From the NCBI GenBank assembly GCA_040285855.1, contig JAUFOQ010000002.1, positions 2,108,001 through 2,172,000 on the forward strand: 64,000 nucleotides of DNA, written 5' to 3'. Both the position numbers and the translations under genes were made by a program. This document shows, one piece after another, positions 1-64,000 of the stretch; position 1 is the stretch's first letter; the number at the start of each line of letters is the position of its first letter. A model generated the notes under the pieces. That model worked only from the letters and a program-made list of their open reading frames with translations, was not told the DNA's origin and ran no database searches. Source of the stretch: Eukaryota sp. GEM-RC1 (taxonomy: Eukaryota).

Positions 1-382
1 GGACTTCGGCAGTAATTAGGTTGCCTTCAGTGTAGAATTTTCTCATGTTGAGTTCATCAAGAGCCGATCTACGACGTACTTCGGAAGAAGGGAGATTAAT
101 TGCTGAGAGCATGAGAACAGCATGTTGTCTTGCTCCCACATCTACTTTCCACCTTCGATTTGCCACTTCAACAACTCTTCCCACTACAATGTCTCCAACA
201 TCGCCTCTATAGCGAGATTTATAGGGTTGAACAGAGATAAGTTTGTTAAGTCTTTGTACAACACCAGTAAGTGCAGCAGTTAAATGATTGTCTTTCAGAT
301 TAGTACCATGACCTCTAAGATAGTCTTCTTCTGTGGTAATTAAGTCACCAGGAGTAACGATGATGTGAGAAGAATCAGTCAT
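1..382 (-). CDS. RRP4: Exosome complex RNA-binding subunit Rrp4 (EXOSC2), 5' part; runs off the window start
   Basis: Manual minus-strand translation from ATG at 382: MTDSSHIIVTPGDLITTEEDYLRGHGT...NKLISVQPYKSRYRGDVGDIVVGRVVEVANRRWKVDVGARQHAVLMLSAINLP..EVRRRSALDELNMRKFYTEGNLITAEV. This matches the Rrp4 N-terminal and S1 signature. Not in the ORF track. Confidence 0.93.
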   Translation of the reverse strand, partial: MTDSSHIIVTPGDLITTEEDYLRGHGTNLKDNHLTAALTGVVQRLNKLISVQPYKSRYRGDVGDIVVGRVVEVANRRWKVDVGARQHAVLMLSAINLPSSEVRRRSALDELNMRKFYTEGNLITAEV

Positions 383-737
383 AAGAGAAGTTTATATAAC
401 AAAATTTTTCCAGCAAATCCCTTGTCTCTAAATCATGTCCATTCTGCTATTCCATCACAGAAACCAGCATGTGTTTGTCATTAGTGTCTAGATCTTCGTT
501 AATCAAAACTCCTTGATCTACCCTTCTTAGTCATCTTGTTATCATCTAATCCAAACGACAATTTTGTTTTCTTTCTGCTCAATCTTGACCCCTGCCATTT
601 TCTGTCAATTAATAATGGTTCCTCAATGAAGATATCTCCTGTTTGTCACGTTATCTTTTCCAACTAAGTTAGAAATCTACTAAGGTCCAAGTCAAACTCT
701 CGTTCTTTCCCGGCATTCAAATATTAGTCCAATCACA

Positions 738-1325
738 ATGAAACTTCTACTCGGATTCCTTGTCCTGACCTCTATTGCTGTTGCATTAACTGATCCATCA
801 CGAGATTGTACCCTGTGTCATCGAACAATTAATGGAATTGTTCCCTCACACGTCAGAAACATGCACTTTGCTCAAGTATGTCTTTTAACTTCTTTTCTTT
901 AACCCTAGTTCTTCATGAACATGGCTTGTGATAGAATAATGGATCTCTCCGCCTCCTCCAGACAAACATGTAAAGACTTTATCCAGAAGAACCAGAACAA
1001 TCTAATGAGTTGGGTAGAGAACAAGACCGCGGCTGACGAGATTTGTAATCACATGGGTAAGTGTGTTACTCCAGGAGAGGAGACAGATTGTGATATCTGC
1101 CTTAGAACTGCAGGTAAGTTAGCTGAGATTATTCCAAGTATTTTGACTAAGGAGAAGTATGATGGTTTAGCCAAGGAGTTCTGTAAGACTTATGCATCTG
1201 CTTTGGATGTTAGTAATGATGAATGTCTTCATTTTATGGATAATGCTTCTTCAGGATTTTTACAGACAATTAATGAAGAAGGCTTCCCTCAGTTGTTCTG
1301 TTCACAGTTAGAGTTTTGTCATTAG
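738..1325 (+). CDS. Secreted saposin-like protein with two SapB domains, ~184 aa; exons 738-875 and 909-1325
   Basis: Signal peptide MKLLLGFLVLTSIAVA and two six-Cys saposin patterns (CTLC..C..C..C..C; CDIC..C..C..C..C). A 33-nt intron at 876-908 (GTATGT...TTTAACCCTAG) contains the in-frame stop. Confidence 0.85.
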
Positions 1326-1624
1326 GTACTCAATTAGACACTAGGATTAAATACAAGTAATGGAAAGTTTTTGTTTTTTTGTAGCTATGATTAGTTTTTA
1401 CCTGAAGGTATTGCAGTATATTTGATCTGAATTGATAGTCATCAGACAGGGACTGGCAATCTATTGCAATACATGTAGTATTACTATGGAATTTTGAATG
1501 TACATCAATAATTGGTATTGGTCAAATGTATTGCAATAGATTAGACCAATAACATCATCATAACATACATATCATAGTTACATAAGTTGAGATCCAATTT
1601 TACTAAATATTTAACGTTTTTGAC

Positions 1625-2288
1625 CATACCTGGAAAATACAAGAGTTGAACAAAATACAAATACACAAATACAGATACATATTAAAATACAAAATACAAA
1701 AATACAAACGCAATGGTGTTGTATTATCTGTATTTTTAGTAGTGCACATAGACAACAATGATGTTAATTGATGGCCTACATGTACATGTATTTAGAATCG
1801 TTTCTACTAATACTTAAGTTAAACTATAATTCCTTCAGTAAATAGAGACTGATCAATTGTCTCTCACTCCTGGTCAGACTCAAATCTGCTTTTCTTTCTT
1901 GTTGGTCAGGTTTTGGCACGTATTTTGTGTCCTGCTTTTGGAGAGACACATTCAAAGAGCAATTCTTCCTCCAATTATTCCTCGAAATAATCCAGTAGAC
2001 TACTGTAGTTTGTTCATCTATCTTCTGTTTTGGTTGCTAATAAACTACTACAGTTATTTCGTCTTGTATTTTGATTGATATCATGTTTGAATTTATTTCT
2101 TTAAATCTCATGAAGTAAAATTGGAGATAAGAGAACTACATGTACATCCAAAATAGGTACTTTACAGGTAAGTAAGTTCAAAATCATATTCCTAGAGAAA
2201 TACAGTATTTTAATACTGAAAAATAAAAAATACAAATACAGAAATACAGAAATACAGAAAATACAGAAAAGTGTATTTTCCAGGTATA
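1625..2288. mobile_element. Non-autonomous TIR element (hAT-like MITE)
   Basis: CATACCTGGAAAATAC ... GTATTTTCCAGGTATA inverted ends, flanked on both sides by TTTTGAC(C). Subterminal AAATAC repeats. Confidence 0.65.
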
Positions 2289-3249
2289 TTTTGACCATGT
2301 GACACTGATCACATGGTATAATTCGAATACAAATTACTACTAGTAGTACAATTAAAACATCCTTAATCACGGAAATGATGATGAACAATATCATCTATAG
2401 TAGTGGTAGCTTATATCTGTCTGCCCATTGGTAAAATAAAGGATTATTTAATATTGTTGCCAGCACACTACTTATCATAAGAAAATGTTCAATAACATTC
2501 GGTGTTTACTAATTCTAGAAGATCTTACACCCTACCCAGTTATTCTTGATGTAAACGGTATCTGAAAAGATAGCATATTTTAATTAAACCGTGTAATTTG
2601 CGTAGAAATGCAATCTGTTTGAACTGAAACAAATCTGTTCAACCAGTCTGCATTTCTGACTATAAAATACATAATATTATGTCACCTCTTAGTCACAAGT
2701 AGTGATTGATGAGATAGATCGCAGACATTACATCAGTGTTTTTGTTTGGTTTAACATCATAAACAAGTTCTCTCCATCCTTGGTCTTGCACTTTGTGAAT
2801 GCAACAACATTATAGTACCAACTTACAGGGGTATGAGGTTATGGTAATAAGTTAAGACTCATAACAATTAGCAAATATTATGATGTTAGGACCTAATTCA
2901 AGATAATACAAATAGGGACATTGTATTAGATCAATTCAGATCGAAAAAAGGTGAACTGGACTGATTGAACTGTCACACGAACTTTGGTGAATTCGTTCGG
3001 ATATGTTTTCTGTTCATCTCCTTAGTAGTTATAGTGGCTCAGGTTTATGTTTGGAATTACAAAAAATCAGTTCGAAGTGCTGGTGTGTGGAAAAATTGAA
3101 GTTTAATAAAACTGCGAAGCTATTTCTCCAATAATACCAAAGTTAGAAATACAAAATAGCAAATGGAACAAATAAATATTTTGATTGAGCTTAGTAACAA
3201 CATTGAAATACAAATTTGTTTTACGTGGTTAAATTCACCTATGTTGATC

Positions 3250-4143
3250 CAGGGATCGAAAAAATATATTGCAATATATTTCTAGCATAAAAAATGTACA
3301 ATAAATATATTGAAAAATGTGATCATTGCAATAAATATATTGGAAACTGAGATGATTGCAATAAATAATTGCAATATATTGCAATATTTTGGGTCAAATC
3401 TGGTCTGTGAAAATGTAGAAAACTGAGATGTTTTGCTGAAATTTAGTGACTGAAAATCAACCACTACTAGAACGTCAGCGCTTTTAGTCGGTTACCCTTT
3501 CAGATACATGCATAAGAACATTAATTATACTTCTTAACGTACTGTTAATCTCGACACCGCTTCTAATCATAATGTACGCTCACACTTCACAACACATCTT
3601 TCTACTTTGCTCTTCTGTTGGTATCAATACTTATTAACTTCAATGGTTCCTATGATGTGATGTACACACGTGTTTGAACTTTTCAGCGATTCGTCACCTA
3701 CGTATACCACGTTCATTACAGTCACTACATGATAAGACTTCCCGCTTCCTAAAACAGATTCTGGGCAGGGATCGAAAAAAATAAATTGTATTGCTGGGTG
3801 CCACTATGATTGGATCGTGTCTCTATTGATACGTAAATTAACACATGTACCAGTTTCCACAAATCTCATTCTTGGAGTATGTGGTGAGTGATGACAATAG
3901 AGATGTAGAGACCAACTGTAGGTCCCCTTTTAACTTTTTTTGTACTTGGAGTGGACATGTAGTAAAAGAAAGGGTTCTTATGAACAAGACTTGTTAGAGT
4001 TACTCTGCATAAATCTCGTTGTGACATATTGCAATAAACCCTTTGTTGCAATAAATATATTGCGCATCAAAAGACGTGCAATATTTATTGCAATATAATT
4101 TATTTCAATATATTGCAATACAATTATTTTTTTTCGATCCCTG
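3250..4143. mobile_element. hAT-like MITE, 894 bp, 8-bp TSD
   Basis: TIR CAGGGATCGAAAAAA / TTTTTTCGATCCCTG. TSD TGTTGATC at 3242-3249 and 4144-4151. An extra internal copy of the TIR lies at 3766. ATTGCAATA subterminal repeats. Confidence 0.88.
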
Positions 4144-4603
4144 TGTTGATCACATAAGTTTGAACACACGGATATAATGTTGTAACATCAAGGATAATTT
4201 GACTGGAATCAATCAATAAAGGGACCATGTAGTGAAGAATTAAATATTAAATCAAGACCGAACTTACAGAATAAGGGTTCAACTTTGCCACGAGATCCAT
4301 AAACTGAATAGCAGAGTGGAAAACACGTTTCAAAAAAAGCGTAGGTTAAAGAAAATGTTACAATGAATATAGAATCCCTTGTGCTTTGTACATTGATTAA
4401 AGAAACAACGAACAGTAAACTACAGAAAAGATGATCAGTTCGTTTAGTTCATGGAGGTGTGAACTGAAATAATCAACATCCCTCAAACAAATAAAAAGCA
4501 TAACTAAAACAAGATATCTGAAGTGAAGCTACACGGACGTTTTGCAGTAAGATTTGTATATCAATAAATTAACAATTTGTTTGTAATAGTGATCACTAAT
4601 AAT

Positions 4604-5744
4604 CTAAGGTTCACCCTGATACATACCTGAAGGTGTTGGTGAAGGCTGATCAATGCTGTTGTTATTGACCACAACGGTTGGCTGAGGAGCTGATTGGATG
4701 AGACTTTGAGTCTCAGAAGAAGACGAACGATTCTTACCAATGTAAGCGGCCACCATGCAAACACATATCGAAATAGCAAAAAGACACACACTAATAATAG
4801 CCAGTGGTTGACCCCAATTAGCAGGATACTTTGTTTCTTCAAAAGTGATATCATGAGCTTTGTTTTCCTCAATTTGTGTACCCTCTAAAATTATCTTCTC
4901 ATCAGATCCACGAGTAATAGGGACAATACAATATGGATCTTTCTCGAGTTGACATACGATTTCACATTTGGAAACATCGAAAGTACGCAAGAAGAAGTTG
5001 AACACGACATCTCCATCTGAAGAAAAAACAGAGTACTTGTTCTCAAGTACCCAGAAATAAGCATCTGAGTGACTGGCTGTTAGCCTATTAGAAAATTCCT
5101 TCATATTGAGAACAGCCTGAGACATAATGTAGAAGAAGGAGTTCCCTTTAGTGTACTTCTTCATGTTTTCCTGTCCACGCAGAATGTAGAAATCAATTGG
5201 TCTGGATACAAACACAGCGTACTCCACATCTAAAGTTAAGAGGAGCACGAAGAAACACACATGACTGGGGATTGAGATTGAGTTGATAGTATTCAAACTC
5301 CTTACCAGGTACCAATACAGGACGATTCATCTTGATACCGGTAAACTCATTGTTGTAGTTCGGGATACCATTACATTTGTAGACTTTTCCAGTATAGAAG
5401 TTGTTCCAATAATCCTTATCCTTAAAGCGAACTTCAGACACTTTGGAGGTATCCAAGTCAAAAAGCAAAGTTGACTTAGGGACGACTGAGAGAACACGGT
5501 CACTGTTGGAATAGCTGCCGGCTATCAGTCCAACAACAACAAGAACAATCAAAACCAAGACAAAGTAGCAACAATAATTATAAGATGCAGGACTCCAATA
5601 CCAAACAGGAGATGGACCGAACCAAGAAGATGAATAGAATCGAGGACCTCCCCGATGTTTAGAACTGTGATTCGAACGTCCATGCCGGCGTCTTCCAGAG
5701 CCAAGAGAGCGAGCAGGGACTTCACCACTGCGACTACCGTTCAT
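4604..5744 (-). CDS. Two-TM membrane protein resembling the APD1-4 N/middle-domain family, with no RING seen; exons 5744-5261 and 5229-4604
   Basis: The two ORFs join in frame through a 31-nt intron at 5230-5260 (GTGTGT...CTTAACTTTAG), giving LNPQSYVEYAVFVSRPIDFYILRG. Hydrophobic segments lie near both ends. The family call is from pattern resemblance only. Confidence 0.6.
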
Positions 5745-6024
5745 GAAGAGAGATTGAAGAAATTAGTGTCAAATTAGATTGATTTGGTTACCTCAACTGA
5801 TGGATGGATAGTGATACATGTAGCTACAGTGTAATCACATCAAGTCCACTATTTTTATACAAATCACCAAGTATCACAAAGGCCATGATGACATTAGGTC
5901 CATCTGGAAATATGACCATTTTAGTAACAAGGAATTTTAGTATCAATTGCGATCACCTCAATGCTTTCAGAGACCACTACTGACTCATTTGCTGGATTCC
6001 AGATAGACTCTATTAGAATGATAA

Positions 6025-7455
<1,431 letters not shown>

Positions 7456-7793
7456 TAACTTCACTCCATTTGTAATAAATAATTAATTTCACTTTATGTA
7501 AAGAAGAAGAACATTTTTTGCAATTAGTAGAATATTGATGAGCAGTTGTGGCCTGATTCAAGGAATTTGCACTTAAACTACTACACTGTCGTTATGTCAC
7601 TCATACATTACTAATTGACGTTAATAAGGATGCTTAATGAAAAACATCAACATTGCAGTAGAAACAATGAGTGTCAGAATGTGTTTTCTTTAATTAACCA
7701 ATTGAATCATTTGAATGTTGCAAATGAACCGTATTTGTATTTTGTACTAGTTTCTATATCGAAGTTTGAATATTTAATAAGCTGTATTTTGTG

Positions 7794-8664
7794 CAGGGCC
7801 TACGGAAAAATATTTAAATAAAATATGGCAAACTTTTTCTTGAATAAATAAATATGAGTTATTCCCGATGAAGAAAATAAATAATTGCAATTATTTAAAT
7901 TATTTATTCAATGGAAACAAGGATACTACAACACTTCACAGACGTGATCTAACACAAACACTAGTACCTCTCCAGGTTTTGTGTGTTCTTATAACTTCCT
8001 AGATCGGTTTCAGTGTTAAGAAGGAATGATTTTAATGTAGACACAGTGTTCTATTCAACGAGAATGTGGTCAAACCAAAGCGATGTTATTCAACAGTTAC
8101 CGAACAACAGCAAACACATTTTCACATATTTGGATAGTTTCAGGGTTGGAAGAATACAATCAATACCACGGGATTAGCGGTTTTGTGTTACGATGAGTAG
8201 AACTTTTTAAACCGATTTGGTCTGGCTCTGTTTCGATAGGGGAATGAACTTTGTCAAGCCCAGAAAGGAAAAACGCCATGTATTTGCACAAGATACCATC
8301 AATATTTACAAAGGAGCTACCAAGACCACTACATCATCTCATATTCATGCTCAATTCTAAGAGATAGTTTAAAATTGAATCAAAAATAGTTCAGAAAGTG
8401 TACTCTTTTCTACTGCAATGAGTGCTGTATCTAGTCGCAGTACATGATAAAGACCGTACTGACGTTGCAGAATGTGACGAACTGCAACATGTTGCAGTTT
8501 TCACCTTTATAGGTTGTCCAGTGAGAGAGCAAAAAAATATAAAAATAATTTTTTATTTTCTGTTTTAATAAAATAAATAATGGAGAAACCCAACTTGAAA
8601 AAATAAATAAAATATCATTATTTACTGTAAATATTTAAATACAGATATTTTTCCGTAGGCCCTG
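7794..8664. mobile_element. hAT-like MITE, 871 bp, 8-bp TSD
   Basis: 20-bp TIR CAGGGCCTACGGAAAAATAT / ATATTTTTCCGTAGGCCCTG. TSD ATTTTGTG at 7786-7793 and 8665-8672. A diverged second copy starts at 63419. Confidence 0.92.
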
Positions 8665-9128
8665 ATTTTGTGAATTATCTTCTAATGCTTCGTTTTAAAC
8701 ACCCCTAATGATAGTCAAAATGTAGTTTTTACTAAAAACTCCATTGACCAACAGCGTAATAGACTGGTACCAAATTTAGCGATTAAGATGAACTGTTGTA
8801 AAATTGATAGCAAAATCAAAGTCTAAATAAATAAATGTCATTTTAGTTCTGACACCTCGCTCCTCTATCGGTTTTGCTAACCATGTTGTAAAATCATGTT
8901 CTTTTAAAAAGTACATACTACATGATATGATGTGAATTGAAACACCGCTACAACCAGAATGAAAGCTGTGATATAAATGTGGTCCAGTGGGCAATCAATC
9001 CCAATTGGTTGGTTGGAAACAATAGTTGAGAAATCAGTGAACGGAAATTGGTGGTTGATCAAGTCTATTTGCTCAAAAGACGGACTCAAATGGTTATATG
9101 AAATTAAATTTTGCTACATTGTTTCGTC

Positions 9129-12100
9129 ATGGATCCCACCTTGTCTCGAAATCTTAGAGATCGCGGGGTCAGTGATGACTTTATCTCCCTGCTGGAAAAA
9201 AATGCTGTGGTGACGTTCCAAGACTTAGCTGATGTGGTGGATGAAGACTGTTTACCGCCTGGAACATCAATGGACTTTGCTAGAGTCAAAAAACTGGTCC
9301 GAGCACGGGCTTCTGGTCACATTTCAGCTCCATCAAGAAACATTGTCGAAATCAACAACAATGAAAACGAAGCTCAATCTCCACCTTTTCGAAAGCCACG
9401 AAATGAACAAACACCAGTCCAGATACCTATCACCGTTCCAACACCAACACCTACAACAACCAAGAAGCCAATCTCGACTACACTCCAAGTAAAATCAGCT
9501 GGTGTACTTCCTCTCCGTTACACTGGCACTTTTCACGAATGTCTCCTCGCATGTGAACATCGAGAAGGATCTCTTTGTCTCAACTTCTTTGGAGGCGGTC
9601 TCAATTCTCTCGAGTCACCAAAAGATGGCGCTGTCCGTGAATTCCTAGAAGAATGTTCACTAGATCGTAATCATGCTCTTTCAACCTATCTCCAATCTGC
9701 AGAGATGAAACGAACACATCTTCCTCATGGAAAGTATGAGATGTTTGTCCTGGATATATCAACTGTACGCAATGACTATGCAAAACTCTTTTCCAGTTTG
9801 AATTCTGCCTTCACTCCTAATTCTGAGGTTAAAGGTGTACATTGGGTTACTTTGGATGATCTTCTTACGGCCTCTGGATCTGTTGGATATCCTTTTTCTT
9901 CATTTATTGTCAATTCACGTCCAATCCTCCATACTTTTCTTTCTAAACTACTTCTTGATCTACCTGTCAACGACCTCAAAGAGGATAAAATCTTGCCCAA
10001 ACACTTTCAACAGTTATTAACTGAACAACGTACTGAACTGGGCAAGTCTTTAAAGAAGAAATCATTACTTGATTGGTTTCCAAACTTTAAAGAATGGAGA
10101 TTGAAGAAGTTTGATCTCTTCTTGCCAAAAGATGAGGATCTTTCCCCATTCACTGTTGTAACTAAGAACGATGCACCGTTTGCACCTTTATTACAACAGC
10201 TGTCTCTACCCCAGCAAACTTCTCAACTTATCAGCACAATTAGAAAAGTAAATGTACCAGCTAGAAAATCTGCTTTTGACCAACTCTGTAGCAAATCAAA
10301 TCAAAGTTCTATTATTAAAGTATTCCATGGTACTCCTGAATCCTGGAGAGCTACTGCTATCGCTTTGAATGGTTTCGACTTGAAAATTAAGCTAGTCGGT
10401 AGAGCTTTTGGTGATGGAGTCTATTGTACAACTGATTCCAATCAAGCTTTATCTTACTCAAAGAGTCGCGGTTCGTTGTTGAGATGTGATGCAATGCTTG
10501 AAGCCAATTCTAAGAATGTCACTCCCCAAAGTAGACCTCCTGTATACGTGTTTCCTCAACCTCATCACGTGTTACCTGTATTGTTACTGGACTTTACTCC
10601 TGACAACTCAGCATTGTCAAAGAAGACGTTGACTGCCAAGCCAAAGCAGGATAAGATAATTGAAGCTAAAAGAAAACAGATGGCCAAGGAAGAGAAGGTT
10701 GTTGAAAAGGAATTGGAAAAACGATATGGTTCCATGGTTAAAAATTTTAAAAGTAGGATTGATCATCTTGCGAATTTGTTCTCTAGGACTCCTGATGAAA
10801 GTGCTAAACTCTACAAACTCTTAAAACAAGAATCACGATATTTCGAATCAAAATTGCCCATCTACTATCACCGATCTCAAATTGTTGACGCTTTACATAA
10901 CAATAACCTCCTAATTGTTGAGTGTGATACTGGTAGTGGGAAGAGCACAATGATTTGTCAATACGTGCATGATTACTATCAAGAGCTCTCAATTGGTAAA
11001 GGTGATTCTGACAAACGAAAGATCGCTATTCTCCAACCTCGCCGTGATAACGCTATTCAGCTAGCTTCCACCGTAGCTCAGTCTAGACACGGAGTTTGTG
11101 GTGATGAAGTGGGATATTCCATTGGACTAGGGTCTCAATGTACAACTGATAATACCAAGATTGAGTATTTGACACATGGGAAATTCCAACAAATGTCTGT
11201 CAATGCGGATAATGTTTTGAGGAATTTCAAATGTGTTATTGTCGATGAAGCTCATTTCAGAAGTATTCAAATTGATTTTGTGTTGAGTTTGTTGAAGCTA
11301 GTAATTGACAAAGCCAGAAATCAAAATATTTCTGATTTTAAAGTTATCATTACCACTGCAACGTTTGATAAGCAATTTCTCAATCTTTTAAATAATTTCT
11401 ATTCATCTGTTGCACAAGTTGAAATTCTCAAATTCAACATCCCTTCCTATCCCGTTCTTGTTCATAACATTGACGTCTTTGGCGATAATTACGACCAGGC
11501 CTTGGCCCATCTTTCCTTTGATTATTTCTCTAACGCCATAATCAATGGAGCTATCGACATGACAGTTAAGTTGCTTCAGTCTACCACTGACGGTGCAATC
11601 CTTGTGTTTTTACCCTCCAAATCTTCAATTGACAAAGCCTTATCTGTCTTCAAGTCAAAGTTTATGTCACATCATCAAGGATCTAACTCATTGACCTTCA
11701 CCGACAATCACTTCTCTTTCCTTGTTGATACTAAGAGTAAAGCTCAACCTCAAGTAAGAGTTGGGATATACGCTTTCCATGGAACCCTAACTAAAGCTGA
11801 AAGAACTCGAGCATTAGAAGCAGCTGAAGATCGTTGTGTTTACTTCAGTACAGACTTGGCAGAGACTGGCCTTACTATTAGAGATGTAAGATATGTAATT
11901 GATAGCGGATTTACTCAGAACGTAAGGTGGAATTCCAAGTCAAACATGGAAGAAATGACTCGGGAGTTAGTATCGAAGTCCAGTGCTATTCAAAGGAAAG
12001 GCAGAGCGGGGAGGACTAAGTCTGGGATTTGTATCAGACTGTATCCTGAATCTGTCTTTGAAAAAATGAAAGATGGACATGAACCAGCGATCAAAACAGG

Positions 12101-14257
12101 GCACGTTTTGAAATCAGTTCTGTCGTTTTTACATCTACAATCAACTGTCGCTGATTTTGAACTGATTGATCCCTTCCATGCACAGGTTTACCAAAATTCT
12201 GTTGATTTGTTGCAAAAGTAGAAGCGATTGTTGTCAACAACAATCGAGTTAAGATCACTGCCAATGGAAAAATCATTCTTCAATTGGGAGTATCTTTTGA
12301 AAATTCGTTGTTTTTAATTAATTCAATCAGAAATAACTGCTTAGAATCAGCTACAAAGATTGTTGCCTTGATGGTGTCTAATAGCGGAGCTTTGCTATCT
12401 CAGTTGGATAGTTCTACAAAACCCAAATTTTTAAATATGAGAGGCGACCACTCCACATTATTAAATATTTTCAACACTTATTTGACAAAGAGCTCAAGTG
12501 ACAGAAATCGCTGGTGTCGTGATATCGGATTGGACCCTTCTATACTAGACGATGCACGTGTCGCCTTTGATCATTTGACTGATACTCTTAGTCGTTTAGG
12601 TTACCCGGTGCAGGATAAAATTGATACCACGAAAGGTGATATCCATGATCATATCACGTGGACTTTGTGTTCCACATTTTTTAATAATTTAGGAGTTTTC
12701 AAGGAAGCTGGAAATGTCTCAAAGCAGTTCGTAATGTTTGATGAATCTGACCTTGCTTCTGTTGAGCAAGTTGATCCCAATCGAAATGATTCTGTCACGT
12801 TGGCTCTCAGTCACTCATCACTTCAATTCTGGAAGGATGAAGAGCTCTCGCCTAATGCTAATTACATTGTTTTCTCCTCGTTGATGTCCAATGTCACCCA
12901 TGATCCTGAAACTAGAGAGAAAACCTTTAAGAATTCTATCAATTTTGTTTCTTTCTGTACCACTGAGGACTTGGTCAGGAGTAGTCCTCAATGGAGAGCG
13001 GCAACCCTGGAAAAACAACTACAGAAGTTTTCTCGTGTCCGTTTTGACATTCCAATCACTCCAGATCAACAACGACTTCTTCTTTCAAATAGAGGTGAAC
13101 ATGTTAAGATACTAAAACAACAAATCAAGCGTGCTGATATCAGAATCACAAAGTCTGCCACTGGGCAAAATCAAGTCTCAGTTTCTTGTCCTTCAGGAGT
13201 CAAACATCACGTGGAGCGCCGTGTTGGAGAGTATTTGGACTCGCAAAAACCAGAAGTGATTGTCTTTAAGAACTTAGAAGGGGTTGACTTTGGTAAATTT
13301 ATTGGAAAGAAACGTTCAGCTGCTAATGATTTGGAGGCAAAGCTTGACAAAACACTGGAATCTATGGTATCTAAACCTTCAAAGGTCAAACTTGATATCA
13401 TTTCTAATCAAAATGAGCTCAGAGTCACAATCCCCAACATCCCTCCCCAGTTCACTTCAGTAATTGTTGGTTTGGTGCAGTCGGCGCTTGCTTCTTGTGT
13501 TACTGGAACTACTACCGTAGATCTATCTAATATTTCTTCCTCTGGATCTTTCTCTCAACATTTAAATCAAAATCCAAGACTGCTGAAATTAGTTTCGTCT
13601 GTTGTTCCTCGACCAAATGACAATAACAGAAACAATTGGGTTCTTCTCGTTGCTCACGTTGCTATTTGGGAAATTGGGTTGTCCTTATATGGTGGCTTCG
13701 TACGTGACTACGTCATCAGAAATCAACCAGCCAATGACGTGGACTGTTTAGTACCTCCTTCTTTAATGGGAAAAGTTCCATCAATGTTTAAACAGGCTCT
13801 CTCTAAGTACAATATTTCTTGTGGTTCACCCAGAACTAAAGGAAACGCTCATTGTATTGATGCGACTCTTCCTGATGGCAGTAATCTTGAAATTGATCTT
13901 ACACCATCAGATATGAAGATTCAAAAGCCCTACGTTGATGCTGATATTAATAACCTCATGGTTGACAAAACAGGATTGTTGCAGAAGATTAAAGGAGCTG
14001 GAGGTAGTCTTTGTAATCTTGCTGTATCAATCCAACATTGTCAAAACAAAGAGTTTGTGTTTTTCTATTCCTGTCAGGTGGACCCGAAAATGTGTGAAAG
14101 ACGGCTTAAAAAGATGTTGGGTAAGGGTTTTACTTGTTTATCACCTTTGCCTAGCTCAATGACACGGAAATTGACCAATTTCAATCAGTTGTTGAAACCA
14201 GACAAACAGTTTGATGTTAAATTTGACAATCTTCCACCGCATTTACAACTCCCTTAA
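9129..14257 (+). CDS. ~1700-aa multidomain protein: SAM-like + NUDIX + PARP-like ART + DEAH-box RNA helicase (HA2/OB) + two KH-like + Pol-beta/CCA-type nucleotidyltransferase; one -1 indel at ~12219
   Basis: Nudix box GGLNSLESPKDGAVREFLEECSL (~9594-9660). PARP motifs FHGT, GRAFGDGVY and VYVF..HVLP (~10310-10595). Helicase motifs DTGSGKST, DEAH, TAT, STDLAETGLTI and QRKGRAGR. Adding one base at ~12219 gives a continuous HA2-like LLQKLEAIVVNNNRVKITANGKIILQLG. KH-like segments LLSNRGEHVKILKQ and FIGKKR. NTase motif YGGFVRD..ANDVD at ~13690. Confidence 0.88.
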
Positions 14258-15587
14258 GCTTAATGTAGATTTAAATATTCTTATGTATAATATATTCATG
14301 TGATTTTCCTACATCGATTCTTGTTCAAATCACACATAATTTAACTCTACGAATATACCATTTCAAAGTACATGGAAGTAGTTTTCGAAACATGTATGTG
14401 ATCTGTCAAGACCGACAGAACTCGGCTCGGAAACAAAATAGGGAAAGGAAAGGGAAATGAAAACGATTCTAGTACTCCATGTACACCCATAACTTAACAT
14501 CTCAAGGACATTCAACAATTACTGTATCGATGTTAGATGAATCTTATGAGGTCACATGACCTGGAAGTAGAAGATAAACTGACATTACCAACTTTGGAGC
14601 AGGGACAGAGAAGATGGAATAAATATGCTGCAAAACATGGTTTTTCAGTAGCCCTATTCGGTAGTCCTGAAAACACAGGTTACGCTTAAAAGTAAGATGC
14701 CTCAGGTTAGCTAGAAAGCACTTCCATCGAAAGAAACAGACGTATAGTTGGTACAAACTGCGGCTTCAGCATATACGACCGTCGTCAAGGAGAATCATTG
14801 ACTGCTACAGCTAAGAACTTAACCCACAGTCATGCTCCTGTGGAGGACATCTGTTGCTTGCCCTGCTTATCTCCAGAACAGACCAGTCTGCTGGCACTTT
14901 TAAGTTTTCATGATACCAACAAAAAAATCCTTACTACTTTTCACAAACTCTCTGCAAAAAGAACTTGGACAAACAAATTCTTTTGACCTCAAGGGATATT
15001 TCCAATGTAAAATGGAAGTTGAAAAGAGTGCTGATGGCCATGTAATCGAGAAGTATAGTGATGATTACCACATTTTGCCCCAGTACGATGACGGGAACAG
15101 TGTTACTGGTTTTGTTGATTACAAAGAAGGGTCGGTGAATATATTTACAATGCAACTAAGCATTACAAGGAGTTCAAAAGCGAATGTTCATGTCTATGAA
15201 AGCAAATAGTGTTCACCTTCACCTAGGGATCTTGGCTTTCACCTATTTAATAAAAGTAAATTTATCCAAAGTAGTTAAAGGCAGTTTTTTGAAATGTATG
15301 TTTCATTTCCGACACTGTTCTGTTCTCTACTATTGACAACATAAGAAAAAAAAGCAACCAGTTCTTCGTTTTAGTTTGTGATAGCATACTTTCCTTGAAT
15401 TCCATTGATTTGATGATGGAGTGCCATATCAACAAGTCTAGGTGAGAAATCTTATCACACCATGAACTACTGTCAGAGATCGATCAATGAAAAACAGTAG
15501 TTGCTGAATAAAGAGACGTAGGTTGGGTCAGAAATTTGGAGAATGGACTGTTTCTAATTTTAAACAAAATTGGCGCAAATTTTCTTG

Positions 15588-17256
15588 ATGATCGCACGTC
15601 GCTATAGAACACTTAATCTTCACCATCCTTTAAGGAACGATCTTGATAGCAGTTGTTCTTCCGTAAATAAGGCTCCAGCCTTGTCCCGTATTCCTAAAGC
15701 CCTGGAATCTGTCATTGATCCTCAAGTGTTTGTTCCTAGCACACTCATCTTACTTCAGATCTCGCCGCCGTCTATCGGGATCTTCCAGGTGCCCTCCTGT
15801 TAAGAAAACCAACCAATCTGACTCTTCGCCACACCCTTCCCCACGATCTAATCTCTCCTTCTCTAAAACCAAGGCAATCTCCCCTGTTCAAGGCCGCTTC
15901 GGCGTTTCCACACAGAACTCGTCTCAAAAACAAAATATCAGCACTTCCTCAAAGACCGAATTCCTGAATCTTTCCCATTGGATGTGGCGTGAGGTAGGGG
16001 GAGAGTGGAAACCATATAGCACTCTGATTTCAGACAGAATTGAACTGAAATGGTGTGACTTTGGCAAAAGAACATTGGAGCCCAATTTTACCACCACTTT
16101 GACTCGATTAAATGACAATCAAGAACAAAACTATTCTATTAATATCCTAACAATGAAACAGAAGAACCTCAAGACACTCTTCACACGTTCAATCAAGAGA
16201 GACAAAATTGATGTTGAAGTTCGTGGTAAAGGTAAGTGGCAGTTCAGTACCTCTTTGGGATGGGATACGTTCGACGACAGCTGTCAAGATCATTTGGAAC
16301 AATCATTTATCAACTACTGCACATCATCTGGTCCGTCTATTTGTTGGCTTACAATTTCAAAGTCGACTTACAAGATTGATCTTGCCCGTGGTATTCGATG
16401 TAATGTAGACACTTTGTCTGTACGTAGGCTACGAAGATTGTACAATGATTTATCCACAACAAAGGTCGCTGGCAAATCAGTAAACAGTGTTGTACTTCCA
16501 TCCAATTCTTCGCTGTCACTTCTAGCCGTGAGTGAAGCTAGATTTCCAAGCAGCTCTAAGTCTAAAACTACTTCAACCAATTTGGGCGGTCACAACACTC
16601 GCTTGAACCAGTTGCTTTCACCCACGACACCATTATTTACATCAAAGTCAAGAGATCAAGTGCAAGCAGTTCTTTGTCATATTCTTCTTTGGAAATGTAG
16701 ATGTACTATCTACGGTGGCTATGTAAGAGATTTCGTTATACGAGGCACACCAGCAAATGATATTGACGTTGTAGCACCGTCATCAGAACTTGGACCAGTA
16801 ATCAAGAAGTTCATATCAGAAACAGGCAAATCTGGACTGTTCATAAGTAAAGAACGCATAACAGTGATAGCCTATGTTGTCCAAAAGCTGACCATCACTG
16901 TTTCTGATTTTGATTTTGAAGTGGACTTCACCGCTCCTGGTGCTTCCCGTAAAGCTCAAGGAGCTGCCCCACCCTACGTTGAAGCTGATGTTTCAAATCT
17001 CCAACTTTCAGTCGATAAAAAGCTACATCTTAAGGAACCACTTGCTGACCCTCATGTAGACTTTAATGTTATTATAGATCACTGTCTTAGAAAACAGTTT
17101 GTGTTCTACTATGATCTAACAAAGTACCCAAACCTTTGCTACAGATTGAAAAGGAGGGTGCAGCGTGGATGGACGTGTTTGACGGCGATTCCCAAGCGTC
17201 ATCATCATGTGTTCCACAAACAGAATCATTTGTATCGACCTGTGAAAGCTCGTTAA
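15588..17256 (+). CDS. Tandem WWE-WWE + CCA/poly(A)-polymerase-like nucleotidyltransferase, ~545 aa; exons 15588-15727 and 15759-17256 (start codon tentative)
   Basis: WWE1 WMWREVGGEWKPYSTLISDRIE..YSINILTMKQKNLKTLFTRSIKR. WWE2 WQFSTSLGWDTFDDSCQDHLE..YKIDLARGIRCNVDTLSVRRLRR. NTase YGGYVRD..ANDID. A 31-nt intron at 15728-15758 (GTTTGT...CTTACTTCAG) joins the 15570 and 15715 ORFs in frame. Confidence 0.85.
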
Positions 17257-17344
17257 TTTATTGTATTTCTATAGTTTTTGTACTTTGTGTATCATATGTA
17301 TTGACTAATAAATGTATATATTTTTATTTTTGATGGATGTACAC

Positions 17345-18010
17345 CAGGGACTGGAAAACATATATTGATATTGCAATATATTGCAATAAATACAATAACA
17401 ATATGGTACTGTATTGATGGTACATAAACAATAACAATATCAGATTGTTGGTGCCTGTAGAATAAATATTGCAATATATTAATGGGATATTGTTAGTAAA
17501 AACATTGATACGTCAGTGCTTTATACAATTTTTGTGGGAGAAAACAGTATCCATTAGAAAAGACATTGCGTCCTTAAGAAGAAGGAAACTAAACAAGACC
17601 ATACAGTGAGTTCGACATTCGCATTCGACTGTCAAATTATTGTTTCAAGCACCAGCGAGTCAGAGTACATTAAGTTTTCAATCATTCACCCGCCCTCCAA
17701 TGAAGTTCAGAGGCTCATCAGTCACACAAAACCTACTATAGGTTGTTATTGACATGCTTTAGATAGATCTTGCGCTACAATCCTGCTTTCTAGAATGAAA
17801 AAACTGTTGTTGCAAACAAACTCCGTTATGTTTGTATTTTCCAATATTGCAATATATTGTCCATAAATATTTATTTATTGTTCCTAATAACAATACCATA
17901 TTGTTCCAGTTCTCTTATTGTCAATAAATATTGTTTGTGGACAATAAATATAAATATATTTTTTCGGTACCGGCATTGGTGGACAATAAATATAAATATA
18001 TTTTTTCGAC
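17345..18010. repeat. Degraded TIR-element remnant with ATTGCAATA motifs
   Basis: Begins CAGGGACTGG, the same end as at 1447. Contains a short direct duplication TGGACAATAAATATAAATATATTTTTTCG at ~17938 and ~17980. No clean TSD found. Confidence 0.45.
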
Positions 18011-18163
18011 ACCATCCCATGTTACTCGTCTGACATTTTGTTTTCGTTTGTGCTTTATGTACCAGTCACACTGTTGGAAAAACAGTAAGTGTGCTCCTAT
18101 ATACAAATCATTTTATTTATGACCATTATCAAATATTAGATGTTGACAACCACAAAGCTCGAA

Positions 18164-20396
18164 TCAGGATGACAGTGATGCTCTTATAGAACTCTTTCGA
18201 TCAAGAAATGACTGTATTTCACTCGCAGTTGTTATCCTCTTTTTCCATTTAAAGTTCCTTTCTGTTCTTGGTACATCATTTGCAGTCGTAAAAGATCTCT
18301 TTTGCCTCTCCCATGCCTCCAGAACATGTCACAGACAGCATTAATGGGGTTCCAGTCACAAAGTTTGTCAAAACAATGGATTGCAGTGAATAAACGATCG
18401 TTTCGTCTGTTTGCATTAAGAACTTCGATACACTTTCCTACTAAATGATGATGAAGAAGTTTAATTAGGGGAGGTGGAAGTGGAAGCTTGGGAATGACAG
18501 TCCCACTGAGAGAACTATCAATAAGGTTAGAATAATCATTAGTCAATCCAATCAAAATAGATTGATTGAAAGAGGATTCTGAAGCAGGTTCTGATAAGTT
18601 AGGTAAACACGCAAACTCTAACAATGAAGACAACAACTTGTTATCAAATGAATGACCAATTCTTTGTTCTAAAACAGAAAGTAATTCGGAAATAGTGACA
18701 GTTTCCCTACTAGAACTTATAATCCAGATTTCCGAAAGCAGGAGAAATAGACGGTCATTATACAAAGCCAAATGACGTGGTGCATTGTCAATGTCAAATG
18801 AGATAAACAGATTCATCATATTAGAAACTAAACAACTCAATAATGTACTTAGGTTATAAGTTTCATAGTAAGGAACTGTGGAGTCGTAATACTTGTCTCT
18901 GCCAGCTTCACCACATGAATAACCACTTAAAGGGAAAGTGAAAGATATTGCCATGAGAACAACATCAACAAATCGTACTTTTGGAAAGGTTTCACGATAT
19001 CCTTCCAAAAACAAGCGTCGTTGATTCAAGTAACGAATGACAAGAAACAACAAAAGACGGTATTCTCAACCTCACATACTTCTTCAAACAAATGAATCCA
19101 AGATGAATGGATATCTGGAGTAGACCATTCATTACCATAAGAGTGGTTACTGAAACTTTCAATTATGGATAAGAGCATTTCAACAGAAGATCTTGATCCT
19201 TCTAGTAGCAACTGGCGATGTTCAGGGGCAAGAACATTATCAAGCGAGTCTAGGAATTTTTCAGATATAGGAACACTCCCTTGACAACCACCAAGACTGT
19301 GATTACTTCTAAGAAATTGAATAGCAGGGGTTGCATACTTGAGGATGACACTGTAGTGGCGAGGAACATGTAAGGAATCAAAATACTCCAAGTCTAGTTC
19401 CAAGTCAGGCTCTTCAAACTTGTCCAAAGGCTGAACTTTCTCATACTGAATCCTTGCAACTGATGAAGAATCACTATAGGTAGTAGGAAAAACAAGATCT
19501 GTGGATATTTTGTAGTTATTCAGAGTGGAGAAAACAACAGTTGCCGCATGCGGATTATTGGCAAGAAATACAGTCCATAAATTACAATTGTCATCAGAAT
19601 TGAAAAAGTTCAACACTTCTTCATACTTTTGGACAGTATTTGAAGTAGATGCCAACCTGTAATTTTAAAAAGCCGGCACTTTGATTCATTAATTGCAAAC
19701 AAAGCGACCATCTTTTCAAAAGGAAGAAAACGATCTTGATGAAAAAGAAACATTTGTCCCGTTTTACCATCATACAATTGATCATAAAACTCTTTCAATC
19801 CAAAATCTCCTCTAAAGAAAGCAACTTTACACCTTTGATGGAAAAACAAGTGAACTTTGGAAGAAAACGCATAATAGGAATCATTCTGACGAACTTCTTC
19901 AGCAATGTGGTGAGTTAAACTACCACTTGGTATGAATTTAACCTTGTTTCCGTGTTCATCATTAGGATTGTTCACATCAAGTGCATTCCATAGAAGAAGA
20001 ATGTCTTGATTGAAAGGTGTTGGAAGTTTCTGTGGTTGGTTAACAATCTGAGCTGGTGTATATTGACGCTTAGAATGTGTTTCCGTCACCTTGTGGGGGG
20101 AAGAAACGGGAGCGTCTGAAATAGAAGATGAAATATATGTTGTGTTCGTTAAACTTCAAGAAGAAGTTGCGGAACAATCTGTTAACAGCGACTGCAGAGT
20201 AACCTGCTGAGTAATCAGGAACCAGTTGTTCGATGAGATAGGATCGGAATTCATAAGTGTCAACGACGAGGTACAGAGGTTGAGTTTGGTTAGAACCTAT
20301 AACACGTTCCTCTAATGCATGCCTGACGTTATGATGAGAACTATCGAGAAGAAAAGGAATCCATTCTTTGGAAAGAATCACAAGAGGAGACAACAT
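18164..20396 (-). CDS. Array gene copy 1, uncharacterised ~740-aa protein, possibly degenerate PIN (FAM120/Asteroid-like); several indels; distinct C-terminus
   Basis: Four consecutive ORF pieces are collinear with copies 2-5, and the breaks lie in homopolymers. Confidence 0.7.
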
Positions 20397-21563
20397 GAGG
20401 TAGTTCAACAGTATTAACTTGACGAAAAGTCGGAGGAGTCTTGAGAAAGGAAAAATTGGGATTTTACTGAAAACAATTTAGAATTCAACCTCCAGACAAA
20501 TTGGGATTTTAGATGACCGGCGTGTTGTCTTTGAAACCCGTTGACTGATTGATATATTTTAGGAATTGTTTACTTATAATGTATAGATGAAACATTGTAA
20601 ATTCGGTTTAACGATTGCGTTCTCGTTGCAGAAATTTCAACATTTATAGACAATGATTCTGTAGTACATAGAAACGCTATAACATACAACTGAGTCACGA
20701 AGTTGTGACGAAATTCAATATTTATATATGATGGTATTGGTCATATACAGCGCCTATCAGCGATAGTTTATTCAAACTTGGCATTAATAAAAATCTATCA
20801 AATTTGTTCTGTTTTCAGGGTGGAAATAACTGTGGTTTCTTGTGATAACAACATGCAGACCTTAAAACTGGATTTTGATGAAGACAAACTCGAAGTCCAT
20901 TCATTATGGTTAAAGATGATTGGTTTAGTGGAATTGAAATTGAAAAATACGGTTATATCGCTGAACACAAACAATTTGAGTTATCATTAAGACAATAATA
21001 CTCATGTAAATTGGTTTACTTGATGACTCCAAAAATAAATACATAAGACACTAAATGATTTCTAATGTAATAAGTTGGGACTATTGATTGAACTGAGCTA
21101 ATGAAACTACGGACTGGGATTTGACCGTTCAAGCTGAAACAAACAGAGGTGAGCCCAGGTGTAACACTAATCATTTTAGGACGAAACGACAAATACACAA
21201 CTTAGTGACCGAATCTAGAACTCAGATAAAACTTCTCTCACAAACGGCAAATACCCACTACTAAAGACTATCAGATTCAAAGATGTTTACGGCATTGACT
21301 TTGTCAGAAGAAAATCCTCTTGTAAAACGGAAGACTATCACTTCAAAAGAGTACAAGAAAACACATGACTGATCTGTTTTTATGAAAATAAACAACAACA
21401 AACGACTCCCCTCTAAACTCAAGTTAGAAATGGAAGTAGCAGAAGTTGGTTATTTAATAAATTATGGATCGTCAACATTACATGTTTTTCATGTATATAG
21501 CTAAAGCTCACATGTTTAGTAACTTAATATGAATTTGAAATTGTACCCATTTGCTGTATTGAT

Positions 21564-22168
21564 CAGGCTTCACAAAAGTAGTAAAGTGCTAAAGTGACTT
21601 TATTTTACTTTACTTTAAAGTTTTGGAAAGGTAAAGTAACAGACCTCAAACTTGTTTAGTTTGCCCTCTGAGCACTGCAAATGACTCTTTTATACCAGTA
21701 TAACATGTTCTATCATAGGAACTCAACAAAAACGCAAAACAAAAAACGATGTAAAATTGTTTCTAACAAAAACTTATTCAACCAAGATCCATTATTCAAA
21801 CGTCAGGTCACTTCAGCTCACTTCAATAGATCAATCAGTATCTGACAGTTCGAGATTGTCCCCTTTAAAAACAGAAACCAGTTCAATTCCGATACACTAT
21901 TCGTTATGTCTCTTCAGTTTTGGATAACTCTCGACCCATTACCTTCTGGTATCCTTTGTTCGGAGTTGAGTGAAGTCCTGTGTTAAAGGGAAGCGGAAAC
22001 TGAATATCTAAACTGAAGAGAGAAAGTTGTGAAAAGAGGATTGAGATCAGGTCAAACTTTATTGACCTTAAAGTAACTTTTTAGCTGAAGTAAAAGTAAA
22101 GCTTAAAGTAAAGTAAATAACTTTACTTTACTTTAATTTTGAATTTTGGACTACTTTAGTGAAGCCTG
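21564..22168. mobile_element. hAT-like MITE, 605 bp, 8-bp TSD (copy 1)
   Basis: TIR CAGGCTTCAC.AAAGTAGT / ACTACTTTAGTGAAGCCTG. TSD GTATTGAT on both sides. AAAGT/ACTTT subterminal repeats. Confidence 0.9.
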
Positions 22169-22220
22169 GTATTGATCCAATGAAACAGTTTTAATAGAAT
22201 TAATAAGTTCAACTTCAGGA

Positions 22221-24554
22221 CTACAACGATACTTTACGAAAACTCTTTTCAACATTAACAACATTAGCTGTAATAAATAGTTTAACAAATTTGCAGGTCA
22301 AACAGCTGATCGAAGATGCATACTCATCATCCAGGCTTAGGACAATTTTTTTTTATCAAGAAATGACTGTATTTCACTCGCTGTTGTTGTCCTCCTATTT
22401 CCATTTAAAGTTCCTTTCTGTTCTTGGTACATCATTTGCAGTCGTAAAAGATCTCTTTTGCCTCTCCCATGCCTCCAGAACATGTCACAGACAGCATTAA
22501 TGGGGTTCCAGTCACAAAGTTTGTCAAAACAATGGATTGCAGTGAATAAACGATCGTTTCGTCTGTTTGCATTAAGAACTTCGATACACTTTCCTACTAA
22601 ATGATGATGAAGAAGTTTAATTAGGGGAGGTGGAAGTGGAAGCTTGGGAATGACAGTCCCACTGAGAGAACTATCAATAAGGTTAGAATAATCATTAGTC
22701 AATCCAATCAAAATAGATTGATTGAAAGAGGATTCTGAAGCAGGTTCTGATAAGTTAGGTAAACACGCAAACTCTAACAATGAAGACAACAACTTGTTAT
22801 CAAATGAATGACCAATTCTTTGTTCTAAAACAGAAAGTAATTCGGAAATAGTGACAGTTTCCCTACTAGAACTTATAATCCAGATTTCCGAAAGCAGGAG
22901 AAATAGACGGTCATTATACAAAGCCAAATGACGTGGTGCATTGTCAATGTCAAATGAGATAAACAGATTCATCATATTAGAAACTAAACAACTCAATAAT
23001 GTACTTAGGTTATAAGTTTCATAGTAAGGAACTGTGGAGTCGTAATACTTGTCTCTGCCAGCTTCACCACATGAATAACCACTTAAAGGGAAAGTGAAAG
23101 ATATTGCCATGAGAACAACATCAACAAATCGTACTTTTGGAAAGGTTTCACGATATCCTTCCAAAAACAAGCGTCGTTGATTCAAGTAACGAATGACAAG
23201 AAACAACAAAAAGACGGTATTCTCAACCTCACATACTTCTTCAAACAAATGAATCCAAGATGAATGGATATCTGGAGTAGACCATTCATTACCATAAGGG
23301 TGGTTACTGAAACTTTCAATTATGGATAAGAGCATTTCAACAGAAGATCTTGATCCTTCTAGTAGCAACTGGCGATGTTCAGGGGCAAGAACATTATCAA
23401 GCGAGTCTAGGAATTTTTCAGATATAGGAACACTCCCTTGACAACCACCAAGACTGTGATTACTTCTAAGAAATTGAATAGCAGGGGTTGCATACTTGAG
23501 GATGACACTGTAGTGGCGAGGAACATGTAAGGAATCAAAATACTCCAAGTCTAGTTCCAAGTCAGGCTCTTCAAACTTGTCCAAAGGCTGAACTTTCTCA
23601 TACTGAATCCTTGCAACTGATGAAGAATCACTATAGGTAGTAGGAAAAACAAGATCTGTGGATATTTTGTAGTTATTCAGAGTGGAGAAAACAACAGTTG
23701 CCGCATGCGGATTATTGGCAAGAAATACAGTCCATAAATTACAATTGTCATCAGAATTGAAAAGTTCAACACTTCTTCATACTTTTGGACAGTATTTGAA
23801 GTAGATGCCAACCTGTAATTTTAAAAAAAAGCCGGCACTTTGATTCATTAATTGCAAACAAAGCGACCATCTTTTCAAAAGGAAGAAAACGATCTTGATG
23901 AAAAAGAAACATTTGTCCCGTTTTACCATCATACAATTGATCATAAAACTCTTTCAATCCAAAATCTCCTCTAAAGAAAGCAACTTTACACCTTTGATGG
24001 AAAAACAAGTGAACTTTGGAAGAAAACGCATAATAGGAATCATTCTGACGAACTTCTTCAGCAATGTGGTGAGTTAAACTACCACTTGGTATGAATTTAA
24101 CCTTGTTTCCGTGTTCATCATTAGGATTGTTCACATCAAGTGCATTCCATAGAAGAAGAATGTCTTGATTGAAAGGTGTTGGAAGTTTCTGTGGTTGGTT
24201 AACAATCTGAGCTGGTGTATATTGACGCTTAGAATGTGTTTCCGTCACCTTGTGGGGGAAGAAACGGGAGCGTCTGAAATAGAAGATGAAATATATGTTG
24301 TGTTCGTTAAACTTCAAGAAGAAGTTGCGGAACAATCTGTTAACAGCGACTGCAGAGTAACCTGCTGAGTAATCAGGAACCAGTTGTTCGATGAGATAGG
24401 ATCGGAATTCATAAGTGTCAACGACGAGGTACAGAGGTTGAGTTTGGTTAGAACCTATAACACGTTCCTCTAATGCATGCCTGACGTTATGATGAGAACT
24501 ATCGAGAAGAAAAGGAATCCATTCTTTGGAAAGAATCACAAGAGGAGACAACAT
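22221..24554 (-). CDS. Array gene copy 2 (~775 aa after correcting indels)
   Basis: ORFs 23766-24566 and 22337-23584, plus a 3' tail homologous to copy 4. Confidence 0.72.
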
Positions 24555-25721
24555 GAGGTAGTTCAACAGTATTAACTTGACGAAAAGTCGGAGGAGTCTT
24601 GAGAAAGGAAAAATTGGGATTTTACTGAAAACAATTTAGAATTCAACCTCCAGACAAATTGGGATTTTAGATGACCGGCGTGTTGTCTTTGAAACCCGTT
24701 GACTGATTGATATATTTTAGGAATTGTTTACTTATAATGTATAGATGAAACATTGTAAATTCGGTTTAACGATTGCGTTCTCGTTGCAGAAATTTCAACA
24801 TTTATAGACAATGATTCTGTAGTACATAGAAACGCTATAACATACAACTGAGTCACGAAGTTGTGACGAAATTCAATATTTATATATGATGGTATTGGTC
24901 ATATACAGCGCCTATCAGCGATAGTTTATTCAAACTTGGCATTAATAAAAATCTATCAAATTTGTTCTGTTTTCAGGGTGGAAATAACTGTGGTTTCTTG
25001 TGATAACAACATGCAGACCTTAAAACTGGATTTTGATGAAGACAAACTCGAAGTCCATTCATTATGGTTAAAGATGATTGGTTTAGTGGAATTGAAATTG
25101 AAAAATACGGTTATATCGCTGAACACAAACAATTTGAGTTATCATTAAGACAATAATACTCATGTAAATTGGTTTACTTGATGACTCCAAAAATAAATAC
25201 ATAAGACACTAAATGATTTCTAATGTAATAAGTTGGGACTATTGATTGAACTGAGCTAATGAAACTACGGACTGGGATTTGACCGTTCAAGCTGAAACAA
25301 ACAGAGGTGAGCCCAGGTGTAACACTAATCATTTTAGGACGAAACGACAAATACACAACTTAGTGACCGAATCTAGAACTCAGATAAAACTTCTCTCACA
25401 AACGGCAAATACCCACTACTAAAGACTATCAGATTCAAAGATGTTTACGGCATTGACTTTGTCAGAAGAAAATCCTCTTGTAAAACGGAAGACTATCACT
25501 TCAAAAGAGTACAAGAAAACACATGACTGATCTGTTTTTATGAAAATAAACAACAACAAACGACTCCCCTCTAAACTCAAGTTAGAAATGGAAGTAGCAG
25601 AAGTTGGTTATTTAATAAATTATGGATCGTCAACATTACATGTTTTTCATGTATATAGCTAAAGCTCACATGTTTAGTAACTTAATATGAATTTGAAATT
25701 GTACCCATTTGCTGTATTGAT

Positions 25722-26324
25722 CAGGCTTCACAAAAGTAGTAAAGTGCTAAAGTGACTTTATTTTACTTTACTTTAAAGTTTTGGAAAGGTAAAGTAACAG
25801 ACCTCAAACTTGTTTAGTTTGCCCTCTGAGCACTGCAAATGACTCTTTTATACCAGTATAACATGTTCTATCATAGGAACTCAACAAAAAACGCAAAACA
25901 AAAACGATGTAAAATTGTTTCTAACAAAAACTTATTCAACCAAGATCCATTATTCAAACGTCAGGTCACTTCAGCTCACTTCAATAGATCAATCAGTATC
26001 TGACAGTTCGAGATTGTCCCCTTTAAAAACAGAAACCAGTTCAATTCCGATACACTATTCGTTATGTCTCTTCAGTTTTGGATAACTCTCGACCCATTAC
26101 CTTCTGGTATCCTTTGTTCGGAGTTGAGTGAAGTCCTGTGTTAAAGGGAAGCGGAAACTGAATATCTAAACTGAAGAGAGAAAGTTGTGAAAAGAGGATT
26201 GAGATCAGGTCAAACTTTATTGACCTTAAAGTAACTTTTTAGCTGAAGTAGTAGAAGCTTAAAGTAAAGTAAATAACTTTACTTTACTTTAATTTTGAAT
26301 TTTGGACTACTTTAGTGAAGCCTG
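25722..26324. mobile_element. hAT-like MITE (copy 2, duplicated with the array unit)
   Basis: Same TIRs and same GTATTGAT TSD as 21564-22168. Confidence 0.9.
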
Positions 26325-26376
26325 GTATTGATCCAATGAAACAGTTTTAATAGAATTAATAAGTTCAACTTCAGGA

Positions 26377-28709
26377 CTACAACGATACTTTACGAAAACT
26401 CTTTTCAACATTAACAACATTAGCTGTAATAAATAGTTTAACAAATTTGCAGGTCAAACAGCTGATCGAAGATGCATACTCATCATCCAGGCTTAGGACA
26501 ATTTTTTTTTATCAAGAAATGACTGTATTTCACTCGCTGTTGTTGTCCTCCTATTTCCATTTAAAGTTCCTTTCTGTTCTTGGTACATCATTTGCAGTCG
26601 TAAAGATCTCTTTGCCTCTCCCATGCCTCCAGAACATGTCACAGACAGCATTAATGGGGTTCCAGTCACAAAGTTTGTCAAAACAATGGATTGCAGTGAA
26701 TAAACGATCGTTTCGTCTGTTTGCATTAAGAACTTCGATACACTTTCCTACTAAATGATGATGAAGAAGTTTAATTAGGGGAGGTGGAAGTGGAAGCTTG
26801 GGAATGACAGTCCCACTGAGAGAACTATCAATAAGGTTAGAATAATCATTAGTCAATCCAATCAAAATAGATTGATTGAAAGAGGATTCTGAAGCAGGTT
26901 CTGATAAGTTAGGTAAACACGCAAACTCTAACAATGAAGACAACAACTTGTTATCAAATGAATGACCAATTCTTTGTTCTAAAACAGAAAGTAATTCGGA
27001 AATAGTGACAGTTTCCCTACTAGAACTTATAATCCAGATTTCCGAAAGCAGGAGAAATAGACGGTCATTATACAAAGCCAAATGACGTGGTGCATTGTCA
27101 ATGTCAAATGAGATAAACAGATTCATCATATTAGAAACTAAACAACTCAATAATGTACTTAGGTTATAAGTTTCATAGTAAGGAACTGTGGAGTCGTAAT
27201 ACTTGTCTCTGCCAGCTTCACCACATGAATAACCACTTAAAGGGAAAGTGAAAGATATTGCCATGAGAACAACATCAACAAATCGTACTTTTGGAAAGGT
27301 TTCACGATATCCTTCCAAAAACAAGCGTCGTTGATTCAAGTAACGAATGACAAGAAACAACAAAAAGACGGTATTCTCAACCTCACATACTTCTTCAAAC
27401 AAATGAATCCAAGATGAATGGATATCTGGAGTAGACCATTCATTACCATAAGGGTGGTTACTGAAACTTTCAATTATGGATAAGAGCATTTCAACAGAAG
27501 ATCTTGATCCTTCTAGTAGCAACTGGCGATGTTCAGGGGCAAGAACATTATCAAGCGAGTCTAGGAATTTTTCAGATATAGGAACACTCCCTTGACAACC
27601 ACCAAGACTGTGATTACTTCTAAGAAATTGAATAGCAGGGGTTGCATACTTGAGGATGACACTGTAGTGGCGAGGAACATGTAAGGAATCAAAATACTCC
27701 AAGTCTAGTTCCAAGTCAGGCTCTTCAAACTTGTCCAAAGGCTGAACTTTCTCATACTGAATCCTTGCAACTGATGAAGAATCACTATAGGTAGTAGGAA
27801 AAACAAGATCTGTGGATATTTTGTAGTTATTCAGAGTGGAGAAAACAACAGTTGCCGCATGCGGATTATTGGCAAGAAATACAGTCCATAAATTACAATT
27901 GTCATCAGAATTGAAAAAGTTCAACACTTCTTCATACTTTTGGACAGTATTTGAAGTAGATGCCAACCTGTAAATTTTAAAAAAAAGCCGGCACTTTGAT
28001 TCATTAATTGCAAACAAAGCGACCATCTTTTCAAAAGGAAGAAAACGATCTTGATGAAAAGAAACATTTGTCCCGTTTTACCATCATACAATTGATCATA
28101 AAACTCTTTCAATCCAAAATCTCCTCTAAAGAAAGCAACTTTACACCTTTGATGGAAAAACAAGTGAACTTTGGAAGAAAACGCATAATAGGAATCATTC
28201 TGACGAACTTCTTCAGCAATGTGGTGAGTTAAACTACCACTTGGTATGAATTTAACCTTGTTTCCGTGTTCATCATTAGGATTGTTCACATCAAGTGCAT
28301 TCCATAGAAGAAGAATGTCTTGATTGAAAGGTGTTGGAAGTTTCTGTGGTTGGTTAACAATCTGAGCTGGTGTATATTGACGCTTAGAATGTGTTTCCGT
28401 CACCTTGTGAGGGAAGAAACGGGAGCGTCTGAAATAGAAGATGAAATATATGTTGTGTTCGTTAAACTTCAAGAAGAAGTTGCGGAACAATCTGTTAACA
28501 GCGACTGCAGAGTAACCTGCTGAGTAATCAGGAACCAGTTGTTCGATGAGATAGGATCGGAATTCATAAGTGTCAACGACGAGGTACAGAGGTTGAGTTT
28601 GGTTAGAACCTATAACACGTTCCTCTAATGCATGCCTGACGTTATGATGAGAACTATCGAGAAGAAAAGGAATCCATTCTTTGGAAAGAATCACAAGAGG
28701 AGACAACAT
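26377..28709 (-). CDS. Array gene copy 3
   Basis: ORFs 27921-28721, 26551-28026 and 26493-26726 are collinear with the other copies. Confidence 0.72.
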
Positions 28710-29878
28710 GAGGTAGTTCAACAGTATTAACTTGACGAAAAGTCGGAGGAGTCTTGAGAAAGGAAAAATTGGGATTTTACTGAAAACAATTTAGAATTCA
28801 ACCTCCAGACAAATTGGGATTTTAGATGACCGGCATGTTGTCTTTGAAACCCGTTGACTGATTGATATATTTTAGGAATTGTTTACTTATAATGTATAGA
28901 TGAAACATTGTAAATTCGGTTTAACGATTGCGTTCTCGTTGCAGAAATTTCAACATTTATAGACAATGATTCTGAAGTACATAGAAACGCTATAACATAC
29001 AACTGAGTCACGAAGTTGTGACGAAATTCAATATTTATATATGATGGTATTGGTCATATACAGCGCCTATCAGCGATAGTTTATTCAAACTTGGCATTAA
29101 TAAAAATCTATCAAATTTGTTCTGTTTTCAGGGTGGAAATAACTGTGGTTTCTTGTGATAACAACATGCAGACCTTAAAACTGGATTTTGATGAAGACAA
29201 ACTCGAAGTCCATTCATTATGGTTAAAGATGATTGGTTTAGTGGAATTGAAATTGAAAAATACGGTTATATCGCTGAACACAAACAATTTGAGTTATCAT
29301 TAAGACAATAATACTCATGTAAATTGGTTTACTTGATGACTCCAAAAATAAATACATAAGACACTAAATGATTTGTAATGTAATAAGTTGGGACTATTGA
29401 TTGAACTGAGCTAATGAAACTACGGACTGGGATTTGACCGTTCAAGCTGAAACAAACAGAGGTGAGCCCAGGTGTAACACTAATCATTTTAGGACGAAAC
29501 GACAAATACACAACATAGTGACCGAATCTAGAACTCAGATAAAACTTCTCTCACAAACGGCAAATACCCACTACTAAAGACTATCAGATTCAAAGATGTT
29601 TACGGCATTGACTTTGTCAGAAGAAAATCCTCTTGTAAAACGGAAGACTATCACTTCAAAAAGAGTACAAGAAAATACATGACTGATCTGTTTTTATGAA
29701 AATAAACAACAACAAACGACTCCCCCTCTAAACTCAAGTTAGAAATGGAAGTAGCAGAAGTTGGTTATTTAATAAATTATGGATCGTCAACATTACATGT
29801 TTTTCATGTATATAGCTAAAGCTCACATGTTTAGTAACTTAATATGAATTTGAAATTGTACCGATTTGCTGTATTGAT

Positions 29879-30481
29879 CAGGCTTCACAAAAGTAGTAAA
29901 GTGCTAAAGTGACTTTATTTTACTTTACTTTAAAGTTTTGAAAAGGTAAAGTAACAGACCTCAAACTTGTTTAGTTTGCCCTCTGAGCACTGCAAATGAC
30001 TCTTTTATACCAGTATAACATGTTCTATCATAGGAACTCAACAAAAACGCAAAACAAAAAACGATGTAAAATTGTTTCTAACAAAAACTTATTCAACCAA
30101 GATCCATTATTCAAACGTCAGGTCACTTCAGCTCACTTCAATAGATCAATCAGTATCTGACAGTTCGAGATTGTCCCCTTTAAAAACAGAAACCAGTTCA
30201 ATTCCGATACACTATTCGTTATGTCTCTTCAGTTTTGGATAACTCTCGACCCATTACCTTCTGGTATCCTTTGTTCGGAGTTGAGTGAAGTCCTGTGTTA
30301 AAGGGAAGCGGAAACTGAATATCTAAACTGAAGAGAGAAAGTTGTGAAAAGAGGATTGAGATCAGGTCAAACTTTATTGACCTTAAAGTAACTTTTAGCT
30401 GAAGTAAAGTAAAGCTTAAAGTAAAGTAAATAACTTTACTTTACTTTAATTTTGAATTTTGGACTACTTTAGTGAAGCCTG
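29879..30481. mobile_element. hAT-like MITE (copy 3, duplicated with the array unit)
   Basis: Same TIRs and GTATTGAT TSD. Confidence 0.9.
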
Positions 30482-30533
30482 GTATTGATCCAATGAAACA
30501 GTTTTAATAGAATTAATAAGTTCAACTTCAGGA

Positions 30534-32868
30534 CTACAACGATACTTTACGAAAACTCTTTTCAACATTAACAACATTAGCTGTAATGAATAGTTTAACA
30601 AATTTGCAGGTCAAACAGCCGATCGAAGATGCATACTCATCATCCAGGCTTAGGACAATTTTTTTATCAAGAAATGACTGTATTTCACTCGCTGTTGTTG
30701 TCCTCCTATTTCCATTTAAAGTTCCTTTCTGTTCTTGGTACATCATTTGCAGTCGTAAAAGATCTCTTTTGCCTCTCCCATGCCTCCAAAACATGTCACA
30801 GACAGCATTAATGGGGTTCCAGTCACAAAGTTTGTCAAAACAATGGATTGCAATAAACAATGGATATTTCCGTTCGTTTGCATTAAGAACTTCTATACAT
30901 TTTCCAATTAAATGATGGTGAAGTATTTTAATAAGGGGGAGGTGGAAGTGGAAGCTTGGGAATGATAGTCCCACTGAGAGAACTATCAATAAGGTTAGAG
31001 TAATCATTAGTCAATTCAATCAAAATAGATTGATTGAAAGTCGACTCAGAAGCAGGTTCTGATAAGTTAGGTAAACACGCAAACTCCAGTAATAAAGACA
31101 ACAACTTGTTATCAAATGAATGACCAATCCTTTGTTCTAAAACAAAAAGTAATTCGGAATCCTTATTATTTTCCTTACTAGTGCTTATAATCCAGATTTC
31201 TGAAAGCAGAAGAAATAGACGGTCATTATACAAAGCCAAATGACGTGGTGCATTGCCAATGTCAAATGAGATAAACAGGTTCATCATATAAGAAAATGAA
31301 CAACTCAAAAATGTACTTAAGTAATAAGTTGTATAAAAAGGAACTGTGGAATCGTAATACTTATCTCTGCCAGCTTCACCAAATGAATATCCACCTAAAG
31401 GAAAGGTGAAAGATATTGCCATGAGAACAACATCCACAAATCGTACTTTTGGAGACGTTTTACGATATCCTTCCAAAAACAATCGTCGTTGATTCAAGTA
31501 ACGAATGAGCAGAAACAACAAAAAGACGGTATTCTCAACCGCACATACTTCTTCAAACAACTGAATCCAAGATGAATGGATATCTGGAGTAGACCATTCA
31601 TTTCCATAAGGGTGGTTACTGAAACTTTCAATTATGGATAAGAGCATTTCAACAGGAGATCTTGATCCTTCTAGTAACAACTGGCGATGTTCAGGGGCAA
31701 GAACGTTATCAAGCGAGTCTAGGAATTTTTCAGAAATTTCAAAATTGTCTTGAGACCGACCAAGACTGTGGATAGTTCTAAGAAATTGAATAGCAGGGGC
31801 GGCATACTTGAGAATGACACTGTAGTGACGACGAGCACCTGGCAGATCGAAGAACCTCAAGTCTAGTTCCAAGTCAGGCTCTTCAAACTTGTCTAAAGGC
31901 TGAATTTTCTCATATTGAACCCTTGCAACTGAAGAAGAATCACTATAGGTAGTAGGAGCAATAAGTTCTGTTGATATTTTGTAGTTATTCAGAGTGGAGA
32001 AAACAATAGTTGCCGCATCCGGATTATTGACAAGAAATGCGGTCCATAATTTAAAATTGTCATCAGAATTGAAAAAGTTCAAAACATTTTCGAACTGTTG
32101 GACAGTATTTGAAGTAGATGTCAACTTGTAAATCTTAAAGAAAAGTCGACACTTTGATTCATTAATTGCAAACAAAGCAACCATCTTTTCAAAAGGAAGA
32201 AAACGATCTTGATGAAAAAGAAACAATTGTCCCGTGTTACCATCATACAACTGATCATAAAACTCTTTCAATCCAAAATCTCCTCTAAAGACAGCAACTT
32301 TACATCTTTGATGGAAAAACAAGTGAACTTTGGAAGAAAAGGCATAATAGGAATCATTCTGACGAACTTCTTCAGCAATGTGGTGAGTTAAACTACCACT
32401 TGGTATGAACTTAACCTTGTTTCCGTGTTCTTTTTTAGGATTGTTCACATCAAGTGCATTCCAAAGGAGAAGAATGTCTTGATTGAAAGGTGTTGGAAGT
32501 TTCTGTGGTTGGTTAACAATCTGAGCTGGTGTATATTGACGCTTAGAATGTGTTTCCGTCACCTTGTGGGGGATGAAAGGGGAGCGTCTGGAATAGAAGA
32601 TGAAATATATGTTGTGTTCGTTAAACTTCAAGAAGAAGTTGCGGAACAATCTGTTAACAGCAACTGCAGAGTAACCTGCTGAGTAATCAGGAACCAGTTG
32701 TTCGATGAGATAGGATCGGAATTCATAAGTGTCAACGACGAGGTACAGCGGTTGAGTTTGGTTAGAACCTATAACACGTTCCTCTAATGCATGCCTGACG
32801 TTAAGATGAGAACTATCGAGAAGAAAAGGGATCCATTCTTTGGAAAGAATCAGATCGGGAGAATCCAT
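30534..32868 (-). CDS. Array gene copy 4, diverged paralog (~777 aa, one indel at ~30935)
   Basis: A 646-aa ORF plus a 157-aa tail ORF. Many substitutions relative to copies 1-3. Confidence 0.8.
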
Positions 32869-34581
32869 GAGTTCAACAGTATCGATTTAACGAAAGACCG
32901 GGGATGTTGGTCTTGAGGAAGGACAAGACATACTACAGTAGTAGTATAATAGTAGAAGTTTGATCAGAAAATTCTGATATCTTGTTTTTAGAATCAAAGA
33001 TCGATTGACTCCGTATGTTGAATACTTGATTGGCAATATGTTGATATTGTAATATGACTTACCAATCATTACCTAACCCAAAACTGCAAATGTATCACAC
33101 TGAAGTGTAGAAGATGAAGATGAATACAAGTATGGTATTTTTAAATAGTTCATACATATTTGATGAGTGTAATAAAATTTGCAATATTGACCAATATATT
33201 GGAGCCAATACGATAGTGCTTACAATCTAAAGACTGCTGTTGTAGTGAAGAAGTCTCTTTGTTGTCAACTGCTGTTTGAGGTGTGTAAAATACTTCAAAT
33301 ATGACTTTGTTATCAGGCATATCGAAATAAAGTTGTCAACTACACCACTTCCGAAAATACAAACATTACAAAAACACTTAAATTCAAAGATAGTCTCATT
33401 TTGATTTTGATTTTTTTGGAGAATTACAGCTCTATATCATCACTCAATATCAGCGATGATCAGTTTTGAGTCCTAGTCGGTCGTCAGATTCTGTATTTTG
33501 GTTTCTCACTAACATTGTGTGTTTCATCTTTTGCACAGTTAATCTCAAGTTCTTTCTCAAATTGGTGTCTTTAAGCAAATGTTTATAAAAGACGGAAAAA
33601 CATAAACTATTAAAATATTAACTATGAAACACTGCGCGTGCACAGTATCACAAGTTCTTCTACTTCTTAGTGATAAATAATTGATATAATAGATTTAGGT
33701 ATCGATCGGAACAGGAAAATATCAAACAGTTTTAACAACTTGATAAATCGTTTGATTGTGAATTTTGATCATGTAAACGAAACCATTCAGTAGTTTGACC
33801 TTTCATTAAGGATATATAGAATTTGCAATACTGGCAATTTATTGGTATTGGAAAGGATCCGAACAATCAATCTATAGTGGTATTGAGTGGCAATAGTCTA
33901 TTGGCAATCCAATATTCGGTATTCCTGTCTATGACACACTTACTATCTTCTGGTTATATAGCGCTGATTTAGCACTACTGAACCAATAAAAAATTCGTTT
34001 TAACGTGTTGTTTAAGAATGTCCGTCAATTTTGATTCTGGTCGTGTGGTAATTTATCTTGATAACTAATTGTTTTATTCACAGCTAGCAAACGGACCCTC
34101 ATTTGCAAAGAAGATTCTGAGTGCCATGATATTTTCAAGTTCCTGTATAAAGTTCTAATCAGGGGTGGGAAATCAACACTACAACAAATATCATTTAATA
34201 ATAGCCAACGAATCTTTTATGCAATCATACACCCTACTTCTGTAATATATAAAAGTTTCAATGCAATTTACTGTAAGGTGTTAAAAATTGCCCAAACTGA
34301 CATCTCAGATTATGAAGATTGTCAGGACAAAAATGAACACAAATGCATGTTTTGACTGATCAAGAGTTATCATTAAAAAAGCCACCGTATTATTGAGGGA
34401 TTTGAATAATCAAACATTGATGTTGAGCTGTTAGAATCTTCCAACTTACAATTTGCAAAAGCGTAATTTGTATCTTTGGCCATGTCAAATTCAGATTTTC
34501 TGAGCATTGTAACCGCAGAATTCAACTATCACTAACGTTTTCTGATCTGAAGTCATGGCCCAGACGGACGAAGACAAAAAT

Positions 34582-34671
34582 CAGTGAACGCTAACACGTT
34601 TAAAAATCGAATCTAACACGTGTTAACACGCGTGTTACGTGTCAGGCCGTGTTACGTGTTAGCGTTCACTG
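34582..34671. mobile_element. 90-bp mini TIR element
   Basis: Perfect 18-bp inverted ends CAGTGAACGCTAACACGT / ACGTGTTAGCGTTCACTG and internal TAACACG repeats. Flanks are imperfectly duplicated (CAAAAAT / CATAAAAT). Confidence 0.7.
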
Positions 34672-35186
34672 CATAAAATGCGTCCTGTGTAAACTTAATT
34701 AAAAAATCTACAAAAATTCTAGATATACGTAATCCTTATATTGGTGATGCAGCATCATAATGAAAACTTCTTCTTCATAATTAAGTCATGAATATCACAC
34801 AAAGATACAAATAGCATATGATTGTTCAGGTTTATCCTTAGAAGGATAGAATATAATACTATATTCCGTATTACAAACCGACAGAAGCAACACATGAATC
34901 ACAAATATCACTCACAAAATCAGTCTTTTGTGATGTCTTTAACTTGAGAGTCCCCTAATCGCATAGTTGTAGCTGTTCCAGGATTAAACGAAGTGTCTAT
35001 TATTCTACCAACACAAGACTTGTTACATCCATTGATGAAAAAACCTATTTATGATTGATCAGTGTATGAAGATCGTTTCTTTTTTGAAAATACGTTTTCT
35101 GAAGAAATGTCAAAACTGATTCAATTTTAAAGTGGAAACGGTGTTCTTTGAACAAGGAGCAACAAGAATCTCCGCCATACAATAAA

Positions 35187-37238
35187 TCAAATACGAAAAA
35201 CAACATTAGCTGTAATGAATAGTTTAACAAATTTGCAGGTCAAACAGCCGATCGAAGATGCATACTCATCATCCAGGCTTAGGACAACTCTTTCTATCAA
35301 GAAATGTCTCAATTTCACTTGCAGTTGTTGTCCTTTTTTTCCATTTAAAGTTCCTTTCTGTTCTTGGTATAGTATTTGCAGTCGTAAAAGATCTCTTTTG
35401 CCTCTCCCATGCCTCCAGAACATGTCACAGACAGTATTAATGGGGTTCCAGTCACAAAGTTTGTCAAAACAATGGATTGCAATAAACAATGGATCTTTCC
35501 GTCTGTTTACATTAAGAACTTCGATACACTTTCCTACTAAATGATGATGAAGAAGTTTAATAAGGGAAGGTGGAAGTGGAAGCTTTGGAATGACAGTTCC
35601 ACTGAGAGAACTATCAACAAGGTTAGAGTATTCATTAGTCAATTCAATCAAAATAGATTGATTGAAAGAGGAATCAGAAGCAGGTTCTGATAAGTTAGGT
35701 AAACACGCAAACTCTAATAGTGAAGACAACAACTTGTTATCAAATGAATGACCAATCTTTTGTTCTAAAACAGAAAGTAATTCGGAATCCTGAATATTTT
35801 CCCTACTAGTACTTATAATCCAGATTTCCGAAAGCAGGAGAAATAGACGGTCATTATACAAAGCCAAATGACGCGGTGCATTGCCAATGTCAAATGAGAT
35901 AAACAGATTCATCATATAAGAAACTGAACAACTCAAAAATGAACTTAGGTTATAAGTTTCAATGTAGGGAACGGTGGAGTCGTAATACTTGTCTCTGCCA
36001 GCTTCACCACATGAATAACCACTTAAAGGGAAAGTGAAAGATCTTGCCATAAGAACAACATCCACAAATCGTACTTTTGGAAAGGTTTCACGATATCCTT
36101 CCAAAAACAAGCGTCGTTGATTCAAGTAACGAATGACAAGAAACAACAAAAAGACGGTATTCTCAACCTCACTTACTTCTTCAAACAAATGAATCCAAGA
36201 TGAATGGATATCTGGAATAGACCATTCATTTCCATAAGGGTGGTTACTAAAACTCTCAATTATGGATAAGAGCATTTCAACAGGAGATCTGGATCCTTCT
36301 AGTAACAACTGGCGATGTTCAGGGGCAAGAACGTTATCAAGCGAGTCTAGGAATTTTTCAGATATTTCAAAATTGTCTTGACAACCACCAAGACTGTGGA
36401 TAGTTCTAAGAAATTGAATGGCAGGGGCGGCATACTTGAGAATGACACCGTAGTGACGACGAACACCTGGAAGATCGAAGAACCTCAAGTCTAGTTCCAA
36501 GTCAGGCTCTTCAAACTTGTCTAAAGGCTGAACTTTCTCATATTGAATCCTTGCAACTGAAGAAGAATCACTATAGGTAGTAGGAAAAATAAGATCTGTG
36601 GATATTTTGTAGTTATTCAGAGTGGAGAAAACAACAGTTGCCGCATCCGGATTATTGACAAGAAAAGCAGTCCATAATTTAAAATTTTCATCAGAATTGA
36701 AAAAGTCCAAAACTTCTTCATATTTTTGGATAGTATTTGAAGTAGATGTCATCTTGTACATCTTAAAGAAAAGCCGGCACTTTGATTCATTAATTGCAAA
36801 CAAAGCAACCATCTTTTCAAAAGGAAGAAAACGATCTTGATGAAAAAGAAACAATTGTCCCGTGTTACCATCATACAATTGATCATAAAACTCTTTCAAT
36901 CCAAAATCTCCTCTAAAGAAAGCAACTTTACATCTTTGATGGAAAAACAAGTGAACTTTGGAAGAAAACGCATAATAGGAATCATTCTGACGAACTTCTT
37001 CAGCAATGTGGTGAGTTAAACTACCACTTGGAATGAATTTAACCTTGTTTCCGTGTTCTTTGTTAGGATTGTTCACATCAAGCGCATTCCAAAGGAGAAG
37101 AATGTCTTGATTGAATGGTGTTGGAAGTTTCTGTGGGTTGTTTACACATTCAGAGGGTGTATATCGAGGCTTAGTATAGGTTTCCGTCACCTTGTGGGGG
37201 GAAGAAACGGGAGCGTCTGAAATAGAAGATGAATCCAT
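35187..37238 (-). CDS. Array gene copy 5, intact 683-aa ORF lacking ~90 N-terminal residues
   Basis: Uninterrupted ORF homologous to copies 1-4. Confidence 0.85.
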   Translation of the reverse strand: MDSSSISDAPVSSPHKVTETYTKPRYTPSECVNNPQKLPTPFNQDILLLWNALDVNNPNKEHGNKVKFIPSGSLTHHIAEEVRQNDSYYAFSSKVHLFFHQRCKVAFFRGDFGLKEFYDQLYDGNTGQLFLFHQDRFLPFEKMVALFAINESKCRLFFKMYKMTSTSNTIQKYEEVLDFFNSDENFKLWTAFLVNNPDAATVVFSTLNNYKISTDLIFPTTYSDSSSVARIQYEKVQPLDKFEEPDLELDLRFFDLPGVRRHYGVILKYAAPAIQFLRTIHSLGGCQDNFEISEKFLDSLDNVLAPEHRQLLLEGSRSPVEMLLSIIESFSNHPYGNEWSIPDIHSSWIHLFEEVSEVENTVFLLFLVIRYLNQRRLFLEGYRETFPKVRFVDVVLMARSFTFPLSGYSCGEAGRDKYYDSTVPYIETYNLSSFLSCSVSYMMNLFISFDIGNAPRHLALYNDRLFLLLSEIWIISTSRENIQDSELLSVLEQKIGHSFDNKLLSSLLEFACLPNLSEPASDSSFNQSILIELTNEYSNLVDSSLSGTVIPKLPLPPSLIKLLHHHLVGKCIEVLNVNRRKDPLFIAIHCFDKLCDWNPINTVCDMFWRHGRGKRDLLRLQILYQEQKGTLNGKKGQQLQVKLRHFLIERVVLSLDDEYASSIGCLTCKFVKLFITANVVFRI

Positions 37239-37909
37239 GAGTTCAACAGTATCGATTTCACGAATGACCGTTGTTGGTAGTTTTGAGAAAGGAAAAGTTG
37301 AATAAAATACAACAATGAAATCAGTGAAATTAATGCTACCAGACTGTACATCTGAAAGAAACCAAATAAAGTAGAACTATGATTCTTCTGTGCTTTACCA
37401 AACAACTTACCTAAAATCGAATTAAATTATATGTGCTTGTAACGAAACAGCGCAAATATCAGCCTTCTCAACCAAAACTTTTCGATGAAATCTTTACCAC
37501 AAGCAGAACACAAGTTACCAAAAGAAGTCAAAAATCTTGTGAGGCCAGGGACTTCCCAAAATATAACATGCGGGTCCAAAATTATTTGGAATGCAGAATT
37601 TTATTTATTGGAAGCAATATTAATACTGTTGCGTATATTCTTTATTATTATTTGTTGCATTTCTTCAACTGATAACTCACATGATCTTTAGTAATCATCA
37701 TCAAACTTGACTAGTTTGTGATTAAGCATACTACAGACCAAAACAATGCCTTAAAACTCTCGATTTACGGAAAGAAGTAGTTGACTGGCCAGCAAACAAT
37801 GAAAAGGAATGGAAGAGTCTTTGTAGCCAACCAAATAACTCATAAACTTAGTATGCATTCAATTAAAGTCTCGAGAGTTAGTTAAGGTTGTAAATTTCGT
37901 AAAAAGTGG

Positions 37910-38693
37910 CCGAAAAATATATTGCAATATGTATTGTGCGTTTTAATATTGTAATAAATATATTGTGGTTTGCGAATATTGCAATAATTATATTGATGTT
38001 GACACCCGTTGCAATACCTATATTGCAATATATTGCAATATTTGCAACACTCTACAGAGTCAATAAATTGACGTACACCAGATAGCATTGGTTGTTCTTG
38101 TAAATGAATTGAGTATGATGATTGATTTGTATTGATCTAAAAAAAAGAGTCATTGTTGTATGAAACACATATTAGAGCAAAGTCGGTCCCTTTATGAAGA
38201 GAGATTAATCAACAAATAAAGATTACAGTACCTTACAGAAACAGAGCACCTGTTTAAATTCCAAATCGTTATTCATTTGCTAAACAGATCGGATATAAGG
38301 ACGATGGCAAATGTTGAATTTGGTGGTGTTCTCGTCTTAATGTTAAACAAATGCTTTAGAATAGTTAATAATTCCGTGTTGCTTTTGTTTTTAACCTTTT
38401 TTAATTTAACAAGTGTTTTTGCATCGGAGTTTTGACATGAAGTCATGAAGATTTAGGATAGTTATGTCAATTTGGATCTGCATATGATCGTATATTCAGA
38501 AACGTTGCTGCCTCACAGAGTCTAAGAACACGAAGACCAACTTGTTCTGTGAATAACAGGAGTTTAACTGATGCAATATATTGCACAACATATTGCAATA
38601 ATTTAAGTCTCGCAATAAATATATTGTACTACCGAAACAAGCACAATATGTATTGCAATATAGTGCACTGCAATATATTTTTCGGCATCCCTG
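37910..38693. mobile_element. hAT-like MITE with eroded left tip
   Basis: CCGAAAAATATATTGCA ... TGCAATATATTTTTCGGCATCCCTG. AAAAGTGG occurs on both flanks (37902-37909 and 38694-38701). The terminal CAGGGATG is missing on the left. Confidence 0.72.
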
Positions 38694-41549
38694 AAAAGTG
38701 GTCAACGTTACCACCATAACAGTCTTACAGTATCGCAAACGACACTTATTTCCCAACGTTACTGTAGTATTATCACGACACTTCAGTTGTTGCAAACACG
38801 ATCAATGCAAACTAATTAGAAGCCGGTGTATGGAAAAATGAAATTTGTTACAACGCTCATCAGGAGTGTAATCAATAATCTAAGCAATCAAATGGTTGGT
38901 GAAAAACATTTCTTAGATGGATACGTTTTTATGAGTACGTATATGATTGTTGGGGAAAAATGATCCAACAAGAGTTATTTGAAATAGTTTCACAAAAATG
39001 TGTAATCAATGATTTAAAGCATAGCAATTGAAACTGAAAATGGTTCAATGGGCAATTGAGAATCTACGGTGCTGCTTTTTATGTTGAATAATAAACAAGG
39101 ACAATAAACAATAGAACAGAAGATCAGTTCAGTTCACAGAGAATGATAAACTGAACTGAACTAACTAACACTCTTACTTCTTTGCAGTAATGTCGATTGC
39201 ACAACAACAGATCAGATTAAGTTTCCTTCATGATAGGGAGCACAAATCGTGTCAATTACAGATTTGTAAAGTAGTCGTCATCATCTTCCATATGATTAGA
39301 CATAAACAACTATGTCAGAATTATATTGTTCTCAGCAACCTCTAATAGATCACTTTACAATGTAATGCTTCAAAAATAGCACAATGTTTTCGGTAAAAAC
39401 AGACAAAACAGCACTCCAATATATTTAAGTATAATGCAATAATATTGTTTATTGCTTCAACCAACAATATATGTATTGTTAGTAACTCACAGACAGATAG
39501 ATTATTGTATCAAATAAAGACCTTACATTTTTCTCACCCCTAGTTTGCCACATACTACAGTGTAGTAGATTCTTTAAATCATCGTGTTAATGCTGATTCA
39601 AGTAAACTCCCCCAGAGCTTATGGTAGAAACAATCCAACAATTTGTACTTGAAATTTTCAACGGTTCTTTAGTGGGGTGTATGATTGGTCTCAGGGTGGA
39701 TATATATGAACCTGGGTCGCTTTAATGAATAATCGGATGACTAAAAAACAAAACCAAAGTCTTACCCAAGTTTGTGTGCCACATACAGTGAAATCATTTC
39801 AACGTAAATACACCACACACATCTACTTCAATGTTGTTTGTACCTAACTTCGTCAACATATTGGTGATGTTCTAATGATGAGGACAATCAATCAGTTCCA
39901 GGAGCGTTGTTTTGCTTGATTTGATGACACTGCTCTTTGTTTAACAAAATGTTCACAAAATATTTGAGTCGTGCCTCCTGCTTAGGGGCGTTGTTGATCA
40001 ACAAACCAAAAACACTATGATTACAAGTGAATGAAGTCTTACCTTACATAAGAAGAGCATCTAATTTCTTTCTAAATAGCGCCTTCAATATAACTGAATG
40101 GAGGTCCACGAACGTGTACTGAATACCTCCATCAGATCACTTACTCGGTACCACTTGTACAACTATGTAGAGTATAACTCCGTGTTTCATAAACAGAATG
40201 TAGGATATGAGAGAATCTGAGATGGTGTATTTACGTGGTGTATTTACCCGCCCCCAATATAAATTTAAACATTTAAAGTCATTGATGCAGTACCAAATAG
40301 AAGCTATGTCACTTAACAAACATCACTATCACAGAGTCCCATATTTGTGTCCAAAGTGAGACATAGATAAGGATATTAATCGAAGACTGGTTAAGGGACA
40401 ATGGAGTGGATTTTTCACTGAGATCGATCCATAACACAATGATAGGAACATAGAGTTGGGATCAGTAAGAAGACCGAATCGCAAGGAATCAATGCTATAA
40501 ATCTAAAGATTCTTCCAGTGAATCACTGAACCTGGAGAGTGGAGGATCAGCATGAATAGATCGGAGGAGAGTATATTCATCCTTATCTTTCTCACTTCAT
40601 GTAAGTACTTCCACGATCATTCTCCCTGCTTCTCTTGGACTGTCATCAATATAGTATCGGCGCGCAGCCAGCCATCGTATAGTTGATCCTCGTTCACCCA
40701 CTTTTCTTCTTCTGCTCTGCTCTTACATAATCTATATCAATGACAACAAGGATATAATCTTCAGTAGCTGAATCATTTCTACAATCTTCGTTCTTCTTCG
40801 TCTCTCCCCTCCTGCTCATCTGCCTGTTTTTCAAAACAAGGTCCCTATCACTACACATTTTCCTTATCACTTAGTTCCTTTTGAACTCTTTTGTGAAGGA
40901 TTCAGTAACTACTTGAATGCTTCAGAGCTGTAAGGTGTTCCTCTTCTGTAGAAAGAATGTGACTAATGGTTCTACTCAGTAGAGGAAGGAATTTTCACTA
41001 CTCAGAATCTTTTTGAATAATTTAATTTATTTGAATCATATTTTTTTTACACCGAGTTACTAGTATTATTGTGTGTAAGTAACAATCGTGTTATTCAACG
41101 CCTTTTGCCAATTTATATATTTTATTTCTTCATTTATCAATTGTTGAATTATGAGATCTGCTTCGAATAGAATTATACACATAGGAATGGAGAACAAACC
41201 TTCAAGAACTTCTTCTCGAATGATGATGAATGGGGTGATTGGGGGGGTGTAATTGTTGTAAATTCCAGGAAACATTCTCTTACTAGAGAATGCACACGTG
41301 TGATACGTTTCTGAGTTCACATTGGGAACCCACTAAATTAGAAATTGAAAAAGTCTTTGGCATTCGACAAGTTAATGGATGAACATCACTTTCTGAATGA
41401 CAGAAGGTTTTACTCGAACTGAAAGGCAGTCACTTTGTTTAAAAAAATCCGATTTTGACAAGCTAATCATTTATCTATCAAAATAGTTCAAAAAATCTAG
41501 TTCTACTTTTTAGAAACATTCATTGTTTAATCCAGTTATTACTTCTTCA

Positions 41550-41891
41550 AAGTATATTCAAAGAGTAGTAGAATCTCTCCAACCAAATTCTCCAGGAATA
41601 TTTGGAATAAGGAAAGTCTTGCCAGATTTGATATTTAATTTCAATTGTATTTAGTACTTCACGAAAGCAATCAAAAGCAACTACAAGTTTGTATATCACG
41701 TGGTGTAAATCACGTGATTGAGAATCTGATGAATGCGAAGAAGTTGTCGGAACTGACGGGAAGATGAGAGACGTCGATGGGGTTCCCGAGTTTATCACCA
41801 AACTCCAAGAACCAACGGATCGGAAGTACGTGGAATGAGCTGCAAGGACAGATTTGTTTACCTCAATGAACTTACGACCGAATGTAGGCAT
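41550..41891 (-). pseudogene. BTB/POZ-domain gene fragment
   Basis: FGRKFIEVNKSVLAAHSTYFRS is the BTB start signature. The frame is lost immediately after it. Confidence 0.55.
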
Positions 41892-42169
41892 ATAGTCTCA
41901 AAGTATGTAAACGTGTTTTAGAATAATTTATAACAAAGTATATTGATTTTTATAAGAGGACTATCAAACTCGCATGGTCCAAGGACCGATCTCAATCCAT
42001 TCTATTTTAAAATTTTAATTATTAATCACTACTACTAGTAGTACAATATAAAAAGAAAAGAATCTAATTCAACAATCAAACTTTATTTGGTACTCAATAA
42101 GGTAACCTTCCTACAATACTATGAAATTGAAATTGTAAAAACAAACAAATAATACTAATATTAAATCCA

Positions 42170-42930
42170 AACGACTTCATCACCACCCGGTAAAAGATTA
42201 CGTTTTTCAACATTAACCTTCACAAATTTGCATTAACCAAACTTGTACAATTTCTCACTTAAGCGAGAGAAATAGAAAGGGATATTCCGATATATGGAAA
42301 ACATTATACGGTTTTTCCATTCAGACATTCTAAACATACGCTTCTTTTCTTTACACAGGTCTTCGAAATCCTTGAAAAATTGATCACCAGCAGGACTAAT
42401 CGATCCAAAAGAGAAACACCATACTCAGAGAAATATCCTACTAACACAAGATTTGTTACATACATCTACTGTAGTAAAATCCATTAATGATTGACTCGAT
42501 TTAAGCCACGGAGTATGGAGATCTCCTCTTTTTGATCAGTAAATTCATTTTCTGAAAGATGATTCAAAACTGGTCAACTTTAGAGTGAAAACCATGTGCT
42601 TTAAACATGGAATAGCAAGAATCACGTACACCATCATGAATCACTGCAAGTACATGAATAAAATAACGACAATTAATTAAATGACGAAAAGACCATTAGC
42701 TCCACAAGAGCAAGTTGAATAGTTTAATAAATTTGCAGGCCAAATAGTCAAACGAAGACGCATATTGATCATCCGAGCTTCATCAGATAGAGGTAATCCA
42801 AACGCCTTAGCAATTTGAGAAATAAATCCAGAAGGTCCACTATTACAAAGGTCAATTAAAAAAGCAGCGAACTCGGGACTATTAGTTTTAGCCAAGCTAA
42901 TACGATTATTGATTTATTTAGAAATAAAAT
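42170..42930 (-). mobile_element. Decayed 3' end of a restriction-like-endonuclease (CRE-like) non-LTR retrotransposon
   Basis: Fragments across frames: LSDEARMINMRLRL..CSCG (zinc knuckle), RGDLHTPW..MDFTTVDV (PD-D-like) and SFGSISPAGDQFF..WKNRIMFSI. Confidence 0.6.
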
Positions 42931-43461
42931 TCAGAATAATCCGCATGTGACTGTTCAATTGAACTGTTCAATAGTGGCGACAAAAAAGTTGCAACAACAC
43001 AAAAATTTACACACAAGAATACAAAAGAAATATTAAATAGATACTAACGACAAATAGCTCGGTACATCAAGTGAGTGATTGTGAGAGCACCACTAATATT
43101 GAAACAGGAGATAGAAGCAGAAATGATAAACAACACTTTAACAACACTGGTATCACTTTCAACAGAATTGATTGCGGTTATCACGACAACTCCCAACATT
43201 GCACTGCTATTTTAGCTTTGGAGATGATTAGGAGAAATGTTTTAAAAACAGTGATAACGATACAATTCAAACATAACATACGATCAGTTCGTTCTTTCAT
43301 CCTATGTTTTTACGACTTTCCCGAAATCTCTTAAAAAAGTTAATATACTTTTTCCTAAACGGCTGTAGATTGATGTAGCAGACGGGTACAAATCAACTCT
43401 TTGATAGAAAATTTCGCCCATAATTTTCTGCTAGTGCAACAATTCTCCCAACAATACAAAC

Positions 43462-45701
43462 ATGTCCTCCGTTCACCAAATAATCGATGGGGAGGGCAAC
43501 TTTACGTATGCTTGTACCATCGTACTAATCCCAGTAACCAGCTTGAATCCTTTTGTACCTCTTGCTCTAAACTCTCTTCTAAATACACTATTGTCTCTGT
43601 TCTTGGTGCTCAGTCTTCAGGAAAATCAACTCTTCTCAATTGTCTCTTCAATACTTCATTTCCTGAGCTCAACTCCAATGTTGGTCGTCGTCAAACTACC
43701 TTAGGTCTATGGATGGCTCAACCCCAGAATGTACAAAACATTCTCGTCATGGACAGTGAAGGTACAGACGGCAGAGAACGAGGTGACCAACTTGTCTATG
43801 AACGCCGCTTTGCTCTCTTCTCTCTAGTACTTTCCAACATCCTCATTGTCAATCTCTGGCACAATGACATTGGACGCCACAACGCCTCCAACCTCTCTCT
43901 TCTACGCTCTGTCCTTGATGCCAACGCCCGCCTGTTTCTCTCCAACTCTGCCAGTGATGCTTCCTTCCCCAAGAGAAAGATCATCTTTGCCATAAGAGAT
44001 CATATTGAATCAGCCACTTCTCTGACTGTATTGGAACGAGACCTTGTTAAAGACATTCATAAGTTGTGGGAAGATGTAGCTGAAAAGAATGAGTTAACCA
44101 TCCCTCTAGAGACTCTCTTTGAGTTTCACTCCTTTGGATTTCCCCACAAAATCATTCAAGAAGTAGAGTTCAACTCTCACGTGGATGAGTTTCTGACCTT
44201 CCTCACATCTCTCTCCACTGGAGTCAAAGCTTCTCTCCCTATTGATGGTCTTTTCTTTGTTCTGTAAGCAAGTTTGGGAGGTAGTCTCGAGTGATAAGGA
44301 TCTAGACGTTCCCTCTCAGTTGGAATTGGTAGCCTTGTTTAGAGGAAGAGAGATTGTTGGGGAGTTGATGGAGCAGGTTGATGAGGAGGTTTCTGGGTTG
44401 TTGTCGAAAATGGAAGGTGGTGACGTGATTGGCGGTTTGAATAAGTCAGTTGAGTCGTTGATTGGGGATGTTTCAGTTTTGTTTGGGAAGAAGGTGAAGC
44501 ATTATAATGGAAGCGGTATTTCGACTGTCACGACTGAGCTGATTTCAAGGATGACGGGTGTGATTGGTCCTTTAATGAAAAGAGGATTGGATAACTTTGT
44601 TCAGTATGAATTAGCCCAGTTCAAGCAAAAACTTTTAATTTTTAATAATTCTTTGGTTTCGTCGATGGGAACGCGATTAGATCAAATGAAGAGCAAGAGT
44701 TTAAAGAATTTCTCTGATTTTCTTGAAACTCATATTCTTTTGAACTATCTAATGTGAATAACCGAAGACTTTTGATCTTTAATCACGTTAAAAAGTCAAT
44801 TATAGATGATATTGCTACGTATTCCGCCAAAATGAGTACCGATTTCACAGTCAAAATCGATGCATTGATCTCTTCTGCACAATCAAACGCTATCAACCAC
44901 CTAGTCACACTCACTCAGCAATCAATCAGAAAAGATATCATGCAAATCAGTCTTCCCTGGGTTAAGAATATCTACAACACTCAGTGGAATAGCTGTAACC
45001 CATGGTCTTCTCTAATTGAATCTTCAATGGCTGTTGTCTCCCGTTCTATTGAACAAGTAGAAGCTGAAGTGAAGGAGATGCAAATTAGCATTGCTGATGA
45101 AAGAAGTCGTGTGAAAGAATTGTTGTATGGTGTGGCTGCAGAGCAAATATTGGAATATTTGAAAATAGCGACTTCAACTGAAAAGTTACAGGTTTATTCG
45201 AAGAAATTTGTTTCAAATACTTTCTCTTCTGATGAAAAAATTAGTCTTTGGGAAAGTCTAAACTTTTTTAAAAATTCATCACAATTTGATCCCGATCAAA
45301 AATTGGGACAAGTTGCAATTCAAATTAATGATTTTCTCACTAATTTACAAGTTCTATCTCTAAGTCAATTTTCCGAATCACCAATTTTGAAAAATCTTGT
45401 TAGACTGACTGGATCTTCTTCTGATTTTAAAATTTTTGAAGATGACGTCATCAAATCAGTTTTGGATGAGCTAGAGCCTGATTTTAAAATGGCTTCGTCT
45501 GTGTACGGTAACAAAGTTAAACAATTTAGAAGAACTTTATTTACCGTCGGAATTTTGTTGTTTGTTGTATTATTTATGGGTTTGAATAAGCCAAAATTGT
45601 TAGTTTTTCTTTTAGTGTTTATTATATTGTTTCAAATGTGGTTTTCTCAATCAGGGCTGACGTTCCCTTTACTAAGAATTCTCGGGAATTTACGTGGTTG
45701 A
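43462..45701 (+). CDS. SEY1: SEY1/RHD3 dynamin-like ER-fusion GTPase; 29-nt intron 43506-43534; indels at ~44252 and ~44740
   Basis: QIIDGEGNF N-terminus spliced to VSVLGAQSSGKSTLLN, RRQTTLGLW, DSEGTDGRERG, IFAIRD and LDVPSQLELVALFR. C-terminal TM hairpin. Confidence 0.92.
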
Positions 45702-45780
45702 TTTGATTAAGTATTAAATGACGATTGTATATTCAATAGATTTTTTCTTTTTTTTATTAATGTGATTGTCCAAATAGTAC

Positions 45781-46022
45781 CAGGGATCGAAAAAATATAT
45801 ATTGCAATATAGTCTTGTAACACGTTCAATGATCTCAGAACTTGCAATTAGCTGTTCTGCAAGTTCACACTGCTCGCAGTGATGACGAACCCATTTAAAG
45901 TCTTGCTCATTCAGTTCGTGTAAGGTATTGTACAGTGTCGTATGATTCTTTTTGTGAAGAGTATATATTGCAATATCAGTTATTTCAATGAATTGCAATA
46001 CAATGTATTTTTTCGATCTCTG
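45781..46022. mobile_element. hAT-like MITE, 242 bp, same TIR family as 3250-4143
   Basis: CAGGGATCGAAAAAA / TTTTTTCGATCTCTG. TSD AATAGTAC at 45773-45780 and 46023-46030. Confidence 0.88.
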
Positions 46023-46624
46023 AATAGTACAGTACTAGTATGTCCAAAAACTGCAAATTTTCACAATCTTACGAAATGTCGGGTCACACTAATACTATTA
46101 GTGACCTTAATTAATGTTTAAACAAACATTCGAAACCGCCATTAACATCAATTTCGGTTGACGGTGCAGTGTCAAATCTATCAAAATATTGCGTTTAATG
46201 TTCTGATGTTTGATCCACTCCATGTACACAACCGACTGTCATAACGAATTTTTTAAATGGCACTCTGATTTTCATCTGATGGACTCACTGATAACGGACT
46301 CTAAGCAACATCAGTTGTACAAAATTGTCCCTTTGATGGTGCAGAAAATGACCCGTAGTACATTATTCCCCTACTGGAGGCATTGATTGAACCACAGATC
46401 CTGATCTCAATTCATTGTTGTAACACTGCAAGGAAAGAGTACTATACGTTTAACCAATTTTCCTTGTCACATTTACTACAGTAATTGAAAAAATAGATTT
46501 TATTTGTTGTGCATTCGACAGAAAACCGTCGTCTTAAAGTGAGCAAACATCTTTCACTGCGGATGTGGTAGCACTCATATCTCCCAAAGTGTTCAATGTT
46601 TCAACCTAAAATTCATTTTCTGAA

Positions 46625-48249
46625 ATGGAATGCATTGCTTGTGCTGATTCTTTTAATCTCTCTGACCGCATTCCACTGCTAATTTGCAGTGAAGGTCATA
46701 CTACATGTTCTGAGTGTTCGTCAAAACTGACAAAATGTCCTCTCTGTAGAATTACCTGTCTTAAGGAGAAGAAAGTGAACTTTGCCCTCCAAGATCTTGT
46801 TGAGGCTTCTCTTAACGGTGATCTCTGTCCTGAAATTCCCCCAAATCAAATTCTTCTTGGAGAAAAAATCGCCGACGGAGGCTTTGCTTCCGTTCATGTA
46901 GCAGATTGGTTTGATCTCCCCGTTGCTGTTAAAATGGTTTCTCTCACAGAAAAGGAAGAATCCAGCTTCAAAGAGAGATGAATCTTTTGATCAACCTAAA
47001 TCATCCATCAATAATACGTGTTTTTGGAATCTGTTTCCTTGATGGCTTCATTGGTATCGTAATGGAAAGAGCTACGTCTCCCATACCCTCACCAAACTCG
47101 CTGTCAGCAACAACTCTGAGGTACGCTAAAGAGTTATGTCAAGCAGTAAAATTCCTCCACCTAAAGTCTGTAGTTCATGGTGATTTGAAACCAGCAAACA
47201 TTCTTCTGGTAGATGATCACGTTAGAGTTGCTGATTTTGGCACCTCTAAAAACCTTGCCGCTACAACTACAATAACAAGATCCACTGCGATGAGTCCCAA
47301 ATATGCTGCTCCTGAACAGCTTGATGGAAAATCCGGTCCTTGTAGTGATATCTATTCACTTGGCCTAATCTTGTATGAAGTTTTGACTGGAAAAATTGCT
47401 TTTGACGGATATCCCATAATGCAAATTGTTGGAGCAAAAGTTCAAGGTAAACCTATACCTTTTGACAAATCGACGCCTATGTGTTTAAATGAAATATTAT
47501 TGAAATGCTTGAATCCAGATCCCTTATTACGACCAAAAATCAACGAAATAACTGAAGTTTTGGACATGATTGGTTCTGATCTTAATCGATCAAATTTGAT
47601 TGAAGAAAGTGATGCCAAAGCTACAGTTGATGGTCTCATTGATGAAGTATTGCTGTTGAAACTTGAAAATTCCAGACTTGATGAAGGCAATGAGTCCTTA
47701 AAGACCGATAACTTGAAATTGATTCAACAAAATGAAAACATTTTAATCTTTAACAAAAAATTACAGCAGTCAGAAGTGTCTTTCAAACGAAAAATTGCTC
47801 ATTTAGAGGTTCAGATTCAATCTTTAAAGAGCGAAAATTCACAATTAAAGACAAAAAACTCCCATTCATCATCAAAAGTTTCTGGGTTGTCGACAGACAT
47901 AAATGCCTTAAAAACAAAACACTCAAAATTAGTTAATCAAAATTCTCATTTGAAAGCTGTAAATTCTAAATATGCTATAGAAAATACCAAATTAAGATCT
48001 GAGATTGAGAACTTAAAAAAACTAATCCCTTATCGACAGGTCTTTGTCAAAACTCATCGTAGAACCATCACTCTTGAAGTCGAAGGAGCTGATACCATCG
48101 AGTCAGTCAAGGCTAAAATCCAAGAAAAAGAAGGAATCCCTCCAGATCAACAACGTTTGATCTTTGCTGGAAAGCAACTTGAAGATGGCCGTACTCTACA
48201 AGACTACAACATCCAGAAACAGTCTACTCTTCATCTCTTGTTTCGTTAA
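46625..48249 (+). CDS. RING (C3HC4) + TKL-like protein kinase + coiled coil + C-terminal ubiquitin domain; indel at ~46952
   Basis: [48 protein letters not shown]; tail [37 protein letters not shown]. Confidence 0.9.
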
Positions 48250-48302
48250 AGTATTTATGAACTTCAAAACAAAACACTTCAGTGGTCGTCACTAGTGGAA
48301 TC

Positions 48303-49043
48303 ACTACACTGCCATTGACAATTAGCCTTGGTGAGACTAATTCTTAAGACATTTTCAATCATGTGCACATAAATAATTAGTCTCACCAAGACTAATTCTT
48401 TTCATGCTTTAATTTAGTCTTGGTCAACTTCAAATTATATTGACAATGTTTTATGACAAACAAGTAAAAGAAAACTATTCTAAATTGATAACATTATCAG
48501 CGTTGGGTTAGTAAGCAACAACTTCCAAATTCCCTCCTCAATGCTGTAGCTACACCATCGTTCTACAACAATATATACTCCACCATGTTCTGAGAATCTT
48601 CTACATGTAGTTCTTCAAACGCTGTATTCGGAGGGTGTTTGACCGTCAAAGTTTGAGTGATATTTTCCATTAATTTCTTGCAATTGAAGCTATAACTGAG
48701 AAATTTGTCCTAGTCTCACATCGTGAGTATATTATCCGCAACTCATCACGAATTTTAAATTTTGGAACAGGTGTGACACCATAAGCATCTTGTCTTGAAA
48801 TAAGATTATCAACAACTTCCTTAGCAATTTCCATCATCTACTTTTGCCTGGATTTTTACAACACCAACAGCACAGACTGCTTTTATTGTGAAGTAATCCA
48901 TTAATATCTTCCAATCTTTATTTAAAACTGCAAGTAGATGAGTTAAATGTATGAAAAGTTTCGATCCACCAAAAACAGCTAAGAAAAATTAGTCTCCCCA
49001 AGACTAATTTATGAGTGAGACTAATTGTCAATGGGAGTGTAGT
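48303..49043. mobile_element. TIR element with ACTACAC termini and 2-bp TSD (TC)
   Basis: ACTACACTGCCATTGACAATTAG / CTAATTGTCAATGGGAGTGTAGT. Subterminal GAGACTAAT/ATTAGTCTC repeats. Confidence 0.8.
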
Positions 49044-49714
49044 TCTTTGGTTCTTTGAGGATGCCTTCAAAATGTCTTTCATTTTTTCCTGTTACGTTTG
49101 TCAAATCTTTGAGAGTGCTTTATTGTATTATACAAATATGTTCTTATTACTACAAAAAACGGTCGATGATAGTGATTGACACCGTATTGTATTGTTGATC
49201 TGGCAGACCAATCCAATATTTTGGTAATCCGGAAATCAATACAATCATCTTGCCTTTATTGTAGTAGAGTTGTATTTGATTTTGTTTGAGTACTATTTGT
49301 ATCAATACCTGGTAAAACATCCTACAAATTATAGAGCTACCCTCTCGTGATGGTCTTCTTGAACTGCTGTGCATCAACTTCTGATGTTCCCAGACTACAA
49401 AGTCTTGAGGTCCCACATTTTGGTGTTGTACTTCGAGAACAATATCATTCATTGTTCTTACAAGGTAAACCTTCAAGCCTGAATGTTCTCTTGTTCTTAA
49501 AAGCAAACAATGGACATCCAATGCCGTTAACTTGAGGTCATCATATGTGTGGATCATCTCCATCTCATTTGCAAAATGAATACAGAGACTCTTATCACCA
49601 ATATACTGATTGTAGATCAATAAATACAATATGAATCATTTTAATACTCGATCCAGATCATCAACTGTTACTAGAACCACCACAATTGTATTGTGCATAT
49701 GTGCTACTAGTAGA

Positions 49715-50837
49715 TGCGGGGTAAGCCATTACCATTTGACGAGTCAACACCTGCTTGTTTGAAGTATATAATATCGAAATGTTTGAATCCAGATCTAGTA
49801 TTTCGACCAAAAATTTCTGAAATAATTGAAAATTTGAATGATATGGATCTTCTGAACACGGTTCACACGGTTTTTGATGTTGATTTTGATGAATCATTCT
49901 TGATAAATGAGATTGAATCAACAAAAGCTAAAAATAAAGATCTTGGTCGTAAACTATTGAAACTGAAGTTAGAAAACTTGGTGGAGAAAATGAAGCTTTA
50001 AAAATTGAAAGTTGAAAGTTGGTACAACAAAACCAAATCATTTCCAGCTTGAATAAGAAGTTTCAGATATCCGAAGACACATATAAGGACAAAATTGCTA
50101 ATTTAGATTCGCTGAATCAGTCTCTAAATGAACAAATCACTCAAGTAGAGATCATCAATTATGATTTATTGATACAGTGTTTTAGTTTAGAAAGAGAAAA
50201 TTATGATTTGAACAGAACAAAAACTGATTTAACTAGAACAAACACTGATAATGTTAATGAAAATTCTCATTTAAACGTCCAAAAATTGCAATATCTCAAG
50301 GAAATTGCCAAATTGAGAGGTCAAATTGAACAACTGAAATTCAATCCTACAAAAGGTGTTCCTCTTTCTCAATCATTTGTGTTTAGATTCTCAAAATCTA
50401 AGAGTTAGTGATCACAACAAGAGAGTTGCTGTTAATAATGGTGTTAGTTCTGGTAGACATTTACTGGGTCAGGATCCACTTCTTCCTGGCAATGTCTATA
50501 CCTGGAAGTTAAGGCACCAGGGAAGTACTTCCTCTCTTTTTGTCGGGGTCATTGATGAGTCGAAGTTTAGTAGAACTGGTCGTTGTAATAGCAGTGCTCA
50601 CTGTTTTAAGCTAATCATGATTACGTCCATGGTTGTCTCTCAGGAAACAAAACTCGGTGGAATCCTGGTGAATTAGTGGAGATCAATGTAAATCTAATTA
50701 AGTACACTTTGTCAATCAGATCCGCGTGTAATTCTTCAGTTAATCTTACTGGGACTCTTCCCAGATTAATTAGTTGTAATTATTATCCATTTGTTTCGTT
50801 ATTTCACAGCGACTACGAACTTCAAATTGTTGAATAA
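49715..50837 (+). pseudogene. 5'-truncated, frameshifted paralog of the RING-kinase family: kinase C-lobe end + coiled coil + SPRY/B30.2-like domain
   Basis: GKPLPFDESTPACLKYIISKCLNPDLVFRPKISEI matches the neighbouring kinase. C-terminal LLPGNVYTWKLRHQG..LFVGVIDE..YYPFVSL is SPRY-like. Confidence 0.7.
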
Positions 50838-51073
50838 AGTCGAAAACGATGTAAAACAGTCTTCGTACTGACTCCAAAATAAAACAGAAATAAAATCAAC
50901 AATTTTCTGTACAAAAGTTAAAAGCATAGAAAAAGCAAACAATATGTTTATGGTTAACATTGAAATTGATGATTACGATACAGTAGAACAATAATAAAAA
51001 AGCAATGGAAAACTCATGTGAAGATCACTATCAATTGCCACCAAATACAAAAAATTAAATACAATTACAAATA

Positions 51074-52186
51074 TTAAAATAATACAAATTCCGCTACTTC
51101 TTCCCTAACCTCAGTCATACTTCTTTCCCTTAACCTTAACAAATTCTGCTCAGTCACAGCAAGTCTCAAGGTCAGATTCTTAGTTGACTTTACAAGACCT
51201 TGACCTTCCTTTCTCAGAGCAATCAAAGGTTCAGTATTACTGATTTGTGATCCCCTTTGATCAGTTGCTTCTTTCACGTCATCAAGTTCCCTTGCAATGT
51301 TCTGTAACTGTGTAGTTCGATCAGACTTCAACTTGGCAACTTTCGAGAGATTCTGTTGTAAAGTCTCTAGTTGCGTTCTAACTGAAGCATATTCCTGAAC
51401 TAAATGACCTAATTGTTCTTGAAGGAACTGTTCCCGGTGAGATATCTTTGATAGAGTTTTCTTGGTATCTGAAGAGAAGACTCCCAAGAGAGGTAGAACT
51501 GAGTCACGAACTGATACGCACTTGGTCACGACAGATTTGAGCTGTGAGACTTTGATTGACCAATCATTGTGATCCCCTTGATTGTGATGGACCGACAGTT
51601 TAGGCAAGACCCTCTCCACCTCATTCCTCCAGGCATTAATCGCTTCAACGTCCATCTCTAATCCTTCCTCAGTTGTTTCTATGGCTTCCATGTTCATTGT
51701 GAAATCACCACCTTCATCAAAGGTTTCAGATATATCACTTTCGCCCTCGCTAGCTTCATTCTCAAGAGGATCATCTGGATATTGGATCTTCTCAAAGGTA
51801 ATGTTAGTGCGGAGGATGGCAGCGTCAGCTAGAAGGGAGAGGAGGAGAGCAGGGGAGTCACCGAAACCTTGACGGAGTTTAGCATGATCAAGGTCAACGT
51901 CAATGTCGGCTTCCCTGCAGTAGTTGAGGAGGTTTTTGGCGGTATCACCGGGATCATCAGATTGAAAGGGTTGTGGGGCATCAATGCCGCATAGACGAAG
52001 AAGCCATGATGCTAGGGAAGCAAAGTAGTAGTATTGTTCAGAACGATTAGAGGCAGGAACAGTGAAATAAAGGTGGTTGAGAAGAGGGAATTCTTTAGGA
52101 TAGCAGAAGCGGTCCTCATAGTTGAGAAGAAGAAGTTTCTCAACAAGAGTTGAACAGAGAACTTCAGCAGGTATTGTGGATGACAT
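51074..52186 (-). CDS. IFT57: Intraflagellar transport protein 57 (Hippi)
   Basis: LVEKLLLLNYE..YF..EQYYYFASLASWLL, DDP, KLRQGFG, WRNEVERVLPKL, DW and a C-terminal coiled coil. Confidence 0.92.
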   Translation of the reverse strand: MSSTIPAEVLCSTLVEKLLLLNYEDRFCYPKEFPLLNHLYFTVPASNRSEQYYYFASLASWLLRLCGIDAPQPFQSDDPGDTAKNLLNYCREADIDVDLDHAKLRQGFGDSPALLLSLLADAAILRTNITFEKIQYPDDPLENEASEGESDISETFDEGGDFTMNMEAIETTEEGLEMDVEAINAWRNEVERVLPKLSVHHNQGDHNDWSIKVSQLKSVVTKCVSVRDSVLPLLGVFSSDTKKTLSKISHREQFLQEQLGHLVQEYASVRTQLETLQQNLSKVAKLKSDRTTQLQNIARELDDVKEATDQRGSQISNTEPLIALRKEGQGLVKSTKNLTLRLAVTEQNLLRLRERSMTEVREEVAEFVLF

Positions 52187-52569
52187 TGAGAAGAACTTTT
52201 GCTTTCTTAGTGGACAGAAGATGGTTGTGTTCTTTTAATGAATCCCAGCTCTAACGCTTCCTATTAGCTTCCTCTACTTTCATGTTCAGCGGACCTTCTG
52301 ATTTTTCGTTCATTGTTTCCAAGTCATTCTTATGTGGGTTGCGTTGGTGATTTGATTGCGCTCTCAAACTTTTCCTATTTAGTTTTGTCTTTGATCGGTT
52401 ATACGCTTTTCTGTCTATTGAAATTTGATATCTATTAGAGAACCTCTCCATTTCCTGAGTAATTCAGGGGATGATCATTTTCTTTCTCTTCTTTTTGCCG
52501 TACAGTTCTCCTTATGAATCAGTTCTTATTGCTTATTCTTGACCATTGCTTTAAGTAGTCACTCTGGAA

Positions 52570-52810
52570 CCCTATGTTATCACTATATATCTTTATGGTC
52601 CGTATAGACGGTAAACCTTTTGGACTTGAGCACGTTTTTAAGAGGAGATTGTACAATAGTGGTCACTATCGCATAGAGTTCTTTTTGGAGTGTGGTCCAC
52701 TTCAATTGGGATTCAGTTAAGCGTTTAGAAAAGAAACACAAAGGAGTCAACACGTTGTTGGGTCTATCTCTGTCCGTAGTTTTTCGTGACCAAATAGCAC
52801 CCGAATCCTG
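52570..52810 (-). mobile_element. Ty3/gypsy-type RNase H fragment of an LTR retrotransposon
   Basis: Minus-strand translation PLCFFSKRLTESQLKWTTLQKELYAIV, followed after a frameshift by VYTDHK. Confidence 0.75.
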
Positions 52811-53049
52811 GACTTTGTCAAGATCTTTTATTGTGGTATGTTAATTAGTATGATTCTCAAGTTTATTCTAATGACTTATGACTAAACAACATTTGTTTCA
52901 AATAATCATCAAAAAGTTCAGATCTATTTCTTTTTATGAAAAAACTTAACATTATCTTGATGTCTAATGCTTCCGGACAATTCATCAAAAGTTTAAATGT
53001 AATTTTTTCCATGACTGTGATTCGAATTTGAAATTTAAAAGATCAAGTA

Positions 53050-53607
53050 CATGTGTTTCAGTCAGACTTGACAATTGGTGCTAGTTGCCAACAATTACAA
53101 CATAACAACCTGAAGCCCACCAAATGGTAATTGAGACTTCAATAAATCTTTAAATATATCCGAGGCTCTGTTGAATAATTCAGTAATCAACATTGGAATT
53201 TCATCAATTACAAACATTGAATTTCTGGCATTAATAGATCTTAAAATAGATTTAACACTCGAAGGCATTGAGCGAATGACATCAGATATTGGTTTTTCAT
53301 TACGGATAAAATTATAACCAAATAGAGAGTGTAGGGTTTGACCACCAAAGACAGTTGAAGCAACACCAGTAGTAGCAGTAAAAAACACATGGCCATTCGG
53401 TCTCATTAGCTTGGAACCCGCATTAGACCACCACTGTTTAAGACAGTACAGTGGGTAAGACTTGCCCGATCCGGCACCACCAGTAATGAAGAAATTCTGA
53501 CGCTTAGAAGGTCTAGCATGAGTAGTAGCTTGGAAGACTTGAGATTGGTCGTCTGTAAGTGTGTTGATCACCCTTAGAGATAGAGCTTGATGGTTGATCC
53601 TAATCAT
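53050..53607 (-). pseudogene. PIF1-family helicase fragment (possibly Helitron/TE-derived)
   Basis: LTDDQ, FFITGGAGSGKS, TATTGVAS..GGQTLHSLFG, VIDEIPM and PFGGLQVVML, then stop codons where the GD..QL motif is expected. Confidence 0.8.
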
Positions 53608-54261
53608 TTCTGATAGTCAAAAGGGTTGTTACATGTCTACGAAATGTTTTACCCTATTACCATCACGCTAATTGTGTTGGCATCTCTTTTCGTATATGAT
53701 ACCTGAAAAGATCTAACCATGCCGTTTATTTATCGACTTGCTCGGTCATCAACTATAGTAGAGTGCAACTGTTTATTTGAAGAACTAAATCAAGAATCTT
53801 CATTCACTGCTGCCTATATCTCCAGAGTTGAACCAGAATTTTGGGTAATCGAAGAAGAATTGTATGAGGTGTTCCACAGAGGAAAGATGATTAGAATCAA
53901 CATTAGTGAAAGCTATTCCGATAGCGACTGTCAATGTTGAAAAAGGGACGGATTCCATGTGTCTGTCCTACGTATATTCAGACCTGGGGGACAAAATTAC
54001 CGGTAGTGAATAAAAATATATGTGTATGACTCATTGTTTCTGGGTGACGTGATCATTTTTAACTGAAAAGTTTAGTAGATTCTTACTACTAGTATTTGTA
54101 ATCTCATATTATCCATATAAAGAGTAGACAAACTTCATCTTCTGTATGACTGAGAAAATCGAACCAAAACTTATCACTTTTACTAAATATTTGAGAGTGA
54201 TACTTTGCAGAACTCCAAAATGATATGAAGAACTCTTAAATTGATAATCCAGGGTTCAAGG

Positions 54262-54895
54262 CATAGTTGGGAAATACACTTTTTTGTATTATTTGTATTT
54301 TTATATTTTTCTGTATTTTTTAACTTCGGTTTTAAGTCTTGTTTTTGTATTTTTTGTATTTTTTCCAGAAAGTTTATTTTGACTACTCAAGTGGTCAAAA
54401 GCCTCGAATATGCATGTTTCAGTTATCAAAATAACTAATCAACCCATAAATCAGTAACGTTAAGCTATGAATCTACTTAACAATCACAACATTCATAGTA
54501 TTCTTCTGTGAAACACATTGTTTCTGTGTCTAGTACCTTTGAATTGGTCGTCAAATAGATGAACCAATTAATTAAGATTGTTTTATAATTGAGACGTGAT
54601 CAAAATACGCAATCAACGACACCAAATTTTAGATGATGAAAGTTCCAGATACACTTTGCAAATGGTAAACACTCAATGTTAGTGGTAATTCAGAATGTAG
54701 AATCTGATCATGTCTCAGGATTAAGAGCTAATCGAAATTGACATTGATTGGTGACATTAACTGGTAATTCTAATATTTCAACAAAAATTTCAACAAGAAA
54801 ATAACAAAATATTATTATGTTAGAAATTTGTATTTTTGTGTATTTTTGTATTTTTGTGTATTTTATTTTCGGAGAAGGTGTATTTCCCAACTATG
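54262..54895. mobile_element. hAT-like MITE, 634 bp, 8-bp TSD
   Basis: 18-bp TIR CATAGTTGGGAAATACAC / GTGTATTTCCCAACTATG. TSD GTTCAAGG at 54254-54261 and 54896-54903. Confidence 0.92.
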
Positions 54896-55106
54896 GTTCA
54901 AGGAATAACAGTAACTCTATCAAATTCCTGACCCAACAACTGGGCACTTAAACCAAGATCTTGTTGGTTTTCAAATGTACAATTTATTCAGGATCAAAAA
55001 TTGACACAATACGTGTGTAACAGTGTGTGTTTCGAGTATTTTAAAAAAACCACAGTTCAAAAATTCCAAAAAAAAGTGTTAACAACAATTTCCTTATAAA
55101 AAACAC

Positions 55107-57105
55107 CTACAGTTGTTTCATAGTACTAATAACACAATTCACTGGTGTTTTCAATGAAGGATGTAGAGTATTCATTGTAGAACTAGCAGCCGCAAAGTTA
55201 CCTTGAGCCAATTTATCAACACAAGAATTAAATCTCTCAGCAAAATCAGTTCGGATATTTCGAGCGTTTAGCTCACATAGAAGATCAACAACCTTTACAA
55301 CAACCAAGTCTATTCTAGATAGTTTAGGCTTGGGCAAAGGACGATCGGACAAAGAAGAAATCACTTGAATCAGCTTTGTAACTCCAGGACGGAAGTTGTC
55401 CAAAATATTGGAAACGTCAACTGATTGCATTGCGTCCCTTGGTTTAGAATAAGCCTCAATTACCTTCGACTGGCTAGGGGGTGATTGGACCTGGACGCGT
55501 ATAGGGGGTTGCATTTGGGAGTGCATGGGATGTATCTGATGTTGAACGGGGGGCTGTATCTGGGTGTGGAGGAGGGGCTGTACCCGGGGTTGCACAAGAA
55601 GTGGCGCAAATACGGTAGATGGGTCAGTAGGAGCCACAATACGAAAGCTTTCTTCAGGTCTGGGGATTGAACGTACAGGCGAATTCCATAAGGAACCATA
55701 ATCTCCACAGTCAGAGTCAGCGACGGGAACATCCTTAGATTTTGTAGTTTGTAATCGAGAAAAGTCTTTCACAGTCTCTGAATGTTGTGATTTTAAAGCA
55801 TTAATTTCTGATACTAAACCAGATATTTTCACAAATACATCAGAGTTGTTTGTCTCTAGTTGACAAAATAGTTGCTTTAAAGAGCTATTTTTAGCCTGTA
55901 AGTCAGAGATGGTTTGATGATAATAGCGTTCCTTTTCCTTAAAACTCGCATTAAAATCTTCTTTTAAGTGGCGATTTTCAGTCTCCAAATTGGAAATTTT
56001 CCGATTCAAAGAATCCACTGTTTCCTGAAACCTCTTCTTTGTGATTGAAATGTTCTGGTTTTGTAGTAGCAATTTAGAATTCTCTTTTCTTAAAGACTCA
56101 TTTTCGACAATCAAAAATGAGTGGTCAAAATTACTGATAATATCATCCAAAACATGAATATTATTCAAAACCGTGGACACTTCACTAATTGTTGGCCGGA
56201 ATGCAGGATCCGGATTCAAACATTTCAATATTATTGTCTTTAGATCAACATGCGTTGATCGCCTAAAAGGTAATGGCTTGCCTCCACGTTTGGCGTCCAC
56301 AATTGAAAAAAGATCTTCTTCTCCAAATGCCATCTTGTTTTCAAATAGTTCATAAAGACAAACTCCAAGTGAATAAATATCACATAAGGGAGAAAGAACC
56401 TTTTGGAATTGTTCAGGGGCTGCATAACTGTAGGAAATGGCAAAGTCACGAGTTACTGTTGTTGTAGCGGCAAGGTTTTTAGAGGTGCCAAAATCAGCAA
56501 CTCTAACGTGATCATCGACCAGGAGAATGTTTGCCGGTTTTAGATCACCATGAATCACGGACTTTAGGTGGAGGAATTTCACTGCTTGGCACAACTCTTT
56601 GGCATATCTCAGAGTTGATGACGTGAGAGAGTTTGGGGAGGGGGAGGGAAGAAGAAGCCTTTTCCATCACGATCCCAATAGTGTCTGAAAAGAAGGAGAT
56701 TCCAAAGACACGTAGAATGGACGGATGGTTTAAGTTGATCAGGAGGTTCAGCTCTCGTTGAAGACGGATCCTTCCTGGCTCTGTAAGAGACACCATTTTA
56801 ACAGCAACAGGGAGACCAGACCACTCAGCAGCGTAAATAACTGCAAAACCTCCTTCTGCGATCTTGTTTTTGAGAACGATCTGATCTGATGGAATTTGAG
56901 GACATAGATCACCATCTCGGGCAGCTTTGACCAAATCTTGCAAGGCGAAGTTCACCTTTTTCTCAATGGGACAGCTGATCCGGCAAAGAGGGCACTTATT
57001 CAGTACCTCTGAACATCTAGAGCAAGCAGTATGTCCTTCGTTACAAATTAGGATGGGGAGTCGGTCAGAGAGATTGAAAGACTCACAACAAACGAAGCAA
57101 TCCAT
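55107..57105 (-). CDS. RING + TKL-like kinase + coiled coil + Pro/Gln linker + helical C-terminal domain (Sec31/SRA1-like); indel in the G-runs at ~56640
   Basis: CFVC..CNEGHTACSRC..CPLC. The kinase is highly similar to that of 46625-48249, but the C-terminus is unrelated. Confidence 0.88.
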
Positions 57106-57160
57106 AATCAATGTTGTGTGGGAAGTTGTCAATTTAGTCCATCTAGATGTCAGCCTACAT

Positions 57161-57622
57161 CAGTGTTTGAAAACCACCCGGGTGCCACCCAGTGCCACCC
57201 ACCACCCGGGTGGCGTCAGGGTGGTACTGGGTGGATAATTTTGGTCTTACCATCATCTTCAATCCATGACTTCCTGAATACATACTTCGTTGTTCAACGT
57301 GTCCTGAATACAATTATTTTAACGGGAGTTATTTCTAGCCTCGGAGAGGCTAATATCATCTTATTTATTTATTTTTCAGAGGGTTTTTCTAATCCCAAAC
57401 CTAAACAAAGTACTTCATTGTTAGTTATTTTATATCACACACTGCTAAAGTACTTTCAGTTTCATTGTATATGGTGTATAAAGTAGATTTTGCACCAAAA
57501 CTTATGTCTCGTACTTTATTGCCACCCGGTGACCACCCGGGTGGAAATGAAAACTCACCCGGACGCCACCCGGTTCCACCCACCACCCGGGTGGCGTCCG
57601 GGTGGAAAATTTTCGAACACTG
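57161..57622. mobile_element. hAT-like MITE, 462 bp, 8-bp TSD, GC-rich CCACCCGG subterminal repeats
   Basis: CAGTGTTTGAAAA / TTTTCGAACACTG. TSD GCCTACAT at 57153-57160 and 57623-57630. Confidence 0.9.
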
Positions 57623-57630
57623 GCCTACAT

Positions 57631-58252
57631 ACTACACCGATTGTTTCAATTAGTGTCACTGAGACTAATACCGTACGTCATTTTCACTGGTCACATATCG
57701 GAATTAGTCTCACTGAGAGTAATTGCAAATAGTCTCACTGAGACTAATTATGTCGCACTTGTACTAGTATTACTAGTAGTCTCACTAAATTTGTATAAAC
57801 ATGTCATCATTTTTCTTTCAAACACCTTCCCCTAATTCAAGTTACCACTCTCTATAACAAATAAACTCTGCCCTTGGTCCATCTTTTGTTTCGTCACGTC
57901 TTCTTGAAGATCAACGATCAACTTATATTCATGCCAAACTCCAGTCTAATCTCCAGTAGGATTTTGGAAGACACCCTGAGCCTTGAAGCTACGAATGAAG
58001 CTATTAATATTGATTTAGATTGGTGAGAGGGGAATCATAAGGTTAAGTAGGGTTTTAAGTTGATCCTATCAGTAAAAAAGTTCTTCTAACTGTAAAAGCT
58101 CAATCAATCTCAATCAATCATTTGTTTGTTACATCTTTCTCGTTAAAAAGAGCAGAAGAATTATTTTGGAGGTCAAAATTGAAACTCTCATATTGGAATT
58201 AATCTCACTGAGACTATTTTCTAGTGAGACTAATTGAAAGAATCGGTGTAGT
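57631..58252. mobile_element. TIR element with ACTACAC termini and 2-bp TSD (AT), related to 48303-49043
   Basis: ACTACACCGATTGTTTCAATTAGT / ACTAATTGAAAGAATCGGTGTAGT. Repeated TAGTCTCACTGAGACTA palindromes. Confidence 0.82.
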
Positions 58253-59167
58253 ATATCTACATCTAGATGCATATGAACTGTATTAATATCTTCTAGTTGT
58301 TCTACATGTTGTCCAAGTCCAGGTAGTACGATTGAATGTTTAGCTTACTAGTTCAATCTCATAAATTTGACTTTCTTTAAACGGAATCCAAATACTAGTA
58401 TGTAGAAGTGAAGGTACATGTAGTTCAGTTACTGAAAGTGTTAGAACTATTACCAGACAAATTAGAAAAACAGACCGTTGATCTAAGTACAGAATCGTAT
58501 TGCATTCATAAAAGTAAACTTAATCCAATCAAACGGTAATGGTTAAATGACAACTGACTTTCAACTATCACATACTGGTCTTTTTCCCAATGGCTGATAA
58601 CTGCTGAACCTACAGGAATTAGTGTTAACAACAACAATTCTTCATTAAAAATACTTTGACAACACATTTTGTAATCTTTAAGAATTCAGTAGAACAACCC
58701 AGTTATGAATATTGCCTTAAACAAAAAAAAGAAACAATTGGCTTTCTGCTGAAAGTCTTAGCCAAAGCACATCGTTACTTTCAATATTTTTCTACACCAT
58801 GTATATTCGGCCCAGCTTTTCTCAAAGAGAAGATCACCAGGGAAAACAAACGGTTGGATCATATTTTAGGAATGATCGCAAAAACAGTTGGAAGATCTTC
58901 TATATAACTGCCAGATCAGTACACCAACAATAAAAAACATTCAAATATCTAGAGCAAAAATCAGTAACGAACATCTTCAAAAAATCATTTTATAATAGTC
59001 AAACAGTTTCCATATAGAAAGTTTCCTATTATACAAAACAAATCAAACAATCAAATACAAGACCAGAAAAACCAAAACGGCACAATATTCAATGTAGAAA
59101 ACACTACAACAACAATAGAAGAAGAATAAATTCACTCAAAAACAAAGCAGAGATCAATAAACTACAT

Positions 59168-59846
59168 CTACATCTTTCTTTTCTTTTTCTCCTGAACCTC
59201 TAAAACTGGGTTTCGATAACCACTTGTTCTCTTTTTCCCGCACTGCATTGATGACGTGGCATTGGTCACAGTCTGACATAGACTCTGAGTATTAGAACCA
59301 GAAGAGAACTGGGATAGTGACTTGAGAGGAATTGCCAAGAGATCATTAATAGAAGTCATATCATTTGCTCCGTAGCAAGGATCTACTGGTGGAGGAACAT
59401 CGAAAGTAAGCGTGGCTGATTGGGAAGACCTATACGATCACATAAAGTAGTAAGATCGTGATATGGATGACCGTGTTTAAACCAATTGCAATGACTGTCT
59501 TTGAACCGAGAATACTCCCTAGTTGAAGAGAGAAGGAAGAAAGAGCGATAAGGAAAGTGTTCGAATGGAAGGCCAGACTAGGGATGTGGGAAATTAAGGT
59601 GATGGGCTTCACGTCTTTGGCAACGATACAGCAGTGTAGTTGCTTGTTTTCCATTGCTCGGCTAACTGCATTGAGTCCAACGATAAGAAAAGAGTCTTGA
59701 TTTCGAGACTGTCTAGGAGTTTTTAAGAAGTTAGAAAAGTGTGATACAAGCAATGTAGATACCACAGAATGACATGCTTCATCTACAGAAGGCCAGTGTG
59801 AGCTAAAAGGAGACTTGAGGACAGCCTTGGTAGCATTTCTTCCCAT
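59168..59846 (-). CDS. L7Ae-family protein, probably RNase P/MRP subunit Rpp38/Pop3-like; 3' structure unresolved
   Basis: LKSPF..WP and LIVGLNAVSRAME..IVAKDVKPITLISHIPSL..LGSILGSKTVIAIGL. The downstream ORF 59168-59359, ending KKKRKM, is probably the C-terminus. Confidence 0.7.
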
Positions 59847-62800
59847 TTTTAGAGATCATTTTTTCTGATTCATCAGATTGTTCTGCTCCCACTTCTTTCT
59901 CTTCTCCGTACTATCTCCAGTGAACGCACTTCAAACTGAATTGGACTCTTATAGTTTGTTGGCTTCTGATTGAGTTGTTTCCGGCTTGGATTCAATATAT
60001 TGATGGAAATGGCCTTTGGTCAAATACTGTTGATGAAAGTACAACGAATTTACTACATATATAGATTAGAATCGGTGATATCGGTTGATTCTACAAATCC
60101 CAACCCTTTGATCTATTAGAACAATCAACCTCTTCTTAATAACTGCTTCTAGCTACTTACTTCTTTCAACATGGCTAGTTTTTGAAATTTAATTATTCTT
60201 AATTGGGTAGAGATTCAAAACTTGAGTTTCTGCGCACACACAATTGTGAAACAGGCTGGTTAGCGTACCTGCGAATACTCTAGCTTACCATGCTTACCGG
60301 AACCTTGATGATGTATGAAAAAATGGTTTTTTAAATGAGGATCACTTTCTGGTTCTACTTGTTCTAGATTGTTTGAAGAAGAAGAATCTCTAGTATTCAT
60401 TGAAATGAATACATATAGTCAAAAGTCGATACTGTTGTAATGGGAGAGGTAGTTTTCAAGTTCAGTGGCACTTAAGTGCGAGCTGCCGAGTGATCAAGTT
60501 GCAGATTGTAGGTCATGAGTGCGCTGGTAACTCTTCTGTGAAGAGCTGACAGTTTAGAAGTCATTTAAGAAGTATTAACGGTTGGCAGTACTACATTTTG
60601 TAGTTGTACATTATTAATGGTGAAAAAAGGAAGCAAAGAATGTGGAACAACAGTAACATCTTCGTCGATCTTTCTGCAGCTCGTTGCAACTGCAAACCAA
60701 GCATTTTAACGTGGTAACCCTTCAAGTGTGTTAACTGTTGTTGTGAACCGTCTGTAGTCAAAATCTTCTACATGTTTCTATAAGGGAGGTAAAATAGATG
60801 TTACATTGTGGCTTCTTAAAGTACATCAATTTGTTTAATCAATGTGGATAAAGAATTAGGTCTTCTTACAATTCGCTGAATGGTTCTAAGCTCTAACATC
60901 TTGGCAGCTATTAATTCACGATACAGTGAAACACAACAACGAATTGAGACAACTACAGTAAACATACTAGTACTATAATGATGAAGAATGAATAAATGAT
61001 GTTAGTTATTTACCTTTATTTCATTTAGATTTTACTTTTACCTTCCAACATAAACCTATGTACCAACAAAACTTTAATACTAGTTGGGTAAAGTCAACAA
61101 TTATGCTAATTTGTAATGCCCACAAATTTGATCATACCTGGGCATAGTGATGGGCATTAGACCAGACCAACCGACCAGACTACAGACCTCAAAAGTTTGG
61201 TCTGCAGTTCATTCATGTTTGTTTTAGTTTTACGAATACATCACTAAAAAACATAACACATGTTTTCCACTTCCACTTCGGTACTTCCATTTTTAGATTT
61301 TGAAAACCCATTACACCAAGGAGATAATCAATTACAGAATATGATTACCTGGTTTTGCTATAAAATTACACAACTTCCTTTTACATGATGTCAGCCCAGT
61401 TATATAGAGTTGTCTACATAGCGCTGTACACAGAGGCATCTGCGGAAAGATAGAAGAAGAAAAAAGTTGTCATACGACCATACCTGGGCATGACAACAAA
61501 TTGAATTCTGTCATGACGTCAGGACACTCCATGACATGACAACATGACAAGTAACCACTATTTCCTATATTGAATGATAGTTATTCAACAATAATCTACA
61601 TGTATGAATACTCTGTTTCTTCTTCATTTCCACAACTTTTTCAGTTCATTTACCGTTAAAAACCTCACTGAATAATCATTTTGCACCACGAGTTTGTGGT
61701 TCATTTGTTGTGACATAATTACATCATCATCATTTTATATGTCACCTAAACTAAAGATTTTGCTTATAAACAAGGAATATCAGATAATGTCAGAATGGAA
61801 CTGTATTATGTAGGAGAGGTTGTTTGGAAAATGTCAGGCGACATTAGATTTATTTGTTTAAGGTGTATTCGCAGCAATTAATTAGCATTAAATGATATGT
61901 CATAATCATACTTGTGGATCACAAACACATGTGATCACACTGGCCTGTTTTCCGTGATCACACTACTTGTGATTCAGTTGTGATTGTAATATAAGTGAAA
62001 TCGTTTATATAATACATGTAAAGATCTATGGTAAATCTAGACGACTTTTAGATGTTGGTTAACACACTAACTGCTGTTAAGAAGCCACATTTGACTCTCG
62101 ACAATGCCATCATTTAAATAAGTGTTCCAACGACCAGTTTAAACAAAGAATGGACTGTACTACGAACCGTTGTACAACTACTGGGAGATTCTGGAATTCA
62201 TTACACTTATGAAACTTAAAATTCAATTTGCAGAAGAATTCTAATTTACCAAAGTGTGACTGGCCTCTTTACAAGTTTTGTAGGGTGCTTCTTACTGATT
62301 CGGTGCACAAATCTTAATGATTCTGAAATTTTTGCGTTGTCTGTCCATATCAATGGTACTGTCTATATCAATGGTATTCCGTTGGTAAAGATCTTTATTC
62401 GCAGTTGAATCAAATTGATACATTCAGGTAGTAAGAGAAAGAAAAAAGATGTTCATATAAATGATTTAACCAGATTTTGTAACTAAACTAATAAGTTATT
62501 AGCACAGTAACAGCTTTGGTTAACAAATTAGCACAGAGTCGCAGGTTATACTGAATCAGCCTATAAAAACGAAAGAAATTCGTCATCAATACATTTTCAG
62601 TCGCGAAAGAGAGGGTTAAGACATGACCAACGACCCAAAACAAAGATGGTGGAACACATTGATATGATCTCAAAACGGTGAAATATTTCGTGTTCACAAT
62701 AACAAGAACTATTGTTAAGTATCAGTTCATTGTACAATGTGTTGCCGGAATGGGTAGACATAACAAGGGGGGAAAGGATAATATTACAGTCAGGATCCTG

Positions 62801-63418
62801 TAATTTCAAGGTCTCAAAATGTTACACCCTTCCGATACCTCTAACATCAACTTTTCTCTATTATAACTGCTATCAGCCACTAGAACTACGTAAGTGCATC
62901 TTCTGAAATGTTGATATGAGTCTGCATGGACTTTCCTGTTTTCGAGCCTTTAGTGTTCTGATAGTTATCTAAGTACGTTCTAGCTATGCTGATGATTGAT
63001 AGAGTCAGTTTGATGTTACTATGTGTGTCATAAATCGTGTTTTTGCGTTTGCCTGCGTTTCAACTGGTGGATTCTTCCACTCACTTACATCCCAAAATGA
63101 ATAACCATACAGCACAAACGTCTTCTTCGTTGTTGTGGTAGTACTGTTGGTTACTCGTTTCCGCAAATCTTGCTGAACGTGGTCTGAAACATGCAAAACT
63201 CAGCTCTACACGTTACGTTGATGAAGTCCACGGAAAAAACATCATTGACACCCTTGTGGACGACAAGATCAACGAGAAATGAACACGTATCGAATCAGTG
63301 CGATCCATGTGAAGGACTAAGCAATGCAATGAAGAATTGGTGTTTTATTAGGTTATACAGAGACTACAGAGTGTAACATGAGTGAAAGTAGTTGAGAAGA
63401 TAGAGAGATCCTATAAAT

Positions 63419-64000
63419 CAGGGCCTACGGAAAAATATTTGTATTTAAATATTTACAATAAAATACGATATTTTATGTATTTTTTCAAGTTGGTTTTCTC
63501 CATTATTTATTTTATGAAAACAGAAAATAACAAATTATTTTTATATTTTTTGCTCTCTCACTGGACAACCTATGAAGGTGAAAACTGCAACATGTTGCAG
63601 TCCGTCATATTAGCAACTCAGTACGGTCTTTATCATGTACTGAGACTAGATACAGAACTCATTGCAGTAGAGAAGCGTACACTTACTAAACTATGTTTGA
63701 TTGGATTTTTAAACTGTCTCTTTGAATTGAGCAAGAATATGAGATGATGTAGTGGCTTTGTTGTAAATATTGATGATATTCTGTATTTGTAACTGTGTAC
63801 AAAATACATGGCATTTTTCCTTTCTGGGCTTGACAAAGTTCATTCCCCTATCGCAATAGAGCGAGACCAAACTGGTTTAAAACGTTCTACTCTTCGTAAC
63901 ACAAAACCGCTAATACCGTGGTATTAATTGTATTCTTCCAACCCTTAAACATTCCAAATATGTGAAAATGTGCTTGCTGTTGTTCGGTAACTATTGAAAA
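63419..64000. mobile_element. Diverged inverted copy of the 7794-8664 MITE, truncated by the window end
   Basis: Starts CAGGGCCTACGGAAAAATAT and follows the reverse complement of ~8664 back to ~8090. Confidence 0.9.

What the first reader, a model, noticed from the sequence alone, without database searches (positions are those of the whole stretch)
9129..17256. Candidate ADP-ribosylation-coupled RNA end-modification system: NUDIX-PARP-DEAH-KH-NTase fusion next to a WWE-WWE-NTase partner
Seen: two adjacent co-oriented genes end in clearly paralogous nucleotidyltransferase domains (H..W...YGG[FY]VRD[YF]VIR..PAND[VI]D, PYV[DE]AD, HC..K.FVF[FY]Y, R....G[FW]TCL). Gene 1 adds ART, NUDIX, helicase and KH-like domains; gene 2 adds tandem WWE domains. 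Established: WWE domains often bind ADP-ribose chains, PARP-family ARTs write the mark, some NUDIX enzymes cleave ADP-ribose or RNA caps, and animal antiviral PARPs (PARP12/13/14) combine ART, WWE and RNA-binding domains. Inference: this is a writer/eraser plus reader pair in which RNA sensing by the helicase triggers ADP-ribosylation that recruits a second tailing enzyme, possibly as protist antiviral defence. I know of no described system with this architecture.
Basis: partly seen in the sequence, partly recalled or inferred. Interest (0 to 1): 0.93.

Follow-up and report, generated by a model that had tools for sequence, protein, structure and literature searches.

The report
Protist helicase–PARP–RNA-tailing gene pair
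Two neighbouring genes in a single-celled eukaryote encode a large fusion of RNA helicase, ADP-ribose-transferring and nucleotide-adding domains, and a short relative with ADP-ribose-reader domains; both belong to an apparently undescribed family shared by distant protist groups that likely marks and tails foreign or faulty RNA.

Summary
Gene 1 (9129-14257, one frameshift at 12214-12218, probably an assembly indel) is NUDIX-ART-DEAH-KH-KH-NTase. Gene 2 (15588-17256, one 31-nt intron) is WWE-WWE-NTase. Both NTases have a CCA/poly(A)-polymerase-like head with intact catalytic aspartates but lack the RRD and EDxxR motifs. The family has two conserved architectures in distant protists: type A ([Macro]-NUDIX-ART-DEAH-KH-KH-NTase; gene 1) and type B (DEAH-RBR-ART-WWE-WWE-NTase). 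Gene 2 is the C-terminal part of a type B protein, not a local copy of gene 1 (AU p 5e-12). A related isolate has type A two locus numbers from a long type B gene, and 2 of 3 metagenomic type A loci lie beside a short WWE-like-NTase gene. Corrections: the ART lacks the chain-building glutamate (0 of 41), so it is likely mono-ADP-ribosylating; gene 2's second WWE has Q-to-R at the ZAP Q668 position; WWE and ART normally share one chain; gene order is not conserved. Best reading: RNA surveillance, likely antiviral, by helicase/KH-guided 3' tailing plus mono-ADP-ribose marking; recruitment of gene 2 by gene 1's mark is possible but unshown.

The parts
9129..14257 (+). Gene 1, type A protein (about 1,709 aa if read through): small N-terminal domain-NUDIX-ART-DEAH-HA2-KH-KH-NTase, in two frames
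   Evidence: colinear with P0041 (46% identity over both halves) and P0170+P0044 (48-55%)
9129..9330 (+). Small N-terminal domain shared by the four closest orthologues; SAM-like by eye, not confirmed
   Evidence: alignment; no Pfam SAM hit for this stretch; only weak SAM_1 hits in related loci (L019 E 0.22, L009 E 0.015)
9492..9866 (+). NUDIX hydrolase domain with intact Nudix box
   Evidence: Pfam E 3.3e-6; box G and R in 22 of 22, three box glutamates each in 21 of 22 type A domains; Z 12.3
10221..10601 (+). PARP-type ART, triad H-Y-V (predicted mono-ADP-ribosyltransferase)
10854..12143 (+). DEAH/RHA helicase core with motifs I, II (DEAH), III and VI intact
12214..12221 (+). Frameshift: A-run one base short, followed by a premature stop; probably an assembly indel, not checked against reads
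   Evidence: near-identical tandem copies elsewhere in the window differ by 8 and 12 gap openings against 6 and 14 mismatches
12254..12997 (+). Helicase-associated region (HA2 and the segment after it)
   Evidence: family profile; homologues have Pfam HA2_N/HA2_C here
13019..13489 (+). Two type I KH domains (13019-13240, 13274-13489) with degenerate GxxG loops
   Evidence: AlphaFold model; KH matches Z 7-8, Foldseek E 1.5e-4 to PCBP2 KH1-2
13565..14254 (+). NTase 1: minimal class II CCA/PAP-like nucleotidyltransferase, type A clade
14258..15587 (.). Intergenic 1.3 kb; no trace of ART, RBR or helicase; 14537-14860 resembles a broken FAR1/MULE transposase piece by eye only
   Evidence: no Pfam hit
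15588..17256 (+). Gene 2 (545 aa; exon 1 15588-15727, intron 15728-15758, exon 2 15759-17256): low-complexity N-terminus-WWE-WWE-NTase, a shortened type B derivative
   Evidence: spliced product identical to P0001
15979..16200 (+). WWE1 with intact W, Y, Q-x-N and R pocket residues (predicted ADP-ribose reader)
16237..16437 (+). WWE2 with R in place of the pocket Q (predicted non-binding)
16588..17253 (+). NTase 2, type B clade, catalytic aspartates intact; 51 aa from WWE2 against 98-184 aa in ART-bearing type B proteins, so the intervening domain (KH-like in many) is lost

Best explanation
Gene 1 encodes a conserved NUDIX-ART-DEAH helicase-KH-KH-nucleotidyltransferase fusion that likely acts as a one-chain RNA-surveillance enzyme, and gene 2 is a shortened relative of the sister (type B) protein that would carry the same nucleotide-adding activity to ADP-ribose-marked targets through its first WWE domain. 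Shown: the domains, intact catalytic residues, two ancient architectures across distant protists, the type B origin of gene 2, and repeated linkage of family members. Inferred: the KH pair and the helicase hold and unwind a target RNA; the minimal NTase, lacking the CCA template motifs and tRNA-binding body, adds a non-templated 3' tail (which could also give the helicase a loading end); the mono-ART marks the RNA end or bound protein; NUDIX (and Macro in many orthologues) removes caps or the mark. The target is likely foreign (viral) RNA. The two genes sit together mainly because family members cluster, with cooperation possible but not obligatory.
For: Of 136 NTase hits, 33 of the 42 longer than 900 aa carry a DEAH helicase; in these 33 the NTase is C-terminal, preceded by KH-like domains in most. 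Type A occurs in metamonad-related isolates, the oomycete Aphanomyces stellatus and the holozoan Capsaspora; type B in Carpediemonas, Aphanomyces, Lagenidium, Paulinella and Pedospumella. A and B helicases form two clean groups (26 vs 7 rows, SH-aLRT 100). Closest solved NTase folds are RNA 3'-tailing enzymes (CCA/PAP Z 10.7-9.8; TENT5/FAM46 further down the Foldseek list). The ART fits PARP13/10/15 best (Z 16.1, 15.6, 15.3 vs PARP1 13.2). Short WWE-NTase forms recur: Pharyngomonas P0022, labelled a complete ORF and also without the KH; P0085, L009, L014 and P0123. Conflict-type signs: several diverged copies under one species label, varied fusion partners, giant-virus NTases as top viral folds, a tandem array in a giant-virus contig (L002), and Gad2-like phage clusters as top feature matches.
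Against: No activity, substrate, expression or induction data. The NTase lacks motif B (RRD) and motif D (EDxxR), so RNA as acceptor rests on context; a protein acceptor or soluble product is not excluded. The KH GxxG loops are degenerate. The family has no nuclease domain. Gene 1 is frameshifted in this assembly; gene 2 has lost helicase, RBR, ART and KH and has a likely dead WWE2. Presence of both A and B in one species is shown only for the three related isolates and Aphanomyces stellatus. The antiviral role is by analogy; PADLOC gave only generic helicase hits.
Confidence: 0.45

Rival explanations
1. Sensor plus signal or protein modifier: RNA binding by the helicase switches on the NTase, which makes a small nucleotide signal or attaches a nucleotide to proteins (cGAS/OAS-like or Gad2-like) instead of tailing RNA; NUDIX and Macro turn the signal off.
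For: No RRD, EDxxR or tRNA-binding body. Top Atlas feature matches are phage clusters carrying Gad2 on 30-53% of members, score 0.95; Gad2 is a predicted nucleotidyltransferase that blocks Gabija defence (passages). Giant-virus relatives are fused to RING, F-box or BTB domains, which point to protein targets.
Against: CD-NTase and OAS-type folds score lower (CdnB Z 6.7) than CCA/PAP (Z 10.7). KH domains sit directly before the NTase in both architectures, as expected for an RNA acceptor. No receptor gene is seen beside any locus.
Confidence: 0.22
2. One reading: gene 1 and gene 2 are a dedicated writer/eraser and reader pair, in which RNA sensing triggers ADP-ribosylation by gene 1 that recruits gene 2 to add a second tail.
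For: Not a local duplication (AU p 5e-12). The gene 1 orthologue P9112_012668-012669 lies two locus numbers from type B P9112_012666 on one contig. Short WWE-like-NTase genes lie next to type A in L019 and L009. WWE1 pocket intact; tandem WWE closest to Deltex (E 6e-19).
Against: Mono-ART triad, so no chains (0 of 41 with E). Type B has its own ART next to the WWE pair (12 proteins). Order differs (tandem here, divergent in L019, convergent in L009, type B at the lower locus number in TZLM1-RC). In TZLM3-RCL the B-clade genes found are 30 and 97 locus numbers from type A; in Aphanomyces A and B are on different contigs; L011 and L016 show no partner within their contigs. WWE2 is likely dead.
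Confidence: 0.15
3. Housekeeping RNA repair or quality control: the protein heals and re-tails damaged cellular RNA ends (ART on terminal phosphates, NUDIX/Macro clean-up, NTase restoring 3' nucleotides), with no immune role.
For: All catalytic domains can act on RNA ends, and no nuclease is present. CCA-type NTases, ARTs and Macro domains cooperate in RNA repair in jumbo phages (passages). Types A and B are conserved over deep time.
Against: Patchy spread, several diverged copies per genome and shifting fusion partners fit conflict genes better; the RBR E3 region in type B is not needed for repair.
Confidence: 0.13
4. Gene 1 works alone and gene 2 is a decaying fragment of a type B gene, left beside it by cluster rearrangement.
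For: Gene 2 lacks helicase, RBR, ART and KH; WWE2 Q-to-R (1 of 24); low-complexity leader; many partial B-clade copies in related isolates.
Against: Uninterrupted 545-aa frame with intact catalytic residues despite 41-48% divergence from its paralogues, and no long branch. The same short form recurs independently.
Confidence: 0.2

Closest known systems
Animal RNA-binding mono-ARTs PARP12/PARP13 (ZAP) and PARP10/14/15
   Same: PARP-type ART without the HYE glutamate (best fold matches); WWE, Macro and RNA-binding modules in one chain (review passages); WWE1 keeps the ZAP Q668/N670 pocket.
   Different: Here the ART is internal and is joined to a DEAH helicase, NUDIX or RBR, and a C-terminal NTase; no CCCH fingers; found in protists.
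Class II CCA-adding enzymes and bacterial-type poly(A) polymerases; TENT5/FAM46
   Same: Head fold and motif A with DxD.
   Different: No RRD, no EDxxR template, no body/tail; about 230 aa; own conserved motifs (H..W, [DE]xDxxN, F.F.Y, R..K...GW.C); mostly a module of larger proteins.
Deltex E3 ligases and the PARP9-DTX3L/PARP14 system
   Same: Tandem WWE closest to DTX1 and Deltex; type B joins an E3-type zinc-finger region, ART and WWE.
   Different: The E3 is RBR-like (IBR hits), in one chain with a helicase and an NTase. The DTX3L/PARP9 comparison is recalled.
Phage Gad2 (PF26128) and giant-virus DUF5769 NTases
   Same: Small stand-alone NTases closest by language-model features and predicted fold; phage nucleotidyltransferase phrog_1614 matches 13 of 42 family members.
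   Different: Virus-encoded, no helicase or ART; relationship remote and not shown by a significant sequence alignment for Gad2.
TRAMP complex (Trf4-Air-Mtr4), recalled
   Same: Non-templated tailing coupled to an RNA helicase and an RNA-binding subunit.
   Different: Three subunits, a Trf4-type polymerase and a Ski2-like helicase, no ADP-ribose chemistry; Trf4 scores Z 7.0 only.
Plant DEAH11/DEAH12 helicase-RBR proteins, recalled
   Same: DEAH helicase followed by an RBR region, as in type B.
   Different: Not known to me to carry ART, WWE or NTase; not compared here; the 5 papers listed for DEAH12 (listing only) concern other topics.

Membership tests
Class II CCA/poly(A) nucleotidyltransferases | Motif A (GGxVRD...DxD) binding two metals | tested here: met
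   GG.[VIL]RD pattern in 119 of 124 and DxD in 121 of 124 family domains of at least 190 aa; present in both genes; motif roles from PMC7947759 passages
Class II CCA/poly(A) nucleotidyltransferases | Head-domain fold | tested here: met
   Z 10.7, rmsd 3.5, 163 aligned to 4wby; the next three hits are also CCA/PAP enzymes
Class II CCA/poly(A) nucleotidyltransferases | Motif B (RRD) | tested here: not met
   No RRD in either NTase; RRD anywhere in 4 of 124, R.D[FL]T.N in 0 of 124; a [DES]x[DSN]xxN motif in 119 of 124 instead
Class II CCA/poly(A) nucleotidyltransferases | Motif D amino-acid template (EDxxR) | tested here: not met
   Absent from both NTases; the string occurs anywhere in 4 of 124
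Class II CCA/poly(A) nucleotidyltransferases | tRNA-binding body and tail | tested here: not met
   Both proteins end about 230 aa after the domain start; the match covers 4wby only to residue 213
Class II CCA/poly(A) nucleotidyltransferases | Adds nucleotides to RNA 3' ends | not testable with these tools
   needs an enzyme assay
Poly(ADP-ribose) polymerases (chain-forming) | H and Y of the HYE triad | tested here: met
   H in 41 of 41, Y in 40 of 41 family ARTs
Poly(ADP-ribose) polymerases (chain-forming) | Catalytic glutamate needed for chain elongation | tested here: not met
   V in gene 1; 0 of 41 have E in that column, and gene 1 has no E in the ten residues around it. The column was placed by alignment and recalled spacing, not by a residue-level superposition. 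Rule from PMC2964712 passages
Antiviral mono-ARTs (PARP10/12/13/14/15) | Mono-ART-type catalytic fold | tested here: met
   PARP13, PARP10 and PARP15 are the top three, Z 16.1-15.3
Antiviral mono-ARTs (PARP10/12/13/14/15) | ART at the C-terminus | tested here: not met
   ART is internal in both architectures; the animal proteins have it C-terminal
Antiviral mono-ARTs (PARP10/12/13/14/15) | Induction by virus and restriction of virus | not testable with these tools
   no expression data
ADP-ribose-binding WWE domains (ZAP WWE2/RNF146 type) | Buried Q with N two residues on, plus aromatic and R pocket residues, in gene 2 WWE1 | tested here: met
   Q in 24 of 24, N 22 of 24, Y 24 of 24, R 23 of 24, gene 2 included; the WWE2 Q column aligns with the ZAP Q-x-N and WWE1 repeats the same motif; ZAP residues from PMC8853533 passages
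ADP-ribose-binding WWE domains (ZAP WWE2/RNF146 type) | Same pocket in gene 2 WWE2 | tested here: not met
   R in gene 2, Q in the other 23 of 24; ZAP Q668R does not bind PAR
NUDIX hydrolases | Nudix box Gx5Ex7REUxEExGU | tested here: met
   (final G is S in gene 1; box pattern recalled)
NUDIX hydrolases | Substrate class (cap or ADP-ribose) | tested here: inconclusive
   RenU, DCP2, an ADP-ribose pyrophosphatase and a viral decapping enzyme tie at Z 12.3-11.7
DEAH/RHA RNA helicases | Motifs I, II (DEAH), III, VI (QRxGRAGR) and HA2 region | tested here: met
Gad2 anti-defence NTases (PF26128) | Match to the Gad2 family | tested here: inconclusive
   Atlas score 0.95, 174-176 of 256 features shared, with clusters where 30-53% of members carry PF26128; no alignment given; no such family hit among 42 members in the Pfam copy scanned
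Plant DEAH11/DEAH12 | Orthology of helicase and RBR regions | not tested
   resemblance recalled; no plant sequence was fetched

The most novel reading that the evidence does not exclude
Many protist lineages share an ancient RNA-defence system of two paralogous helicase-ART-NTase giants (types A and B), plus short WWE-NTase adaptors that arose repeatedly. A helicase-triggered mono-ADP-ribose mark on foreign RNA or its bound proteins is read by WWE domains and answered by a new class of nucleotidyltransferase that tags the RNA or makes a signal, and giant viruses carry relatives of the same NTase as counter-measures. This would be a protist forerunner of the animal ZAP/PARP14/Deltex antiviral axis, wired directly to RNA 3'-end chemistry.
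Probability: 0.25. Interest if true: 0.92.

Novelty: categorically new. Interest (0 to 1): 0.74.

Why it matters
Little is known of how protists defend against viruses. This family puts an RNA motor, an ADP-ribose writer, erasers (NUDIX, Macro, once PARG), readers (WWE), an E3-type region and an unclassified nucleotidyltransferase into two fixed architectures found in metamonad-related isolates, stramenopiles, a rhizarian and a holozoan, with a short WWE-NTase form in a heterolobosean. It gives single, soluble-looking domains for direct tests of whether ADP-ribosylation and RNA 3' tailing are coupled. The NTase may also shed light on the uncharacterised giant-virus DUF5769 proteins and on phage Gad2. 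The novelty rating rests on searches of the held library only; three comparative-genomics surveys I wanted were not held, and I put about 25% on a prior description there.

Tried and rejected
Reads: no sequencing run was listed for 9000-17400, so the frameshift and expression could not be checked. No whole genome is held, so neighbourhoods in related isolates rest on locus numbers and contig lengths. Complex prediction of KH-KH-NTase 1 with gene 2 gave 'no answer' (score 0.02, mark 0.34) and is not used either way. Local NTase duplication as the origin of gene 2 was rejected (AU p 5e-12; separate clades at 99 and 100). A broken type B N-terminus upstream of gene 2 was sought and not found (tblastn of 140 proteins; ten family profiles, best score under 0 bits). 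Chain-forming PARP and true CCA-adding enzyme were rejected. A viral origin of the locus is unlikely: neighbours are alpha-tubulin, a saposin-like gene, IFT57 and RHD3. SAM at gene 1's N-terminus and a FAR1/MULE remnant between the genes got no Pfam support. The profile search of longer proteins was crowded out and gave 2 hits among 7,992 scored. Prokaryotic genomes could not be scanned with either alignment, so absence from prokaryotes is not shown. PDB sequence search with the NTase profile gave nothing under E 0.1. Literature: searches returned 0 papers; some searches listed 5, 2, 6 and 7 papers, none of which describes this architecture by title or abstract start (only PMC7824862 was opened, as passages). 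Three surveys on RNA repair and ART evolution were not held. Four look-ups of earlier findings were empty.


Full report
1. What is in the window. The region is intron-poor eukaryotic DNA of about 36% GC, with alpha-tubulin, a saposin-like gene, IFT57 and RHD3 nearby. Gene 1 starts at 9129 and stops at 12219-12221; the next frame carries on to 14257. The break is one base short in an A-run at 12214-12217. Three close orthologues read through it: P0041 (1,709 aa, 46%) and P0094 (1,760 aa, 40%), and P0170 (48% and 52%). RHD3 and two RING-kinase genes in the window are also split across frames, and near-identical 4.15-kb tandem copies differ by 8 and 12 gap openings against 6 and 14 mismatches. 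An assembly indel is the likely cause, but no reads could be laid. Gene 2 runs 15588-17256 with a 31-nt intron; its spliced product equals P0001, which the source labels Eukaryota sp. GEM-RC1. A search listing links that label to the metamonad genus Skoliomonas (listing only).

2. Domains. Pfam finds NUDIX, PARP (26.2 bits, just under its cut-off of 26.7), DEAD and Helicase_C in gene 1 and two WWE in gene 2, but no family above cut-off for either NTase. A model of gene 1's last 419 residues (pLDDT 92.9) shows two type I KH domains (Z 7-8) and a class II CCA/poly(A)-polymerase-like head (Z 10.7, rmsd 3.5, 163 aligned). A model of the NUDIX-ART part (pLDDT 82.8) fits PARP13, PARP10 and PARP15 best (Z 16.1, 15.6, 15.3) and NUDIX enzymes at Z 12.3 and below. 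The two NTases share 31% identity.

3. Catalytic residues. NTase: motif A in 119 of 124 and DxD in 121 of 124 family domains, both genes included; no RRD and no EDxxR in either gene (4 of 124 each carry the string anywhere). These are the class II motifs B and D (PMC7947759, passages). ART: H in 41 of 41 and Y in 40 of 41, but E in 0 of 41 at the third triad position, V in gene 1 (three near-copies were dropped before the count). The glutamate is needed for chains, and enzymes without it are mono-transferases or inactive (PMC2964712, passages). The NUDIX box and helicase motifs are intact. WWE: the family's Q-x-N aligns with ZAP's, and ZAP Q668R does not bind PAR (PMC8853533, passages). Gene 2 keeps Q in WWE1 (24 of 24) but is the only 1 of 24 with R in WWE2.

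4. The family. A search of 1.84 billion representatives with NTase 2 gave 136 hits. Of the 42 longer than 900 aa, 33 carry a DEAH helicase, in two fixed layouts. Type A is [Macro]-NUDIX-ART-DEAH-HA2-KH-KH-NTase (26 with helicase, 22 of them with ART detected). Type B is DEAH-HA2-...-RBR-ART-WWE-WWE-(KH-like)-NTase (7 with helicase; 12 proteins with RBR-ART-WWE-WWE-NTase in all). The other 9 long hits are partial type B proteins or other fusions. Thirty proteins were looked up for names. Type A is named from TZLM3-RCL, TZLM1-RC, Aphanomyces stellatus and Capsaspora; type B from Carpediemonas, Aphanomyces, Lagenidium, Paulinella, Pedospumella and TZLM1-RC; a 415-aa WWE-WWE-NTase, labelled a complete ORF, from Pharyngomonas. 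The helicases split cleanly into A and B (26 and 7 rows, SH-aLRT 100). The NTase tree does not (7 changes, no better than shuffled; poorly resolved), which may mean domain exchange or lost signal.

5. What gene 2 is. It matches the C-terminal part of type B without helicase, RBR or ART, and without the domain between WWE2 and the NTase (51 aa against 98-184 in ART-bearing type B proteins). No remnant of the missing part lies upstream. Its NTase groups with the B-clade copies of the three related isolates (support 100), while NTase 1 groups with their type A copies (99, quick tree, 123 rows). Forcing the two together is rejected (AU p 5e-12). But the WWE pair normally sits right behind its own ART, so it did not arise as a reader made for gene 1.

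6. Is adjacency more than chance? In TZLM1-RC the orthologue of gene 1 is P9112_012668 plus 012669 (sister to gene 1, support 99), two locus numbers from long type B P9112_012666 on the same 948,807-base contig, with two more B-clade NTases at 012684 and 012698. In TZLM3-RCL, type A is RCL1_005753 and the B-clade genes found are 005723 and 005656 on the same contig, 30 and 97 numbers away. In Aphanomyces, A and B are on different contigs. Of 23 metagenomic loci, three independent ones hold a type A gene. L019 (same DNA as L008) has a divergent gene with four WWE-like repeats and an NTase. L009 has a convergent gene of the same kind. L011 has none within about 1.3 kb upstream and 3.1 kb downstream. 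The repeats reach only 19.1 bits against the WWE cut-off of 21.1. In L019 the two NTases are 94% identical, a local copy; in L009 they are 39% identical. L014-L016 hold the short gene with no type A within 13.9 kb. So linkage recurs and short WWE-NTase forms arose more than once, but order and origin differ each time. This fits a clustering, shuffling gene family better than a fixed two-gene unit.

7. Viral relatives. The top predicted viral folds are giant-virus NTases, some fused to RING, F-box or BTB. L002 holds six NTase genes in tandem in a 1.26-Mb viral contig, one of them tested and matching DUF5769. Language-model features point to phage clusters that partly carry Gad2 (score 0.95), an anti-Gabija protein predicted to be a nucleotidyltransferase (bioRxiv 10.1101/2023.05.01.538930, passages). 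These are leads for a role in host-virus conflict, not proof.

8. Mechanism. Shown: anatomy, intact active sites, two ancient layouts, the origin of gene 2, and recurring linkage. Inferred (confidence 0.45): KH domains and the helicase engage an RNA; the stripped-down NTase adds a non-templated 3' tail; the mono-ART marks the RNA end or a bound protein; NUDIX, and Macro in 8 type A proteins, remove caps or the mark; gene 2 would bring the NTase to ADP-ribose-marked targets through WWE1. An antiviral purpose follows by analogy with animal mono-ARTs (PMC10057411, passages) and from the conflict-type spread. Rivals: a nucleotide signal or protein modification (0.22), a decaying gene 2 (0.20, compatible with the others), the strict writer-reader pair (0.15), and housekeeping RNA repair (0.13; compare PMC7824862, passages).

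9. Novelty. Each domain is known, but the NTase fails three defining features of CCA/PAP enzymes and passes no Pfam cut-off, and I found no description of either layout. Searches returned no papers; searches listed none that fits by title or abstract start; a eukaryote-wide PARP survey has no occurrence of 'helicase', 'IBR', 'NUDIX' or 'nucleotidyl' in its main text (supplements not seen). Three surveys that might mention it were not held. I rate the family as categorically new in architecture, working like ZAP/PARP14 joined to a TRAMP-like tailing unit (TRAMP and DEAH12 comparisons are recalled), and the specific recruitment model as possible but unshown. Interest 0.74.

Noticed in passing
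window 18190-37233: Tandem array of about 4.15-kb units (18200-32852, 97-99% identical) plus a 93%-identical partial copy at 35199-37233, each encoding a protein of about 700 aa with no Pfam hit; most copies are split across frames.
   Followed up: partly
window 46625-48249 (+) and 55110-57132 (-): Two RING-protein kinase-coiled-coil genes, 77% alike in DNA over 650 bases, each split by a frameshift; the first ends in a ubiquitin domain.
   Followed up: no
window 8089-8668 and 63415-63998: A 580-base element, 89% identical and inverted, one copy 460 bases upstream of gene 1; possibly a small transposon.
   Followed up: no
window 14537-14860: Broken reading frames between the two genes resemble a FAR1/MULE transposase DNA-binding piece by eye (recalled pattern); no Pfam hit.
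   Followed up: partly
window 43401-45701 and 53098-53607: RHD3-type GTPase gene in three frames, and a PIF1 helicase fragment.
   Followed up: no
L019:2845-7020, L008, L009:3-2465: Type A proteins of this GC-rich lineage carry a WWE-like insert inside the HA2 region, so ART and a WWE-like repeat share a chain in some type A proteins too.
   Followed up: partly
L019:1-123 and 6900-7022: Both contig ends are the same 123 bases, inverted, inside the NTase of two divergent genes; the NTases are 94% identical, a sign of recent copying or conversion.
   Followed up: partly
L002:8380-15765; L003:9863-10786; L001:6672-9272; L021:6031-8541: Giant-virus-type contigs carry related NTases: six in tandem (L002), an NTase-RING fusion (L003), and a longer form (L001, L021) that in L021 lies beside what looks by eye like a major capsid gene.
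   Followed up: partly
P0007, P0076, P0051, P0091, P0087, P0106, P0113: The NTase is also fused to a microbial-type PARG plus WWE, a protein kinase, cold-shock domains, RRMs, a lone ART (either order) and leucine-rich repeats.
   Followed up: no
P0171 (GEMRC1_007530): A second, partial type A copy under the same species label as P0001, ending just as the NTase begins; at least four further B-clade NTases carry that label.
   Followed up: partly

Follow-up and report, generated by a model that had tools for sequence, protein, structure and literature searches.

Organization of the locus and the frame break

The window, a 64,000-nucleotide stretch of the Eukaryota sp. GEM-RC1 genome, contains a gene whose predicted product combines four enzymatic domains, and a second gene with a paralogous nucleotidyltransferase (NTase). 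The features are as follows:

9129..14257, + strand: whole gene, about 1709 codons, intron unnecessary; predicted order SAM-like, NUDIX, mono-ART, DEAH, KH, KH, class II NTase
9129..9314, + strand: short N-terminal helical region that looks SAM-like by eye, conserved in P0002–P0004
9486..9914, + strand: NUDIX hydrolase domain (PF00293, E 3.3e-6), Nudix box at 9591–9662
10161..10616, + strand: PARP-type ADP-ribosyltransferase (ART), H400-Y432-V472 (PF00644, E 6.7e-6)
10851..12098, + strand: DEAH RecA1 and RecA2 domains; matches to DEAH/RHA helicases in the PDB reach E 8e-45 and include a residue alignment to Prp43
12099..13021, + strand: C-terminal region of the helicase with winged helix, helical bundle, and OB fold, crossing the frame break
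12214..12221, + strand: site of the frame break, with an A4 run, then G and the TAG; frame short by one base
13031..13495, + strand: two type I KH folds in the predicted structure, GxxG degenerate in the window
13553..14257, + strand: predicted minimal class II NTase with a head and a short neck but neither body nor tail; GGFVRD at 13691–13708, DVD at 13736–13744
15667..17256, + strand: WWE-WWE-NTase gene, a helicase-free paralogue of the NTase (WWE E 5e-18; tblastn with relatives)

ORF1 spans 9129–12221, from an ATG at 9129 to a TAG at 12219–12221, and the frame of ORF2 is open from 12206 to 14257; the first-pass annotation had placed all of these correctly. The break lies within the winged-helix part of HA2, where the A4 run at 12214–12217 directly precedes the stop. 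The two halves align end to end with P0003 (1709 aa), at 45% over 1041 columns and 45% over 681 columns. In tblastn comparisons with relatives, the match passes from frame 3 to frame 2 in exact register with the homologues where the frames meet. The junction is read through in 26 of 26 homologues, and a full-length fusion occurs in two named relatives; intact members include P0003 and proteins of Carpediemonas and Choanoeca. The earlier proposal of a fusion by a one-base correction near 12219 in HA2 is upheld by this register and read-through, and that of one polypeptide with four enzymatic domains is borne out by intact homologues rather than by a guessed correction. The 4.15-kb tandem copies in the window differ by 9 indels and 4 substitutions, and their single-base indels fall mostly in runs of at least four, against a background of 7.8%. 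Since the relatives are fused, the junction is read through throughout, and homopolymer indels abound in the window, the TAG is most likely a one-base assembly error, and the split of the GEM-RC1 gene in the database is very likely an artefact. By alignment, ORF1 and ORF2 are the halves of one gene belonging to a conserved protist family.

Other origins of the break were considered. Eighteen GT-AG intron candidates restore the frame, and none of them is shorter than 53 nt; since each would delete part of a gap-free aligned region, an intron was rejected. An alternative genetic code that reads through TAG leaves the frame change uncorrected. A genuine TAG in GEM-RC1, reflecting a recent pseudogene, a split allele, or a programmed frameshift, is very unlikely and would concern the window, not the family. 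P0002 and P0171 are likewise short in their own assemblies, but the lesion in GEM-RC1 is the only one in 5.1 kb, conservation is equal on either side, the break coincides with a homopolymer in a window rich in indels and cuts a folded domain, and the relatives are broken elsewhere or intact. A slippery heptamer of the X XXY YYZ type, read by eye, is absent at the break, which argues against programmed frameshifting.

Domain architectures of the family

The NTase search found 166 clusters, and the architecture counts cover the 150 that are listed. At least 18 of these 150 contain the NUDIX-ART-DEAH-NTase set, distributed over four lineages (metamonads, a choanoflagellate, an oomycete, and a chrysophyte), and at least 7 additionally carry a Macro domain. 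In the type A arrangement, helicase, KH, and NTase are contiguous. A second type (type B), DEAH-RBR-ART-WWE-NTase, is represented by at least 8 of the 150 and is characterized by RING/IBR, tandem WWE, and an ART without the polymerase Glu. Among the listed clusters, an ART is present in 30 of the 32 matches with two RecA domains. It is placed on either side of the helicase across the family, with the NTase kept throughout. ART, WWE, Macro, or NUDIX domains occur in 39 of the 46 NTase matches of at least 900 aa (37 by our own profiles, 2 more by Pfam). Helicase-free NTase proteins also exist: P0088 (PARG-WWE-NTase), P0057 (kinase-ART-NTase), and WWE-NTase proteins, which suggests that RNA is perhaps not the sole acceptor of the NTase. 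The neighboring WWE-WWE-NTase gene, missed by the first-pass annotation, is of this kind and matches P0056 over 498/498 residues. These domain assignments show that the NTase is constantly paired with predicted ADP-ribose domains (ART, WWE, Macro, PARG), with or without a helicase.

In an NTase tree of 70 of the 121 domains (NTase-only fragments excluded, FastTree, midpoint root), types A and B are intermixed and deep support is weak. The family is mostly single- or low-copy, and a conserved low-copy family could serve a housekeeping role rather than defence. At the DNA level, no relatives were confirmed in viral contigs (single-protein query) or metagenome contigs (A1 query), and tblastn against the phage collection gave no match.

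The nearest viral look-alikes of the NUDIX and NTase domains are found in giant viruses. Their DUF5769 proteins, arranged in a five-gene tandem array, match the NTase profile, and no ADP-ribose domains were seen at three giant-virus NTase loci. In ESM space the NTase neighbors phage Gad2-like/PolyA_pol clusters (0.95–0.96), in which the Gad2 share is 25–61%, and the local Pfam scans list no match to Gad2 (PF26128). A defence complex is blocked by Gad2, itself predicted to be an NTase (bioRxiv 2023.05.01.538930).

The N-terminal NUDIX and ART domains

The N-terminal helical domain is putatively SAM-like, a label assigned by eye; SAM gave no match in a Pfam scan of the N-terminus. The NUDIX domain scores 27.6 bits on ORF1, above the Pfam cutoff of 21.1. 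Its Nudix box (GX5EX7REUXEEXGU), previously described as full, is complete except that the last G is replaced by S; in the family, the Arg is conserved in 20/20 members and each of the three Glu residues in 19/20. The match to NUDT5 is weak (E about 1) as a guide to the subfamily by sequence, and the clade of the window has lost the basic residues that commonly follow GG in relatives. The nearest ESM clusters are unnamed giant-virus Nudix proteins (score 0.95–0.96), a group that includes mRNA decappers (PMC9503650). Since it resembles this group, the NUDIX domain need not act on ADP-ribose.

The PARP match on ORF1 reaches 26.2 bits against a gathering score of 26.7, and that of the relative P0040 reaches 33.9. 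The His and Tyr of the ART align with those of tankyrase, with a weak E value of 0.36, and are conserved in 25/25 and 25/25 family members, respectively. The position of V472 was mapped by the within-family alignment and the tankyrase motif. At this polymerase position, Glu occurs in 0 of 33 aligned ARTs, and V, I, or C in 29 of 33. The earlier mono-ART call, based on an H-Y-hydrophobic triad without the polymerase Glu, agrees with these counts, and the sequence supports a mono-type ART. Such an ART could equally modify proteins.

The helicase and KH domains

The DEAD and Helicase_C profiles score 44.2 and 53.4 bits on ORF1, and all 60 PDB matches listed for the helicase are DEAH/RHA helicases; the Ski2-like Mtr4 is not among them. 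The DEAH helicase motifs reported earlier are confirmed, with GSGKST, DEAH, and QRKGRAGR present and the ATPase motifs intact. The reported TAT of motif III is also present, but is local to the window, 21 of 25 relatives having SAT. Residues 1–272 of ORF2 superimpose on the helicase-associated domain of DHX8 (3i4u; Z 19.1, rmsd 3.4, 217 aligned), and the helicase C-terminal part matches Prp22 (Foldseek E 4e-7). Structure prediction supported the domain calls in ORF2, where this part and the NTase both matched known folds.

The hook-turn RF of the spliceosomal DEAH subgroup is replaced by GL (11124), with Gly at the Arg position in 25/25 family members, and motif Ib is THG. The sensor Ser of motif V is Gly (11868), as in 25/25 type A members; type B has Ser in 8/8. 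The His hook-loop of DExH translocases is found in 15/25 family members. In Prp43, changing the hook-turn Arg and its neighbor almost abolishes unwinding, the RF to GG substitution lowering it from 60 to 0.68 nM/min (PMC5262380). The motif V serine side chain is dispensable, and Gly occupies this position in NS3 and Ski2-like helicases (PMC6486627). Since most DExH members also lack RF, the DEAH/RHA membership, as judged by alignment, stands despite its absence.

Two type I KH folds, overlooked earlier, follow in the predicted structure. KH1 superimposes on an FBP KH domain (Z 8.4, rmsd 2.5, 72 aligned) among many KH structural matches; KH2 has the same topology in the model and a weak Pfam KH match. 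The GxxG loop of KH2 is intact in many relatives (GKxIGKxG-type). Those of both window domains are degenerate, a feature that does not favor RNA marking.

The nucleotidyltransferase

The GG-VRD/DxD signature noticed earlier is present as GGFVRD and DVD, in agreement with the class II motif A (hGGx..DhD), and is joined by a third Asp at 13895–13897 (D564 of ORF2); these catalytic residues are conserved in 111–120 of 121 domains. The PolyA_pol Pfam match is weak (E 0.2), and a profile search against PDB sequences returned chance matches only. The first ORF2 model was poor over this region; refolding with 49 sequences gave a pLDDT of 95.4. The new model has a Pol-beta head fold and matches a CCA enzyme (Foldseek E 8e-6) and class II enzymes (Z 10.3, rmsd 3.6, 167 aligned), with TglT and ANT(2'') as the next structural matches. 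The Trf4 core reaches Z 7.2 over 93 residues, GG-x-VRD is a class II motif, and the idea of a TRAMP-type tailing subunit is not sustained. As modeled, this NTase belongs to class II (CCA/poly(A)-type) in a minimal form and is not Trf4-like.

This NTase is reduced to about 215 residues, the body and tail domains being absent from both sequence and model. The class II motif B is RRD (PMC7947759; bioRxiv 2023.12.02.569716); it is YVD in the window, and GVD/FVE are commonest among the 121 domains. Without RRD, it is not certain that this NTase uses ribonucleotides or has RNA as its acceptor. An EDxxR template was looked for, and no conserved E/D was found at the expected place, about 50 residues before the end of the chain.

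Proposed function and alternative readings

The reading that we favor, tentatively and at somewhat less than an even chance, is that the product, encoded by one gene probably split by an assembly error, acts in the surveillance of foreign or damaged RNA as an RNA-triggered enzyme of ADP-ribose marking and tailing. The DEAH ATPase and the KH domains would grip single-stranded RNA, the motor probably serving less to unwind duplexes than to clamp the RNA or translocate along it. The H-Y-V ART would use NAD+ to place a single ADP-ribose on a phosphorylated RNA end or on a bound protein, and this mark may block translation or flag the RNA. NUDIX, together with the macrodomain in the many relatives that carry one, may remove or trim the mark, and the template-free class II NTase would extend the free 3'-OH of the gripped RNA, leading to decay. 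This reading is backed by the fusion, the conserved catalytic residues of the four domains, the KH folds, the pairing of the NTase with ADP-ribose domains, and the giant-virus look-alikes of NUDIX and NTase. As precedents, ADP-ribosylation of phosphorylated RNA ends by PARP10, PARP11, and PARP15 is undone by macrodomains and NUDT16 (PMC6582358), and PARP14, with KH, macro, WWE, and ART domains, is both writer and eraser (PMC10499325). The likeliest setting would be defence against large DNA viruses, although this step has the least support.

The pairing with ADP-ribose domains also suits a less likely reading, in which the mark itself is what the NTase elongates: the adenosine of mono-ADP-ribose would be used like an RNA 3' end, giving a hybrid of ADP-ribose and oligonucleotide to be read by WWE/Macro and released by NUDIX. 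The frequency of ART, WWE, Macro, or NUDIX among the long NTase matches (39/46) agrees with this, as do the persistence of the pairing without a helicase (P0088, P0057, and the neighboring gene), the constant NTase beside an ART on either side of the helicase, and the tandem WWE of type B next to an ART unable to make polymer. However, some WWE-NTase entries may be type B fragments, and ADP-ribose domains are missing from the three giant-virus loci seen with the NTase. We know of no class II NTase that extends ADP-ribose. For acceptor chemistry, DELTEX ligases use the 3'-OH of ADP-ribose (PMC7615817). Taken further, such a scheme would amount to an ancient, undescribed system of RNA defence in eukaryotes: the helicase-bound ART would cap RNA or protein, a new clade of minimal class II NTases would build the cap into a hybrid mark or messenger, WWE/Macro would read it, NUDIX would cut it, and giant viruses would carry expanded DUF5769 copies of this NTase in the conflict; we regard this, too, as unlikely.

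The first-pass annotation envisaged a machine that tails, unwinds, and decaps, and a TRAMP-like single chain of routine RNA turnover, tailing the 3' end, unwinding, and decapping the 5' end, is conceivable but improbable. Helicase, KH, and NTase adjoin in type A, the NTase fold is nearest to CCA/poly(A) enzymes, the ATPase motifs are intact with the translocase His hook-loop in 15/25, and giant-virus Nudix relatives decap mRNA (PMC9503650). Against this, Gly replaces the hook-turn Arg that Prp43 requires for unwinding (PMC5262380) in 25/25 family members, which weakens the TRAMP analogy, the NTase is closer to class II (Z 10.3) than to Trf4 (Z 7.2), and the invariant ART and the Macro, WWE, and PARG partners are left without a role. 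Protein-directed signalling appears improbable as well: the helicase would be an RNA sensor only, the ART and NTase would modify proteins by ADP-ribosylation and NMPylation, and SAM/RBR would relay the signal. The RING/IBR of type B, the kinase-ART-NTase protein, the Gad2-like ESM neighbors (0.95), and the TglT and ANT(2'') matches point this way, but Gad2 accounts for 25–61% of the ESM clusters and the best fold matches act on RNA. RNA end repair is very improbable; here the ART and NUDIX would clean blocked phosphate ends (cf. Tpt1/KptA) and the NTase would restore nucleotides, for example on infection-cut tRNA. KptA ARTs, Macro, and CCA-like NTases cooperate in phage RNA repair (PMC7824862), but the present ART is PARP-like rather than KptA-like by Pfam, the NTase has neither an EDxxR template nor a tRNA-binding body, and Pfam scans of 84 NTase matches gave no ligase or kinase domain supporting RNA repair.

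Under the favored marking and tailing reading, the predicted single chain unites an ADP-ribose writer with one or two erasers, an RNA motor, and a polymerase that needs no template, and it has been retained in protist lineages far apart from one another. What is known of RNA ADP-ribosylation comes mostly from in vitro work on human PARPs; with all functions in one chain, what becomes of an ADP-ribosylated RNA end is testable with one purified protein. The comparison also defines an unannotated NTase clade linked to ADP-ribose domains, and provides giant-virus DUF5769 with a fold and a catalytic motif. In titles and abstract starts, no description of the four-enzyme helicase fusion was found. 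PMC4245714 lacks the words 'helicase', 'nudix', and 'nucleotidyltransferase', and the sections seen of PMC9503650 do not describe a four-enzyme protein.

Comparison with known systems

In TRAMP, a three-protein complex (Trf4/5-Air-Mtr4), the NTase is a class I TENT and the helicase is Ski2-like. The window protein likewise joins a template-free NTase to an SF2 RNA helicase, whereas TRAMP has no ART or NUDIX. The plant DEAH11/12 helicase-KH-RBR proteins similarly place KH-like domains after DEAH; they are not known to have an ART, NUDIX, or NTase, and RING/IBR occurs in the type B relatives, RBR being absent from the window protein. With the DEAH/RHA helicases (Prp2/16/22/43, DHX8, DHX35, HrpA), the protein shares RecA1/2, winged helix, bundle, and OB, as well as motifs I, II, and VI, but its hook-turn RF is replaced, motif Ib is THG, motif V has Gly, and three enzyme domains are added. 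The NTase resembles class II CCA-adding enzymes and bacterial poly(A) polymerases in head fold, GG-x-VRD, DxD, and third Asp, and differs from them by lacking RRD, EDxxR, body, and tail and by its fusion to ADP-ribose domains. Giant-virus DUF5769 and phage Gad2-like NTases are of the same minimal type by profile and ESM, but stand alone or are fused to RING/F-box/BTB, with no helicase or ART seen.

PARP14 and PARP9-DTX3L offer the parallel for the ADP-ribose part, and PARP14 is active on nucleic acid ends (PMC10499325). KH, a mono-ART, and an ADP-ribose eraser are likewise predicted within a single chain here. The PARP14 order RRM-KH-Macro-WWE-ART is not reproduced, as KH and ART are present and Macro occurs only in relatives. 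Unlike these systems, the window protein has no RRM or WWE, belongs to a protist, and adds DEAH, NUDIX, and NTase domains.

Reading frames of the four-enzyme gene

The gene is read in two overlapping frames, and the error profile of the surrounding DNA can be taken from a nearby array:

9129-12221, + strand, ORF1, 1030 aa
12206-14257, + strand, second open frame (ORF2), 683 aa
18200-37400, - strand, tandem array of about 4.15-kb units, each coding for a 650-750 aa protein

ORF1 aligns with residues 10-1036 and ORF2 with residues 1033-1709 of P0003 (1709 aa; Eukaryota sp. TZLM3-RCL), each at 45% identity. This protein was returned both by a search with the NUDIX-ART part and by one for longer proteins with the KH-NTase part. 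P0004 (1760 aa; TZLM1-RC) likewise carries the complete fusion. Since both names belong to Skoliomonas-type metamonads in the search listing, GEM-RC1 is probably a related metamonad. The winged-helix domain is uninterrupted across the junction in 26 of 26 homologues, and K-V, where the two frames overlap, keeps them in precise register with these proteins. The break-site sequence, CAAAAGTAG, has one base too few at an A4 run. One relative, P0002, ends ahead of the NTase; P0009 may represent the part that it lacks. The GT-AG introns restoring the frame would be at least 53 nt long and would each remove part of a region that aligns ungapped, so an intron at the break was rejected.

The tandem-array copies differ mainly by homopolymer indels; one copy was scanned and gave no Pfam match. 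Three pairings of copies, which are not independent, contain 9, 12 and 12 indels versus 4, 10 and 14 substitutions. Their single-base indels fall inside runs of four or more in 5 of 7, 9 of 11 and 9 of 11 cases, and such runs hold 7.8% of bases. The window bears the signature of uncorrected long-read errors. The single polypeptide that the first-pass annotation had proposed after a one-base correction is a real observation: the family has one gene, the window very likely does, and we are highly confident that the cell carries it intact.

Domain organization and predicted structure

The protein comprises a SAM-like start (called by eye only), a low-complexity linker, NUDIX, ART, a long helix, RecA1, RecA2, a winged helix/helical bundle/OB region, two KH domains and the NTase. 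In ORF1, Pfam recognizes NUDIX (27.6 bits; cutoff 21.1), DEAD, Helicase_C and, just under its cutoff, PARP (26.2 bits; cutoff 26.7); ORF2 gives DUF5769 and PolyA_pol, both only weakly. All motifs of the first-pass annotation were located where it had placed them. ORF2, modelled with 4 sequences at a mean pLDDT of 66.7, resembles the DHX8 helicase-associated domain in residues 1-272 (Z 19.1) and many KH domains in residues 276-349 (Z about 8). The NTase, refolded with 49 sequences (pLDDT 95.4), finds its best structural matches among the CCA/CC/A-adding and poly(A) enzymes of class II (Foldseek E 8e-6; Z 10.3, rmsd 3.6, 167 aligned).

Family and distribution

A phmmer search of 1.84 billion representatives with the NTase gave 166 matches, of which the best 150 were listed; domains were typed with Pfam on 84 of the longer matches and with profiles made from the fetched set, and two main types emerged. 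Type A, [Macro]-NUDIX-ART-DEAH-KH-KH-NTase, includes the window's gene; all four enzymes occur in 18 and Macro in 7 of the 150 listed. Type B, CCCH-DEAH-RING/IBR-ART-WWE-WWE-NTase, accounts for 8 of the 150. Among the matches listed, ART is present in 30 of 32 bearing both RecA domains. Helicase-free forms include PARG-WWE-NTase (P0088), kinase-ART-NTase (P0057) and WWE-WWE-NTase.

Sources were checked for 30 of the long matches, those without a named source being environmental. The named sources are Carpediemonas, Choanoeca, Aphanomyces stellatus and Chlorochromonas for type A, and Paulinella, Mallomonas, Pedospumella, Aphanomyces, Lagenidium, Carpediemonas and Chilomastix for type B. Kipferlia is also a type A source, its entry stopping short of the NTase. 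Because Carpediemonas and Aphanomyces each have both types, these are suggested to be two old paralogues, a question that the NTase tree did not resolve.

By ESM similarity, NUDIX lies closest to clusters of giant-virus proteins, and the NTase to clusters of phage PolyA_pol/Gad2-like proteins. Mimiviruses and their relatives supply the best BFVD matches to the NTase fold, and three viral contigs carry the NTase motif. A 1.26-Mb giant-virus contig (L002, 3416-9671) carries five adjacent DUF5769 genes, all matching the NTase profile, suggesting that a minimal class II NTase has DUF5769 as its C-terminal part. Another (L003, 4896-5789) encodes an NTase-RING fusion. These matches show domains shared with giant viruses and phages, from which no direction of transfer follows.

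Catalytic residues

In the family alignment, the Nudix box retains its Arg in 20 of 20 and each of three Glu in 19 of 20 sequences. The ART retains His and Tyr in 25 of 25 and has the polymerase Glu in 0 of 33, which agrees with the mono-ART type assigned earlier. In P0012, a type A protein, the Nudix box is degenerate and the ART and NTase motifs are kept.

Across 121 NTase domains, all 165-300 aa long after removal of shorter fragments, the residues of GG are kept in 120 and 116, of RD in 119 and 120, of DxD in 117 and 118, and the third Asp in 111; RRD is substituted and EDxxR absent (for the roles of these class II motifs, see PMC7947759 and bioRxiv 2023.12.02.569716). Because the catalytic residues are kept, RRD replaced and EDxxR missing, the NTase is probably active and probably not a CCA enzyme. 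Its base choice is not predictable.

The helicase ATPase motifs are intact. In type A, the hook-turn Arg is Gly (25/25), motif Ib is THG (24/25), the motif V serine is Gly (25/25), and a His hook-loop occurs in 15 of 25. With RF changed to GG, Prp43 still hydrolyses ATP and binds RNA, yet almost all unwinding is lost; most DExH helicases have no RF and rely on a His hook-loop instead (PMC5262380). At motif V the serine side chain can be dispensed with, and NS3 has Gly in that position (PMC6486627). By analogy with these data, the hook-turn Gly would leave translocation possible and duplex unwinding doubtful, which weakens the analogy with TRAMP drawn earlier.

Other features of the window

6103-7455, alpha-tubulin gene, identified from its sequence
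8089-8668 and 63415-63998, 585-bp element, inverted copies, 89% identical
15667-17256, + strand, WWE-WWE-NTase paralogue, the next gene, 1.4 kb downstream
43374-45701, + strand, RHD3/Sey1 GTPase, in three frames
55107-57105, - strand, and 46625-48249, + strand, RING-kinase-coiled-coil genes, 77% alike over 659 bp
53095-53616, - strand, PIF1-like helicase fragment (PF05970, E 1e-19)

The content is eukaryotic (alpha-tubulin, IFT57, RHD3, kinases). Over 216 aa, the paralogue shares 45% identity with the P0088 NTase, and tblastn found no PARG part upstream of it. The RHD3/Sey1 frame breaks probably arose through an assembly error of the sort proposed for the four-enzyme gene. One RING-kinase-coiled-coil gene lies in two frames and the other ends with a ubiquitin domain. 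One 585-bp copy lies directly upstream of the four-enzyme gene (9129-14257).

Putative function and comparison with known systems

From the architecture, conservation and domain co-occurrence established here, a mechanism can be proposed in which the protein would bind RNA, the ART would mono-ADP-ribosylate RNA ends or a bound protein, NUDIX/Macro would reverse the mark, and the NTase would add nucleotides untemplated, possibly in defence. As precedents, PARP10/11/15 and TRPT1 act on phosphorylated RNA ends, with reversal by macrodomains and NUDT16 (PMC6582358); PARP14 is a KH-bearing writer and eraser (PMC10499325); giant-virus Nudix enzymes perform decapping and possibly ADP-ribose breakdown (PMC9503650); and phages repair RNA (PMC7824862). 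Taken whole, this scheme is tentative, with a little less than an even chance of being right. The NTase might instead extend ADP-ribose itself, given that it is paired with ADP-ribose readers and erasers independently of the helicase and that the ADP-ribose 3'-OH is a known acceptor for DELTEX ligases (PMC7615817); we consider this unlikely and prefer the scheme above.

No description was found in the literature on this architecture, including one PARP survey, although an earlier mention may exist. The protein belongs to three superfamilies, DEAH/RHA, NUDIX and PARP-type ART; it falls outside TRAMP, the CCA enzymes proper and the macro-PARPs. In its presumed working it resembles a PARP14-type RNA-binding writer/eraser, to which it adds a motor and a polymerase.

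Follow-up and report, generated by a model that had tools for sequence, protein, structure and literature searches.

Class II CCA-adding enzymes and poly(A) polymerase I (PAP I) are the best-matching described systems for the two nucleotidyltransferase (NTase) domains that we analyse here. In CCA-adding enzymes, the RRD motif governs ribose selection. Replacing the arginine of EDxxR in E. coli PAP results in random addition of A, C and U, according to the accessible text of PMC2532741. Two viral proteins are also relevant. Gad2 (Gabija anti-defence 2; PF26128 according to the Atlas) is described in the available part of a bioRxiv preprint as a predicted NTase that cancels the Gabija protein defence system and is toxic on expression. 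The BTB-NTase of Pandoravirus cluster 7 has DFD in place of RRD, lacks both EDxxR and the third carboxylate, and keeps two downstream arginines (10.1101/2023.12.02.569716, available part). Finally, animal interferon-induced PARPs bring together RNA-binding, WWE and macro domains, of which WWE binds ADP-ribose (PMC10057411, accessible text).

The window, that is, the whole stretch of 64,000 nucleotides that was analysed, contains two NTase domains, both encoded on the forward strand. An earlier note had described them as minimal NTases; neither is a stand-alone enzyme, and both are C-terminal modules of larger helicase/PARP/WWE proteins. The fused NUDIX, PARP, DEAH, KH-like and WWE domains, which had been overlooked in that reading, are the best clue to function.

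Gene 1 (9129..14257, from open reading frames) has the layout that we call type A: NUDIX, ART/PARP, DEAH helicase, HA2 region, tandem KH-like domains and NTase. The NUDIX hydrolase domain (9528..9866; PF00293, E=3.4e-6) has an intact Nudix box when the box is aligned with those of 19 type A homologues. The PARP-type ADP-ribosyltransferase (ART) domain (10230..10601, the end being an estimate from the sequence; PF00644, E=6.8e-6, slightly below the curated cut-off) retains HGT and GxGxY and has a hydrophobic residue at the catalytic-Glu position, and it appears to be mono-ART-like. HGT and GxxxY are found in all 20 type A proteins, most of which have no Glu in the aligned third-strand window; for gene 1 and type A alike, the register of this third motif position was judged from general PARP motifs. 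A simple pattern search also finds H-G-T in 12 of 13 type B proteins. The DEAH-box RNA helicase core (10875..12017; PF00270, E=2e-11; PF00271, E=4e-14) has intact motifs I, II (DEAH), III and VI in the motif columns. Directly 5' of the NTase lie the tandem KH-like domains (13010..13528), which were identified by an Atlas structure search (KH clusters, TM 0.40-0.59), with no match in the Atlas search by features. The GxxG loop is degenerate in gene 1 (GKKR) and intact in several orthologues, and Pfam KH matches occur in the homologues P0012, P0034 and P0045. The gene ends with NTase domain 1 (13571..14257), a class II head with a shortened neck.

In the assembly, gene 1 is split by a frameshift in a short A run (12206..12221); when the break is read through, the gene has 1709 codons. 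Its orthologue P0004 is an unbroken protein of 1709 aa, with which gene 1 is colinear over residues 10-1036 and 1033-1709 at ~46% identity. Since P0004 reads across the break without a gap, and since indels in the window are mostly homopolymeric (of nine one-base indels that distinguish near-identical repeat copies in other parts of the window, eight fall within homopolymer runs), the frameshift probably stems from an error in sequencing or assembly. The gapless colinearity with the orthologue also led us to reject an intron at 12222-12283.

Gene 2 (15667..17256, from open reading frames) is a short derivative of type B and consists of two WWE domains and the NTase. Its start is uncertain: the first in-frame ATG lies at 15982, and the P0003 model in the database has 47 extra residues upstream, in another frame (15588-15728). 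The WWE domains (15976..16449) were located as two stretches by PF02825 (E=4e-18) and by tblastn with P0005, and NTase domain 2 occupies 16597..17256. Gene 2 clusters with its type B relatives P0005 and P0008-P0011 in the tree (SH-aLRT 100), and a linker of ~100 residues in P0005 is reduced to ~43.

All the motifs quoted in the earlier note, GGxVRD, DxD and a downstream carboxylate, are found in both domains. In domain 1, these are GGFVRD (13691-13708), DVD (13736-13744) and EID (13889-13897), followed by PYVDADINN (13928-13954) and the stop at 14257; in domain 2, they are GGYVRD (16714-16731), DID (16759-16767) and EVD (16918-16926), followed by PYVEADVSN (16972-16998) and the stop at 17256. 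A recent tandem duplication was rejected as the source of the two NTases because they share only ~32% protein identity and almost no DNA similarity and lie on separate tree branches.

To judge from residue conservation, the domains look catalytically intact. Among 122 homologous domains, catalytic residues are 94-100% conserved: in motif A, G is found in 100%, R in 99% and D in 99%, the two aspartates of DxD in 97% and 98%, and the third carboxylate as D in 89% and E in 5%. The claim that RRDFTINA had been replaced stands in that RRD is found in none of the 122 domains; however, motif B has diverged rather than disappeared, since an acidic residue in register with the aspartate of RRD is retained (D 84%, E 14%) and is followed by a near-invariant N (98%). 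The EDxxR template is missing in both window domains, as had been noted, and [ED]DxxRxxR occurs in one of the 122; an R..K pair matching the two basic residues that follow EDxxR is still present (R 97%; K 88%, R 9%). Body and tail are likewise absent: both genes stop directly after the NTase neck, and the NTase ends at most 40 residues from the C-terminus in 108 of the 122 domains. PF12627 (PolyA_pol_RNAbd) has no match in the 79 homologues scanned, and the E. coli controls do match. By motif, then, the earlier conclusion that neither domain is a CCA-adding enzyme is borne out, and the same holds for bacterial poly(A) polymerases.

The family is widespread. A profile search identified 471 clusters at E<=0.001 and 98 at E<=1e-30, far above chance, from metamonads, oomycetes, a chrysophyte, a rhizarian and holozoans, and the NTase is mostly found on the two helicase/ADP-ribose architectures, types A and B. 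Of 79 homologues scanned, 30 have helicase domains (22 of the 26 long ones in the first batch) and 41 have PARP, WWE, Macro or NUDIX domains; in the second batch, the Pfam scan gave no match for 23 of 53 proteins. Further fusion partners are RRM (P0082) and cold-shock (P0057) domains, and type B proteins also carry RING/IBR-like modules (IBR in P0135 and, weakly, in P0011; RING in P0042). An AU test rejected a single clade of type A NTases (p=0.0004); this test followed the first tree and used a quick search, and some of the "B" labels reflect WWE in fragments alone. The tree outgroups were two CCA/PAP sequences only. We found no relevant report in the literature of an NTase fused with these helicase/ADP-ribose domains; the family does not appear in the available parts of PMC12512898 and a jumbo-phage review, and that of PMC8563995 does not list phosphate-binding residues.

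In the predicted structure, the fold is that of a class II CCA/poly(A)-polymerase head and neck. The model used has a pLDDT of 95.7, and it replaces a first model built from two sequences, the C-terminal half of which was poor (pLDDT 55). In VIA-align, the best matches are class II CCA/PAP enzymes, with Z of 8.8-10.4 over 155-173 residues (for 4wby_A, Z 10.4, rmsd 3.6, 166 aligned), and in Foldseek (E 9e-6) the top six matches are CCA-type enzymes. CD-NTase, OAS and TENT structures score Z 6-7, mostly with ~93 residues aligned, TENT5/FAM46 reaching Z 6.7 over 172 residues and Foldseek rank 7. A PDB sequence search with one NTase domain gave nothing useful, a PDB profile search gave weak CCA matches (best E 0.012), and in a single-sequence comparison with E. 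coli PcnB similarity was confined to motif A. The likeness to class II CCA-adding enzymes and PAP I (PF01743; PDB 4wby, 3h37, 3aql, 1miv) comprises the head and neck (Z ~9-10), GGxVRD...DxD, the third carboxylate, the motif-B D and the two basic residues after motif D. In contrast, the window domains lack the RR of RRD, EDxxR, body and tail, share 13-18% identity with these enzymes, and are C-terminal modules of helicase/PARP proteins; the RNA-binding and Arg-rich C-terminal domains of bacterial PAP I are also missing.

The rewired substrate pocket described in the earlier note is not peculiar to this locus. Phage Gad2-like and giant-virus proteins share it, and so, going by its published description, does the Pandoravirus NTase, which shows the same losses; unlike the window family, the Pandoravirus protein has also lost the third carboxylate. 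A comparison with a Gad2-like set of nine phage proteins (hhalign 95.7%, E 9.5e-9, 141 columns) indicates homology over the whole NTase domain. Only this profile-profile comparison reached into the C-terminal half; with single sequences, the alignments to Gad2, E. coli CCA and PcnB were limited to the motif A region. The Atlas feature search matches Gad2 at 0.95, and 20 of 26 alignment members match PHROG 1614 nucleotidyltransferases at E<=0.1; Gad2 itself has no PF26128 match in our local Pfam copy. Gad2 and PHROG 1614 share with the window domains the minimal layout, xxD-F/A-T/D instead of RRDFT, and a downstream H...F...RxxK...G[WFY]. On the other hand, Gad2 has GGAITS where the window domains have GGxVRD, its third carboxylate is Q (Q/E in the Gad2-like set) rather than D, and it lies on a separate tree branch. 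It serves anti-defence in phages and has neither ADP-ribose nor helicase domains, whereas the window genes are eukaryotic.

In a BFVD structure search, the best matches are giant-virus minimal NTases (Mimiviridae, Pithovirus and Klosneuvirus models; E down to 6e-10), which differ in being viral and fused to BTB, RING, F-box or ankyrin domains. Pfam DUF5769, which belongs with these giant-virus NTases, matches the window proteins at E 0.018 and 0.3 and the best-scoring homologue at 1.2e-4, all below the cut-off. Scanning viral contigs with the eukaryotic profile gave no relative among 405 pattern matches, and P0018 found none; P0021 found one giant-virus locus (L015). A tblastn search of phage genomes with domain 1 gave two matches at E=5; the protein under the first proved unrelated on inspection and was rejected.

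Our tentative explanation, to which we assign a probability of roughly 0.4, is that these are minimal class II NTase modules that extend RNA 3' ends with non-templated nucleotides, forming one arm of what is predicted to be an antiviral or RNA-surveillance machine. The NTase domain would be catalytically active, and because the amino-acid template is gone, base choice would be relaxed or set by new residues, such as the D/S-x-x-N that follows the aspartate of motif B. In place of the missing body and tail, which bind tRNA in CCA-adding enzymes, the KH-like domains and the helicase would deliver an RNA end, and the added tail would mark the RNA or offer the DEAH helicase a 3' handle. Tailing enzymes provide helicases with such a handle in TRAMP. 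The ART, NUDIX, Macro and WWE domains may serve as writers, erasers and readers of ADP-ribose on that same particle, in the manner of animal antiviral PARPs, and gene 2 may be recruited to ADP-ribosylated targets.

The antiviral role of these protist proteins is predicted by analogy. With animal antiviral PARPs (PARP9, 10, 12, 13 and 14), they have in common that mono-ART-like, Macro, WWE, KH and RNA-binding domains are combined, and type B resembles the plant DEAH11/12-type helicase-KH-RBR layout. To our knowledge, neither the animal PARPs nor the plant helicase-RBR proteins contain a nucleotidyltransferase or NUDIX domain, whereas here helicase, ART and NTase share one chain.

Several observations count against RNA tailing. 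ADP-ribose domains are at least as frequent as helicases among the homologues, gene 2 has no recognisable RNA-binding domain, and the GxxG loop of gene 1, which is frameshifted in the assembly, is degenerate. Many homologues of the second batch have no Pfam match, and the domains fused to the closest viral folds suggest proteins as targets. Gad2, as far as the preprint text available describes it, blocks a protein defence system.

It is possible, though we doubt it, that the substrate is ADP-ribose itself: the ART would mark protein or RNA with mono-ADP-ribose, which WWE or Macro would bind, and the NTase would add an NMP to a ribose hydroxyl, yielding a composite mark that NUDIX could trim. 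The H-G-T counts and the ADP-ribose domains in 41 of 79 homologues are consistent with this, as is gene 2, in which the NTase is joined to ADP-ribose-binding WWE domains only. However, we know of no class II-fold enzyme that nucleotidylates ADP-ribose, co-fusion implies a shared pathway rather than a shared substrate, and the phage and giant-virus relatives have no ADP-ribose domains among the matches seen. OAS1, another Pol-beta-family enzyme, labels the 2'-OH terminus of ADP-ribose (PMC9794712, accessible text), but OAS belongs to a different branch. At similarly low odds, the proteins could form a pan-protist innate-immune family that combines in one protein RNA sensing (by DEAH and KH), ADP-ribose writing, reading and erasing (by ART, WWE/Macro and NUDIX), and a virus-related class II NTase that caps ADP-ribose with a nucleotide.

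Protein NMPylation, that is, transfer of AMP, UMP or GMP to a hydroxyl of a viral or host protein that the fused domains recruit as target, is rather unlikely. The RING, BTB, F-box and ankyrin fusions of the closest viral folds point to protein targets, and the RING/IBR-like modules on type B and the activities of Gad2 agree with this; but the preprint text available names no Gad2 substrate, Gad2 has a different motif A and third carboxylate, and type A is dominated by RNA-handling domains. Unlikely too is an RNA-activated second-messenger synthase with OAS/cGAS logic, in which RNA would be sensed by the helicase and the product of the NTase would be a free oligonucleotide, linear or cyclic. 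The sensor-plus-enzyme layout, the lack of a primer-binding body and tail, and the immune-type companion domains would suit it, but CD-NTase and TENT structures align less extensively than class II enzymes, and no effector gene was seen next to the loci examined. An inactive scaffold domain or locally decaying pseudogenes would account for the frameshift of gene 1 and the unclear start of gene 2, but this is improbable given the conservation of the catalytic residues, the unbroken orthologue of the same length and the homopolymer indels common in the window. We give hardly any credence to the domain being an unusual enzyme for tRNA repair or for adding CCA, CC or A: among solved folds, CCA-adding enzymes come closest, QRD and xDxxR are tolerated in CC-adding enzymes, and tRNA maturation has been proposed for the similar Pandoravirus BTB-NTase (10.1101/2023.12.02.569716, available part), but the losses of RRD, template and C-terminal domains described above far exceed those of CC-adding enzymes.

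Protist antiviral immunity is poorly known. Here, an apparently active, conserved module, judged by its sequence, occurs on two long-lived helicase/ADP-ribose architectures in several eukaryotic supergroups, and giant-virus proteins and the phage anti-defence protein Gad2 are its close structural counterparts. Since the domain is small (~225 residues) and has a high-confidence model, one assay could name its product, which might turn out to be a novel RNA tag or ADP-ribose-linked modification. The identity of the product would show the function of a class II polymerase that has lost its template motifs, and would provide a lead on the mechanism of Gad2. If capping of ADP-ribose proved true, it would mean a new composite modification and a handle on how Gad2 and the giant-virus relatives act.

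The window contains alpha-tubulin and the flagellar gene IFT57 and is therefore eukaryotic. Two genes on the plus strand end in a minimal class II nucleotidyltransferase (NTase) domain of the CCA/poly(A)-polymerase (PAP) type. Gene 1 (9129-14257) encodes NUDIX, PARP-type ART and DEAH helicase domains and tandem KH-like folds preceding the NTase; gene 2 (15667-17256, start uncertain) encodes WWE-WWE-NTase and is 100% identical over 498 residues to the database protein P0003, labelled 'Eukaryota sp. GEM-RC1', which we take to be a free-living anaerobic metamonad flagellate. Gene 1 is split by a frameshift (12206-12221, plus). This is a probable assembly error, because no break interrupts the orthologue P0004, which is colinear and equal in length (1709 residues), and because one-base indels in the window favour homopolymer runs: 8 of 9 among repeat copies at least 99.5% identical (18-29 kb), where such runs make up 19% of the bases compared, and 18 of 30 when all four repeat copies are compared.

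The window also carries a tandem array (18200-37400, minus) of five copies of a gene without a Pfam match, spaced about 4.1-4.6 kb apart. The copies are 92-99.7% identical, the longest open one having 729 residues, and are separated by one-base indels, mostly within homopolymer runs. An RHD3/Sey1-like GTPase gene (43374-45701, plus) is broken into three overlapping frames, probably by more assembly indels. Two related protein kinases with coiled-coil tails have, respectively, a C-terminal ubiquitin domain without LRGG at the C-terminus (46933-48249, plus) and an N-terminal Sina-type RING (55107-57159, minus, in two frames). A PIF1-like helicase fragment (53095-53616, minus) is possibly, at a guess, a Helitron remnant.

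The NTase domains are real and conserved, and the motifs quoted in the earlier note were all found in place. A profile built from ten NTase domains was searched against 1.84 billion cluster representatives; it matched 471 clusters at E<=0.001, of which 211 reach 1e-10 and 98 reach 1e-30; the best 150 of the 471 were listed. Conservation was calculated on 122 of 164 aligned rows, each with at least 160 match positions and excluding viral-like and outgroup proteins. In this set, the residues of GG-x-x-RD and DxD show 97-100% conservation and 94% of the domains have D or E as the third carboxylate, while RRD occurs in none of the 122 domains and [ED]DxxRxxR in one. By these defining motifs the family is not a CCA enzyme, as the earlier note had proposed, nor is it PAP I. 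That note's statement that RRDFTINA is replaced is right as to RRD, but motif B has been recast, not lost. In an alignment with E. coli CCA and PcnB (RRD-L/F-T-I-N), a viral-type homologue (KCDFTINN) and Gad2 (TFDFTVC), the family retains the motif B aspartate and has acquired a D/S-x-x-N signature. An R..K pair lies in approximate register, by sequence alignment without superposition, with the two arginines after EDxxR. In PMC2532741 and PMC7947759, EDxxR is described as the base template, the loss of which randomises PAP, and CC-adding enzymes as deviating only slightly.

The absence of body and tail domains was also borne out. Both genes stop directly past the NTase; in 108 of the 122 domains, no more than 40 residues separate the end of the domain from the C-terminus, and no CCA/PAP RNA-binding domain was found in the 79 homologues (of 138 new matches, picked by length) scanned against Pfam. 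In the predicted structure (26-sequence alignment, mean pLDDT 95.7), the fold is a class II head with a short neck: compared with 48,161 solved chains, it matches class II CCA-adding enzymes and bacterial PAP best (Z 8.8-10.4, 155-173 residues). The next, MenT/TglT toxin (Z 8.8) and ANT(2'') (Z 8.6), each cover only about 100 residues, and TENT and CD-NTase structures score Z 6-7; Foldseek agrees with the class II ranking.

In the same Pfam scan, 41 of the 79 homologues contain PARP, WWE, Macro or NUDIX domains and 30 contain helicase domains, while 23 have no match. Two architectures recur: type A, (Macro)-NUDIX-ART-DEAH-KH-NTase, and type B, DEAH-...-RING/IBR-like-ART-WWE-WWE-NTase. In type A (n=20) there is hardly any variation in the ART H-G-T or in the helicase motifs, and the Nudix box is mostly intact. 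Rarer fusions join the NTase to a ricin-type lectin (locus L013, 6176-7609), an Ulp1-type protease (P0127) or a kinase plus PARP (P0077); in the relative P0009, the partners of the NTase are WWE and a microbial-type PARG macrodomain, one more ADP-ribose eraser. The 30 proteins whose source was checked include Paulinella, Aphanomyces (both types), Lagenidium, Pedospumella, Choanoeca, Syssomonas, Carpediemonas, Chilomastix, Kipferlia and the GEM-RC1 and TZLM1-RC isolates, the remainder being mostly metagenome proteins. Rotifer PARP clusters also match in a structure search of Atlas, a protein cluster database.

The gene 1 NTase clusters with type A relatives of sister isolates (SH-aLRT 99) and that of gene 2 with type B (SH-aLRT 100); the two are therefore old paralogues. 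Paired adjacent copies, as in the window, occur in three (L004, L010, L011) of 14 metagenome loci; several of the loci probably derive from a single species or a few related ones, and many lie on short contigs. The L004 pair is tail to tail (1821-2465, plus; 2734-3396, minus) and the L011 pair back to back. The longest contig is 17388 bases for P0014 (type A) as well as for P0107 (PARP-NTase-UIM), and these two may also lie next to each other. Across eukaryotes, the NTase tree disagrees with architecture (10 changes; AU p=0.0004 against a single type A clade, with weak deep branches and some type labels from fragments), which hints that the module was swapped or converted between architectures. 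In Aphanomyces stellatus, both trees pair the NTase of P0046 (type B) with that of P0070 (type A) as sisters (support about 91); this likewise suggests swapping or gene conversion.

The top Atlas feature matches to the NTase (0.95) are phage clusters that carry the annotation Gad2 or PolyA_pol. Gad2 from phage SPbetaL7 was combined with eight phage relatives into a profile, which aligned with the family over 141 columns (95.7% probability), and the Gad2-family alignment spans the C-terminal H...F...RxxK...G[WFY] block. The family is related to Gad2 yet distinct from it. A preprint on Gad2 describes an anti-Gabija, toxic, predicted NTase and leaves its mechanism open (10.1101/2023.05.01.538930), and a Gad2-like phage NTase is described elsewhere as cytotoxic (10.64898/2026.09.15.751885). 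Among predicted viral structures, the best matches come from Mimiviridae, Pithovirus and Klosneuvirus, some with RING, BTB, F-box or ankyrin fusions, and a giant-virus gene (L015, 4001-4900) encodes a minimal NTase (CDFTANNL) with a C-terminal RING finger. A FastTree phylogeny that included just two CCA/PAP outgroups places the eukaryotic NTases on one branch, adjoined by giant-virus-like and then Gad2-like proteins; we claim no direction of transfer, because its deep nodes are poorly supported.

We infer the activity and substrate of the NTase from these data. Characterised class II enzymes extend RNA, the third carboxylate is retained, and the KH-like and helicase domains would occupy the place of the lost tRNA-binding half; for these reasons our leading, still tentative reading (roughly 40%) is that the NTase adds to RNA 3' ends. 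Nucleotidylation of ADP-ribose is a weaker candidate, considered because no other partners are as common as the writers, readers and erasers of ADP-ribose, and because gene 2 contains only WWE-WWE-NTase. WWE binds ADP-ribose, as set out with the domain make-up of antiviral PARPs (PMC10057411), and OAS1 labels ADP-ribose at its 2'-OH end (PMC9794712). Protein NMPylation seems unlikely and a free messenger somewhat more so; inactivity is improbable, and CCA addition, given the motifs, hardly credible.

By analogy with animal PARPs and the viral relatives, the NTase proteins may have an antiviral role. No paper describing the eukaryotic fusion was found in the literature searched, which included only a minority of subscription journals. 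The rewired pocket, highlighted in the earlier note, is not new as such: a Pandoravirus BTB-NTase, according to a preprint, has DFD in place of RRD, lacks EDxxR, retains two downstream arginines and is proposed to have relaxed specificity (10.1101/2023.12.02.569716). Motif loss alone being already known, what is notable is that, across protists, the NTase is stably fused to RNA-helicase and ADP-ribose machinery.
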